Positions 1-32,000 of a DNA stretch of 32,000 bases are shown here, piece by piece. This DNA is from Promethearchaeum syntrophicum (GTDB lineage: Archaea; Asgardarchaeota; Lokiarchaeia; Sigyniarchaeales; Promethearchaeaceae): contig NZ_CP042905.2 in assembly GCF_008000775.2 (NCBI RefSeq), positions 660,001-692,000 on the forward strand. Reading direction: 5' to 3'. How positions within the stretch are numbered: position 1 is the first letter of the stretch; each line of letters starts with the position of its first letter. The notes under the pieces are model-generated. The model worked only from the letters and a program-made list of their open reading frames with translations, was not told where the DNA came from and made no database searches. A program made the translations under genes and the position numbers.

Positions 1-1176
1 GAATGGGATAGTGGTATGAGTATGAGAAAGGCAATTTACAAACTCTACCCTCAAGCTATCCCCTCAACTTATGTACGTGATAAGAAAGTATGTATTACTT
101 GTCAAACGTGTGTTAATTTATGTCCTGTAGGAGCTGTAGATTTCTCAATGAAGAAAACTATAACTACTGTCAAAGTTGGCTCAATAATAGTAGCAACGGG
201 ATATGATGAATACGATCCTTCTGAAATTGAACCATATCATTATGGACAACCGGGTTATGAAGATATAATTACACAATTACAGTTTGAGAGGATGTTAAAT
301 CCTGTTTCGTTAACGGGGTCAAATATTTTACGACCATCTGACGGTAGCGTTCCAAAACGAGTTGTTATGATACAATGTGTGGGGTCGAGAAATGAACAAG
401 TAGGAAACGAATATTGCACTGGTGTTTGTTGCATGTTTGGAAATAAGAACGCGCAAATGATTAAAGAAATCAATCCTGAAACGGATGTAATTATGTGTTA
501 TATCGATATGAGAACTCCTGGAATATATTATGAAGAATTTTATAAAAAATCTCAAGAGATGGGAATAAAATTCATTCGGGGTAGACCTTCAGAAATTGAA
601 AGAAATCCTCTTACTGGTGAATTAACTGTGATCGTTGAAGATACATTATCATTATCACCAATGGAAATACAAGCAGATATGATCGTTCTATCTGCAGCTA
701 TGGTTCCTCCAAGAGGAATTGGTCCACTTGGGTCAAAACTTCAAATTCTACGAATGAAGGAAGGATTTTTCAAAGAATTCCATATTAAAATGAACCCAAC
801 TAAATCTTCAAAAGATGGAATTTTTTTGGCAGGAGCTATTCAGGGTCCAAAGGATATAACACAGTCTGTCGCACAAGCGGGTAGTGCTGCAGCTCTTGCA
901 GCTGCCCCTTTAGTAAGAGGGTATATAGAGAAAGAGATGATAATTCCTTTAATTGATCATGTAAGTTGTACTTTATGTGGAGCATGTAAAACTGTATGCC
1001 CATTCGGAGCCTTAGATATCAAGAATGAAAAATTGGAATTAAATGAAGTTGCTTGCAAAGGATGTGGCTTGTGTCAACCGATTTGCCCAACTGCTGCAAT
1101 CCAATTGATAAATACACGCGAAGATGAACTTTATGATGAAATTGTAGGAATTACAGGAGGAATTACAAATGCTTAG
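1..1176 (+). CDS. hdrA: Heterodisulfide reductase subunit A (HdrA), C-terminal about 390 aa; 5' end lies outside the window
   Basis: Frame 1 is open from base 1 (EWDSG precedes the first Met at 16), so the gene is truncated by the window edge. HdrA hallmarks: CITCQTCVNLCP, VGSIIVATGY, CVGSRNE..YCTGVCC, GIFLAGAIQGPKDITQSVAQAGSAA, and two C-terminal 4Fe-4S motifs CTLCGACKTVCP and CKGCGLCQPICP. Confidence 0.9.
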   Translation, partial: EWDSGMSMRKAIYKLYPQAIPSTYVRDKKVCITCQTCVNLCPVGAVDFSMKKTITTVKVGSIIVATGYDEYDPSEIEPYHYGQPGYEDIITQLQFERMLNPVSLTGSNILRPSDGSVPKRVVMIQCVGSRNEQVGNEYCTGVCCMFGNKNAQMIKEINPETDVIMCYIDMRTPGIYYEEFYKKSQEMGIKFIRGRPSEIERNPLTGELTVIVEDTLSLSPMEIQADMIVLSAAMVPPRGIGPLGSKLQILRMKEGFFKEFHIKMNPTKSSKDGIFLAGAIQGPKDITQSVAQAGSAAALAAAPLVRGYIEKEMIIPLIDHVSCTLCGACKTVCPFGALDIKNEKLELNEVACKGCGLCQPICPTAAIQLINTREDELYDEIVGITGGITNA

Positions 1177-1582
1177 TGAACAAAAAGATGTTCTTGCCTT
1201 TATGTGTGCTGAATGTGGTCAAGGTGCTGCAGTCACTGCAGGTGTTGCTAGATTAAAATATGATACTTCTGTCAAAATCATTCGAGTAAAGTGCAGTGGC
1301 TTAGTAGGACCTATCCAAATAATGGATGCATTAAAAAATGGAGCAGATGCAGTTGCCGTAATTGGTTGCTGCTTTCAGGCTTGTCATTTTTTCAATGGGA
1401 ATTTTCTTTCTATGCATCGAATAAAACTTATGAAAAAGCTCTTTAAGGAAATGGGATACAGCGATCAAATGATTAATCATTATACTGCTCGAGCTGCGGA
1501 AGGTGAAACTGCTACTGGGGATTTTGAAGATGCTATTGAACGTTTGATGAAAGCAGAAGAAGAAGGAGGAACTTTTGCATGA
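1169..1582 (+). CDS. mvhD: MvhD/FlpD-family [2Fe-2S] protein (methyl-viologen-reducing hydrogenase delta-subunit-like)
   Basis: 137 aa with the family Cys pattern FMCAECG ... IRVKCSG ... AVIGCCFQACH. The start overlaps the hdrA stop by 8 nt (ATGCTTAG). GGAGG lies about 9 nt upstream. Confidence 0.85.
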   Translation: MLSEQKDVLAFMCAECGQGAAVTAGVARLKYDTSVKIIRVKCSGLVGPIQIMDALKNGADAVAVIGCCFQACHFFNGNFLSMHRIKLMKKLFKEMGYSDQMINHYTARAAEGETATGDFEDAIERLMKAEEEGGTFA

Positions 1583-2835
1583 AAATTGGGATTTTTCAAT
1601 TAAATGGTTGCAATAAATGTTTCAATGAAACAATTTTATTAGATAAACACATAAAATCTAAAAATGAAATTTATAGAATAAAAAATTCTGAAATTGAATC
1701 ATGGTCTGAGAAAGAGCTTGATTATGCAGTTGTAACGGGGTATATAAAACCAGAAAACCATGAATTTCTTCAAAATTTATCTAAAAATTCAAAAAATATA
1801 GTGGGATATGGAAGTTGTGCAACAACAGGAGGAATTTTCGGGTTAGCTTACCAAAATGGATATAAAATCTCACCAATCGGAAAAATAATCTCAGATGCAG
1901 CAATTGTTGATGGGTGTTTGGGTGAAATTGAAGAATTATCTGAAATTTTACAAGGTAATCCTTTATCAAATGATAGCAATCTATGTAAATCTTGCGCACG
2001 AAAATCAACATGTGAATATCTTGATGAAGTAGTTCGTCAAATTGATCCTCAAGATGATATCGAGAGTTGCTATAATGATTTCGGATATATGTGTACAGGT
2101 TACATTGCCAAAGCATGTAAAGAAATGTGTGTCAACTATGGAACTCCTTGTCGAGGTTGTAAGCCATCAATAGATCGTGCTGGGTTTAGAATGTTAGGAA
2201 TGTTTGGAACCCTCATGGGAAATATAGAAGTGGCCACAGAAGCAACTGGTAAAGGTGGAACAGATAAATTAGCTGATGTAGATGATGATATTACAAGAAG
2301 TATTCCCGATATTACTGGTAATTTCTTTAGATTTAATCTTGCTAATTCAGTTTTACCAATTGGAAGAATTCAATCTAATGGATCTATATTGTCTGACATA
2401 TTTATTGGACGACCGATTGAGGAATTACCCCTTATTTCAGGTTGCATGGGAGGGAACAACTTCATTTCAATCACTTTGGATTTAATTCAAGCCTATGAAA
2501 ATGGTTTAGGTGATGATTTACCAGTGAGTAAAAAGACAACAGAATTACGAAATTCTTTATTATCTTTAGAGAAGGATTTAAATTCGGCTTTAAAAGAAAG
2601 TAATATTGAACAATATGAAACTATCACTAATCAAATTAGGAAACTTGCAGGAAACATGAATCTATCAAATCTATTTTTTGGAGGATTCAAAGTTCCAATT
2701 GAGGGTAGTGATGATTTTGAGGAATACAAGAAAATTATTTTTGAAAATATAGAAGGCGATTATCAAAATGGTCAAGTTAAGTATTCTCTAGATAATCAAG
2801 GATTAGTTACCAAATTTGAAATCTTGGAGGCATAA
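1579..2835 (+). CDS. [NiFe]-hydrogenase small-subunit-like (MvhG/FrhG/NuoB-fold) iron-sulfur protein with an unassigned C-terminal half
   Basis: The N-terminal about 200 aa carry MKIGIFQLNGCNKC, YAVVTGY, GYGSCATTGG and DGCLGE (a proximal-cluster-like Cys pattern). This is followed by Cys-rich CKSCARKSTCEY and CTGYIAKACKEMCVNYGTPCRGCK. The C-terminal about 200 aa have only one Cys and no motif I recognise. ATGA start/stop overlap with mvhD; GGAGG upstream. Confidence 0.7.
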   Translation: MKIGIFQLNGCNKCFNETILLDKHIKSKNEIYRIKNSEIESWSEKELDYAVVTGYIKPENHEFLQNLSKNSKNIVGYGSCATTGGIFGLAYQNGYKISPIGKIISDAAIVDGCLGEIEELSEILQGNPLSNDSNLCKSCARKSTCEYLDEVVRQIDPQDDIESCYNDFGYMCTGYIAKACKEMCVNYGTPCRGCKPSIDRAGFRMLGMFGTLMGNIEVATEATGKGGTDKLADVDDDITRSIPDITGNFFRFNLANSVLPIGRIQSNGSILSDIFIGRPIEELPLISGCMGGNNFISITLDLIQAYENGLGDDLPVSKKTTELRNSLLSLEKDLNSALKESNIEQYETITNQIRKLAGNMNLSNLFFGGFKVPIEGSDDFEEYKKIIFENIEGDYQNGQVKYSLDNQGLVTKFEILEA

Positions 2836-2837
2836 AA

Positions 2838-5297
2838 ATGAGTTTTGAATTATTAAAAATGGAAATTATTGATGCGGGATTATGTCAAGGGTGTGGTCTC
2901 TGTGCTGGGTTATGTAAACATATTGAAATGGTTGATTTAAAACCCGCGATTGTTGATTATTGCATAGTAACAAAAGAAGGATTAGCATGTGGTAAATGTT
3001 ATGATCAATGTCCTCAAATTACCCAAAAACAATTGAAAGTGAAAGAATCTCCAATAGATATTGTAGCTTTGAAAACTGCTGATGAAAAGATCCTTGAAAA
3101 AGCGGCTAGTGGAGGGTTTGTGACAACTTTGAACAAATATCTTCTTGATACTAAGAAAGTCACACAATTAATTGAAGTAAGAGATTTAGGAGGGATTCCA
3201 GAAGGGGAAATCACTACTGATCCTACAAAGGTTCATCAATATGCAGGAGTTGCATACGGTAGATCTGGATCCTTACAAAAATTAGTTGAAGTTTTAGGAG
3301 TAGAACATGGGCAAATTGGTATCGTTGGCGTCCCTTGCGAAATACGTGGAGCAGCAGAGTTAGAAAAACAAAATAAGGCAGATATTTTTAAAATCGGTCT
3401 TTTTTGCAATGCAAATATTAGATCAGGCGAACGAGATGATAATGGAGTTGTTTTTTCCCCATGCCGTCGAATGTGTCCTGCTGGTGTTGACGCATCAGGA
3501 TATGTTAATTACATCCGACAAGGTAAATTTCAAGAGGCTGTAGATCTTATTAGAGACATGAATCCTTTACCTAGTGTATGTGGGCGGGTATGCACTCATG
3601 AATGTGAATATAATTGCACATTAATAGGTACGAATCATCCTATAGCAATACGGGAATTAAAGAAATTTGTCACAGAATGGGAAATGGATTTAGAGAAGAA
3701 AAACTGGAAAAATCCAAAAAAAGAAGAAAATGCCAAAAAAGTTGCAATTATTGGATCTGGTCCCTCTGGGCTTTCATGTGCATATTATTTAGCTAATAAA
3801 GGTTATCGTCCAACAATATTTGAAAAAACAGATAAACTAGGCGGTATGTTAAGGTTTGGGATTCCAAAATTCAGATTACCAGATGAAGTCTTAGATTATG
3901 ATATTGAATTTATTAAGAGTGCTGGTGTAGAATTTAAGCTAAACTCTCCGATAGGTCCAAATTTAACATTTAATGATTTAAAAAAGCAAGGATATGAAGC
4001 GTTTTATGTAAGTTTAGGTCAATACAAACCTAATACTTTACACCTTCCAGGCGAAGATTTAGAGAATGTTCATATGGCTATTGATTTTCTAATGAAAAGA
4101 AAATATCGACATTGGGAAAATTTAGACGAATTCAAAGATAAAACAATTGGAATTGTTGGTGGTGGTCCTGTGGCAGTCGATGTTGCCCAAACAGCTCTTC
4201 GCTTAGGAGCAAAAAAAATAATTCTAATTGATATACAAAATGAGAAAGCTTTAACTATGGTTATTGCAGATATTCCTGAAAATGAGTATAAATTTATGGA
4301 GTACAAATTCAACACTTCAACATCCAAATTAACCCAAGAAGGGGATAAAATTCGGTTTCATAGTCACAAAATTAAAATTGACACAACAGATGGTAAATTC
4401 AAATTGGATAAGATTGAAGGAACAGAATTTACCTTTGATGTAGATAGTGTGGTTATGGCAGTGGGGCAATCTGTTGATTTTACGGAATTTGATAAAGCTC
4501 TCTCCCAAGAAATAAAAAAAGTTCGAGGAAAAATCTTGGTTGATGAATTAACATTTGAAACTAATGTACCTGGAATTTTTGCTGGTGGTGACATAGTAGT
4601 TCGCGGGAAAAACGTAGCCGTAGCAGCAATCGCCCATGGAAGAGAAGCTGCTGAATCAATTAAACGCTATTTAAAAAATCAAGATATGACAAAAGGTAGG
4701 ATGGATAGAACTACAATGTTTTTCCATGGTGCTCTCTCAGCGCCTGAAGATGTTTCTCAAAAACCACCTTTAGAAGTACCTGTGGATGAGACTTGGACAA
4801 ATTTTGAAGAATTTGAAGGGAAATTTACAAAGGAAATGGCAATGAATGAGGCAAATAGATGTTTTACGTGTAATTACTATTGCACTCATTGTCAAGATTT
4901 TGGTGCAATTCACGCCGATTTAACTGCGGGTGATATTGGTTCTGATAAAGATTTTACAACCGTTGTAATTTGGACTAAAAAAGGATATCGTGTGGTACAA
5001 GATATGATTAAAAAAGGTTTAGTGATCGAAGGACCAGTCCAAAAAGAGGCAGTTGATTTAGCAATAGATAAGAAAATGAAGCGAAAATTAATTGAACACG
5101 CTAAAACTCCTCGAGAGAAAATTGAGCAATGGATTAAATTAAATGGATCGGCAACGATACCAAAATTAAGTGAAATCCTCGATATGCCTGTTACAAATAC
5201 TCGTTATAACGCTTTACGATTAGCTCAGGAAAAGAAATTAAGTATGGAAATTATTGATGGAAATCCTGTTTTTTCAATAATGGTAGAAGAAATGTAA
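2838..5297 (+). CDS. Fusion flavoprotein: FrhB/FdhB-like module interrupted by a GltD/NfnB/SudA-like NAD(P)H:FAD oxidoreductase module, plus a C-terminal winged-helix-like tail
   Basis: - FrhB-like N part, aa 1-190: CQGCGLCAGLC, CGKCYDQCP, AASGGFVTTL, IGIVGVPCEIRG, IGLFCNA.
- GltD-like part, aa about 205-615: CPAGVDASGYVNYIRQGKFQEAVDLIRDMNPLPSVCGRVCTHECEYNC; Rossmann motifs KVAIIGSGPSGLSCAYYLA and IGIVGGGPVAVD; GIFAGGD..AIAHGREAA.
- FrhB-like C part, aa about 675-735: EANRCFTCNYYCTHC, HADLTAGDIGSD..TTVVIWTKKG.
- Tail, aa about 755-819: resembles a wHTH.
- Starts 2 nt after the preceding stop; GGAGG upstream. Confidence 0.7.
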   Translation: MSFELLKMEIIDAGLCQGCGLCAGLCKHIEMVDLKPAIVDYCIVTKEGLACGKCYDQCPQITQKQLKVKESPIDIVALKTADEKILEKAASGGFVTTLNKYLLDTKKVTQLIEVRDLGGIPEGEITTDPTKVHQYAGVAYGRSGSLQKLVEVLGVEHGQIGIVGVPCEIRGAAELEKQNKADIFKIGLFCNANIRSGERDDNGVVFSPCRRMCPAGVDASGYVNYIRQGKFQEAVDLIRDMNPLPSVCGRVCTHECEYNCTLIGTNHPIAIRELKKFVTEWEMDLEKKNWKNPKKEENAKKVAIIGSGPSGLSCAYYLANKGYRPTIFEKTDKLGGMLRFGIPKFRLPDEVLDYDIEFIKSAGVEFKLNSPIGPNLTFNDLKKQGYEAFYVSLGQYKPNTLHLPGEDLENVHMAIDFLMKRKYRHWENLDEFKDKTIGIVGGGPVAVDVAQTALRLGAKKIILIDIQNEKALTMVIADIPENEYKFMEYKFNTSTSKLTQEGDKIRFHSHKIKIDTTDGKFKLDKIEGTEFTFDVDSVVMAVGQSVDFTEFDKALSQEIKKVRGKILVDELTFETNVPGIFAGGDIVVRGKNVAVAAIAHGREAAESIKRYLKNQDMTKGRMDRTTMFFHGALSAPEDVSQKPPLEVPVDETWTNFEEFEGKFTKEMAMNEANRCFTCNYYCTHCQDFGAIHADLTAGDIGSDKDFTTVVIWTKKGYRVVQDMIKKGLVIEGPVQKEAVDLAIDKKMKRKLIEHAKTPREKIEQWIKLNGSATIPKLSEILDMPVTNTRYNALRLAQEKKLSMEIIDGNPVFSIMVEEM

Positions 5298-5318
5298 AAT
5301 TATAAGAAGTGAAATAAA

Positions 5319-5555
5319 ATGAACTATGACGCAACATTAGATACACAAGGTTTGGTATGCCCTGTTCCAGCATTAAAAACCAAAAAGCAATTAGGTAAGA
5401 TGAAACCTGGTCAAATCTTAAAGGTCGTAACAGATTATAAACCAGCAAGTGAATCAGTGCCCAGAGATTTAGCTAAAACAAAGCATAAGTTACTTGGTGT
5501 TGAAGAAGATGAAGATGAAGAAATTTGGGAAATTTATTTTGAATGTGTCAAATAA
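5319..5555 (+). CDS. tusA: TusA/SirA-family sulfur-carrier (sulfurtransferase-like) protein
   Basis: 78 aa. LDTQGLVCPVPALKTKKQL contains the conserved CPxP active-site Cys motif. PGQILKVVTD and the overall length fit TusA. Starts 21 nt downstream of the fusion gene. Confidence 0.8.
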   Translation: MNYDATLDTQGLVCPVPALKTKKQLGKMKPGQILKVVTDYKPASESVPRDLAKTKHKLLGVEEDEDEEIWEIYFECVK

Positions 5556-5601
5556 AAAAAAAAAAAATTAAATTTCTCAATACTATTCGGTTCTATTTTT
5601 T

Positions 5602-6705
5602 TTATTTTTCGATTTTTTCCTCTTTCTTATCATTAATCTCTTGTTTTTCCTCTTTCTCTTTTTGTTCTTTATCGGGTGTATAAAAAAAAGAAATAAAATC
5701 CATACTTTGATCGAAAGCTAAGTGCCGATCTGCTATAGCATCCAGATGAAGCAAATCCCTCATAAAAGCAACATTATTATGCCTTTGAGCAAATTCTTGA
5801 ATATGAGATTTGAAACCCTCGATATTGAGTACATTATAATCTTCAATTAATTTACTGATCTCAAAATTACCCCCTTCTAGAATGTAGGTTTGGAATTGCT
5901 TCCTATCTTTACTTCTTTTCATTGAAATTTTTTCAAAATCAAGACGTAGCATAATGTATATAATTATGAAAACAAACGAAAATTGAATGATATCTGCTGA
6001 TGGATTAACATCGGTTGTAGGAATGATTAATCGCAAGAAAAATAAAATCGGATAGTCATCAATTAAAGCATTGAGTGGATCTAAATTGACTGCAACAAAA
6101 GATCCGAGCCATGCGATCAATGTACACAATATGGTTTTTCCTAAGAAACAAGGAGGAATCGATTTCCAGTATGGATATTTCATCATACCCAAAGGAACTA
6201 GAATGGCATCATCAGGGAAGGGAGTCAATGCGAAAAAGAAGACTGTTAATGGAATTCTGGCTGGTTTTTCTTCGAATTTTAGTTTTATTCGATGAAATTT
6301 CTCTCCCATCTCCGATGATTTCATCTTTTTAGAGGCTCCTATTACCCTTCCAATAATGTAACTAGTAATTTCTCCAACGGCTGCTCCGAGTCCTGATACG
6401 ATTCCTAAAAGAATCCAGTTCGGATAACTTTGTGCGATGTCGTATACAATCAAAATATATGGGAATACAATTAAAATACTAGTATTTCCGAAAGTGGCAA
6501 ATGCAAATGCGGTTAATAGAGCTGTTGTAGATCCAACAGCTATATCGTGCCAGTGCATTGATAATGATGCAATATTATCATAAATCCATGTGTCTTCTTT
6601 AATTATAAAAGCTAATACATACAAAAACGTCAAAATGACAAAAGTAAAAATTTCTAAATTTCTGATACGAAAACGAAATTTTCCAATTCTAAATTTCTTG
6701 TCCAT
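5602..6705 (-). CDS. Integral membrane protein (possible VTT/DedA-YqaA-like domain) with a soluble C-terminal domain and a Lys/Glu-rich tail
   Basis: Several hydrophobic helices, and TPFPDDAILVPLGMM is reminiscent of YqaA/DedA-type VTT domains (weak). The ORF is open to 6786, but that start would overlap the divergent gene at 6768. The Met at 6705 (MDKKFRIGKFRF, basic, just before TM1) is the more plausible start. Confidence 0.5.
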   Translation of the reverse strand: MDKKFRIGKFRFRIRNLEIFTFVILTFLYVLAFIIKEDTWIYDNIASLSMHWHDIAVGSTTALLTAFAFATFGNTSILIVFPYILIVYDIAQSYPNWILLGIVSGLGAAVGEITSYIIGRVIGASKKMKSSEMGEKFHRIKLKFEEKPARIPLTVFFFALTPFPDDAILVPLGMMKYPYWKSIPPCFLGKTILCTLIAWLGSFVAVNLDPLNALIDDYPILFFLRLIIPTTDVNPSADIIQFSFVFIIIYIMLRLDFEKISMKRSKDRKQFQTYILEGGNFEISKLIEDYNVLNIEGFKSHIQEFAQRHNNVAFMRDLLHLDAIADRHLAFDQSMDFISFFYTPDKEQKEKEEKQEINDKKEEKIEK

Positions 6706-6767
6706 GAGTTTATTTTGAAGAAGAGAATTAAAAAATTTTGTAGTATTTATTAATTTACTGATATCAA

Positions 6768-7880
6768 ATGAAATTAATACTACCAATTGCTGGAGTAGGT
6801 CTTAGGTTAAGGCCTTTTACAAGCACAAAACCGAAAGGATTCGTACAAATTGCTGGATCTAGGGGAGTTGATCATATTTTAAAGAAAATAGGATCATCAT
6901 TGCCAGATAAAACACCTATCGCATTGATTACGGGTTATAAGAAACAACAGATTCAGCAATATGTTGAAGAAAACTATTCCAATCAATTTAATCCCTCGTT
7001 TATAGAACAGATCCCAAGGGGATATAATGGAGATATTCCTTATTTTTCAGGTTTAGGCCACGCAATTCTTCTCTCTAAAGAATGGTATGAAAGAACTGCC
7101 GATATCGAAGGTAGATTAAATCCAAATGATTCATTAATCTTTTTAAGTGATATGATCCCTGTAAACAATTACGATTTCATCTTGAAGGATTTAGAAAAAG
7201 AAGATAATGATGGAATAATTGGTTCAATGACTGTCCCGGATGAAAAAACTCGCTTTTACGGGATTATCGAAACGAATAAAGATGGATATATTTATTCTCT
7301 AGTTGAAAAACCTGAGAAAACCAAATCTAATCAAGCTATTGCAGGAGTTTATGCTTTTAAAGCTAAAGCGATGAAAAGATTATATGAAATTTTAGATGAA
7401 CAATATAAAAAACACTTAGATATTATCGATACTCTGGAGAAAAAAGAATTTCAATTAACACCTGCACTTCAACAATTGGTAGAAGAAGGATTTAAATTAA
7501 AAAGTGCCTCTTTTAAAAAGGGTATCTTGGATTTTGGGCGACCTGAAGCGTTATTAAACAGTAATCGAATATTACTTGACGCAATGGATTCAGATTATCA
7601 GAAACATAAAGTTGAAATCATAGATTCAGTAATAATTAATCCTTCAGCTATTGAGACTGGAACAAAAATTGTGCATTCAGTAGTTGGACCTTATTCCAGT
7701 ATAGGAAAAAATTGTGTAATTGAAGATTGTAACCTAAATAATGTTGTTATAGGTGACAATTGTGTTTTAAAAAAAATTATAACTAGGAAGTCTATTGTAG
7801 GAGATTTTGTCCAGATCGAATCCATCATTAAAAATCATATGACAATAGGGGACAACACAACCCTTTATAGCGATTTCTAG
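6768..7880 (+). CDS. Sugar-1-phosphate nucleotidylyltransferase with a C-terminal left-handed beta-helix (GMPP/GlmU-like architecture)
   Basis: N-terminal LILPIAGVGLRLRPFTSTKPKG matches the GxGxRLxPxTxxxPK NTP-transferase signature. The C-terminus has hexapeptide-like repeats (IGKNCVIEDCNLNNVVIGDNCVLKK ... IGDNTTL). Confidence 0.75.
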   Translation: MKLILPIAGVGLRLRPFTSTKPKGFVQIAGSRGVDHILKKIGSSLPDKTPIALITGYKKQQIQQYVEENYSNQFNPSFIEQIPRGYNGDIPYFSGLGHAILLSKEWYERTADIEGRLNPNDSLIFLSDMIPVNNYDFILKDLEKEDNDGIIGSMTVPDEKTRFYGIIETNKDGYIYSLVEKPEKTKSNQAIAGVYAFKAKAMKRLYEILDEQYKKHLDIIDTLEKKEFQLTPALQQLVEEGFKLKSASFKKGILDFGRPEALLNSNRILLDAMDSDYQKHKVEIIDSVIINPSAIETGTKIVHSVVGPYSSIGKNCVIEDCNLNNVVIGDNCVLKKIITRKSIVGDFVQIESIIKNHMTIGDNTTLYSDF

Positions 7881-7987
7881 CAATAATTGTTAATTAGTTA
7901 AGGATAAAACAGATCTCTAAAAAACTTTTATGAAATATTTTTAGGTCCTCGTAATTTTGTCATACTATAAGTCAATAAGCTGATATT

Positions 7988-9142
7988 ATGAAATTAAATC
8001 CTCAGAAAAACCCCCAAAAAATAGCTTTATTCGGTTTAAATTATGCAGGTAAGACATCAATCCTCAAAACAATTCTGTATGAATTTGAAGCATTTGCCCA
8101 TATTCTCCCTACAACCGGAGTAGATCGCACTGAATTGGATTTTTTTGGAAAATCTCTTCTAATTTGGGATTTTGGTGGTCAATCTGTTTATCGAGATGAT
8201 TATTTAAAGCAACCTATTAGGTATTTTCAACGTATAAAATATTTTTATTATGTTGTTGATGTGCAAGATATTGATAGGATCAAAGAGAGTGCTGAATATT
8301 TTCTCAAACTTATCAAATTAACAACAGAATACAGCGATGATTTTAAAATTTTCATCTTTTTTCATAAGATTGATCCAAATTATAGGGGAAAAACAAAATT
8401 TGAAGAATCGGAGAATCGATTCCTTGTTGAAATTCTTCCAACGATTAATGAATTAAAATTCACTCCTACTTATTTTTATACTTCTATATATAACCCTATT
8501 AGTGTTATTTCAGCTTTTTCACAACCACTATTAGGAAATGAGACAATTTATCAAACCTTAAGCGATGCCCTTGATAGTTTTTGCTTTAATATTGATCTTG
8601 AATTTGGGTTACTTTTTGTTCAAAACTTTATTATTGGTAGTCATTTCTCCGAGCCAGAAATAATCTCAAAAATTAGTAAAAAAATGACAATGTATTTGGA
8701 AGATTTAGATGAATTTGAAGATTGTCCACCCTTTACCGTCGATCCATATAAAATTTTTACAAAAAATTTCGTAATCTCAGTAGGAGACAATAATTTCTAT
8801 TTCCATTTTTCTGTAGGGATTAATATTCTAAACATTCCCGATGATATGGATGAAATTTTTGATGCTATGGATGAATACACATATAATTTGCGGAAAATAT
8901 TAGAAAATTCGGAATTAATTCGAACAGGTGAACTCAGAAATGAAGAAATTTTGAGTGGAATTAATGAATTGGAGACTAGATATATAATAACTGAAGAAGA
9001 AGAGCTCGAAGGTTTGGAACAAGAAGATAAAATCAAGAATATCCAAAGAAATTTGGAATTAGAGATAATGGAAAACAAGGTAATGGAAGAGGATGACCAA
9101 GAGAATATTGAAGAAGTTGAAGAAAATGATTTCAAAGATTGA
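7988..9142 (+). CDS. Rag/Gtr-like small GTPase with a roadblock-like C-terminal domain and an acidic tail
   Basis: G1 GLNYAGKTS; switch I PTTGVD; G3 WDFGGQ; G4 is HKID (HKxD as in Rag/Gtr, not NKxD); G5 region YTSIYNPISVISAFSQ resembles Rag TSIWD..AWS. The following segment (LLFVQNFIIGSHF) resembles the start of the Rag C-terminal roadblock domain. 384 aa fits a GTPase plus CTD architecture. Confidence 0.7.
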   Translation: MKLNPQKNPQKIALFGLNYAGKTSILKTILYEFEAFAHILPTTGVDRTELDFFGKSLLIWDFGGQSVYRDDYLKQPIRYFQRIKYFYYVVDVQDIDRIKESAEYFLKLIKLTTEYSDDFKIFIFFHKIDPNYRGKTKFEESENRFLVEILPTINELKFTPTYFYTSIYNPISVISAFSQPLLGNETIYQTLSDALDSFCFNIDLEFGLLFVQNFIIGSHFSEPEIISKISKKMTMYLEDLDEFEDCPPFTVDPYKIFTKNFVISVGDNNFYFHFSVGINILNIPDDMDEIFDAMDEYTYNLRKILENSELIRTGELRNEEILSGINELETRYIITEEEELEGLEQEDKIKNIQRNLELEIMENKVMEEDDQENIEEVEENDFKD

Positions 9143-9199
9143 TGAAAATCATTTGAAGAATGAAAAAAATTAATAACTCTTTGAGTGAAATATTTTATT

Positions 9200-10621
9200 A
9201 TGATATATGTTGCTTTTGATGAAGCTCACAAAGAACGTGGAAACTTATCTACAAATTTTAAATCACTTAGCAGTATGTTAAATGAAAATGAGTTTACTTG
9301 TTATCCTTATGCGGAATTCCCCATTGCAAAAAATAATTTAGCCCCATTCGATATTTTAGTTCTTGGATGCCCCGATAATGCGAAGTTCAGTAAGCTAGAA
9401 ATCGATACGATTAAAAATTGGGTTTTGACTGAGGGAGGCGGATTACTTATGTTAAGCCACGCAGGTGGAGATAAAGGGCGACGTTCAAATTTAAGTGAAC
9501 TTTCAGAGCAATTTGGCATAATATTTGAAAATGATCAAGTTCTTGATAATGTTAATAACATGGGTGTAGAAAATCTTCCCCTTATTACTAATTTTGGGTT
9601 TCCACATCCAATTACTGAAGAGATTTCTTCAATATGTTATCGTGCAGGATGCAGTTTAACCATTTCTAATATGTCTGTAACTCCTGTAGTATCATCAAGC
9701 GCAGATTCTGAACCCGTAGAGAGTCCATTAATATTATCAACAGAAATGGGCGAAGGTCGCATTGTAGCTATAGGGTCCTATGAAATGTTTCGAGATAAAA
9801 TATCTGGAGGATTTAATGAAGGATCTCATGCTCAATTGATATTAAATATCTTTAATTGGCTTAAAACCTCAAAAAGAGAAAAAATTCGATCTGAAGGAGG
9901 GGCAGCAACGACTCAAAATGGTTATCAAGAAGGGGTAACCACTGAAGAGACAAAATTACCTCTCGAAAATATTGACCAAAATCAAGTTTCGCAATATGCA
10001 AATATTCCTTTGAAGAGTTATCAATCCGATGTAAAAATTGTTTCAAATGTAGAATTAGTAAAAGCATTTGAAGGTATAGTAACTGATTTTTATTCATTTA
10101 AGGATAGAATGCTGAAAGAATTTGAAAATCTTCAAACCAATCTTTCTAATCTTGTGGGAGCAGTCATTGCATCAGAAGAAGATTTTGCTAATGTATCTCA
10201 TCCAACCCCCCCTGAAGATTCCTTGAATTTAACTCCTCCTCCAAGTACAAGTACCAACAATAACAAACATGATGAAAATGATGAAGAAGTAAAAATCTCA
10301 ACTCCTACTGATTATTCTTCAATAAATGAAAAATCTATTGAACTTGGAATAGAAAAAGAAAAATTTCAAGCAGAAAAACAATCCAAAATAGAGGCAAATC
10401 TTAAATTAAAAAAAACAAAAGAAGAGGTTGATGCAGAGATAGAGAGTCTTAGGAACAAATTGAATTCAATTAAAAATTTAACATCTTTTGTCGAAAAGAA
10501 ATTTTCATCAGGAAAATTATCGAAGAAAAACTATGACAAACAAACGAAAAAACTTTCAACTGATCTTAAAGAAACTCAAAATAAAATTGATGAATTAACC
10601 CAAGAATTAAAAGATATGTAA
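9200..10621 (+). CDS. GIFT-like (IFT52/GldG/DUF4350-type, GATase1-like fold) domain protein with a Pro/Ser/Thr-rich linker and a C-terminal coiled coil
   Basis: - ORF is open from GTG 9185; the first ATG is at 9200.
- aa about 7-228: FDEAH..., FDILVLGCPDNAKFSKLEIDTIKNWVLTEGGGLLMLSHAGGD, LSEQFGIIFENDQVL, GRIVAIGSYEMFRD, IFNWLKT. This pattern fits the GIFT/ABC_transp_aux/DUF4350 family.
- aa about 335-360: Pro-rich (PTPPEDSLNLTPPPSTS).
- aa about 385-478: heptad-rich K/E coiled coil. Confidence 0.5.
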   Translation: MIYVAFDEAHKERGNLSTNFKSLSSMLNENEFTCYPYAEFPIAKNNLAPFDILVLGCPDNAKFSKLEIDTIKNWVLTEGGGLLMLSHAGGDKGRRSNLSELSEQFGIIFENDQVLDNVNNMGVENLPLITNFGFPHPITEEISSICYRAGCSLTISNMSVTPVVSSSADSEPVESPLILSTEMGEGRIVAIGSYEMFRDKISGGFNEGSHAQLILNIFNWLKTSKREKIRSEGGAATTQNGYQEGVTTEETKLPLENIDQNQVSQYANIPLKSYQSDVKIVSNVELVKAFEGIVTDFYSFKDRMLKEFENLQTNLSNLVGAVIASEEDFANVSHPTPPEDSLNLTPPPSTSTNNNKHDENDEEVKISTPTDYSSINEKSIELGIEKEKFQAEKQSKIEANLKLKKTKEEVDAEIESLRNKLNSIKNLTSFVEKKFSSGKLSKKNYDKQTKKLSTDLKETQNKIDELTQELKDM

Positions 10622-10643
10622 ATTCGAATATCTTTTATTATCT

Positions 10644-10865
10644 TCACGTTTCTTTTTTATAACTAATTTTACTACACACAACTCCGCGTTCATGCCAATT
10701 TTCATCAATATAAATGATAGCAAAATGATCTGAATGATGGTAAACTAGCGGATAAGGCCATTTATCAGCTCTTTCTTTAAATTCCTTTTCTAAACTTTCT
10801 GTAACTTGAATAGCTAATGTTTCTTTACAGTATTCGCAATAAAATCTAATAGTTTTTCCTGTCAT
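10644..10865 (-). CDS. Small hypothetical protein (73 aa) with an N-terminal CxxC
   Basis: Intact ORF 30 nt downstream of, and co-oriented with, the dehydrogenase gene. FYCEYC motif. No family recognised. Confidence 0.35.
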   Translation of the reverse strand: MTGKTIRFYCEYCKETLAIQVTESLEKEFKERADKWPYPLVYHHSDHFAIIYIDENWHERGVVCSKISYKKET

Positions 10866-10895
10866 AGTTCATCTTTCCAATATTTTTATCATATA

Positions 10896-11981
10896 TTACT
10901 TTCTTAATAAATTTTTGAGATTTTTGCTTACAAAATCTCCCATTCCATTTGTAGTTAATGTTTTTAATTTTCCTTGATTTAAATCATTTTTAGGAAGGAT
11001 ATCTATGGTTCTCCCTTGTTCTAAAGATAATTCTACTGCATTTTCAATTAAATCTCCATAAAATTTTTCTCCGAATGATTCCTCTATCATTAATTTAACA
11101 GAAAGAATCGTTCCAATAGGATTAGCTATATCTTTTCCTGCAATATCTGGTGCAGAACCATGAATGGGTTCATACATTGAAACTTTTCCAGGATTTATAT
11201 TACCGCTTGCAGCCATTCCAAGAGACCCAATTAAATAAGCAGCTTCATCACTAATGATATCTCCGAACATATTTTCGGTAACAACGGTTTGAACTGAATA
11301 TGGTCTTCTTATTAACCATTGGCAAAATGCATCAATATAGAAATTTGTTTGTTTTATATCTTGATATTTTTTTCCAATCTCCAAATAAATTTCACGCCAA
11401 AATTGGCTGCATTCTAATAAATTCGCTTTATCAACACTAATTATCTCTGAATTACCTTTTTTCTTAGCATATTCAAATGCATATTTAATTATTCGCTCAA
11501 CCGAGTTCCGTGTATAAATCATTTTATTGATTACCTTGTTATCACTCACTTCAGTCCCAATTTTTGCGTACAAACCTTCTGTATTTTCCCGAATTATTGT
11601 CATATCAATTCCGTTTTGGATATATTCCTCTTTTAGTGGGCATTTATCTCGTAAAGATTCATAGAGTTTTATTGGTCGCAGATTAACATACAAATCTAGT
11701 CCTTGTCTAAGTTTTGAAATAGCAGATTCTGCAGCACCTAACGGTAAATTTGGCAATCCTATTGCACCAAATAAAATTGCATCGCATTTTTTCATCTGAT
11801 CAAATGATTTTTGTGGAAGATTTGTTCCAGTATCGATTAAGACTTGTCCTCCTAATGGGGTTTCTACAAATTCAAATTGATAATCAGAATATTTTTGAAG
11901 GGTTTTCATAATTTTTATCCCTTCCGCAACTACTTCAGGACCGATTCCATCCCCACGAGCGAGTGCAATTTTTTTTTTCAT
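10896..11981 (-). CDS. 3-isopropylmalate / homoisocitrate / isocitrate dehydrogenase-family enzyme (beta-decarboxylating dehydrogenase)
   Basis: KIALARGDGIGPEVV, IIRENTEGLY, NMFGDIISDEAAYLIGSLGMAASGNI and YEPIHGSAPDIAGKDIANPIGTILS are family signatures. Substrate specificity cannot be called from motifs alone, and no leuCD neighbours are present. Confidence 0.85.
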   Translation of the reverse strand: MKKKIALARGDGIGPEVVAEGIKIMKTLQKYSDYQFEFVETPLGGQVLIDTGTNLPQKSFDQMKKCDAILFGAIGLPNLPLGAAESAISKLRQGLDLYVNLRPIKLYESLRDKCPLKEEYIQNGIDMTIIRENTEGLYAKIGTEVSDNKVINKMIYTRNSVERIIKYAFEYAKKKGNSEIISVDKANLLECSQFWREIYLEIGKKYQDIKQTNFYIDAFCQWLIRRPYSVQTVVTENMFGDIISDEAAYLIGSLGMAASGNINPGKVSMYEPIHGSAPDIAGKDIANPIGTILSVKLMIEESFGEKFYGDLIENAVELSLEQGRTIDILPKNDLNQGKLKTLTTNGMGDFVSKNLKNLLRK

Positions 11982-12295
11982 GAATTTAACCTTTAATTTT
12001 AAAACAAATCATAATTATTTATTAATTCCTTCATGGTTTTATCAAAAATCCAGAAAAAGAGAAAACTAGTTGATTGCTTAAATTTGATGTAGATTTAAGG
12101 AAATTAGTAATATTTTAATTAATAATTAGTATTTTGGATTAGAATATGAAATATTATGTTTAATGCACTATTCTTTTTATACTTTCTAATAGGGTAGAAC
12201 GCAAGATATTAAAAACGCGAATTTGATCATAAACTTATTACTACATTTTTTTTTCGGTTATACAAACAAAAATTAATGAAAGTAAGTGAAATATT
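11982..12295. promoter_or_regulatory. Divergent promoter region (314-nt AT-rich spacer between two divergent gene starts)
   Basis: Gene starts at 11981 (-) and 12296 (+) face away from each other, so at least two promoters must lie here. I could not confidently single out TATA/BRE elements against the AT-rich background. Confidence 0.35.
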
Positions 12296-14473
12296 ATGAA
12301 AAATTTAAAAAAAAAATCAATTGCAATTCTCGCTTTATTCATGATATCCACATTTGCAGGCTCAATGGTTTCCAATGCGACGGCTGAAAAGAGTTATGTT
12401 TTACCCGATGACCCAGACGTCTTAAATGCTGGTCTTGCACAAATGTTTGGGATGTTCCGTGAATTTGGAGCATCAGGAGAATTGTTAGGCGAGGTTTTGA
12501 TGATGATGTTTGAAAATTTCGAAACTATGAACGCCACACAAGAAATTGATGGGGTATACGTTTTAAATGCCTCCGTCATAAAAGCACAAGAATCGGGAAA
12601 CTTCACATATGGTGAAGCACAAACCGAAGAATATACTCCTTGGGGAGTCTATAGTCTAGAAAACGCTACTCTTACAGAAGATCAAGATGAATATCCATAT
12701 TTCCTTTTAAATGAAACTGGAACTATTGAATATAATAAAACTGAAGGTGTTTCTATTACATTTATCATTTGGGATGATGATGGCACTTTTATCGATGCAC
12801 TTGATAAATTAATAAGCACTTTCAAAGAATTTAAAATGATTTCAGAAGATGATGTGCCCGATGAAGTTGCAGAAGAAGCTGCCTTAAGAGCAGTTATTTC
12901 AGCTTTAACATACTTCTTTATCCATGTTAACGATATTATCACGGGAGATGAAGTCATAGTTCTCAACACAATCGCTTTTACTAATTATGTTGCAGATTTT
13001 GATGGAAGCATCGATGCAAATTGGTATGTTACTGAAGAAGGAGTTAGAACACATTCTCGTTTACTTATTGATGCATTACCTACCTACGATGAAGATTACA
13101 CTCAAATTGCAGATTATTATCGTGATGAATTCATGCAATATCTCCTTGATGAGAATAATTTTGCTGACGGTCAAAAAACTCAAAATTACACATCATTTAG
13201 TTTCGATGTTATTGAAATTTGGTTAAAAGAGTTTCAAATATCAATTGATTCACAAGCGATTTTAGGCGCATTAGCTGGAGAAGAAGGAGCGGAATTTTTC
13301 GATGATAAGACCGCCACAGATATTTTCCAAGAATTAAAACTTGAATTTTATGTGTTTACTCATCATTTCCAGAATTGGTATTTATTTGATGATAATAAAT
13401 TTGATAAAGATTACTCTAATGCCACTACTGAGATTCAAGATCAAGCAGAAGCGGCAGTTGGAAACGGTGTTCCTGATGTTCTTTTTGAAGAAATAGGTAC
13501 TTTTGAAGGTGAACCAGTACATGCGATTACAGACGCTGAAGTTGTTGATTATATTCTGTTCAGAGGCGCAGATTCTTGGGAATTCAAAGAACCCGTTTAT
13601 GATGCTGAAAATAACAAAATGGAATGGGGTATTCGTGCAGAGAATTTAGGATTTAGGGTAATTCCTATGGGATTAAACGATGATGAAATCTCATTAACTG
13701 ATGCTCCTGTTGAATATATGGAATTCATGGAATTGGGATTTTCATTTGAACCTGAAAATAAAAAAGTAGTTGAAACCGATGATTATATAAACGCACAAGG
13801 TCAAGAGACAATGGGATCTGCCAAAGTCAAACTTATTCAAAGCTTTGGACAATGGGACTTAGATACAGATGGTAAACCATTTACTCCACATTTAAAGAAT
13901 ACAAGTTTAGATTTAACTACAGTATATATGAGCACAATTTTCCACTTTAAACTTGCAATTGAAAATAAACAGATTGTTGATGAAGGTGAAACTCCCTCAG
14001 CTGGATTACTTAATGAAACAAATTATGACAGAGACACTCATCACATTAGAGTTGGAGATATCAACCAAGAATTGCCTTTAGCAGATATCGACATTGCAGG
14101 ACCAGAATATAACCAATCAGGCGCTAACACAGGAGATTATCCAGCAGAGACAACTATCATTCCAACGGTTTATGCAGAATTTGAAGGTCAAAGTAGTGAG
14201 ACTTATGAACAAGAAGATACTTCTATAGGTCAAATTAACGCAACCATAAATATTGAGTTTTCAACGTTAATCTATGCTGTTTCCTATCCTACATTTGGAA
14301 TGGGAAATGAAAATTATACAACTGGAGACGAAATAATTCATGACCCAACATTCAGTGTGTTCATAACCACAATAAATCCAGGTGTTATTGCAATTATTTT
14401 GGTTATTGGTGCAGTCGGATTAGCAGGAATTGCTGCTGTTTTGATCACCAAAAAGAAAAATGCTCAATTTTAG
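12296..14473 (+). CDS. Secreted, highly acidic, sequon-rich surface protein with a C-terminal membrane anchor
   Basis: N-terminal signal-peptide-like MKNLKKKSIAILALFMISTFAGSMVSNA. C-terminal PGVIAIILVIGAVGLAGIAAVLITKKK (TM helix plus basic tail). By eye, 14 N-X-S/T sequons. Strong D/E bias. Confidence 0.65.
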   Translation: MKNLKKKSIAILALFMISTFAGSMVSNATAEKSYVLPDDPDVLNAGLAQMFGMFREFGASGELLGEVLMMMFENFETMNATQEIDGVYVLNASVIKAQESGNFTYGEAQTEEYTPWGVYSLENATLTEDQDEYPYFLLNETGTIEYNKTEGVSITFIIWDDDGTFIDALDKLISTFKEFKMISEDDVPDEVAEEAALRAVISALTYFFIHVNDIITGDEVIVLNTIAFTNYVADFDGSIDANWYVTEEGVRTHSRLLIDALPTYDEDYTQIADYYRDEFMQYLLDENNFADGQKTQNYTSFSFDVIEIWLKEFQISIDSQAILGALAGEEGAEFFDDKTATDIFQELKLEFYVFTHHFQNWYLFDDNKFDKDYSNATTEIQDQAEAAVGNGVPDVLFEEIGTFEGEPVHAITDAEVVDYILFRGADSWEFKEPVYDAENNKMEWGIRAENLGFRVIPMGLNDDEISLTDAPVEYMEFMELGFSFEPENKKVVETDDYINAQGQETMGSAKVKLIQSFGQWDLDTDGKPFTPHLKNTSLDLTTVYMSTIFHFKLAIENKQIVDEGETPSAGLLNETNYDRDTHHIRVGDINQELPLADIDIAGPEYNQSGANTGDYPAETTIIPTVYAEFEGQSSETYEQEDTSIGQINATINIEFSTLIYAVSYPTFGMGNENYTTGDEIIHDPTFSVFITTINPGVIAIILVIGAVGLAGIAAVLITKKKNAQF

Positions 14474-14490
14474 TAAGAAATAGAATTGAG

Positions 14491-14527
14491 TTTTTTTCCC
14501 ATTTTTTTTTATTTTCATTTTTTTTTT
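14491..14527 (+). terminator. Oligo-T archaeal-type terminator region
   Basis: T7, T9, T4 and T10 runs within 55 nt downstream of the stop at 14473. Confidence 0.45.
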
Positions 14528-14628
14528 ACTCCTATTTTAATTATGAATACTTTCTCTTCTTTCAAGCACAAAACAATTATAGGAATAAAAATACTAATGT
14601 ATAATTAAATAAGGTGGGATGATAAAAA

Positions 14629-15675
14629 ATGAGTTTTTGGAATGAAGTAGATGGATTAATTGAAAAGGGAAAAACATCTAAGCAAATTAAAGTAACTGCA
14701 GATGATTTAATTGAACTTCGAAATAAAATGAAAGATTTACAGTTATCATTAAGTACCATAGAAAAAAATCTTCAAGTAGAAACAGAAAAGGTCAAAATTT
14801 ATCAACGAAATTTTGCAGATGAACAAGAAAAGGTTAATATGCTTCAACGTAACATATCAGAAAAGGTCTCGATAATTACTCAAAGAGAAGGAGAAATCAC
14901 GCAAATTCAGCAACATTTAAATGAAAAAAATACTATTACTACACAACTTCAAGCAGAGTTAGACAATTTAAAGGCGGATATAGGTAAACGAGATCTTGAG
15001 ATTAAAAATGCTTTCACAACTGTAACTCAAGCAGAGGAAATGCTTGGAAAAAGAGATCAACAAATAGAGGATTTTAAATCTTTAATCAATCAAAAAAATC
15101 TTGAGATCGATGAAATGAAGAGAAATTTAAATGAAGGACAACAAAATGCGGCTTCTCTTAATGGAAAAGAACAAGAATTAGAAAGATTGAGAAAAGAAAT
15201 TCAAAGTTCCCAATCGCAAGACTCTAAAGTTCCTGGATTACAATTAAAAATTCAAACTTTGCAAGCTAAGATTCAAGAATTAGAAAGTAATTCAGTCACC
15301 AGAGCAGACTTTGATTCGATTTTCAACCAAAATAAAGAGTTAGAGGGAAGATTTAATTCACTTAACTTCAAGGTTGGGGCATTAACAAATGAAAATGAGC
15401 AATTGAAAGGGGAATTAGCGGAGAAAATGAAAAAAATAAATTCTTTGACAGAACCACATGCTGTAATGACTCCTTCTTTAGGAAAATCCAACAATCCTTC
15501 TACAATTACATCTACAACAACAGATGATGCATTTGGAACTGCTAGAATTGTTTGCCCCCATTGTGGTTCTTCTAAATTAACTGTTATTGAAGATAAAAGT
15601 AGAATAATTTCCTATATCCCTGCACCAGTATATGCTAAGAAGAATGTTTGTTCTCAATGTGGTTTTGAGTTTTAA
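14629..15675 (+). CDS. Long coiled-coil protein with a C-terminal zinc ribbon
   Basis: About 270 aa of heptad-like Q/E/K/L-rich sequence, then an S/T-rich linker, then CPHCGS...(24 aa)...CSQCG. AGGTGG lies upstream of the ATG. Confidence 0.6.
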   Translation: MSFWNEVDGLIEKGKTSKQIKVTADDLIELRNKMKDLQLSLSTIEKNLQVETEKVKIYQRNFADEQEKVNMLQRNISEKVSIITQREGEITQIQQHLNEKNTITTQLQAELDNLKADIGKRDLEIKNAFTTVTQAEEMLGKRDQQIEDFKSLINQKNLEIDEMKRNLNEGQQNAASLNGKEQELERLRKEIQSSQSQDSKVPGLQLKIQTLQAKIQELESNSVTRADFDSIFNQNKELEGRFNSLNFKVGALTNENEQLKGELAEKMKKINSLTEPHAVMTPSLGKSNNPSTITSTTTDDAFGTARIVCPHCGSSKLTVIEDKSRIISYIPAPVYAKKNVCSQCGFEF

Positions 15676-15762
15676 AATTATAAATCAAGGTTTTAAGATC
15701 TTTTTTTTTATTTTGTTAATTTTTATAGGAACACAAGAAAATAAAAAAAATAGTGTAGTAAC

Positions 15763-16668
15763 TTACTCAAATCCGAATTCTTTTAGAAGTTTATTAGGTT
15801 TTACTTGGTGATATTTTAAACCAATATCATTCATTGAAGCGCCAAAAGCTAAAGCCATTAATTCGGTTACATAAAGAACAGGGATTTTTACAATCATTTC
15901 AAAAGCTTTTTTCATTGATCGTTGACCTACTTCGAGTTGTTGATAACATGAAGGACAATTAACAGCAATAATCTGGGCACCTGAATCTATGATACTTTGA
16001 TATTTCTTTTTCATGAGATTATTTGATGCATCCTCATCATTTCTTGCAAGGGCTGATGTACAACACAGATCTGCTTCTTCATGATCAATATGAGTAGCTC
16101 CAAGTGCTTCCAAAATTTCTGCTGGAAATCTTGGATTCATCGCATCGTCTACCTGCATCATTTCAGAAGGTCTTGAGTAATGACAACCAACATGGGTTGT
16201 TATTTTTAATCCCGTTAGCGGTTTAACTACTAGTGCTTTTATCGCCTCTAAACCGATATCTTCATGGAGTAATTCAATGAAATGTTTAACTTGTGCGGTT
16301 CCGGAATAGGTTTTTCCAACAGACTCTAAACGCTTCTTTACAATTTCCAAATCTTCTTTCTTATGCTTTAACTCATAATTGACCGCTTTCAGTGTTTCAG
16401 TACATCCATTACACAAACTTACTATCGGGTGATTGGATTTTTCAGATAATGCTAGATTACGCGCTCCTAAAGTAAGCCATGTTTGATAATCTGTACTTTG
16501 GACACCTACAGGATCTGGACAGCAACCAAATGAATTATCATGAAGAGTGAATCCTAATTTTTCAAAAACAAATCTTGCACTTTTTTCAAGGAAAGGAATT
16601 CGGTTCTGGATAGTACAACCTGCAAATAAATCATAATCTTTTATATCTGTTTTAGGATCTGAAGCCAT
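15763..16668 (-). CDS. hdrB: Heterodisulfide reductase subunit B (two CCG domains)
   Basis: Two CCG-type Cys patterns: FAGC..FGCCPDP..LCNGC and HVGC..DLCCTSA..NCPSCYQQL. Starts 1 nt after the hdrC stop. Confidence 0.9.
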   Translation of the reverse strand: MASDPKTDIKDYDLFAGCTIQNRIPFLEKSARFVFEKLGFTLHDNSFGCCPDPVGVQSTDYQTWLTLGARNLALSEKSNHPIVSLCNGCTETLKAVNYELKHKKEDLEIVKKRLESVGKTYSGTAQVKHFIELLHEDIGLEAIKALVVKPLTGLKITTHVGCHYSRPSEMMQVDDAMNPRFPAEILEALGATHIDHEEADLCCTSALARNDEDASNNLMKKKYQSIIDSGAQIIAVNCPSCYQQLEVGQRSMKKAFEMIVKIPVLYVTELMALAFGASMNDIGLKYHQVKPNKLLKEFGFE

Positions 16669-16669
16669 G

Positions 16670-17212
16670 TTATTTCTCCTCCTTTGTTTTTTCTAATTCT
16701 TCGATTTCTTTCAAAATATTTTCTACAGGTGTCATTCCCATCAATTTTTTTATTTCATCCACATCGGTTGAAGGTGATTTAGGTAATCCAAGCTGTTCGC
16801 GGCGTTTTTCAATTACTGGTTGTGATGGAACTGCTTTTCCAAATAAATAAACTTGATTTGTCTCGCTAGTATAAGATTTTGGGATATTATGATAACGTGC
16901 AGAAGCATTTTTTATTCTCAAGAAGATTTCATGCAGATTAACTCCTTCCGGGCAAGCCTCTTGACATAACTCGCACATAGTACATTGCCAAACATTAGGG
17001 GTTAGATCAACAATCAGTCTCTTCTCATAACCAAAGTTTGACAACAATATAATTGATCGAGGATTAAATTTTCCTTCAGTTTCAAGAGCAACAGGGCATA
17101 TGGTTGAGCAAGTAGAGCAATTATAACAAAGATTTAATGATGTCGCTAATTCAGAATCTGTAAATTCATCATGAAGCGATAGAACTGGATCTATGTTTTC
17201 AATTTTTTCCAT
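16670..17212 (-). CDS. hdrC: Heterodisulfide reductase subunit C (2x[4Fe-4S])
   Basis: CYNCSTCSTICP and CTMCELCQEACP motifs. The size and the position immediately upstream of hdrB also fit. Confidence 0.9.
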   Translation of the reverse strand: MEKIENIDPVLSLHDEFTDSELATSLNLCYNCSTCSTICPVALETEGKFNPRSIILLSNFGYEKRLIVDLTPNVWQCTMCELCQEACPEGVNLHEIFLRIKNASARYHNIPKSYTSETNQVYLFGKAVPSQPVIEKRREQLGLPKSPSTDVDEIKKLMGMTPVENILKEIEELEKTKEEK

Positions 17213-17324
17213 TTCAAATTCAAGAATTAAAAGAGCGGTAAAGTAAAAAAGAATTTCCTTATAGGAAATATTTAATTAAAAAGTACGAAAAGATATAAAA
17301 AGATATTAAAGTGGTCAAATCATG

Positions 17325-17879
17325 TTAAATTAAGCTTTTTGCCAGATAATTGAAAAATTCTTCAACCCCAAAACCATTCTGAGAAGAAGTTTCAAAATAA
17401 GAATCTGCATTAAATTTCTCTTTGAATTCATCTATTTGGTCTGATGAAATTATTGATGGATCTTCCGTTACTAAATCTTTCTTTGTTCCAAGTAAGAAGA
17501 ATTTTGTTTTTGAATCACCCCAAACTCCACCTTCTTTTAATAATCCTATCCAATTCTTTATCCGATAAAGTGTGGCAACCCTCGATAAATCAAATGCTAA
17601 TATTATTCCTTCCGCACCTTGTATATATTCGTTCAGAATGAATCTGAATCGTTCTTGACCTGCAAAATCCCAAAGCAATAAAGTCATTTGGTATTTATCT
17701 GCATTATCCAATGTAATATCAACTTTTTTAATAAAAAAATCTGTTCCTATCGTCATTTTGGTAGAATCTACAAAAACTTTGTTGACATAACGATGTAGGA
17801 GTGTAGTTTTCCCAACTCCTCCTTCCCCTAAAATAATAATTTTTCTTTTAATTTTTTTGATATTTGAATCGTTTAACAT
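17325..17879 (-). CDS. Rab/Ras-like small GTPase
   Basis: G1 GEGGVGKTT; switch I TIGTDF; G3 WDFAGQERF; G4 GTKKDL; G5 ETSS. No C-terminal Cys prenylation motif. Confidence 0.85.
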   Translation of the reverse strand: MLNDSNIKKIKRKIIILGEGGVGKTTLLHRYVNKVFVDSTKMTIGTDFFIKKVDITLDNADKYQMTLLLWDFAGQERFRFILNEYIQGAEGIILAFDLSRVATLYRIKNWIGLLKEGGVWGDSKTKFFLLGTKKDLVTEDPSIISSDQIDEFKEKFNADSYFETSSQNGFGVEEFFNYLAKSLI

Positions 17880-18027
17880 TCTAATATGTATAAAACTGTA
17901 ATTTCAACCTTTAAATTCTTTGATTGGAGAAGATTTCAGTAAAATTTCTAGAGAAATTTTTAATTTACATGTATTAGTCCGTTACCATCAATTCTAAAAT
18001 AATAATACAACAAATTTTTAAGAGAAA

Positions 18028-19296
18028 TTGCTCATATTTTCCTTAATGACAATTTTTTGGGCACCTCTATTACACGTTTATCAACCACCATGGCAAGATC
18101 TCGAAATACTAAAGGAAATTTACAAAGAATGTTATGTTCCCCTTTTAACGATGTTGGAAAGGCATGAAAATGTAAAATTAACACTAAATGTTCAAGGATG
18201 TTTATTGGATTTATTGACCCGCATGGGTTTGGAAGATGCTCGAGAAATTTTGAGAAAATTAATACACAACGGAAAGGTCGAGCTTATAGGATCTGCAAAA
18301 TTTCACCCAATTCTACCTTTAATTCCTCAAGATGAAATCATTCATCAAATCAAATTAAATGAATCAACCTTGAATCATCATTTTCCTGGCTGTTCTTTAA
18401 AAGGTTTTTTTCCACCTGAGATGGCTATTTCTACAAATTTATGCCAAATAATAAAAAAATCCGGTTATTCTTGGACAATTTTGGACGGTATAGCAAATTC
18501 AGATAAATGGCCTCAAGATTATATTCAAAAAACTGAATCTGGATTAATTACTTTTTTCCGAGATTCATTTATTTCCAATATGATTTCTTTTTCAAAAATT
18601 GATGCTGATGGATTTGTAGAAAAGATATCCCAAATGCATGACAAAAATTCTAAAAATGATTATTATATCATTACAGCGCAAGATGCTGAAACATTTGGCC
18701 ACCATATAAAATTTTATGAAACAAGATTTTTGGGAAAAGTATTTTCATTAATCGAGGATCGTAATGATATTGAAATAAGTCTTATATCAAATTTAGTAGA
18801 TCATTTCCCAATTCATAAAGCAAAAAAACCTATTAAATCTTCATCTTGGAGCACTACTACTTCAGATATTGCAAGTCGTGTACCCTATCCATTATGGGCA
18901 TCCCCTTTAAATCCTGTTCACAAGTATCAATACAGAATGTTAAAAGCTTTGTACAAATTAATGGCTACTGTCGAAAAATATAATAAATTTAATGGAAAAA
19001 ACTCGGAGTTTCAAAATTATTATAAAACAGCCCGTTATTTTTATGATCAGTCAATGCATTCGTGTTGGTTATGGTGGGCATCAATGAAGCCGATGTGGAG
19101 TCCAAATTTAATTTATAAGGGCGCTGATTTAATTATGAAAGCAGCATTAAACGCTCAATTAGCACTTATAAATCTGAAAGTAGGTGTAGCAGATGAAGAT
19201 TATGGAATAATTATGGATAATGTTGAAAAATTGATGACAGAAATCATTGATCAAGAAGCAGCTGGTCAAAAAGTTAGAACATATGGTGATTTTTAA
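18028..19296 (+). CDS. Glycoside hydrolase family 57-like alpha-glucan-active enzyme
   Basis: HVYQPPWQ, VELIGSAKFHPILPLIP, FFPPEMAIS and AQDAETFGHH match GH57 conserved regions. The track start is TTG; an in-frame ATG lies six codons downstream (18046). Confidence 0.75.
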   Translation: MLIFSLMTIFWAPLLHVYQPPWQDLEILKEIYKECYVPLLTMLERHENVKLTLNVQGCLLDLLTRMGLEDAREILRKLIHNGKVELIGSAKFHPILPLIPQDEIIHQIKLNESTLNHHFPGCSLKGFFPPEMAISTNLCQIIKKSGYSWTILDGIANSDKWPQDYIQKTESGLITFFRDSFISNMISFSKIDADGFVEKISQMHDKNSKNDYYIITAQDAETFGHHIKFYETRFLGKVFSLIEDRNDIEISLISNLVDHFPIHKAKKPIKSSSWSTTTSDIASRVPYPLWASPLNPVHKYQYRMLKALYKLMATVEKYNKFNGKNSEFQNYYKTARYFYDQSMHSCWLWWASMKPMWSPNLIYKGADLIMKAALNAQLALINLKVGVADEDYGIIMDNVEKLMTEIIDQEAAGQKVRTYGDF

Positions 19297-19372
19297 TTTT
19301 TTTATTTGATTTTTTAAGATATAAATTCAAATTAGGGAACAATTTTTTTTAGAGTAAAACCAAATCTATTCT

Positions 19373-20344
19373 ATGTCCATACCACACGATAATATTATTG
19401 CATATAAATTATTGAATGATGGTTCAATTTTAAAAGTATTAAACGAAGATTTATTATCATTTTTCATTAATATTAATATTATATCTGTTTATTTTTATAA
19501 AGAAAAGCGATTATATATTTGGAAGGGTGAAAATGTCCCCAGAAATTTACAGAATCATATTCCAATAATCGAAGAACAAATTGTAAAACTCAATCCAAAT
19601 ATCAGCATTCTAAGGCATTTTACGATTGAGGGAGTAAAGGAAGAAACAACTGAATTTTTAGATCTTCTTAAAATAAATCAAGAAGATTTTAAAAAACAAT
19701 TAGAAGAATGGGATGATTTTCGAGGGAGGATGTTAACTTCTATTGAAATACTCCAAAATGAAATCAAAGAACATTTTGCAAATAAGGAATTCAGAGAAAT
19801 TCAGATAAAAGCAAAAAATATTATTAACATAGCAGAAAAAATACAGGCAAATGATATCATAAAAGAACAAGAAAAGACAATTCAACAAATAAAAGAAAAA
19901 CCTGAAGAAGAAGAAATTTCATCTAAAACGAAACCTTTAATAGAAGAAGAATCTGAATCATTGAAAGAAGAAGCCGAACCATTGAAAGAAGAAGCCGAAC
20001 CATTGAAGGATGAAGAAGCCGAACCATTGAAGGATGAAGAAGCCGAACCATTGAAAGAAGAAGAAGCCGAACTATTGAAAGAAGTAGAAGCCGAACCATT
20101 GAAAGAAGAAGAAGCCGAACCATTGAAAGAAGAAGAAGCCGAATTATTGAAGGAAGAAGAAATAGAATCTGAAGATTATAATCATCTTTTAAGACAAGCA
20201 AACCTTATCGAAAGTCGTTCTCCTAATGAAACTAAAGAAATTCTTACAAAATGCCTTGATATTATAACAAAAAATAGAGAAAAATTCATCGAAGAAAATC
20301 CTAAAAGAGTGAAAGATGAAGCAATATTAGAAAAAAGAATTTAA
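19373..20344 (+). CDS. Putative gelsolin-like-domain protein with an acidic AEPLKEEE tandem-repeat region
   Basis: The ORF is solid. The domain call is tentative: in the N-terminal about 100 aa, SVYFYKEKRLYIWKGENV ... ILRHFTIEGVKEETTEFLDLL resembles the gelsolin-repeat pattern (xIWxGxxx ... REVQGxESxxFLxxF). The middle holds 8-9 copies of an (A)E(P/L)LK(E/D)EE repeat. Confidence 0.45.
   Translation: MSIPHDNIIAYKLLNDGSILKVLNEDLLSFFININIISVYFYKEKRLYIWKGENVPRNLQNHIPIIEEQIVKLNPNISILRHFTIEGVKEETTEFLDLLKINQEDFKKQLEEWDDFRGRMLTSIEILQNEIKEHFANKEFREIQIKAKNIINIAEKIQANDIIKEQEKTIQQIKEKPEEEEISSKTKPLIEEESESLKEEAEPLKEEAEPLKDEEAEPLKDEEAEPLKEEEAELLKEVEAEPLKEEEAEPLKEEEAELLKEEEIESEDYNHLLRQANLIESRSPNETKEILTKCLDIITKNREKFIEENPKRVKDEAILEKRI
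19955..20161 (+). repeat. In-frame tandem repeat: one 21-bp and seven 24-bp units (GCCGAACCATTGAAAGAAGAAGAA) plus a degenerate 18-bp leader unit
   Basis: Units start at 19973, 19994, 20018, 20042, 20066, 20090, 20114 and 20138. Copies differ by only 1-3 nt. Confidence 0.9.
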
Positions 20345-20358
20345 GAGGTAAATTATTT

Positions 20359-21585
20359 ATGAAAGACTACAAAAAACAGAACGAATTTGATTTCACCTTT
20401 GAAGCCGTTTCTTCAACATTGAAAAACTTTGAAAACATTGCAAATCAATCCAAATCACTGAATTTTTTCATGGGATTTGATGGATATATTGATTTACTAT
20501 ACAATATGGTCCGCAATAGAAAAAATGTAATGGAATTTGAGATTTATGAATCAATGAAAGATTTTGGTCAAAAGATAGTTGATACTACGGGGAGCTCTAT
20601 TTCAATTGAAAGATCTCTTAAAAAAAAAATTGGAGGAGGATTTGCCCCAAATATGGCGCGAGCTATAGGTAATATGTCTCCAATGGCTCAAATTGATTTA
20701 TTCGGTGCTTTGGGGTATCCCAAAATCAATCCTATTTTTAAAAATCTTCCAAAGAATGTAAATTTACACTCAATTGGAACACCTGGGGAGACTTTAGCTC
20801 TTGAATTTTCGGATGGAAAAGTAATGTCGCAAGATTTTGGTGGAATTTTTGCCCTTGACTGGGAAACTGTAATTTCTCGAATAGGCGGGAGAGATAATTT
20901 AATTTCATTCTTCGAAAAAGCAGACGCGATTGGAAATGGTCATTGGAGTTTAATGCCTTATATGAGTTCATATTTACAGCATTTTTTAACGGATATTTTT
21001 CCAAATATATCTAATCTTAAAAAAAAACTATTCTTTTTAGATCCAGCAGATTTATCAAAGCGTTCAGATGGAGATATTAAAGATATGCTGAATTTATTAA
21101 TGAAAATCAATGATTTTATCCCAGTTGTCTTAAGTGTTAATGATCGAGAAGTATTTGATCTTATTAGGACATTAAAATTAGAGGATCAACTTCCTCTTAA
21201 AAAAAACGATCCTACTTCTTATTTGTTGGCGGGAAAAAAAATTAATTCAAATTTAAATTTTAGTTATTTTGTAATCCATGATCCTCATTTTGCTACAATT
21301 TCAGGAGTTGAGCAAACAAAGGTTTTTCATTATTGGATTACAGAAGGATTTACTTCAAAACCTAAATATACTGTTGCGGCTGGAGATCATTTTAATGCAG
21401 GATTATTAAACGCACTCCTATTGGGAATGAGTCCTTCAGAGTCTTGTATTATTGCCAATGCCGCTACTGCGATTTTTGTAAGAACTGGACAATCTCCTTC
21501 ACCAAAAGATTTAAAAAGATTTATCTCCCATTATTTCGATTATATAAAACAAGATATTGATAATTTTGAGATAAATAGAAATTGA
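20359..21585 (+). CDS. PfkB/ribokinase-superfamily carbohydrate kinase-like protein
   Basis: IGGGFAPNMARAIG (GG-loop-like) and C-terminal TVAAGDHFNAGLLNALLLG (GAGDxF-like anion-hole motif). AGAGGT lies upstream. Substrate unknown. Confidence 0.55.
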   Translation: MKDYKKQNEFDFTFEAVSSTLKNFENIANQSKSLNFFMGFDGYIDLLYNMVRNRKNVMEFEIYESMKDFGQKIVDTTGSSISIERSLKKKIGGGFAPNMARAIGNMSPMAQIDLFGALGYPKINPIFKNLPKNVNLHSIGTPGETLALEFSDGKVMSQDFGGIFALDWETVISRIGGRDNLISFFEKADAIGNGHWSLMPYMSSYLQHFLTDIFPNISNLKKKLFFLDPADLSKRSDGDIKDMLNLLMKINDFIPVVLSVNDREVFDLIRTLKLEDQLPLKKNDPTSYLLAGKKINSNLNFSYFVIHDPHFATISGVEQTKVFHYWITEGFTSKPKYTVAAGDHFNAGLLNALLLGMSPSESCIIANAATAIFVRTGQSPSPKDLKRFISHYFDYIKQDIDNFEINRN

Positions 21586-21590
21586 TAAAT

Positions 21591-21601
21591 AAAAAAAAAA
21601 A
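21591..21601 (-). terminator. Oligo-T run (T11 on the minus strand) just downstream of the aglB stop
   Basis: A11 on the plus strand at 21591-21601, 17 nt past the aglB stop codon (21618-21620). Confidence 0.35.
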
Positions 21602-21617
21602 TAGTGAAAAAAGAAAA

Positions 21618-24600
21618 TTATGCAGATACAGTTATTTCCACGATATCTTCATAACCCTCGGAGGTTATTACTTGAACCCAGATAGTTTCTCCAGTAGTTA
21701 ACCCCCCTGCTATATTTGCGATATCTATATAATAAAGAGCAAGGTTTCCAGATTCACTACCTGTGAGAATATAGTCTGTTATTTCAGTTCGAGCGAGAAG
21801 ATTATCCCACATCGTAATATCACTACTAGAAATGTCTAAATATTGAAAATCCCCGGAAATACCAATTTTTAATCTAATTCCGTCAATTGTTGCACTAGTG
21901 TTATGATTGATTGATAACATTAGGTGAATCGAATCTTCGCTAGCATCTGCCATGGTATTACCATAATTTTCATGCGGTATAATTTCATCCGGATCAATTA
22001 TTCGCGTTATATTATCTGCTGTAGGTAATCGAGATGTTAAATTTACATCACTAAAAACAAACGGACTTGATGTAGTATTCACCATTACATTTAATGTGTT
22101 AGTGAGATTTAATTTAAAACCATCAAAGGATACATCAATTAATGCAATGTCGTCATGGTTTAAAATTTTGTTTCCAACTGTAATATTTACATCTTGGATT
22201 TCAATTGCTTCAGTGCCATTAAGAATAATGCTATCTAATTCTACAGGATCAAAACCAACATTCTTAACTACTAATCGTAACGATTCATTAGTAAAAGCAG
22301 ATGTCATTGAATTTTCGCCTGTTATTATCGAAATCATTGAAGATTGATTACGAGGAACAAAATAAGCATTATCAGATGCGCAAGTGTCTCCATCTTGTCC
22401 TGATATATAAATACTAACCGGTGAATTTCTTTCAACTTCTGAAACATTTGCATAAATATTTCTTTGATCTCCTGGATCTAAGAAAAGCTCTTCAGGAGTA
22501 TCAGTCCCCACAATGAAATCATTAATTTGGACTCCATTAGCATATAAACTCTCAAGACCAATTGTCTCAAAACCATCATTTCTCACAGTAAGTGTCAAAC
22601 TTCCATTTTCTAAGAGATAAGACTGTGCGTTGTAATTCAAATAGTACTCATTATGTGGAATATTCATATTTTCATAAATTGAATAATCAAAGAGGAATCT
22701 AGATTCAGGCAATATATCTAAATCACTAGGCAATATTGTTAGCTTATAATTTTCCTTATTGAATCCTAAGACGGTTTCTGCAATGCCTCCCTCGGAAGTA
22801 TGAACTCGAATATAATTACTCTCAGAAAAATCAAAGGTTGTTGCTGTTCCTGTGTCTTCTATGTAAAATGACTCCGTTTCATTAGGACCAATTATCAAGT
22901 TCAAATTAAGATCTGGATTAATTTCCATATAGTCATTGTTTATAGAGATATTTGAGATTTTTTGAGGTTGATTACCTTCGTTTTTCACGACAATTTTAGC
23001 ATTTGATTGAAATCCCGATAATTCTAATCGAGAACTTTCTCTATCTATTTCGATTTTTATTTCATCTGGAAGTTTCACTTGAGTATCAACGGTATCGTTT
23101 GAAAGCGTATATAATAAACCATTTTCCTTTTGAACGCTAACTTCCATTTCTAAATTGTAAATCTCAGAAGTATCCCAAGTTTCTTCAGTGTTAAACCAAA
23201 CATACCTGCTCTCATTTGGACTGATTGGATCGGCGCTATTTTCAACAGAAAAGTTGTATGCTTTATCTGAGACTTTCAAAGAACTAATTTCGAAATCTAA
23301 TTTTCCAGTATTCGTTATCAGAGCATTACCATATCCATTAGTATCAATATTTTGCTTGCTGATAGAAAATGAAGTGTCTAAAGGAGTGTAATCTATTTTA
23401 TACAATTTTACTAATTTATTCGCTGAAACATATGTTGGTTCAAAGAATTCTAGTTGATAATCTCCATTTACCGTTGGATATTCTTTCCATAATTTACCAT
23501 TATCGTCGACTTTGGGTGAAATACTTCCTTCAGGATATCCTCCGACTTGGATAGCTAACTGTTGGATTGGATATGAGTCTGTTTGAGAAAGACCATCAGC
23601 AGATATTAATTCATTGTTAAACAGCAGTTTTGCTAAAGTACTGTTGAACCATGCTTCTCTGTATAATCCAGATGATCCATTAATATATTTTTCTTCATCA
23701 AATACTGTATCAACTGTCTGATCTTCTCCGCCATACCAATTATCTTTGGTCAAACTTCCGTAATTTTCATAGCTTGCTGTATTATCATTACAGATACGAA
23801 CCATCCAAGGCCATTTTCCCTCATCTCCTCCTATTCCGGTCACTAAATGCCCGAAATATACTAAAACATATTCTGCTTTTAGGAGTTTGAACGCTTCCGC
23901 GCTATACCGTTCTTGCGTTTGCATCATTGCCATTCCAGTTAATCCTATCCGAGTTTGATTCCAAGTACCGTTATCATTAACAGAAGTAACATTTCCTATA
24001 GATGTGATCCAATAACCATAATCCCACCAAGATACTACAACGGCCTCACTTGGGAGATTATTATCCATCCAAGTGAGAGACTCTTCCCAATCATGAAATG
24101 ATCCCAAAGAAACTAAATCTGAATAACCCATTTGTTCTGAAGAAATCGTTATTGCATGATTTGCTTGAACGAATAATAGTAATCCGATCATGGCATAAAC
24201 AATCAAACCTTCAGGTTTTGCAATAGTTCGTTTAAGTTGTTTTTTACGCCTTCTGGTAATAGTTTTCTCTTTTTTCATTAAATTCCCAAACATTTTCAAA
24301 ATATTTGATAACGCATAACCCCCTAATAGTGCTAAAGCAGGCGCGAAAAGGAGAATAATTCGTATCATACTCCCAGTAAAGTAGAATAATGTCACTACAA
24401 AAATTACCATTAAAATATCTTCCGTATTTCCTCGACGGATTGCAAAATATACGCCAGGAACAACTAATAATAAAGGTATTAGAGAATTATAATAAAATGC
24501 ACTCCAAGGAGCTGGTGCATGTTCTCCTACTGAGGCTACTAAATGAATATCCTCACGAATGCTCGGATTTATTATAGATGCTAATCTAGATGCTAAATTA

Positions 24601-25598
24601 AAAGGAATTAAATCGGGTACTTGCCAGAATATTATTAAAGCGATTATGGCGATTGGAATTGAAGCCCATTTTATACCCGTTAGAATTTTTGTATAAACTT
24701 CCGTATCCCTTTGCATATACATAATATGATAACCAATCAGAAAAACAAGAAATAATAGTGGAACAATGAAATCCATTTCTTTTATCATCTTAGACCAAGC
24801 AAAAGAAGGATCCAAAGTAAAAATAAGTAATCCTATCCCAATGGTCGCGCTGTATGCTAATAATATACGAGCATTGTATTTGTTTGCTAATATCAGAATT
24901 GCCACAAGCAAGGGAATTAATAAAAAGGGATAAGTCAGCCCTCCCCAACTTAATGCTAAATATCCCAATGATATTCCAGCGTAAATTCCATGCGAAAGTT
25001 TTCCAGATTTCACCGCTTTGATGAAAAATAAGAAAACCAGCAAGACTGCGAACACTCCGATCGTTTCGTTGTCGTAGAAGCCACAAACAGTACGTTGCAT
25101 ATGCCCCGGTGAGAATGCTAAGAAGAAAGCGGCGATAAGTCCCGCTCGTTTATCCAAAATTTCTTTTCCGAGAAAATACATAACGAGAACGGTTGCACCC
25201 CCCATAAATGCAGGGAAATAGAATGCCACTTGGAATGGTGTTACTGGAATTCCGAGGGCTGTGATAATCCAGTAAATTATCGCAGTTGTAAAAAGCAACC
25301 CCGGTCGAAGATTAAATCTATCGACACCTTCTGGGAACCAAAATTGAAAATCATGGAAATGGAACCAATCATATAGAGACATGTTGATGACGGCTTTTGT
25401 AGAGCTGAATTGGTACCAAGGATCGAAGGCCTTGATGAGGTACGTTCCTGTAATAACTGGTGACATTCGAACTAAAACAGCGAGAATAAGAACGAAGATC
25501 AGAGCAAGATAAAAGAATGGAGCGTCGCTGGGTATTTTTACTGATGTTTTAACTTTATCAGATTGGTTTGAAAACCAATTTTTAAATTTATTAACCAT
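21618..25598 (-). CDS. aglB: Oligosaccharyltransferase AglB (STT3 homologue) with a long C-terminal extension
   Basis: WWDYGYW (aa 524-530, nt 24015-24029 for WWDYG), AFDPWYQF, GFYDNETIGVFA, SVGEHAPAPW, VNDNGTWNQT, and a multi-TM N-terminal half. aa about 740-1326 form an extra beta-rich region. Confidence 0.92.
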   Translation of the reverse strand: MVNKFKNWFSNQSDKVKTSVKIPSDAPFFYLALIFVLILAVLVRMSPVITGTYLIKAFDPWYQFSSTKAVINMSLYDWFHFHDFQFWFPEGVDRFNLRPGLLFTTAIIYWIITALGIPVTPFQVAFYFPAFMGGATVLVMYFLGKEILDKRAGLIAAFFLAFSPGHMQRTVCGFYDNETIGVFAVLLVFLFFIKAVKSGKLSHGIYAGISLGYLALSWGGLTYPFLLIPLLVAILILANKYNARILLAYSATIGIGLLIFTLDPSFAWSKMIKEMDFIVPLLFLVFLIGYHIMYMQRDTEVYTKILTGIKWASIPIAIIALIIFWQVPDLIPFNLASRLASIINPSIREDIHLVASVGEHAPAPWSAFYYNSLIPLLLVVPGVYFAIRRGNTEDILMVIFVVTLFYFTGSMIRIILLFAPALALLGGYALSNILKMFGNLMKKEKTITRRRKKQLKRTIAKPEGLIVYAMIGLLLFVQANHAITISSEQMGYSDLVSLGSFHDWEESLTWMDNNLPSEAVVVSWWDYGYWITSIGNVTSVNDNGTWNQTRIGLTGMAMMQTQERYSAEAFKLLKAEYVLVYFGHLVTGIGGDEGKWPWMVRICNDNTASYENYGSLTKDNWYGGEDQTVDTVFDEEKYINGSSGLYREAWFNSTLAKLLFNNELISADGLSQTDSYPIQQLAIQVGGYPEGSISPKVDDNGKLWKEYPTVNGDYQLEFFEPTYVSANKLVKLYKIDYTPLDTSFSISKQNIDTNGYGNALITNTGKLDFEISSLKVSDKAYNFSVENSADPISPNESRYVWFNTEETWDTSEIYNLEMEVSVQKENGLLYTLSNDTVDTQVKLPDEIKIEIDRESSRLELSGFQSNAKIVVKNEGNQPQKISNISINNDYMEINPDLNLNLIIGPNETESFYIEDTGTATTFDFSESNYIRVHTSEGGIAETVLGFNKENYKLTILPSDLDILPESRFLFDYSIYENMNIPHNEYYLNYNAQSYLLENGSLTLTVRNDGFETIGLESLYANGVQINDFIVGTDTPEELFLDPGDQRNIYANVSEVERNSPVSIYISGQDGDTCASDNAYFVPRNQSSMISIITGENSMTSAFTNESLRLVVKNVGFDPVELDSIILNGTEAIEIQDVNITVGNKILNHDDIALIDVSFDGFKLNLTNTLNVMVNTTSSPFVFSDVNLTSRLPTADNITRIIDPDEIIPHENYGNTMADASEDSIHLMLSINHNTSATIDGIRLKIGISGDFQYLDISSSDITMWDNLLARTEITDYILTGSESGNLALYYIDIANIAGGLTTGETIWVQVITSEGYEDIVEITVSA

Positions 25599-25902
25599 TT
25601 TTCAACAATGGGAAAAGGTAAAGAAATTATTAAAAAAATATGGTTCAATAATTCTATAAAAATTTTAGAATTCGAGGAATATTGACATGGGCTTAAATAA
25701 GATTAATTGAAGTATAAAATTCAAAACAAGACATTTCAAATACTTAAAAATTAGAGATTCAAATTAATCATTTCTTCTTATTTTCCTTCTTATTTATGAT
25801 AAACTAATGTAATTAAACAATTATTTTCGATAACCAAATACAAATAAAAAATCTAATAAATAAATCAAAATTCTTTTCAATCTTTATTCCTCAATTTAAA
25901 TT
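25599..25902. promoter_or_regulatory. Divergent promoter region (304-nt AT-rich spacer)
   Basis: Divergent starts at 25598 (-) and 25903 (+). A TTTTTATA element on the minus strand at 25655-25662 is one candidate TATA box for aglB (low confidence). Confidence 0.35.
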
Positions 25903-26586
25903 ATGACTATTGATAAGGAAAAATTGGATAGAATATCAGAATTCATGAGTAATGGAGAATTTAATGAAGCAATTTCATTAATTAATCCGATTCTTGAAGA
26001 ATATCCCAATAATATTATTTTAATGCTTGATTTAGCCTATAGTTTTGCTAATTTAAGTCGTTTTGAAGAAGCAATAAAATTATATTCTAAAATTATTGAA
26101 TTAGCTCCAGAAAATTCTAGTGGTTATACAGGTTTAGGGTTTATTTATCGTAAACAAGGGAAAAATGAAGCTGCTATTAAAGAATTTACAAAAGGAATTC
26201 TTTACGCACCAGATAACGCAATAGCTCATTTTGAAAAAGCAGAGGCTCTTTTTGAGATCGATGAATATGAAGAATCTTTAAAAAGCTACTATAAGGCGCT
26301 TCAATTCAGTGGTGCAGAAACTGAAGCTGAAACTTTACATCGCATTGCTCAAGTAAATTTAGGATTAAAAAATTATGATAAAGCTATAAAGATTGGTAAT
26401 GATGTACTTACTCGGGATCCTAGTTATGTTTCCATAAATAATATTATTGCTCTTGCCTATTATTTAAAGGAAGACTGGAAAAATGCAGAATTACACTTTG
26501 AAAAATATCTTAAAGTCATTCCTGAAGATGAATCAGCAAGTAATTTACTTCACAAAATTAAAGAAATTCTAAAGGAAATAGAATAG
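25903..26586 (+). CDS. TPR-repeat protein
   Basis: Repeated 34-aa-like units with the A..Y......A...Y.KA..L.P pattern, for example FEEAIKLYSKIIELAPEN, NEAAIKEFTKGILYAPDN and YDKAIKIGNDVLTRDPS. Confidence 0.75.
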   Translation: MTIDKEKLDRISEFMSNGEFNEAISLINPILEEYPNNIILMLDLAYSFANLSRFEEAIKLYSKIIELAPENSSGYTGLGFIYRKQGKNEAAIKEFTKGILYAPDNAIAHFEKAEALFEIDEYEESLKSYYKALQFSGAETEAETLHRIAQVNLGLKNYDKAIKIGNDVLTRDPSYVSINNIIALAYYLKEDWKNAELHFEKYLKVIPEDESASNLLHKIKEILKEIE

Positions 26587-26634
26587 AGCAATTAGAAATA
26601 TAAAAGATTAGATATTAGATTTCTAAAAAAAAAA

Positions 26635-27126
26635 TTATTCTTTTGTTGCGGTCAATGTTAATTTTACTTTGGCAGCTTTTAATTTTTCAATTGCTTTTTT
26701 ACTCGCTTTTTCTACAGTAATTTCCATAGGTTTAGTAACATTACCGCTTCCGAGTAATTTATTATAATGAAGAGATTTAAGATCGATAATATATTTTGTT
26801 CCTTTTTTCTCCACTTTTCCATCTTCAAGCCACTGATCTAAATTTAATTCTACTTCTTTAATATTAATTGCATTAACAGCATAAATTCTTAACATTTTCT
26901 GTGGTCTTTTGAAGCCCGTATAACCTATTCTCCATTTGTCACCATCAGGTCCTGGAAATCCTTCCGCTCTCATTTTTAGGTAATAGGTCCATTTGTGTTT
27001 GAATTTTCCTGTGGTTAATCCGGTTCCACCTCTTACTCCTTTAGCTCGATGGGCACCTATTGTTCCATATCCACGTGTTCTGTTAGCTTGCATTTTTCTT
27101 GATTTTTTTCTGTGCGTAATTGGCAT
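26635..27126 (-). CDS. rpl15: Ribosomal protein uL15
   Basis: HRKKSRKMQANRTRGYGTIGAHRAKGVRGGTG N-terminus typical of uL15. Last position in the spc-type cluster. Confidence 0.9.
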   Translation of the reverse strand: MPITHRKKSRKMQANRTRGYGTIGAHRAKGVRGGTGLTTGKFKHKWTYYLKMRAEGFPGPDGDKWRIGYTGFKRPQKMLRIYAVNAINIKEVELNLDQWLEDGKVEKKGTKYIIDLKSLHYNKLLGSGNVTKPMEITVEKASKKAIEKLKAAKVKLTLTATKE

Positions 27127-27141
27127 ACTATTTCTTCTCCT

Positions 27142-27816
27142 TTAAATCATCTTTTTCAAATAGATGTTTATTTTACTACCAACATTTCCTAAAGTTCCTC
27201 CTGCTCCAACAGGTTTTTTAATGGATCCTGGATATCCACCGATTGGGGGATGTAAACGAAATACTGGTTTAAGATCTTTAACTTCTTTCAATTGAATCTT
27301 TCCTTGATAAATGGCTTTTGCAAGATCATCTATTGATTTATATACTGTAGTGTGTCGAACATGAGTATCGGTTAAAATTTTATTCCCGGTAAGTCTGGCT
27401 CGTTTTTTAAGGACATTTTTTAATATATCTTCAGATATAGGTCCAAATGAAATATAATCCTTAGATTTTTGAAGCATTCCACGAATAATCGGGGTGCTTC
27501 TTAGTATAGTAGCACTATTTACTGAATAAAGATTCATTAAATGAAGTGTTCTTTGAATTGTACGTCTCATACCATGAGCTCCTCTTACACGAAGAACGCA
27601 TAGAGTAATTTCTTCATCCTGTTTTTGATTTTTTTTCAAAGAAATTGTAGGAAGTTCGACGTTTTTTACTTTCTTTTCAACTTTCTTTGTTGTTTTTTTA
27701 GTTGTAGTTTTTCTAGTAGTCTTTTTAGCCGTTGTTTTTCTAGAAGTTTTCTTTGAACTTTTTTTAACAGATCTTTTTTTAACAGGAGTTTTTGTTGAAC
27801 TTGACATTTTTTTCAC
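27142..27816 (-). CDS. rpl30: Ribosomal protein uL30 with a roughly 70-aa Lys/Thr/Ser-rich N-terminal extension
   Basis: The core begins at LCVLRVRGAHGMRRTIQRTLHLMNLYSVNSATIL. It is preceded by KKRSVKKSSKKTSRKTTAKKTTRKTTTKKTTKKVEKK. Confidence 0.85.
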   Translation of the reverse strand: MKKMSSSTKTPVKKRSVKKSSKKTSRKTTAKKTTRKTTTKKTTKKVEKKVKNVELPTISLKKNQKQDEEITLCVLRVRGAHGMRRTIQRTLHLMNLYSVNSATILRSTPIIRGMLQKSKDYISFGPISEDILKNVLKKRARLTGNKILTDTHVRHTTVYKSIDDLAKAIYQGKIQLKEVKDLKPVFRLHPPIGGYPGSIKKPVGAGGTLGNVGSKINIYLKKMI

Positions 27817-27826
27817 CTATGTTTAT

Positions 27827-28513
27827 TTAAGCGTTCCAATCTTCTCGTGTCATAACTTTATACATATTTTCTAAGGCATTAAAAACTGCTTTCGCCATGT
27901 TTGCACGAGATTTTGTATTACCTTTTGTAATAGTCCATATATCAGTAACACCAGCTAATTTAAGTACTAATTTTGCTGTGTCTGAACATGCCAATCCGGT
28001 TCCTTTGGGTGCAGGTTTAAGAGTTACTCGGACGCTTCCCATTTTTCCAGAAGTTTCAAATGGAATTGAATGATAACCTCCACAATTGCATTCCCAACTT
28101 CCACAACCACGTTTAACGGGAATTATTGAAAGTTTAGCTTTTGCAATTCCTTTTCGGATTCCAGGACCTACTTCTTTATTCTTAGAAGAGCTAATTCCTA
28201 CGAATCCATCTTGATTACCAACAACTACAGAACATTTAAAAGTGCTTTTTTCGCCCGCATCTGTTTGTTTTTGAACCATTTTAATATCGATTACTTCTTC
28301 CTTTAAATTTGGGATTAAAGAATCTAATATCTCTTTTTCTTTGATTACATAGTTATTCTTAATTATTTCATCAATAGAAGTGATTTTTCCCTCTTTTACC
28401 ATCTTACCTAATCTGGTTAATGGTTTCCAATCATCGAGTGGATTTCTTCTTTTGAAAGGTTTTCTAGGAGGTCGTCTACCGCCTCTAGATTGACTGTTAT
28501 TTCTATTTGACAT
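27827..28513 (-). CDS. rps5: Ribosomal protein uS5
   Basis: VVVGNQDGFVGISSSKNKEVGPGIRKGIAKAKL and related motifs. I chose the start at Met17 of the track ORF (28513): AGGTG lies 8 nt upstream, it sits 4 nt after the uL18 stop, and the longer ORF would overlap uL18. Confidence 0.9.
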   Translation of the reverse strand: MSNRNNSQSRGGRRPPRKPFKRRNPLDDWKPLTRLGKMVKEGKITSIDEIIKNNYVIKEKEILDSLIPNLKEEVIDIKMVQKQTDAGEKSTFKCSVVVGNQDGFVGISSSKNKEVGPGIRKGIAKAKLSIIPVKRGCGSWECNCGGYHSIPFETSGKMGSVRVTLKPAPKGTGLACSDTAKLVLKLAGVTDIWTITKGNTKSRANMAKAVFNALENMYKVMTREDWNA

Positions 28514-28517
28514 TATT

Positions 28518-29105
28518 TTACACCTTTTCTTCCATATTTTTTTTTGCTTTGTCGAAATCACTTACTATTTTTAATGGATCTCCTTTTTTCAGCAAAATTT
28601 TTGAAAATTTCTTTTTATATTGTGCAGGTTTCTTTTTTAATAATTTTGCATATGTTTCAATATGGGAACCATTTAATCTTTCCTCTAATTTATCTGGAAA
28701 CCATTTATTATCGTGAGGGACTTCATTTCCCGCATCAATAAATCCCCGAAAAGCTGCTTTAATACGATCATTATGCACAATTATTCCAATATCGAGAATT
28801 ATATCTTGGATTTTGGCTTTTTTTGCTCTTAACCCGCAAAGATATCCTGTAAGATATGCAGAAGGCATATTCCCAGAATTATGAACCCATGTAAATTGTT
28901 TCTCCAATTGAGAAGAATGACTTTGTGCAAGTATTTTATCTCCTTGAACCAAAGCATCAACAACTTGAACAATTGTGTGTTTATTAGAACATCTAATAAC
29001 TAGTCTTTTTCTTCGTGATATAATTAATTTTAGTCTTCTGTGATAGTTCGTCTTACCTTCTCTCCGTCTTCTGAAAGATATTCTATATTTAGGACCTCTT
29101 GCCAT
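28518..29105 (-). CDS. rpl18: Ribosomal protein uL18
   Basis: MARGPKYRISFRRRREGKTNYHRRLKL N-terminus. Cluster position also fits. Confidence 0.9.
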   Translation of the reverse strand: MARGPKYRISFRRRREGKTNYHRRLKLIISRRKRLVIRCSNKHTIVQVVDALVQGDKILAQSHSSQLEKQFTWVHNSGNMPSAYLTGYLCGLRAKKAKIQDIILDIGIIVHNDRIKAAFRGFIDAGNEVPHDNKWFPDKLEERLNGSHIETYAKLLKKKPAQYKKKFSKILLKKGDPLKIVSDFDKAKKNMEEKV

Positions 29106-29107
29106 TC

Positions 29108-29557
29108 TTAATTCCTCATCAATTTATTTTCTTCAATATATCTATATAATGTCGCTACTGAATTGAAAGCTCCACCCTTTGCTTTTAAATAGAGTTTTCT
29201 ATAAACAGAAATCTCAATTTGTTTTGTATTTCGTAATTTCTTTAATTCTCTTCTTAATGGGCGGATTCTATTTATCCAATTTCTTTTTGGCGGTGATCGA
29301 GCGGTTTTTTTACCTTTTCTGCTTCCTATTCCACGTGCACGACCTTTTTGTTTCTTTTTAAGATTTAAATTTGCTCTAATTCTTGAAATTCCTATCTTAT
29401 TTCTTTTAGAAATTATTTTATTTTTTATTAAATTACGGATATCTTCCCTAGTAATTGCCATTGAAACATCATCGATAAAATCTGGTTCTATATAAACTCG
29501 ATTTTCACCACATTTCAATATTTCAGCAGCTAAACGTTTTTGAGCATTAACATTCAT
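29108..29557 (-). CDS. rpl19e: Ribosomal protein eL19
   Basis: NAQKRLAAEILKCGENRVYIEP and a basic C-terminal half. GAGGAG upstream. Confidence 0.9.
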   Translation of the reverse strand: MNVNAQKRLAAEILKCGENRVYIEPDFIDDVSMAITREDIRNLIKNKIISKRNKIGISRIRANLNLKKKQKGRARGIGSRKGKKTARSPPKRNWINRIRPLRRELKKLRNTKQIEISVYRKLYLKAKGGAFNSVATLYRYIEENKLMRN

Positions 29558-29573
29558 TGTTCACATTACTCCT

Positions 29574-30062
29574 CTATTTTTTCCCCTTTGATTTTTTATT
29601 TGAATCTTTTTTTTCTTCTTCCATTTCTTCTTCTTCTTCACTAGGTTCGTCTATTTCAAGGAGATCTTCTTTTGAATAACCTGTATTAAATACTTTAAAT
29701 CCAAGTTCTTGAGCATATTCAACGACTTTTATTCTTTTTCTAGCTCCTAATCGAGCTGAAATGCGAATACCGTGTTTTTCTGGAGTTAAGTTTTTTAAAT
29801 CTTCAATATGTATAATTAAAATATCTTCTAAACCTGAAGGATGTAATCCACGTATTTTTTTTGGAGCTTGATATCCTGGTTCTGGAGATTTAACACCCAT
29901 TTTCATTTTCCTTCTAGTTTTATTATCAATACCCCTCTGTTTTCGCCAACCAGAATTCTTTAATTTTTTATATCTCCATGATTCATAACGTGCAAAGGAT
30001 GGATTTCTCTTCCTTTTTTTAGTTCTGATTCTTAATAATCGCTTTTTTTCATGTAATTCCAT
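29574..30062 (-). CDS. rpl32e: Ribosomal protein eL32 with an acidic/basic C-terminal tail
   Basis: FARYESWRYKKLKNSGWRKQRGIDNKTRRK. Tail: EPSEEEEEMEEEKKDSNKKSKGKK. Confidence 0.9.
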   Translation of the reverse strand: MELHEKKRLLRIRTKKRKRNPSFARYESWRYKKLKNSGWRKQRGIDNKTRRKMKMGVKSPEPGYQAPKKIRGLHPSGLEDILIIHIEDLKNLTPEKHGIRISARLGARKRIKVVEYAQELGFKVFNTGYSKEDLLEIDEPSEEEEEMEEEKKDSNKKSKGKK

Positions 30063-30084
30063 TTTTTTTACCTCTTTATCTCCT

Positions 30085-30666
30085 TTATTTAATTACCCAT
30101 ATTTGTTTATTTCCGAGTAATTTCTCATATACATAAATTCCATCTTGGAAGACACGCTTATCTTTATTTTTAATTCTGCACCTTTTCTGAATATTCGCAC
30201 AAGTTTGTCCAACTAATTCTTTATCGGTGCCAGAAACAATTACTTCTTCTTTATCTGCTTTAATTTTAACATCTCCAATAGAATGAGTGATTCGCGGTGC
30301 TCTTTCTCCTAGAAAGTTCTTAATAAGTATAACATCACTCCCTTTTTTTGGAGGTTCCAAAGTAATTGGAAAATGACTGTAAACTATTTTCATTCGATAT
30401 TCATATCCTTCTGCAACACCCAAAAACATATTATGCAGGATATTTTTTAGAGTAGTCGTTAGAGCAACTGTGTTTTTTCTGGGAAAATCTGCGTGCAAAA
30501 ATACTTTATTACCATCAATTTTAATGTCAATTTTTTTTGCATGCCCAAAATCTTTTGTCATTGTTCCTAATTTTCCTTTTACAGATACAAGTTTTTGCTC
30601 ATTTATCGTACAAACGATTCCCTTTGGAATTTCGAGTTCTTCATCAATACTAACATATTTGACCAT
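30085..30666 (-). CDS. rpl6: Ribosomal protein uL6
   Basis: VSVKGKLGTMTKDF, NMFLGVAEGYEYRMKIVYSHFPI. Cluster position also fits. Confidence 0.9.
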   Translation of the reverse strand: MVKYVSIDEELEIPKGIVCTINEQKLVSVKGKLGTMTKDFGHAKKIDIKIDGNKVFLHADFPRKNTVALTTTLKNILHNMFLGVAEGYEYRMKIVYSHFPITLEPPKKGSDVILIKNFLGERAPRITHSIGDVKIKADKEEVIVSGTDKELVGQTCANIQKRCRIKNKDKRVFQDGIYVYEKLLGNKQIWVIK

Positions 30667-30680
30667 GATAATCCTTCCTT

Positions 30681-31073
30681 TTAATATACATATACAAGTA
30701 ATCTTCCCCCAATATGCCGCTCTTTTGCTTCAACATGGGACATTACTCCTTGAGATGTGGAGAGAAGAATTAGTCCGAAATTAACTGCGGGTAAATAATT
30801 CTTTTCTTCAATTTCGATTTTTTTAATCTTTACTGGTTTTCTCGGTTTAATTACACCAATTTTATTTATTCGTCCTAGAAGCTGAACTCTGAACTTCCCC
30901 TGTCTTCCGTCATCAATACTTTCAAAGCTTCCAATATATCCATTTGCTTGAAGTATATGGAGAACAGTTCCTATAAGTTTTGAACGTGGGTTAATAATAA
31001 CTGAACTTTGGCAAACAATTTCTGCATTTTTAATACAGCTACATGCATCTGCTAATGGGTCTAATAGTGTCAT
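30681..31073 (-). CDS. rps8: Ribosomal protein uS8
   Basis: [62 protein letters not shown]. Confidence 0.9.
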
Positions 31074-31087
31074 TTTTTCGTTTTCTC

Positions 31088-31252
31088 CTAATATTTTTTA
31101 AATCCTAAATCATTCGCTACTTCTCTAAAGCAGCGTCGACACAAATTTAATCCGTACTGACGGATGAGACCTCTATGGGACCCACAACGTCGGCATACTC
31201 TTGATCCTTTACCTTTTAATGAAATGGATGTGTTCATTCGTTTTTCGTTCAT
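31088..31252 (-). CDS. rps14: Ribosomal protein uS14 (zinc-ribbon type); absent from the supplied ORF track because it is under 60 aa
   Basis: My own translation of the minus strand gives [54 protein letters not shown] (54 aa). This has the CxxC...CxxC uS14 pattern and sits exactly between uL5 and uS8. Confidence 0.85.
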
Positions 31253-31262
31253 AATAATTCAC

Positions 31263-31835
31263 CTAGTAGTATCTTTCCTCCATTTTTTCTACAATTTCGA
31301 CTTTAAATACGTTTTCCATGAAATATATTGCTTCTTGACGGGAAAGATATTGGGAAGCTCCAACTTTTCGCCGGTTTTTTTTCCGAGTTTTAATTCTTAA
31401 TCCCGGACGGGTTAGTTTAACAGACACATTAAATCCAAAAATTCCCAGATCAGGATCATATTTCACTCCTGGAATTTTAATATGTTCATCTATACCAAAA
31501 CTAAAATTACCTTTATTATCAAAGGCTTTTTTCAAAATCCTGTTATCAAATGGATCTAATGCTTTTCTTAAGAAATTAGCACAATCTTCATTACGCAATG
31601 TAACTTTTGTAGCTACTGACATATTTTTACGTAATCCCCATTCTTTAACATTTTTCTTAGCCTTTACCACAACCGGTTTATGACCTGTTAATGATTCTAA
31701 TACTTTTTGTGCTTTTTGAATTTCTACTGCACCTAAGCTACCCATACCAATATTTATTACTACTTTATCAATTTTTGGTTGTAGCATTACGTTAGATTTC
31801 CACAATTGTTTATAATCAATGTTTTTTGCGCTCAT
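31263..31835 (-). CDS. rpl5: Ribosomal protein uL5
   Basis: MLQPKIDKVVINIGMG, LTGHKPVVVKAKK, VATKVTLRNEDCANFL. Cluster position also fits. Confidence 0.9.
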   Translation of the reverse strand: MSAKNIDYKQLWKSNVMLQPKIDKVVINIGMGSLGAVEIQKAQKVLESLTGHKPVVVKAKKNVKEWGLRKNMSVATKVTLRNEDCANFLRKALDPFDNRILKKAFDNKGNFSFGIDEHIKIPGVKYDPDLGIFGFNVSVKLTRPGLRIKTRKKNRRKVGASQYLSRQEAIYFMENVFKVEIVEKMEERYY

Positions 31836-31838
31836 TTA

Positions 31839-32000
31839 TTATTTCTCCATAGGTAAATCTATTACAGTATCTTTACTTCCAATTACAAAAACATAATCAT
31901 AAGATGTATTTATTTCACCGCTAGATGTTGTTATTTGAGCGAGAGATGCATTTACTCCAAATCTTTTTGTCAATTTTGAGATTAACCCAGATACTCCAGT
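31839..32000 (-). CDS. rps4e: Ribosomal protein eS4, C-terminal 53 aa (the gene continues beyond the window)
   Basis: Minus-strand translation gives TGVSGLISKLTKRFGVNASLAQITTSSGEINTSYDYVFVIGSKDTVIDLPMEK*. The frame is open to the window edge, and the position upstream of uL5 is as in archaeal spc clusters. Confidence 0.8.
   Translation of the reverse strand, partial: TGVSGLISKLTKRFGVNASLAQITTSSGEINTSYDYVFVIGSKDTVIDLPMEK

Follow-up and report, generated by a model that had tools for sequence, protein, structure and literature searches.

Links between FrhB-family flavoproteins and Hdr proteins have been described before, as FdhB–MvhD–HdrABC and as the frhB-hdrA-mvhD clusters of ANME and Korarchaeia. 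In complex I (NuoB/NuoD), Fpo, Mbx, and Ehr, the small/large subunit pair of [NiFe] hydrogenases was re-used for electron transfer, with loss of the Ni-ligand cysteines. For Promethearchaeum syntrophicum MK-D1, Imachi et al. list "Flox"; separate Flox-type clusters are located at DSAG12_03717–03726 and 03218–03223. The locus analyzed here, DSAG12_01147–01151, appears in a supplementary table of Imachi et al. 2020 with no function or mechanism assigned, so the five-gene composition, for which the initial annotation knew of no described example, had been recorded before.

Gene order, Hdr core, and sulfur-carrier genes

The window is the entire 32-kb stretch of MK-D1 DNA that was analyzed. The five genes at positions 1 to 5555 are all on the + strand, with the following features:

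1..1176, + strand, 3′ part of hdrA (DSAG12_01147); frame open from base 1, last 391 of 674 residues
1156..1160, + strand, GGAGG before mvhD, read directly, 8 nt 5′ of the ATG at 1169
1169..1582, + strand, mvhD (DSAG12_01148), 137 aa, [2Fe-2S] adaptor to HdrA; FlpD and VhuD matches
1565..1569, + strand, GGAGG before mvhG′, read directly, 9 nt 5′ of the ATG at 1579
1579..2361, + strand, mvhG′ residues 1–261, MvhG/VhuG small-subunit part; profile and Foldseek matches
2362..2835, + strand, mvhG′ residues 262–418, extension assigned as a large-subunit relic by profile searches, hhalign, and tblastn
2826..2830, + strand, GGAGG before the flavoprotein gene, read directly, 7 nt 5′ of the ATG at 2838
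2838..3434, + strand, frhB′ residues 1–199, 2x[4Fe-4S] ferredoxin domain and FrhB_N; Pfam, FpoF 5–194
3435..4829, + strand, frhB′ residues ~200–664, inserted GltD/NfnB-type module; PRK12771, Fer4_20, Pyr_redox_2
4830..5297, + strand, frhB′ residues 665–819, CxxCxxxCxxC, FrhB_C, and helical tail; Pfam FrhB_FdhB_C
5319..5555, + strand, tusA (DSAG12_01151), 78 aa, last gene of the unit; Pfam TusA

The whole mvhG′ gene spans 1579–2835 (418 aa) and the whole flavoprotein gene 2838–5297 (819 aa). The gene order, junctions, GGAGG-type sites, and family assignments of the initial annotation all agreed with what was found. The hdrA and mvhD genes overlap by 8 nt (ATGCTTAG, 1169–1176) and mvhD and mvhG′ by 4 nt (ATGA, 1579–1582), both read directly, which implies translational coupling; gaps of 2 nt (2836–2837) and 21 nt (5298–5318) separate the flavoprotein gene from mvhG′ and tusA, respectively. 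An A/T-rich run and then a convergent gene lie 3′ of tusA. The unit, previously given as five genes, comprises seven, hdrC-hdrB-hdrA-mvhD-mvhG′-frhB′-tusA; it is cut by the window edge, with hdrC and hdrB located just upstream, and is directly preceded by tusA-dsrE-dsrF-dsrH-dsrE2. The RPKM values in culture were 265 to 318 for hdrC through frhB′ and 346 for the real MvhA.

The arrangement of 12 to 13 genes is syntenic in ∼70 Promethearchaeota species, some of which carry a plain FrhB, and the synteny is kept across deep divergence of the family. Chance does not account for the arrangement, as 70 non-redundant loci, drawn from species-representative genomes, show this gene order. In total, mvhD, hdrABC, dsrE2, dsrF, dsrE, and tusA were present in 38/38 loci with enough upstream sequence, and a tusA follows the flavoprotein gene in 61/63 loci.

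The Hdr core resembles that of methanogens. The window part of HdrA matched the NCBIfam HdrA2/HdrA models at 3e-123, and the full-length protein from locus L001 aligned with 5odc_A over residues 23–667 (7e-194), whereas the match to the short sHdrA, 6tjr_A, was limited to residues 338–589. HdrB matched 5odc_B at 9e-92. Invariant Cys number 10 in HdrB and 8 in HdrC, and the six Cys of MvhD (Pfam FlpD, 5e-31; VhuD, 4e-26) are invariant in 69 orthologs. As judged from these alignments, none of HdrA, HdrB, HdrC, and MvhD is truncated; all four resemble the methanogen proteins and keep every cofactor cysteine.

TusA (Pfam TusA, 2e-21) has a CPxP cysteine, C14, that is invariant in 66 orthologs, and the arrangement as a whole contains two TusA genes, DsrEFH, and DsrE2 with invariant active-site cysteines. 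The adjoining tusA-dsrEFH-dsrE2 sulfur-relay set, which the initial annotation did not consider, indicates the likely oxidant. Reduction of TusA/DsrE-persulfide by Hdr has already been proposed for another Asgard archaeon, and CoM-S-S-CoB is an unlikely substrate because MK-D1 lacks methanogenesis. The similarity of HdrB to methanogen HdrB over its whole length could instead point to a small-molecule heterodisulfide rather than protein-bound sulfur.

The same carriers might be used oxidatively, with TusA/DsrE sulfane sulfur oxidized at HdrB in an sHdr-like manner and electrons passed through MvhD, MvhG′, and FrhB′ to NAD+. In work of the Dahl group, tusA and dsrE genes adjoining hdr genes are reportedly a hallmark of sHdr loci; such genes adjoin hdr here as well, their carrier cysteines are invariant, and the electron chain is reversible in principle. 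We consider this direction improbable, as the 674-aa HdrA is of the methanogen type rather than an sHdrA of ∼350 aa, MvhD is present here but not in sHdr, none of the four loci for which Pfam tables were available has a called lipoate-binding protein gene, and MK-D1 is a strict anaerobe that ferments amino acids.

Alternatively, the neighboring genes may share only co-regulation. MvhG′ and FrhB′ would then be an Nfn-like oxidoreductase in their own right, acting between NADH and ferredoxin or F420, with the sulfur-relay genes serving tRNA thiolation or Fe-S assembly. The KEGG annotation of the upstream genes is tRNA 2-thiouridine TusA/D/C/B, and the module inserted in FrhB′ has its greatest similarity to NfnB and NfnA, both of which bifurcate by themselves. 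The 8-nt and 4-nt overlaps that join hdrA, mvhD, and mvhG′, the role of MvhD as a dedicated HdrA adaptor, and the invariant synteny argue against separate enzymes, to which we assign a low probability.

A small subunit fused to a large-subunit relic

The small-subunit part of MvhG′ matched the domain models Oxidored_q6 (6e-10) and VhuG (3e-15). Its family profile aligned with 9sw2_E (5e-22) and 5odc_E (3e-21), reaching the MvhG C-terminus, and 5odc_E was also the top Foldseek match of the MvhG′ model. Thirteen cysteines are invariant (C11, C14, C80, C113, C136, C139, C145, C164, C172, C180, C184, C191, and C194), 12 of which align with the cluster ligands of MvhG/VhuG. By this alignment, three Fe-S clusters still have their ligand sets in MvhG′, and the possible loss of ligands raised by the initial annotation is not seen.

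The C-terminal ∼155 aa of MvhG′ are, on the basis of profile comparisons, a fused and degenerate relic of the N-terminal region of the [NiFe] large subunit (MvhA), without the Ni-ligand cysteines and without DPCxxC. Among 1.84 billion proteins, the only matches to the extension profile outside the family were three PF00374 large subunits (E values of 3e-5 to 3e-4), all at the L1 region. Comparison of the extension with the large subunit by hhalign gave a probability of 96% (E value of 4e-9) and was collinear to approximately residue 170 of the large subunit, and the matches to PDB profiles (FrhA 6qgr_A at 0.031, 9sfi_g, 7t2r_D, 4ci0_A, and 3zfs_A) shared one register. When the window was searched by tblastn with a real large subunit, a match was obtained at 2368–2571 only. 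Where a real large subunit has IASRICGACS, divergent family members carry IASRVFGVRS or IASRIYGSRS, which are intermediate forms. The relic region has a pLDDT of 80 to 97 in the full-length MvhG′ model; a Foldseek search with the isolated relic model returned no match.

The absence of a [NiFe] large subunit was borne out at each scale: R.CG.C and DPC..C motifs were found in none of the six frames of the window, no mvhA-type gene was found in the transcription unit or immediately upstream, and the ±10-kb flanks of all 76 related loci were free of large-subunit genes and motifs. The initial annotation also placed a flavoprotein in the slot of mvhA. A flavoprotein gene does come next, but the mvhG-like gene itself holds the large-subunit relic.

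These observations bear on whether H2 is still used, with MvhG′ recruiting the single MvhA (DSAG12_03951) in trans and the locus supplying the HdrA and MvhD missing from the mvhA-hdrB-hdrC-mvhG cluster. The only true [NiFe] hydrogenase of the genome sits elsewhere (DSAG12_03951–03954) and is listed by Imachi et al. as MvhA, HdrB, HdrC, and MvhG, with no HdrA and no MvhD; the same authors write of a single "MvhADG–HdrABC," and the proximal-cluster ligands of MvhG′ are invariant. However, MvhA has its own MvhG adjoining, other MvhD-bearing Hdr clusters are present in the genome, none of the 76 loci has a nearby large subunit, and the homology of the conserved relic suggests that it may itself occupy the large-subunit place on MvhG′. 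Use of H2 through this locus is very improbable.

The flavoprotein and its electron partner

The flavoprotein, FrhB′, contains FrhB_N, Fer4_20, Pyr_redox_2, and FrhB_C domains. Both families named in the earlier description of an frhB::gltD fusion are present, but the FAD module, of the GltD/NfnB type, interrupts the FrhB-family protein within a loop, as a domain insertion rather than an end-to-end fusion. The N-terminal and C-terminal halves of FrhB′ are 51% and 39% identical to residues 2–199 and 226–380, respectively, of the plain 380-aa FrhB of another locus (L003), and the GltD module is missing from plain FrhB orthologs. Eight ferredoxin-type Cys, C167, and C190 are invariant in the N-terminal half, which matched 8rja_E (2e-24) and Fsr 7np8_A (3e-20); the C-terminal half (Pfam FrhB_FdhB_C, 2e-17) has invariant C675, C678, C682, and C685 and a conserved helical tail of ∼60 aa. 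Among solved proteins, the nearest FrhB homolog comes from Fwd/CODH complexes of an ethane oxidizer, in which it is the F420-reductase subunit.

The inserted module (PRK12771, 5e-116) carries an Fe-S dicluster domain, an FAD site, and an NAD(H) site, and matched 9bov_A (1e-85), NfnA 9n5u_A (4e-83), NfnB 4ylf_B (2e-65), and NfnI-L 5jca_L (4e-61). Its nucleotide site has Asp-Ile-Gln, with a conserved Asp466, in place of the Tyr-Arg-Arg of NADPH enzymes. This one motif suggests specificity for NADH rather than NADPH, which narrows the initial assignment of an NAD(P)H/F420-type flavoprotein while leaving the FrhB- and GltD-type families in place. The MK-D1 insert has six of the eight dicluster Cys, with F206 and R210 at positions where 82 to 84% of orthologs have Cys.

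It is possible, though unlikely, that F420 is the real partner. The complex would then be a bifurcating Hdr that depends on F420H2, or else a confurcating Fd/thiol-to-F420 reductase, and the GltD insert would only add an NAD(H):F420 link in Lokiarchaeia. Of 63 complete species loci, 3 have a plain FrhB in the same slot, as do divergent members of the family; electrons must therefore be able to enter or leave through FrhB without the insert. Among solved structures, FrhB′ is closest to F420 reductase modules and Fsr, F420 biosynthesis genes have been reported for Lokiarchaeota, and confurcation through HdrA and FrhB has been modeled for ANME and Korarchaeia. On the other hand, the FAD/NAD(H) insert is complete in 58/63 loci and strongly conserved, no cof genes were found for MK-D1 in the searched part of the supplement, and the FrhB gene of Harpocratesius is shortened to 142 aa, which makes the FrhB flavin site dispensable there.

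Proposed function and relation to known systems

We propose, with moderate confidence, that the locus encodes a bifurcating Hdr that works without H2, takes its electrons from NADH or F420H2, and acts on sulfur bound to TusA/DsrE. Synteny and gene overlap point to a complex, probably a descendant of the methanogen-type Mvh–Hdr that has given up H2. The supply of electrons appears to have passed to the NADH-type flavoprotein and that of substrate to the sulfur-carrier proteins; coupling to bifurcation is plausible.

In the proposed mechanism, NADH would be oxidized at the inserted flavin, or F420H2 at the FrhB flavin in plain-FrhB lineages. Electrons would pass from the Fe-S clusters of FrhB′ through those of MvhG′, reach the [2Fe-2S] cluster of MvhD, and arrive at the bifurcating FAD in HdrA. 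From there, one branch would reduce ferredoxin, and the other would cross HdrC and reach the pair of non-cubane clusters in HdrB. HdrB would then reduce a disulfide or persulfide presented by TusA/DsrE carriers, not CoM-S-S-CoB. As for the relic, it probably covers MvhG′ on the side of the proximal cluster, or else provides the surface on which FrhB′ docks. Because the FrhB-family subunit of the solved Fdh–Hdr complexes lies in the MvhD-feeding module without MvhG, MvhG′ could be a side branch of the electron path. The flow may run as bifurcation or as confurcation. NADH (−320 mV) drives ferredoxin reduction only with an oxidant near −140 mV, and the values commonly given for persulfide/polysulfide couples lie closer to −200 to −270 mV; the thermodynamics with a persulfide oxidant would be tight.

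The proposed complex shares with methanogen Mvh–Hdr full-length HdrA, HdrB, HdrC, MvhD, and three-cluster MvhG components, with hdrA, mvhD, and mvhG′ contiguous and overlapping. It differs in that the catalytic MvhA is replaced by a relic fused to MvhG′, with a FrhB/GltD flavoprotein gene next and sulfur-carrier genes around. As in FdhAB–MvhD–HdrABC(–Fmd) (7BKB, 8RVU) and the frhB/fdhB–hdrA–mvhD systems of ANME and Korarchaeia, a FrhB-family flavo-iron-sulfur subunit belongs to the input/output module of an MvhD–HdrA core, but those systems, whose donors are formate or F420, have no MvhG-like wire, large-subunit relic, or inserted NAD(H) module. In FlxABCD–HdrABC of sulfate reducers and syntrophs (Ramos et al. 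2015), an NADH-oxidizing flavoprotein, Fe-S subunits, and an MvhD-like adaptor likewise feed HdrABC, and a protein-bound sulfur compound (DsrC) is the proposed oxidant; FlxA, however, is FNR-like, and no small-subunit homolog is present. NfnB/NfnSL-L, NfnA of NfnABC, StnC, and GltD match the insert over its full length (4e-83 to 4e-61) and share its FAD and dinucleotide Rossmann folds and dicluster domain, whereas the MK-D1 module lies within a FrhB fold and has D-I-Q for the YRR 2′-phosphate motif and an incomplete dicluster Cys set. The sHdr–TusA–DsrE3–LbpA loci also have tusA and dsrE-family genes adjoining hdrCBA, with conserved carrier cysteines, but the MK-D1 HdrA is long and of the bifurcating type, MvhD is present, and no lipoate-binding protein gene was seen in four loci. 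Finally, NuoB/NuoD, Fpo, Mbx, and Ehr are membrane-bound group-4 relatives with a full-size large-subunit homolog, whereas the MK-D1 proteins are of the soluble group-3 type, with the large subunit cut to approximately one third and fused to the small subunit.

Operon layout and Hdr core

The initial annotation described five co-oriented genes at the start of the window. Direct reading of the sequence bore out their order, junctions, and GGAGG-type sites, and profile searches bore out the family assignments; the observation itself is confirmed.

Features of the operon in the window (E values in parentheses)
1–1176, + strand: 3′ part of hdrA, frame open from base 1 (HdrA2/HdrA, 3e-123)
1169–1582, + strand: mvhD (FlpD/MvhD, 5e-31; VhuD, 4e-26)
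1579–2835, + strand: mvhG-like gene (Oxidored_q6, 6e-10; VhuG, 3e-15)
2838–5297, + strand: gene for an 819-aa flavoprotein (FrhB_N, Fer4_20, Pyr_redox_2, FrhB_C)
5319–5555, + strand: tusA (TusA, 2e-21)
1156–1160, 1565–1569, and 2826–2830, + strand: GGAGG sites, each 7 to 9 nt ahead of a start codon

As read directly, hdrA and mvhD overlap by 8 nt (ATGCTTAG), and mvhD and the mvhG-like gene overlap by 4 nt (ATGA). Gaps of 2 nt and 21 nt separate the mvhG-like gene from the flavoprotein gene and the flavoprotein gene from tusA, respectively. The mvhG-like protein (MvhG′, 418 aa) is identical to DSAG12_01149 of Promethearchaeum (Prometheoarchaeum) syntrophicum MK-D1, and a 20-kb MK-D1 contig covers the upstream side. 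There, on the + strand, base 1 is preceded by tusA, dsrE, dsrE(F), dsrH, a DsrE_2-family gene, and an AsnC-type regulator gene, followed by hdrC (203 aa), hdrB (302 aa), and hdrA in complete form (674 aa). An mvhA upstream of base 1, a possibility raised in the initial annotation, was not found on this contig and is rejected; hdrB and hdrC occupy that position.

The HdrABC-MvhD core is complete. Full-length HdrA was aligned to residues 2 to 649 of 5odc_A (7e-194) and has the N-terminal cluster, FAD/thioredoxin-reductase, and inserted and C-terminal ferredoxin domains. HdrB matches the methanogen HdrB 5odc_B at 9e-92, and its 10 invariant cysteines form two CCG sets for non-cubane [4Fe-4S] clusters (C13, C45, C46, C82, C85, C158, C198, C199, C236, and C239). 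HdrC has eight invariant cysteines (2×[4Fe-4S]), and MvhD, a [2Fe-2S] adaptor, has six. Among the sulfur carriers, the CPxP cysteine of TusA is invariant in both copies (C16 and C14), as are DsrE C78 and DsrE2 C99; DsrF C40 is found in 98%, and DsrH has no conserved cysteine among orthologs.

Two other Hdr-type gene sets lie near the operon, making three within approximately 25 kb. One is a divergent hdrCBA set farther upstream (positions 2 to 2642 of the 20-kb contig). The other is an orphan pair approximately 10 kb from the operon (window 15763–17212, − strand), in which an hdrB-like gene encoding 301 aa with CCG domains is accompanied by an hdrC-like gene encoding 180 aa (2×[4Fe-4S]) but by neither hdrA nor mvhD. 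The remaining gene content of the window is consistent with an Asgard archaeon (Ras, Gtr1/RagA, IFT52-GIFT domain, and STT3 genes and an archaeal ribosomal protein cluster). The operon is flanked by genes of eukaryotic-signature type. At 7988–9142 lies the gene for a Gtr1/RagA-family GTPase whose acidic tail is long, at 9185–10621 that for an IFT52 GIFT-domain protein that includes a coiled coil, and at 17325–17879 (− strand) that for a small GTPase of the Ras family. Two + strand ORFs of 725 aa and 348 aa (12296–15675) match no Pfam family at an E value of ≤1e-3.

The small-subunit homolog and its large-subunit-like extension

MvhG′ belongs to a family of 354 homologs (E ≤ 1e-3), the best 120 of which are all 401 to 423 aa long, share 52 to 78% identity, and originate from Asgard genomes or MAGs, with Lokiarchaeum ossiferum among the sources. 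It is a three-cluster small-subunit homolog. In an alignment of 28 sequences, 13 cysteines are invariant, and 12 of these align with cysteines of 5odc_E and 9sw2_E, which supply the proximal, medial, and distal Fe-S ligand sets; the cluster ligands that the initial annotation assumed are thus retained. The family profile matches solved small subunits (VhuG 9sw2_E, 5e-22; MvhG 5odc_E, 3e-21) from the N terminus to the extreme C terminus of the approximately 300-aa VhuG/MvhG and covers 12/12 cluster ligands. A Foldseek search with the predicted MvhG′ model returned small subunits exclusively, with 5odc_E as the top match.

The remaining residues of MvhG′ (approximately 262 to 418) form an extension that is cysteine free in the consensus and is modeled with a pLDDT of 80 to 97 in the full-length protein. 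Its motifs GRxIEELPxI, AGNMNLSN, and GGF are among the best conserved of all of MvhG′. When its profile was compared to PDB sequences, the best matches were [NiFe] large subunits (FrhA 6qgr_A at 0.031, followed by 9sfi_g, 7t2r_D, 4ci0_A, and 3zfs_A), all in a single register in which extension residues 16 to 75 correspond to large-subunit residues 42 to 101. Among 1.84 billion representative proteins, 24 matched at an E value of ≤1e-3. Family members or fragments account for 21 of these, and the other three (3e-5, 7e-5, and 3e-4) all carry the Pfam domain NiFeSe_Hases; one of them is an intact large subunit of 426 aa in which RICGAC and DPCLPC are both present. An hhalign comparison of the extension profile with this large subunit gave a probability of 96% (E = 4e-9) and, at a relaxed setting, stayed collinear past a deletion of approximately 45 residues as far as approximately residue 170 of the latter. 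In the reverse direction, tblastn of the 426-aa protein against the whole window yielded a single match (2368–2571), which falls within the 3′ portion of the mvhG-like gene.

Where the L1 nickel-ligand motif would be expected, MK-D1 has ISGCMGG and the family consensus is ISGLLGG. Divergent family members have IASRVFGVRS or IASRIYGSRS, sequences clearly intermediate to IASRICGACS in the real enzyme. Taken together, these comparisons make it quite likely that the extension is homologous to the [NiFe] large subunit. A Pfam search with the extension alone found no meaningful family, and Foldseek with an isolated, mediocre model of it returned no matches. Its EGxYxNGxVxYxxDxxG stretch resembles the large-subunit EAPRGxLxHxYxxDxxG, a match that is not significant and from which no claim is made.

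The catalytic hydrogenase subunit is absent. R.CG.C and DPC..C motifs do not occur in any of the six frames of the 32-kb window, as the initial annotation had stated for its ORFs, or in any ORF of 76 related loci. In the extension, LGG or MGG stands in place of RICGxC, and the C-terminal DPCxxC region is wholly missing, the homologous stretch ending earlier. The extension is therefore a predicted nickel-ligand-free relic of MvhA, approximately one-third the size of MvhA and fused to MvhG, with the D-G-A order preserved. The view that a flavoprotein fills the mvhA slot needs amending accordingly: an FrhB/GltD flavoprotein gene does come next, but a remnant of MvhA is still there, fused to MvhG.

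A functional MvhA could still be recruited in trans. The only [NiFe] hydrogenase of MK-D1 is placed at DSAG12_03951–03954 (MvhA, HdrB, HdrC, and MvhG) in the supplementary material of Imachi et al. 2020 (PMC7015854), the RNA data of which give 346 RPKM for MvhA, 265 to 318 RPKM for the genes from hdrC to that of the flavoprotein, and 182 RPKM for tusA. The operon is thus expressed at a level typical of the metabolic genes listed there. Set beside the putative relic on MvhG′ and the MvhG encoded in the hydrogenase cluster itself, recruitment in trans appears very improbable. In the same listing, the hydrogenase cluster is entered without HdrA or MvhD and would be a hydrogenase wired directly to HdrBC.

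The flavoprotein and its conservation across Asgard loci

The initial annotation described the 819-aa protein as an FrhB::GltD fusion. Both families are present, but the GltD module is inserted within FrhB rather than appended to it. Residues 1 to 199 and 665 to 817 are 51% and 39% identical, respectively, to residues 2 to 199 and 226 to 380 of a plain 380-aa FrhB encoded in the same slot of a related MAG, and the 465-residue stretch between them replaces an approximately 26-residue loop. Although interrupted, the FrhB fold is recognizable (PF04422, 2e-8; PF04432, 2e-17; 8rja_E, 2e-24). The FrhB halves are most closely related to Fsr and to the subunit that serves as F420 reductase in the Fwd and CODH complexes of an ethane oxidizer (8rja_E and 8riu_B; PMC11493965). 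The whole length of the insert aligns with the GltD/NfnB family (9bov_A, 1e-85; NfnA, 4e-83; NfnB, 2e-65; NfnI-L, 4e-61). A misannotated [FeFe] hydrogenase of the kind mentioned by Greening et al. is unlikely, with no H-cluster domain among the Pfam hits of the protein.

In 61 distinct orthologs, the invariant cysteines comprise eight of ferredoxin type at the N terminus, C167 and C190, a C-terminal cluster motif (C675, C678, C682, and C685), and six in the dicluster domain (C209, C213, C248, C252, C256, and C260). C206 and C210 are found in 82 to 84% of the orthologs (consensus C-SP-CC-xx-CP) and are replaced by F206 and R210 in MK-D1 (window 3435–3620, residues 200 to 260), where the inserted module may have lost one of its two [4Fe-4S] clusters or have it in altered form.

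The FAD and dinucleotide Rossmann folds are both present (Pyr_redox_2, 2e-27; PRK12771, 5e-116), with GsGPAGL and GGGpVAVD conserved. After the second strand of the nucleotide fold, 4/4 of the best solved relatives carry YRR, which includes the 2′-phosphate Arg pair of NADPH enzymes, whereas MK-D1 has D-I-Q; the Asp (Asp466) is kept in at least 90% of the 61 orthologs. An acidic residue at this position excludes the 2′-phosphate by the usual rule, so the site, which is of NAD(H) type, points to NADH rather than NADPH. That F420 is the true partner instead is rather unlikely: the kinship of the FrhB halves with F420 reductases speaks for it, and the conserved NAD(H)-type site in the insert speaks for NADH.

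The gene-neighborhood survey proposed in the initial annotation was carried out with one genome per species. It yielded 72 loci, all from Promethearchaeota or archaeal MAGs, in which ORFs were called and labeled by BLASTP with the MK-D1 proteins; the gene order recurs throughout the non-redundant set.

Gene content of the surveyed loci
Non-redundant loci: 70
Loci in which the gene after mvhG′ is complete: 63
GltD insertion present: 58 of 63
Plain FrhB (380 to 399 aa): 3 of 63
Gene after mvhG′ split: 1 of 63
142-aa N-terminal piece only (Harpocratesius): 1 of 63
tusA next after the flavoprotein gene: 61 of 63
Loci with 7.5 kb or more of upstream sequence: 38
mvhD, hdrA, hdrB, hdrC, dsrE2, dsrF, dsrE, and tusA all present: 38 of 38
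dsrH present: 37 of 38
ORFs carrying a large-subunit motif in any of the loci: 0

The genomic linkage to the sulfur carriers is obligate. Deeply divergent members on two metagenome contigs have dsrE...hdrCBA-mvhD-mvhG′ followed by a plain frhB, with tusA also kept in one. Because these members have plain frhB, it looks like the older state, with the insertion a lokiarchaeial elaboration. The 142-aa gene of Candidatus Harpocratesius repetitus (L065, 11283–11711) encodes the FrhB N-terminal ferredoxin part directly before tusA and is a third state of the slot.

Additional copies were observed near the operon in several loci. Right behind tusA, 3/3 plain-FrhB species loci carry an extra hdrC-hdrB pair (L003, 7952–9379; L053, 3563–4966; L059, 12768–14174), the MK-D1 counterpart of which lies divergently upstream with an hdrA; this second HdrBC may be functionally part of the system. 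A Promethearchaeum sp. MAG (L005, 8106–10549) has a second frhB::gltD-like copy behind tusA, split into ORFs of 145 aa and 639 aa; this copy may have arisen by tandem duplication or be a pseudogene. In some MAGs, another dsrE-dsrF(-dsrH) set lies in inverted orientation a few kilobases downstream (L043, 14397–15139; L047, 17326–18432; L051, 14380–15466).

Proposed electron path and comparison with known systems

In the mechanism that we propose, NADH would be oxidized at the inserted flavin or, in plain-FrhB lineages, F420H2 at the FrhB flavin. Electrons would pass through the clusters of the flavoprotein and of MvhG′ to MvhD and the bifurcating FAD of HdrA and be split there between ferredoxin and HdrC/HdrB, and the substrate reduced by HdrB would be a disulfide or persulfide on TusA/DsrE carrier proteins. 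The putative relic probably stabilizes or caps the proximal-cluster side of MvhG′, or docks the flavoprotein. The interpretation in the initial annotation, in which NAD(P)H or F420H2 replaces H2 and the small subunit serves as an Fe-S wire, is thus partly supported. One weak point of the mechanism is energetic: for NADH to drive the reduction of ferredoxin, the oxidant must lie near −140 mV, and typical persulfide couples are lower. Because HdrB is strongly similar to the methanogen enzymes, a small heterodisulfide may be the substrate instead.

Authors working on Asgard archaea call their Hdr substrate an “unidentified heterodisulfide.” As a possible, tentative reading, the locus would be a “fossil hydrogenase,” a soluble group-3 [NiFe] module that early in Asgard evolution became the arm through which electrons enter a bifurcating Hdr independently of H2. 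The large subunit would have shrunk to a nickel-free stub fused to the small subunit, and a donor flavoprotein would have been recruited (initially FrhB and later, in Lokiarchaeia, FrhB carrying the inserted NADH module). The heterodisulfide would then be a TusA/DsrE-bound persulfide or a carrier-protein disulfide, linking fermentative NADH disposal to sulfur reduction. So read, the locus would neatly exemplify the conversion of a hydrogenase module to a wire that works independently of H2.

Asgard Hdr clusters are routinely read as hydrogen metabolism, the basis of syntrophy models of eukaryogenesis. As seen at this locus, an Mvh-looking cluster (hdrABC, mvhD, and mvhG) can be hydrogenase free, and therefore cluster-level annotation without a large-subunit check can mislead. 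For organisms lacking coenzyme M or B, the strict linkage to TusA, DsrEFH, and DsrE2 in approximately 70 species offers a concrete Hdr substrate candidate that can be tested. The locus is present in two cultured hosts, P. syntrophicum and L. ossiferum, and is expressed in MK-D1.

The initial annotation knew of no described example of this gene composition. DSAG12_01145–01150 do stand under “Heterodisulfide reductase complexes” in Supplementary Table 4 of Imachi et al. 2020 (PMC7015854), but no description of the relic, the insertion architecture, or the phylum-wide synteny was found in the literature searched, the coverage of which was incomplete. The other prior work found there to touch on the locus is a proposal for another Asgard archaeon, Nerearchaeum, of Hdr reduction of TusA/DsrE-bound persulfides with H2 as the donor (10.1101/2025.07.22.663070), and ideas on frhB-hdrA-mvhD for Korarchaeia and ANME.

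By its HdrABC, MvhD, small-subunit fold, FrhB family, and TusA, the locus shares its parts with known systems. It falls outside the group 3c (Mvh/Vhu) [NiFe] hydrogenases, the defining large-subunit motifs being absent. It also differs from the sHdr sulfur-oxidation system, which has a short sHdrA (approximately 350 aa), an LbpA gene, and no MvhD. Here, HdrA is of the long methanogen type (674 aa), the sHdrA 6tjr_A covers only its residues 338 to 589, MvhD is present, and the GCV_H/LbpA family is absent from the gene tables of L001 to L004 (the MK-D1 contig and related loci). An sHdr-like, oxidative operation, for which the sulfur carriers could be cited, is accordingly improbable. In solved Fdh-Hdr complexes, no MvhG-like wire intervenes between the FrhB-family input module and MvhD, which counts against the proposed wire order. 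That the products form no single complex at all is improbable, given the gene order kept across the 70 loci. The proposed NADH-fed arrangement resembles the HdrABC-MvhD bifurcating complexes with exchangeable inputs (Mvh, Fdh, FlxABCD, MetFV, and the F420-dependent HdrA2B2C2). The putative relic and the domain-in-domain flavoprotein illustrate such input-module swapping, with plain FrhB, then GltD-inserted FrhB, and then truncated FrhB occupying the slot in one conserved frame.

Follow-up and report, generated by a model that had tools for sequence, protein, structure and literature searches.

Rag/Gtr GTPases (RagA-D, Gtr1/Gtr2), which act in the Ragulator/EGO-TORC1 pathway, carry a Rag-type G domain (WDxGGQ, HKxD and TSI motifs) followed by a C-terminal roadblock domain, and are obligate heterodimers held together through the roadblock domain (RagA/B with RagC/D; Gtr1 with Gtr2). 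IFT52, a core subunit of IFT-B1 (5FMR, 5FMS, 8BD7), is a member of the IFT-B complex and binds IFT46, IFT70 and IFT88 through its C-terminal region. Asgard archaea encode numerous small GTPases, hardly any of which have known partners, and a GTPase-effector pair, if real, would offer insight into the origin of eukaryotic trafficking. Many Rag-like GTPase architectures with fused roadblock or longin domains have been described in MK-D1 (Tran et al., 2024; PMC10933270); a text search of that article found no mention of GIFT/IFT52-like proteins or of the locus considered here.

We analyzed a window of 32,000 nucleotides from Promethearchaeum syntrophicum MK-D1, in which an earlier note, made from the letters alone, had proposed that a Rag-like GTPase gene and the GIFT/coiled-coil gene directly downstream form an undescribed, co-transcribed module with GTPase state controlling the scaffold. 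Our preferred reading, to which we assign a probability of roughly two-thirds, is that these are two genuine and evolutionarily independent genes that were joined by a Promethearchaeum-specific rearrangement. The 'module' reading is weakly supported, and functional coupling of the GTPase (LokiRagM) and the GIFT/coiled-coil protein (GIFT-CC) is unproven. The features of the locus are as follows:

6768..7880, + strand: NTP-transferase plus left-handed beta-helix (LbH) protein, resembling NDP-sugar pyrophosphorylase (GMPP or eIF2B-epsilon type)
7881-7987, + strand: spacer 5' of the GTPase gene, 107 nt, with T4, T5 and T4 runs
7915..7987, + strand: conserved non-coding block 5' of the GTPase gene, including AAATATTTTTAGG
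7988..9142, + strand: Rag-like GTPase 'LokiRagM' (Pfam Gtr1_RagA; PDB match 8zla_A)
8015-8533, + strand: G domain of the GTPase, residues 10-182
8546-8902, + strand: roadblock domain of the GTPase, residues 187-305 (AF2 model)
8939-9139, + strand: long acidic C-terminal helix of the GTPase, residues 318-384
9143..9199, + strand: GTPase-GIFT spacer, 57 nt, longest T run T4, no T5 run
9163-9176, + strand: A-run plus TTAATAA, -37..-24 from the GIFT ATG, candidate BRE/TATA element
9200..10621, + strand: IFT52-like GIFT/coiled-coil protein of 473 aa, counted from the ATG (Pfam IFT52_GIFT)
9200-9892, + strand: GIFT domain, residues 1-231
C-terminal to the GIFT domain, + strand: disordered linkers of GIFT-CC
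10046-10168, + strand: GIFT-CC helix, residues 283-323
10418-10615, + strand: conserved C-terminal helical hairpin of GIFT-CC, residues 407-472
10644..10865, - strand: small conserved ORF of 73 aa, converging on the GIFT gene and carrying CxxC and WPYPL motifs

The GTPase is a member of the Rag/Gtr family by sequence and by predicted fold. Its Pfam Gtr1_RagA score (1e-23, 84.4 bits against a cut-off of 22) bears out the identity proposed for it, and its PDB match is 8zla_A (E=3.9e-254, residues 2-384). 8ZLA (GDP) and 9M28 (GTP) are deposited crystal structures of the GTPase, titled 'monomeric Rag-like small GTPase from Asgard Lokiarchaeota (LokiRagM)', and alignment suggests that the crystallized and window proteins are essentially one sequence; the idea that this GTPase was undescribed must therefore be dropped. 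No published account of these structures was found in the searchable literature, and the 8ZLA paper may lie beyond that coverage. A second deposited Asgard Rag-like protein, 'LokiRagO' (8YL2), is also among the closest systems. Across 31 homologues, the GxxxxGKT, T42, WDFGGQ, HKxD and TSI motifs align as invariant, at the level of columns G16, G21, K22, S24, T42, W60-D61-F62-G63-x-Q65, H126-K127-x-D129 and T165, with T23, S166 and I167 nearly invariant. The AF2 model places an a-b-b-a-b-b-b-a roadblock fold C-terminal to the G domain, and Foldseek lists Asgard entries first, followed by RagA and Gtr1, the best non-Asgard structural matches, aligned across both domains (~300-318 columns, E 1e-15 to 1e-17). 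LokiRagM thus combines the family's G domain motifs, a profile score above the cut-off and a fused C-terminal roadblock domain. It differs from its eukaryotic relatives in being 'monomeric', according to the depositors' titles, where Rag/Gtr proteins are obligate dimers; in its inter-domain geometry (rmsd ~13-14 Å to RagA/Gtr1 over both domains); and in its additional acidic helix of ~65 residues. No second Rag-like gene adjoins it, and the 32-kb window holds no Ragulator/EGO, TORC1 or GATOR partner gene. That LokiRagM acts as a GTP/GDP switch is shown by its deposited structures with GDP and with GTP, together with its intact catalytic motifs.

GIFT-CC corresponds to DSAG12_01155 of P. syntrophicum (100% identity). 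Its description as a GIFT/coiled-coil protein held up, with a Pfam IFT52_GIFT match (7.5e-17, 61.7 bits against a cut-off of 27.2) and a long coiled coil. Searched against the PDB, the family profile gave significant E-values for IFT52 alone (5fmr, 2.6e-15). The AF2 model has a pLDDT of ~90 over residues 1-231, and its top Foldseek matches are IFT52 N-terminal domains (5fmr/5fms: E 1e-17 to 3e-15, target TM 0.82-0.91 at 22-24% identity, rmsd 1.9-4.3 Å, ~2 Å for 5fms), so that the sequence profile and the solved IFT52 N-terminal fold both identify a GIFT domain. The two proteins have in common the motifs S-x-GG-[DE], EQFG and GS-x-x-MF-x-DK and a layout of GIFT domain, proline-rich or disordered linker and helical C-terminus. 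Homology in sequence and fold was detected over these 231 N-terminal residues; beyond them, neither Pfam nor the PDB profile search matched GIFT-CC to IFT52, and superposition of the full-length model on 8bd7_B gave an rmsd of 49 Å. Unlike IFT52, GIFT-CC is prokaryotic, has no known involvement with IFT46, IFT70 or IFT88 homologues or with cilia, and has as its conserved genomic partner a nucleotidyltransferase instead of IFT proteins. Other GIFT/class-I-glutamine-amidotransferase-like domains, in GldG (bacterial, ABC_transp_aux), an OST complex subunit (6c26_B) and STM3548, belong to the same fold superfamily and match less well than IFT52 does (Foldseek E 1e-8 versus 1e-17); their link to sugar/glycan metabolism parallels the NDP-sugar-pyrophosphorylase-like neighbor of GIFT-CC. 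In contrast to these proteins, GIFT-CC has no signal peptide, membrane segment or adjacent ABC transporter genes. At least 533 proteins from across the Asgard lineages belong to the family, and some of them also match PF09822. Most likely GIFT-CC is a cytoplasmic adaptor, in which the IFT52-type GIFT domain would provide a binding platform, the disordered linkers would serve as spacers and the conserved hairpin would mediate oligomerization or partner binding.

The GTPase ORF (384 aa) ends in a TGA stop at 9140-9142, and the GIFT ORF opens at a GTG (9185) or an ATG (9200), 42 or 57 nt downstream, respectively. The ATG is the likely start, since M-x-x-VAFD is where the Pfam GIFT profile starts and where every homologue does too; starting from the GTG would add five codons. 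The ORF list and our reading of the sequence agree with the earlier note on this geometry: both genes lie on one strand at the spacing it gave, with no T run of five or more between them, 107 nt separate the GTPase gene from the gene before it, and the gene after the pair is on the opposite strand. Among same-strand spacers of this window, T5-T10 runs occur in four of the five that are at least 76 nt long and in none of 30 nt or less, which gives the lack of such a run some weight and leaves the 57-nt GTPase-GIFT spacer intermediate between the two length classes. Related loci L001, where the spacer is 38 nt, and L002 likewise have no oligo-T signal between the two genes. A promoter/terminator scan with bacterial models, uninformative on archaeal DNA, returned matches at or below shuffle expectation, and a tRNA scan of the window found none. 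The convergent 73-aa ORF delimits the transcription unit at its 3' end; in L001-L007 and L085, tblastn places it directly 3' of GIFT (40-91% identity), with a 35% match in L008, a locus without a called GIFT ORF, and it has no family match in Pfam or NCBIfam.

Conservation of the pair in related genomes, which the earlier note had proposed as a check, failed beyond a single genus. Only Promethearchaeum-type contigs (the window, L001-L003, L085 and L086, the last two preserving the order NTP-GTPase-GIFT) show the adjacency. All sampled genomes of this type have it, at identities as low as 68% for GIFT and 79% for the GTPase, and such stability would fit selection for co-expression. It is absent in Harpocratesius (L007), which belongs to the same family, in L. 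ossiferum (L004) and in ~65 further Asgard loci. LokiRagM orthologues are confined to Lokiarchaeia, and those of sister lineages (46-53% identity) lie away from the GIFT gene. In all four loci that were read (L081, L084, L087 and L088), a gene for an LpxL-like protein follows 28-75 nt downstream, these neighbors being 448-468 aa long and homologous to one another; the L. ossiferum orthologue has a third gene context. Among 16 database hits for the LpxL-like neighbor none was from Promethearchaeum, so the GTPase may have exchanged an earlier partner for a new one. Orthologues that do not adjoin a GIFT gene also carry the acidic helix, so this helix did not evolve for GIFT-CC. Two further ideas were discarded: a 464-aa protein 3' of the Harpocratesius GTPase, considered as a diverged GIFT-CC paralogue, showed no similarity to it (BLASTP E of 8.5) and is LpxL/LPLAT-like, and contig L170, which seemed to link a Promethearchaeum-like GTPase to an LpxL-like gene, has no GTPase sequence upstream. 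A metagenome scan with the GTPase alignment recovered mostly distant paralogues (≤43% identity) and served as a negative control for a general Rag-like GTPase/GIFT link; no GIFT gene lay within 3.5 kb at any of 80 Rag/Arf-like paralogue loci among the matches listed. As an operon, then, the pair has the short same-strand spacer free of a terminator signal and lacks conservation across lineages, and gene order gives the proposed GTPase-plus-scaffold system no support beyond Promethearchaeum.

The view from the GIFT gene is different. We collected 78 loci with a GIFT ORF, 74 of them with upstream sequence. The gene immediately 5' is the NTP-transferase in 68 of these 74 and the Rag-like GTPase in three, all Promethearchaeum, in which the NTP-transferase sits one gene further up. 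NTP-transferase and GIFT genes are 39-227 nt apart outside Promethearchaeum (L089, L004 and L007, for instance, run directly from one to the other), so the GTPase gene cannot fit between them. The second gene upstream is a GPN-loop GTPase in 61 loci, at a median of 49 nt from the NTP-transferase; this gene is not at that position in the Lokiarchaeia loci L004-L007, L089 and the window. Gene order across the sampled loci indicates that the ancestral, Asgard-wide arrangement is an NTP-transferase/LbH gene followed by GIFT-CC, usually with the GPN-loop GTPase just 5'. The NTP-transferase itself matches Pfam NTP_transferase (3.8e-23) and LbH_EIF2B (1.4e-9), falls under all NCBIfam equivalog cut-offs (best rmlA_long, 129 bits against 320) and has 7whr as its best PDB match, followed by GMPP and RmlA-type enzymes. 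A degenerate eIF2B-gamma/epsilon-like pseudo-enzyme is unlikely, as all the canonical nucleotidyltransferase motifs (GxGxR..P, KPK, D128, YG, EKP and LDxG) are invariant across 14 Asgard homologues. The protein is apparently an active, divergent sugar-nucleotidyltransferase. Given this conserved adjacency, the functional partner of GIFT-CC would be the NDP-sugar-pyrophosphorylase-like enzyme rather than LokiRagM.

The regions upstream of each gene show how an inserted gene might be expressed. The block at 7915..7987 is near-identical in the window and L001-L003, whereas the remaining spacer varies from 55 to 116 nt; it is probably the promoter and 5' leader of the GTPase gene. Ahead of the GIFT gene, pattern matching finds a comparable A-rich/TATA-like element ~43 to 24 nt 5' of the ATG in 7 of 10 Lokiarchaeia loci, each element compared spanning 8-13 nt, and its presence does not depend on which of the two genes, GTPase or NTP-transferase, comes before GIFT. 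The element of the window aligns with outgroup GIFT upstream regions, as AT-rich sequence in an AT-rich genome. With a TATA-like element still in the spacer where outgroups have theirs, the GIFT gene probably has its own internal promoter, a suggestion qualified by that same base composition. Read-through from the GTPase gene is also plausible because the spacer is short and free of an oligo-T terminator signal. The co-transcription suggested earlier is thus plausible, alongside a candidate promoter 5' of GIFT.

Together these observations favor a rearrangement in which the GTPase gene most likely moved into an older NTP-transferase-to-GIFT pair. Starting from the ancestral order, the Lokiarchaeia-specific monomeric LokiRagM gene would have been inserted into the NTP-GIFT spacer, 5' of the retained GIFT promoter-like element, after the split of Promethearchaeum and Harpocratesius. 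GTPase transcripts, meeting no oligo-T terminator, would probably continue into the GIFT gene, which would probably also use an additional start site of its own. A functional link between the two proteins restricted to Promethearchaeum is possible. In its fullest form, a relocated LokiRagM without its LpxL-like neighbor would have been recruited, on a shared transcript, to control GIFT-CC assembly or localization, its nucleotide state setting binding, with the free roadblock surface as one possible contact and the acidic helix against the lysine-rich GIFT-CC hairpin as another. Such recruitment would suit the same-strand 57-nt spacing without a T5 run, the adjacency in every Promethearchaeum-type contig, the title 'monomeric', which leaves the roadblock domain free of a Rag partner, and the failure to detect a Promethearchaeum homologue of the LpxL-like neighbor. 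We nonetheless consider it unlikely, with adjacency ending at the genus, the acidic helix shared by orthologues with no adjoining GIFT gene, GIFT-CC Asgard-wide but LokiRagM orthologues restricted to Lokiarchaeia, and a promoter-like element retained in the spacer. The broader proposal of an undescribed, Asgard-wide GPN/NTP-transferase/GIFT-CC system, rewired in Promethearchaeum so that LokiRagM, minus its LpxL-like partner, is co-expressed with and controls GIFT-CC as a genuine IFT52 homologue, strikes us as quite improbable.

At the other extreme, the genes could be neighbors by pure coincidence, in separate transcription units divided by an unrecognized terminator after the GTPase gene. The conserved TATA-like element 5' of GIFT would fit this, as would an ancestral GIFT gene on its own promoter, which in L004 and L007 lies 3' of T-rich terminators of the NTP gene. 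Because the window, L001 and L002 all lack an oligo-T signal between the two genes, and the L001 spacer is only 38 nt, we find it very unlikely. Lowest of all we place a three-gene unit, with the inserted GTPase regulating the whole NTP-transferase/GIFT-CC pair in the stead of the GPN-loop GTPase. That GPN gene is immediately 5' of the NTP-transferase in 61 loci at a median of 49 nt and missing there from L004-L007, L089 and the window, and a different GTPase now lies inside the pair in Promethearchaeum. However, Lokiarchaeia lineages without an inserted GTPase (L004-L007) had already lost the GPN link, so there was no need for a replacement; Rag-type GTPases have no mechanistic relation to the GPN-loop kind; and the 107-nt NTP-GTPase spacer, which contains T runs and a conserved promoter-like block of its own, argues against one operon.

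Our preferred reading, a Promethearchaeum-specific joining of independent genes, shifts interest to other associations. The Asgard-wide GPN/NTP-transferase/GIFT-CC cluster is a lead of more interest than the GTPase-GIFT pair. No published description of this locus, of the NTP-transferase/GIFT-CC association (with the GPN-loop GTPase) or of a LokiRagM-LpxL-like association was found in the searchable literature. MK-D1 is the main experimental Asgard model, and the demonstration that GTPase and GIFT-CC are not a conserved pair counsels caution in reading gene order there. Gene order appears to be a weak guide to GTPase partners, which fits the portion of Tran et al., 2024 (PMC10933270) drawn on here. 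LokiRagM control of GIFT-CC, if true, would be a case of a prokaryotic small GTPase gating an IFT-B-type scaffold. The better-supported leads are GIFT-CC, conserved in the sampled Asgard archaea and almost always directly after the NTP-transferase, and the LokiRagM orthologues of sister genera, which are encoded beside an LpxL-like, acyltransferase-like protein. As LokiRagM has already been crystallized, both associations are testable with producible proteins.

Two adjacent genes of the window encode a Rag-like GTPase and a protein with an IFT52-like GIFT domain and a coiled coil (GIFT-CC), and an earlier note had proposed that they form a co-transcribed GTPase-plus-scaffold module. ORF calls, reading of the sequence and a count of T runs bore out the layout behind that proposal: the genes share a strand, the GTPase stop lies 42 nt from a GTG and 57 nt from an ATG of GIFT-CC, and the spacer holds no T5 run. 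The 107-nt spacer preceding the GTPase gene and the opposite strand of the gene after GIFT-CC were likewise as described. ATG 9200, rather than GTG 9185, is the likely GIFT-CC start, as it coincides with the beginning of the Pfam GIFT profile and of every homologue. The features discussed below are as follows.

6768-7880, plus strand: NTP-transferase with a left-handed beta-helix (LbH)
about 7915-7987, plus strand: conserved non-coding block (about 65 nt) preceding the GTPase ATG, including …AAAAAACTTTTATGAAATATTTTTAGGTCCTCGTAATTTTGTCATACTATAAGTC…
7988-9142, plus strand: GTPase ORF, 384 aa, TGA stop at 9140-9142 (AF2 model: G domain, residues 10-182; roadblock domain, a-b-b-a-b-b-b-a, residues 187-305; long acidic helix, residues 318-384)
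9163-9176, plus strand: A-run plus TTAATAA in the spacer, -37 to -24 from the GIFT-CC ATG
9185 (GTG) or 9200 (ATG)-10621, plus strand: GIFT-CC ORF (AF2 model and alignment: after the GIFT domain, disordered linkers and, at residues 283-323, a helix)
10418-10615, plus strand: C-terminal helical hairpin of GIFT-CC, residues 407-472, well conserved, pLDDT above 90

The note's gene identities also held. The GTPase matches Pfam Gtr1_RagA (1e-23) and is no novel protein, being already known from the PDB as LokiRagM: its sequence matches 8zla_A over residues 2-384 (E=3.9e-254), and Foldseek titles list structures with GDP (8ZLA, released 2025-11-26) and GTP (9M28, released 2026-03-04), as well as the tetrameric paralogue type "LokiRagO" (8YL2). 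None of the literature searched described these entries. The P-loop, T42, WDFGGQ, HKxD and TSI, all motifs of the Rag type, are preserved across 31 aligned homologues. Outside Asgard entries, the two domains together match RagA and Gtr1 best in structure, with the domains differently oriented (rmsd about 13–14 Å). The protein thus has the sequence and architecture of the Rag family but, by the depositors' description, not its dimer. LokiRagM binds both GDP and GTP in the deposited structures and retains the catalytic glutamine and switch motifs, and we infer that it acts as a molecular switch.

GIFT-CC, 100% identical to DSAG12_01155 of P. syntrophicum MK-D1 (4.32-Mb contig), carries a genuine IFT52-type GIFT domain. 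Pfam finds IFT52_GIFT (7.5e-17) plus a coiled coil; a profile built from 20 family members gave significant PDB matches to IFT52 chains only (5fmr, 2.6e-15), with motifs visibly common to IFT52 and the family in the alignment; and the AF2 model, with pLDDT about 90 over residues 1-231, superposes on the N-terminal domains of mouse and Chlamydomonas IFT52 (TM 0.82–0.91). STM3548, an oligosaccharyltransferase subunit and GH42 domains are weaker structural relatives. By sequence and model GIFT-CC counts among GIFT-domain proteins, which does not imply functional orthology with IFT52. The 2016 work of Taschner and colleagues, source of 5FMR and 5FMS, reportedly treats the eukaryotic IFT52 GIFT domain as a protein-interaction module, and we infer that GIFT-CC is a cytoplasmic adaptor. 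The family has at least 533 database hits, in genomes named as Loki-, Hod-, Thor-, Hermod-, Odin- and Sigyn-type Asgard. Among Asgard archaea the C-terminal hairpin is the second most conserved part (consensus …LExKLNSIxNLxxFVEKKxxxGKLxxKxYEKQxKKL…), and its motif, judged by eye, looks similar to that of a short, SHOCT-like C-terminal domain. Four loci (L012:5098-5823, L072:7537-8247, L074:3887-4591 and L071:5639-6115) have a second ORF of 158–241 aa directly 3' of the GIFT gene, with a weak BLAST match to GIFT-CC (23–27% identity), which may reflect a split or frameshifted gene, or duplication of the coiled-coil tail.

Beyond one genus, gene order did not bear out the proposed pairing. Taking one genome per species, we called ORFs in 80 loci, compared them with the window proteins and clustered them; 78 contained a GIFT ORF, and contig ends upstream in four left 74 assessable. 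In 68 of these, a homologue of the NTP-transferase (42–65% identity) lies immediately upstream of GIFT on the same strand, with gaps of 39–227 nt (median 149 nt) and thus no room for a hidden gene. The Rag-like GTPase (84–86% identity) stands between the two in only three loci (L001–L003), all from Promethearchaeum sp. Two further Promethearchaeum-type loci (L085 and L086) share this order (GTPase 79%, GIFT 68–74% identity), whereas in L. ossiferum (L004), Harpocratesius repetitus (L007), L005, L006 and L089 GIFT directly follows the NTP-transferase gene. The pair has the proximity of an operon but not the evolutionary conservation.

Full-length GTPase orthologues occur in other Lokiarchaeia (44–53% identity), and all four loci compared (46–53%) carry a same-strand gene for a 448–468 aa protein 28–75 nt downstream.

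L081:5001-7695, same strand: GTPase orthologue and LpxL-like gene (Harpocratesius sp.)
L084:5001-7726, same strand: the same pair
L087:4001-6679, same strand: the same pair
L088:4001-6735, same strand: the same pair

These four proteins are mutually homologous (45–55% identity), weakly resemble LpxL/lysophospholipid acyltransferases and showed no similarity to GIFT-CC. Contigs of identical length in the hit tables imply two more such pairs, and the L. ossiferum orthologue has a third gene context. The GTPase/LpxL-like pair, not found in the literature searched, is better conserved than the GTPase-GIFT pair. Among the matches listed, none of 80 metagenomic Rag/Arf-like paralogue loci has GIFT, NTP-transferase or LpxL-like genes within 3.5 kb. 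Tran et al. (2024; PMC10933270) noted that small GTPase genes in MK-D1 generally lie outside operons with their regulators.

T5–T10 runs occur in four of the five same-strand window spacers of at least 76 nt and in none of those of 30 nt or less; with only T4 in its 57 nt, the GTPase-GIFT spacer makes read-through plausible. Elements similar to the A-run/TTAATAA are found roughly 43 to 24 nt ahead of the GIFT ATG in other Promethearchaeum spacers (38 to 77 nt long), and also in outgroups where GIFT directly follows the NTP-transferase gene; a pattern match found A-run/TATA-type elements in 7 of 10 loci. The AT-richness of the genome makes these calls tentative. Because a comparable element holds a like position across these genomes, an ancestral GIFT promoter may have been retained 3' of an inserted GTPase gene. 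Four Promethearchaeum genomes share the block at about 7915-7987 almost unchanged while the rest of the spacer varies; the block probably serves as promoter and leader, or as a regulatory site.

The parsimonious reading of these gene orders has the GTPase gene moving into the NTP-transferase-GIFT spacer after Promethearchaeum and Harpocratesius, members of the same family, diverged. A recruitment of LokiRagM to GIFT-CC specific to Promethearchaeum would fit the stability of the adjacency within the genus, the plausible read-through and the LpxL-like family, whose 16 database hits include none from Promethearchaeum. We consider it improbable. The best-supported functional link of GIFT-CC is with the NTP-transferase, and in most Asgard archaea also a GPN-loop GTPase, not with LokiRagM, because this NDP-sugar-pyrophosphorylase-like enzyme is the conserved genomic partner. 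That enzyme keeps every canonical nucleotidyltransferase motif and scores under all NCBIfam equivalog cut-offs.

In most non-Loki Asgard loci (61), a GPN-loop GTPase gene (PF03029, 5e-51; NF010340, 4e-75) precedes the NTP-transferase gene at a median of 49 nt, two genes upstream of GIFT, and conserved uncharacterised proteins of ~324 aa (with a C-terminal coiled coil) and ~130 aa are usually encoded further upstream. The co-oriented cluster, seen across L010–L079 (e.g. L060:2248-7404), runs ~130-aa protein, ~324-aa protein, GPN-loop GTPase, NTP-transferase/LbH, GIFT-CC. Window 6768-10621 is its Lokiarchaeial remnant; the literature searched gave no description of the cluster.

Several neighbours deserve mention. 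A VTT/DedA-domain membrane protein gene (5602-6786, minus strand) overlaps the NTP-transferase start by 19 nt from its listed TTG; since homologues are 349–390 aa, its true start is probably further downstream. This divergent layout is kept in Lokiarchaeia (L003–L007, L085, L089). A 73-aa ORF (10644-10865, minus strand), convergent with GIFT and carrying CxxC and WPYPL(V)(Y)xH motifs, matched no known family; it recurs directly 3' of GIFT in L001–L007 and L085 (40–91% identity), with a 35% match in L008. A 725-aa protein (12296-14473, plus strand) with a signal-like segment at its N-terminus and a membrane anchor at its C-terminus matched no Pfam family; at 52–78% identity, it keeps its place in Promethearchaeum, Harpocratesius (L007) and L006; the 348-aa protein encoded next (14629-15675, plus strand) matched no known family. 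The window also encodes a GH57 glycoside hydrolase (18028-19296, plus strand), a prokaryotic ketohexokinase (20359-21585, plus strand) and a 1326-aa STT3/AglB-type oligosaccharyltransferase (21618-25598, minus strand), so that sugar/glycosylation genes lie no more than 10–15 kb from the NTP-transferase/GIFT pair.

The significance of the GTPase-GIFT pair is modest, because it brings together, in one genus only, a protein of known structure and one with an annotated domain. Greater potential lies in the Asgard-wide GPN/NTP-transferase/IFT52-like cluster and in the pairing of LokiRagM with an LpxL-like protein.

Follow-up and report, generated by a model that had tools for sequence, protein, structure and literature searches.

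The window, a 32,000-nucleotide stretch of DNA from Promethearchaeum syntrophicum, holds a single open reading frame at 9185..10621 (+) that, read from a GTG codon, encodes 478 amino acids. The sequences FDILVLGCPDNAKFSKLEIDTIKNWVLTEGGGLLMLSHAGGDKGRRSNLSELSEQFGIIFENDQVL and GRIVAIGSYEMFRDK...LILNIFNWLKT, singled out in an initial annotation of this DNA, are both present in its translation. The homologues start with M[PS]YxIAFD, and P0001, which is 90% identical, opens with MIYIGFDEAH. Because these N-termini fit at ATG 9200, we prefer this codon, which probably is the true start and yields a product of 473 amino acids. A chance reading frame or chance motif is ruled out by the E-values of the matches and by at least 71 conserved homologues. 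The gene, its segments and its neighbours are arranged as follows.

6768..7880 (+): sugar-1-phosphate nucleotidyltransferase-like protein (NTP_transferase plus left-handed beta-helix), 370 aa, from Pfam, NCBIfam and PDB matches
7988..9142 (+): Gtr1/RagA-Arf-like GTPase with a long C-terminal extension, 384 aa, ending 57 bp before the GIFT ATG (Gtr1_RagA 1e-23, Arf 1.3e-16)
9200..10621 (+): gene for the GIFT-linker-helical protein, 473 aa from ATG 9200 (alternative GTG at 9185), stop codon at 10619-10621, 71 homologues
9200..9892 (+): GIFT domain, aa 1-231, a class-I-glutamine-amidotransferase-like alpha/beta fold by Pfam, AF2, Foldseek and hhalign
9455..9481 (+): motif SHAGGDKGR, aa 86-94, directly after strand 81-85 (alignment A1); IFT52 counterpart LGEGGE
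9524..9547 (+): motif FENDQVLD, aa 109-116, nearly invariant; IFT52 counterpart VNNDAVV
9773..9796 (+): motif GSYEMFRD, aa 192-199, with G, S, Y, E and R invariant; IFT52 counterpart GSxHMFSD
9893..10045 (+): Linker 1, aa 232-282, polar and predicted disordered (pLDDT 30-50), differing among homologues and aligning poorly in alignment A2
10046..10189 (+): central long helix, aa 283-330, from AF2 (pLDDT 86-89) and alignment A2
10190..10405 (+): Linker 2, aa 331-402, acidic and polar (pLDDT 34-46), with the short Pro cluster PTPPEDSLNLTPPPS and a basic KLKKTK patch at its end
10406..10618 (+): C-terminal helical hairpin, aa 403-473, with AF2 helices 407-436 and 442-472 (pLDDT 91-96; alignment A2)
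10644..10865 (-): convergent 73-aa Cys/His-rich ORF (cluster c18), found at position +1 in 9 loci of the Lokiarchaeales type

Residues 1-231 make up a GIFT domain that is clearly homologous to its N-terminal counterpart in IFT52, and Pfam, PDB, hhalign and Foldseek all agree with the annotation's proposal of such a domain of about 230 residues. The Pfam family IFT52_GIFT (PF23355) matches the protein with 61.7 bits (E=7.5e-17; cut-off 27.2). Searches of the PDB returned IFT52 chains only, both by phmmer (E 1.6e-9, 4.7e-9 and 2.8e-7, the last spanning residues 11-229) and with the family profile (E 8.5e-14), and IFT52 is the best match among curated families and solved structures alike. Aligned by hhalign, the Asgard family and eukaryotic IFT52 share 202 columns at 98.3% probability (E 2.4e-14). 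The AF2 model of the domain (pLDDT 91.3, pTM 0.91) superposes best on the IFT52N crystal structures 5fmr and 5fms (TM 0.83-0.91; top Foldseek hits with TMq 0.83-0.87 and E 5e-17 to 7e-15). The runners-up in Foldseek, namely STM3548, OST48 and the GH42/ThuA-like group, are about nine orders weaker in E-value; the OST48 structure 6s7t_G was matched with E 8e-8 and TMq 0.68, and further matches comprise ThuA-like proteins, GH42 domain B and PdxT/HisH. Compared with the GIFT domain of IFT52 (PF23355; 5FMR, 5FMS, 8BD7 chain B), the fold is common at an rmsd of 2-4 A, and sequence identity amounts to 22-24% over ~225 residues. Both families display P..KF[ST]..E...[IL]K, GG[DE], N[LI]..L.E.[FY]GI...ND.V, HP, G[RK]....GS..MF.D and [FL].WL, whereas SHAGGDxGR, FEN[DN]QVLD and GSYE.FRD are invariant in the Asgard family only. 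The three IFT52 patterns given in the annotation hold against real IFT52 sequences, although the Asgard protein fits the first of them only with two one-residue indels; the consensus in alignment A3 reads GPREKFTASEFEALKxYLDxGG..LGEGGE, TNINFLLEExGIMVNNDAVV and GKLxVLGSxHMFSD...LTT.

IFT52 is the backbone subunit of IFT-B; its central domain threads through the IFT88/IFT70 TPR solenoids and its C-terminal domain binds IFT46. Both the central (IFT88/IFT70-binding) and the C-terminal (IFT46-binding) domain are missing from the Asgard protein. At E<=1, Pfam gave no match to IFT52_central (PF23352), on which real IFT52s reach 37-130 bits, and none to Itf52_C (PF21178), on which they reach ~101 bits; against eukaryotic IFT52, hhalign produced no alignment past query column 224. 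Pfam and hhalign thus rule out that the C-terminal half is homologous to the central or C-terminal domains of IFT52, and homology is confined to the GIFT domain. The two proteins are both cytosolic, and in both an N-terminal GIFT domain leads into a flexible region containing Pro and then into C-terminal helices, but with the GIFT domain alone being alignable, the parallel in overall layout drawn by the annotation is an analogy only. A further difference is that IFT52 is a ciliary protein, whereas the Asgard host has no cilium.

The GIFT-linker-helix architecture itself is conserved over 44 homologues (alignment A2). The central helix is kept in the long-form homologues (KISxKSELxxLLxxFxNQI) and missing from short forms of 330-350 aa. 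Many homologues carry LTxLPPKPxSL in Linker 2. The middle had been described as Pro-rich, which overstates a segment with 10% Pro, although one PTPP...TPPPS cluster does lie in this acidic, polar and disordered stretch. The predicted coiled-coil tail is borne out by AF2 helices at 283-330, 407-436 and 442-472, where the only Pfam matches are of coiled-coil type. In the hairpin the motif G-x-[IL]-x3-Y-x-K is conserved, and it recurs in the paralogous GIFT proteins P0098, P0261, P0090 and P0197. A hydropathy scan of the whole protein found no hydrophobic, transmembrane or signal-like stretch, with a Kyte-Doolittle maximum <= 0.88 in any 19-residue window; judged by its sequence, the protein is soluble and cytosolic.

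The protein belongs to a strongly conserved, Asgard-wide family, in line with the annotation's view of it as archaeal. The 71 homologues are 47-90% identical to it and are annotated as hypothetical throughout. Relatives occur in 139 GTDB species genomes, and the best 80 are Asgard, including records labelled Hodarchaeota, save two or three otherwise labelled records that are probably mis-binned. Between classes, the identity of the GIFT domain (56-64%) equals that of the neighbouring isopropylmalate/isocitrate dehydrogenase and exceeds that of the nucleotidyltransferase. The family alignment of the domain has 47 invariant columns. Within SHAGGDKGR (alignment A1), every position except the K is invariant, and strongly conserved polar residues comprise S86, H87, D91, R94, E110, N111, Q113, D116, N120, E124, N125, H136, R148, E195 and R198. 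The elbow position is occupied by Ser86-His87, not by Cys, and reads GNAGGD, SNASGD, ASSGGD or NNDGGD in sister families; in the alignments of the family and its sister families, no canonical Cys-His-Glu triad of class I glutamine amidotransferases is assignable.

Paralogous archaeal families with a GIFT domain and a helical tail include P0098, P0112, P0100, a Heimdallarchaeota-type of 330-350 aa, P0261 from Jordarchaeaceae and P0122 from Njordarchaeia. Their N-terminal GIFT domains score 160-260 bits on the Asgard family profile; a linker and C-terminal helices come next, in many cases carrying the G-x-[IL]-x3-Y hairpin motif. None of these proteins is annotated. They differ from the Asgard family in sequence (35-47% identity), in their elbow motif and in their gene neighbourhoods, that of P0098 being a Rad50/Mre11/HerA cluster.

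To our knowledge, bacterial GldG and OST48 are the only proteins to which the IFT52 GIFT domain has been linked to date. GldG/ABC_transp_aux (PF09822), DUF4350 (PF14258) and the N-terminal domain of OST48 (PF03345) have the GIFT superfamily in common with the Asgard protein, which none of the three Pfam models matches at E<=1. The GldG, DUF4350 and OST48 proteins are membrane-anchored or extracytoplasmic, whereas the protein described here is soluble and without a transmembrane segment, and no OST or ABC-transporter gene context is present beside its gene. PMC4818760 credits the original definition of the superfamily to Beatson & Ponting 2004.

That IFT52_GIFT is the top Pfam match is no proof of special kinship and is ruled out as such, because numerous further GIFT proteins of prokaryotes, among them giant PKD surface proteins, have this top match too, at 50-100 bits. 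On PF23355, true IFT52s score 320-400 bits and the Asgard family 34-62 bits. Measured against the eukaryotic IFT52 profile, the family reaches 64-74 bits versus 64-103 bits for other groups, and some of the paralogous archaeal families, with P0112 and P0098 among the proteins concerned, outscore it. Conversely, mouse IFT52 scores 42.8 bits on the Asgard family profile, and the bacterial-type ABC_transp_aux profile gives real IFT52s 28-57 bits. As this second profile matches IFT52 about as well as the Asgard family profile does, the suggestion in the initial annotation that this protein stands nearer to IFT52 than its bacterial homologues do is not established. A merged 144-sequence archaeal cluster gave 203.6 (E 1e-30) against IFT52 by hhalign, well above other groups; since these are mostly single sequences the comparison is unfair, and we discounted the ranking. 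A tblastn search for bacterial GIFT sequences on plasmids, using mouse IFT52 and the Asgard protein as queries, returned no match.

In a neighbour-joining tree built without bacterial GldG sequences (gamma-Poisson distance, 100 bootstrap replicates), the eukaryotic IFT52 clade is monophyletic but its sister group is unstable, and the Asgard family alone is its sister in 0/100 replicates. A specific sister relationship between the two is not supported by these sequence comparisons. The Asgard family is one branch of a broad radiation of GIFT proteins that is apparently archaeal, and from which the GIFT domain of IFT52 may derive. In Chlamydomonas IFT52, K130 and R204 belong to a conserved patch that binds IFT57/38 (IFT-B2) (PMC4818760). 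According to our alignments, neither residue of this IFT-B2-binding pair is conserved in the Asgard family: R204 aligns to a conserved Ser/Thr, and K130 falls in an IFT52-specific insertion after the common HP motif. The mechanism of IFT52 is therefore not simply transferable.

The most constant neighbour is the nucleotidyltransferase-like gene, whose Pfam and NCBIfam matches all lie under equivalog cut-offs. Among 82 loci with a readable upstream gene, it stands immediately upstream of the GIFT gene in 71 and one gene further away in 5 more (~93%). The intergenic gaps are mostly 100-165 bp, and co-transcription of the two genes is therefore not implied. The Rag-like GTPase, essentially identical to PDB 8zla_A/9m28 (E 3.9e-254), lies between these genes only in the window and in the Promethearchaeum MAGs L007-L009; it is absent from this position in Lokiarchaeum ossiferum and ~70 other genomes. 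Short-form relatives are located in gene clusters that also encode Rag/Arf-like GTPases and a Roadblock protein. With only the window, three Promethearchaeum MAGs and this separate short-form cluster displaying it, GTPase adjacency is ruled out as a family-wide trait. Homology was rejected between c3, an uncharacterised 326-aa gene in the main cluster, and c33, a 323-aa gene that belongs to the short-form cluster (hhalign probability 0.5%). The convergent Cys/His-rich ORF has no Pfam or NCBIfam family match, and Pfam identified no IFT46/IFT88/IFT70-type gene within the 32-kb window.

On balance, and with moderate confidence, we propose that the protein is a soluble, cytosolic and Asgard-wide one, most likely a non-enzymatic scaffold or adaptor, and one branch of the apparently archaeal GIFT radiation. 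IFT52N has no catalytic residues, does not bind sugar and serves as an interaction surface (PMC4818760, PMC9753473). By analogy with the IFT52 GIFT domain and its partners IFT88 and IFT57/38, the highly conserved GIFT surface would dock at least one partner protein. The modelled C-terminal hairpin could provide self-association or coiled-coil pairing, and the flexible linkers, which bear a Pro-containing short motif in most homologues, might tether more partners.

An enzyme or small-molecule binder of the glutamine-amidotransferase-like kind, which would work with the upstream nucleotidyltransferase-like protein in the metabolism of sugar nucleotides or glycans, appears unlikely to us. The GATase1-like fold would suit it, as would structural neighbours among glycoside-hydrolase accessory domains, ThuA-like proteins and PdxT/HisH, and OST48, a structural match, is a GIFT protein of the glycosylation machinery. 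The invariant Ser-His at a strand-turn elbow and the many invariant polar residues would fit a ligand-binding or catalytic site. The closest paralogous families and IFT52, however, do not retain this Ser-His, a Cys-His-Glu triad is not assignable, and IFT52N, as reported in PMC4818760, is no precedent for sugar binding or catalysis. A metabolic enzyme would not usually have long disordered linkers and a coiled-coil tail, and while the adjacency to the NTP_transferase+LbH gene is widely kept, the gaps of 100-165 bp suggest separate promoters. Far less probable is an auxiliary component of a GldG-type ABC transporter, which Pfam, hydropathy and gene neighbourhood effectively rule out. Although some relatives have weak precomputed PF09822 matches and a few distant archaeal ones are named 'Gldg family protein' by NCBI, the protein itself has no PF09822 match at E<=1, and the family members P0072 and P0034 remain at 21-22 bits, under the cut-off of 34.7. 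It lacks any transmembrane segment or signal-like hydrophobic stretch. The ABC_tran and ABC2_membrane genes just downstream at the short-form locus L002 are missing from the sister loci L003 and L005, and no ABC transporter gene lies beside the GIFT gene in the window or in 80 genome loci.

A direct archaeal counterpart or ancestor of IFT52, vertically inherited and serving as a small-GTPase-linked scaffold in proto-IFT-like cytosolic transport or assembly, seems to us rather improbable, slightly more so than an enzyme. This proposal draws on IFT52 as the best curated-family and solved-structure match, on a cytosolic protein whose order of GIFT domain, Pro-containing linker and helical C-terminus resembles IFT52 and not the membrane or secreted GIFT proteins, and on an Asgard-wide family that takes in Hodarchaeota-labelled records. 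The Rag-like GTPase directly upstream and the short forms that cluster with Rag/Arf-like GTPases and a Roadblock protein point the same way. It is opposed by the restriction of homology to the GIFT domain, by the lack of conservation at K130 and R204, and by profile scores no nearer to IFT52 than those of other prokaryotic GIFT proteins, with P0112 and P0098 higher. Moreover, none of the 100 bootstrap trees placed eukaryotes as sister to the Asgard family alone, and the GTPase adjacency is confined to one genus. A broader proposal, in which cytosolic Asgard GIFT-linker-helix proteins including the Heimdall, Jord and Njord paralogues would be the vertical source of the IFT52 GIFT domain and would act as GTPase-linked scaffolds, is doubtful as well, though slightly less so.

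A literature search found no paper describing the Asgard GIFT family, just as the annotation had known of no archaeal description, and no relevant paper joining IFT52 with Asgard, 'eukaryotic signature' or Lokiarchae*; nor did it find a mention of PDB code 8ZLA. In the part of the supplement of Eme et al. 2023 available to us, the 'IFT/Cilium' category covers tiny sporadic clusters only and has no IFT52/GIFT term.

If the broader proposal of a vertical source were true, the Asgard GIFT-linker-helix proteins would be an unlisted eukaryotic signature protein, and the core scaffold of IFT would go back to an archaeal precursor older than cilia, not to bacterial gliding motility. Highly conserved, cytosolic and Asgard-wide, with IFT52N as its nearest solved structure and a comparable build of GIFT domain, flexible linker and helical tail, the Asgard GIFT family is a concrete candidate, amenable to experiment, for a precursor that predates cilia, or failing that for a new Asgard scaffold. 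The organism is in culture or very closely related to one that is, and a solved structure exists for the neighbouring Rag-like GTPase. Even if the link to IFT52 is only at superfamily level, the family is among the better-conserved uncharacterised Asgard proteins and has a fixed genomic partner.

The GIFT protein is encoded by one long open reading frame (window 9185..10621 (+)), which comprises 478 aa counted from GTG and whose translation contains both stretches quoted in the initial annotation. Its true start is probably the ATG at 9200, yielding 473 aa, because homologues begin with M[PS]YxIAFD, and P0001, the nearest of them (90% identity), with MIYIGFDEAH; residues are numbered from this ATG. 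The N-terminal domain is a GIFT domain homologous to that of IFT52, as had been proposed from the sequence. Its top Pfam match is PF23355 IFT52_GIFT (E 7.5e-17, 61.7 bits, cut-off 27.2), and none of ABC_transp_aux, DUF4350 and OST48_N matched in Pfam, even at E<=1. A phmmer search against all PDB chains returned IFT52 only (5fmr_A, 1.6e-9; 8bd7_B, 4.7e-9; 5fms_A, 2.8e-7), with the alignment to 5fms_A spanning residues 11 to 229, and a 21-member family profile retrieved the same three chains (8.5e-14 to 1.6e-10) and nothing significant beyond them. In profile–profile comparison, the full-length family alignment A2 (44 sequences) matched A3, the alignment of 22 eukaryotic IFT52s, with 98.3% probability (E 2.4e-14, 202 aligned columns). 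Foldseek searches of the PDB with an AlphaFold2 model of the domain (pLDDT 91.3, pTM 0.91) identified the N-terminal domains of Chlamydomonas and mouse IFT52 as the closest solved structures (E 4.9e-17 to 6.9e-15; TM 0.82–0.91, rmsd 2.0–4.3 Å, 22–24% identity). The runners-up, STM3548 (4.7e-8) and OST48 from the human OST complex (7.8e-8), had E values some nine orders of magnitude higher, and were followed by GH42, ThuA-like and PdxT-type domains. The IFT52 motifs given in the initial annotation hold on alignment, with two single-residue indels of the query in the first pattern.

The protein belongs to an Asgard-wide cytosolic GIFT–linker–helix family that is so far uncharacterised. A word-indexed search yielded 71 homologues (47–90% identity), all 'hypothetical', from Lokiarchaeota/Promethearchaeota, Thor-, Hod- and Hermodarchaeota MAGs. 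Relatives were present in 139 genomes when one genome per GTDB species was scanned; the 80 top-ranking ones come from Asgard archaea, among them L. ossiferum, Harpocratesius and Sigynarchaeum, apart from a few records labelled Nanopelagicaceae or Bathyarchaeota that are probably mis-binned. The GIFT domain is unusually constrained and under strong purifying selection: its columns have a mean identity of 67%, 47 being invariant, and identity between MK-D1 and other classes amounts to 56–64%, compared with 45–65% for the neighbouring nucleotidyltransferase and 56–72% for isopropylmalate/isocitrate dehydrogenase. At three loci (L001 7721-8248, L018 and L075) a second, shorter GIFT-matching ORF (175–241 aa) directly follows the main gene; either a tandem duplication or a frameshift in the assembly could explain it, and several genes of L001 are split.

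In an exhaustive search of 1.84 billion representatives, the family profile matched 2,374 at E<=1e-3, 83 of them also at E<=1e-30. By score these comprise the family itself (320–406 bits), a second tier of paralogous GIFT-plus-helical-tail proteins (160–260 bits) and a third tier that includes multi-GIFT and giant surface proteins. Matches with a prokaryotic source name are all archaeal (Promethearchaeota, Heimdall-, Thor-, Jord-, Njord-, Helarchaeales, Bathyarchaeia, Thermoprotei and Methanofastidiosia), some labelled 'Gldg family protein', save one Zixibacteria-labelled record, P0229, which is probably mis-binned. The top 150 matches include no eukaryotic IFT52; a eukaryotic match is the multi-GIFT protein P0177 of the crinoid Anneissia japonica. 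Multi-GIFT architectures do exist, since the profile matches the uncharacterised, 1,886-aa P0177 at 11 stretches and P0169, which is 1,087 aa long and comes from a Thermoprotei archaeon, at three.

A special closeness to IFT52, also put forward in the initial annotation, was not established. Pfam IFT52_GIFT is likewise the best match for second- and third-tier proteins (50–100 bits), including surface proteins with PKD and beta-helix domains. The eukaryotic IFT52 GIFT profile scores the Asgard family at 64–74 bits, the second tier at 65–103 (P0112, 103; P0098, 92) and single-domain third-tier proteins at 64–80 bits. Conversely, mouse IFT52 reaches 42.8 bits on the Asgard family profile (E 3.5e-6 at library size), and real IFT52s reach 28–57 bits on the bacterial-type ABC_transp_aux model; on profile scores, IFT52 thus looks about equidistant from the two. 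In a bootstrapped neighbour-joining tree (108 sequences, 232 columns), eukaryotes are monophyletic. Of the 100 replicates, 34 place third-tier proteins as their sister group, 20 second-tier proteins, 10 both tiers together and 36 the whole or almost the whole prokaryotic set; the Asgard family alone takes this position in no replicate of this tree, which is free of verified bacterial GldG sequences. Chlamydomonas IFT52 requires K130 and R204 for binding to IFT-B2 (PMC4818760), whereas in the Asgard family R204 is replaced by a conserved Ser/Thr, and the IFT52-specific insertion carrying K130, just past the shared HP motif, is absent. Kinship with IFT52 would nevertheless remain favoured by the modelled domain, for which IFT52N is by far the best solved-structure match, clearly above OST48; the cytosolic nature common to IFT52 and the Asgard proteins also counts in its favour.

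The full-length model divides the protein as follows.

aa 1-231: GIFT domain, high confidence
aa 232-282: disordered linker 1, pLDDT 30-50
aa 283-330: single long helix, pLDDT 86-89
aa 331-402: disordered linker 2, pLDDT 34-46
aa 407-436 and 442-472: two-helix hairpin, pLDDT 91-96

No hydrophobic segment was found in a Kyte-Doolittle scan with 19-residue windows (maximum mean 0.88), and the protein is therefore soluble. The 'Pro-rich middle' described initially was overstated, linker 2 being acidic and polar with 10% proline and a single PTPP...TPPPS cluster. Most long-form homologues (P0046-P0068; A2 columns ~440-470) carry LTxLPPKPxSL in this linker, degenerate in the query (LNLTPPPS, aa 340-347). 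This short linear motif may serve to dock a partner of the SH3-, WW- or TPR-like kind. Outside the GIFT domain, conservation in A2 extends to the central helix and a basic patch, and also to the C-terminal hairpin (consensus ...LxxKLNSxxNLLxFxEKKxxxGxxxxKxYxKRxxxLxxDxKKTxxxIxEI...). A hairpin motif, hydrophobic-x2-K/R-x3-G-x-[IL]-x3-Y-x3-x-x-L (query aa 430-455), recurs in P0098, P0261, P0090 and P0197. It looks like an ancient module common to several otherwise divergent archaeal GIFT families; the motif resembles SHOCT-type helices, but Pfam gave no SHOCT match. The suggested parallel with the overall layout of IFT52 is an analogy rather than a demonstrated homology, because hhalign of A2 and A3 aligned nothing past the GIFT domain and Pfam detected neither IFT52_central nor Itf52_C, whereas real IFT52s score 37–130 and about 101 bits, respectively.

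The synteny of the gene is fixed. Among 86 loci with called and clustered genes, a same-strand gene for a ~365-aa NTP_transferase plus left-handed beta-helix (LbH) protein lies directly upstream in 71 of the 82 with a readable upstream gene, and one gene further in 5 more (~93%, over several Asgard classes). This relative of sugar-1-phosphate nucleotidyltransferases (window 6768-7880 (+)) falls below every NCBIfam equivalog cut-off, and its LbH_EIF2B match is sub-threshold. In most non-Lokiarchaeales genomes (L016-L086, e.g. L038 3266-8365), the order is c5 (127 aa), c3 (326 aa), both without known identity, GPN-loop GTPase (PF03029, 1.4e-43), nucleotidyltransferase and GIFT. The last two are mostly 100–165 bp apart, which makes separate promoters likely. 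Three Promethearchaeum MAGs share with the window an insertion at this point, a Rag/Gtr1-Arf-like GTPase (window 7988-9142 (+); 384 aa, acidic tail) nearly identical to PDB 8zla_A/9m28, 'GTP-binding protein' (E 3.9e-254, residues 2-384 versus 3-385). None of the papers searched cites 8ZLA; the PDB holds a second Asgard relative, 8yl2_A (7.8e-33). Short-form GIFT proteins (330–337 aa, 52% identical) occupy a separate conserved cluster (L002 1-6993; L003 1-8629; L005 1231-7014), ordered Rag/Arf-like GTPase (514 aa), unknown 323-aa protein and GIFT, amid further such GTPases (277–560 aa overall) and a response regulator; L003 also encodes a 265-aa coiled-coil and a Roadblock/LC7 protein. Such adjacency is weak evidence either way, because small GTPase genes of MK-D1 generally lie outside operons of their regulators (PMC10933270).

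The window has ~32% G+C and archaeal neighbours (Mvh/Hdr-like redox genes, isopropylmalate/isocitrate dehydrogenase, an STT3/AglB homologue, archaeal-type ribosomal proteins), and the GIFT gene finds its best genome matches in Promethearchaeum sp. MAGs (87–89% amino-acid identity), Lokiarchaeum ossiferum matching at 65%. Together with the near-identity of the upstream GTPase to 8zla_A/9m28, these matches point to Ca. Promethearchaeum syntrophicum MK-D1 or a very close relative as the source. Tail-to-tail with the GIFT gene, 22 bp from its stop codon, lies a 73-aa Cys/His-rich ORF (CEYC...HHSDH; window 10644-10865 (-)), kept in 9 Lokiarchaeales-type loci and matching no Pfam or NCBIfam family. 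A 725-aa protein (12296-14473 (+)), equally unmatched in both, is conserved on the downstream side in loci of Promethearchaeum and Harpocratesius; after it comes an SMC/Rad50-like coiled-coil protein of 348 aa (14629-15675 (+)). A 183-aa Ras/Rab-family GTPase (17325-17879 (-); Pfam Ras 3.9e-35) adjoins Hdr-like and ferredoxin genes. The STT3/AglB oligosaccharyltransferase homologue (21618-25598 (-)) is unusually long (1,326 aa) and 11 kb from the GIFT gene; the eukaryotic OST subunit OST48 likewise bears a GIFT domain, but nothing in the window connects the STT3/AglB gene with the GIFT gene.

Most likely, the protein serves as a scaffold or adaptor, in which a soluble GIFT–linker–hairpin chain would bring partners together. 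In eukaryotes, the IFT52 GIFT domain provides a non-catalytic, non-sugar-binding surface, cradled by the IFT57/38 coiled coil together with IFT88 (PMC4818760, PMC9753473). The main rival, an enzymatic or ligand-binding role tied to the adjacent nucleotidyltransferase, keeps this standing because so many polar residues of the domain are invariant. Among them, Ser-His at the elbow, the strand-turn site of SHAGGDKGR (aa 86-94), is invariant throughout the Asgard family, whereas sister families have GNAGGD, SNASGD, ASSGGD or NNDGGD, and IFT52 has LGEGGE, which argues against a shared catalytic nucleophile.

The domain assignment is not new, because Pfam IFT52_GIFT matches are already precomputed for family proteins. 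We found no papers describing IFT52-like GIFT proteins in Asgard archaea, and the family lacks an NCBIfam model. In the text searched of the Eme et al. 2023 supplement, the 'IFT/Cilium' class covers tiny, sporadic clusters only, and neither 'IFT52' nor 'GIFT' appears. The Asgard GIFT family is a lead for work on eukaryogenesis, the value of which hinges on its phylogeny and partners.
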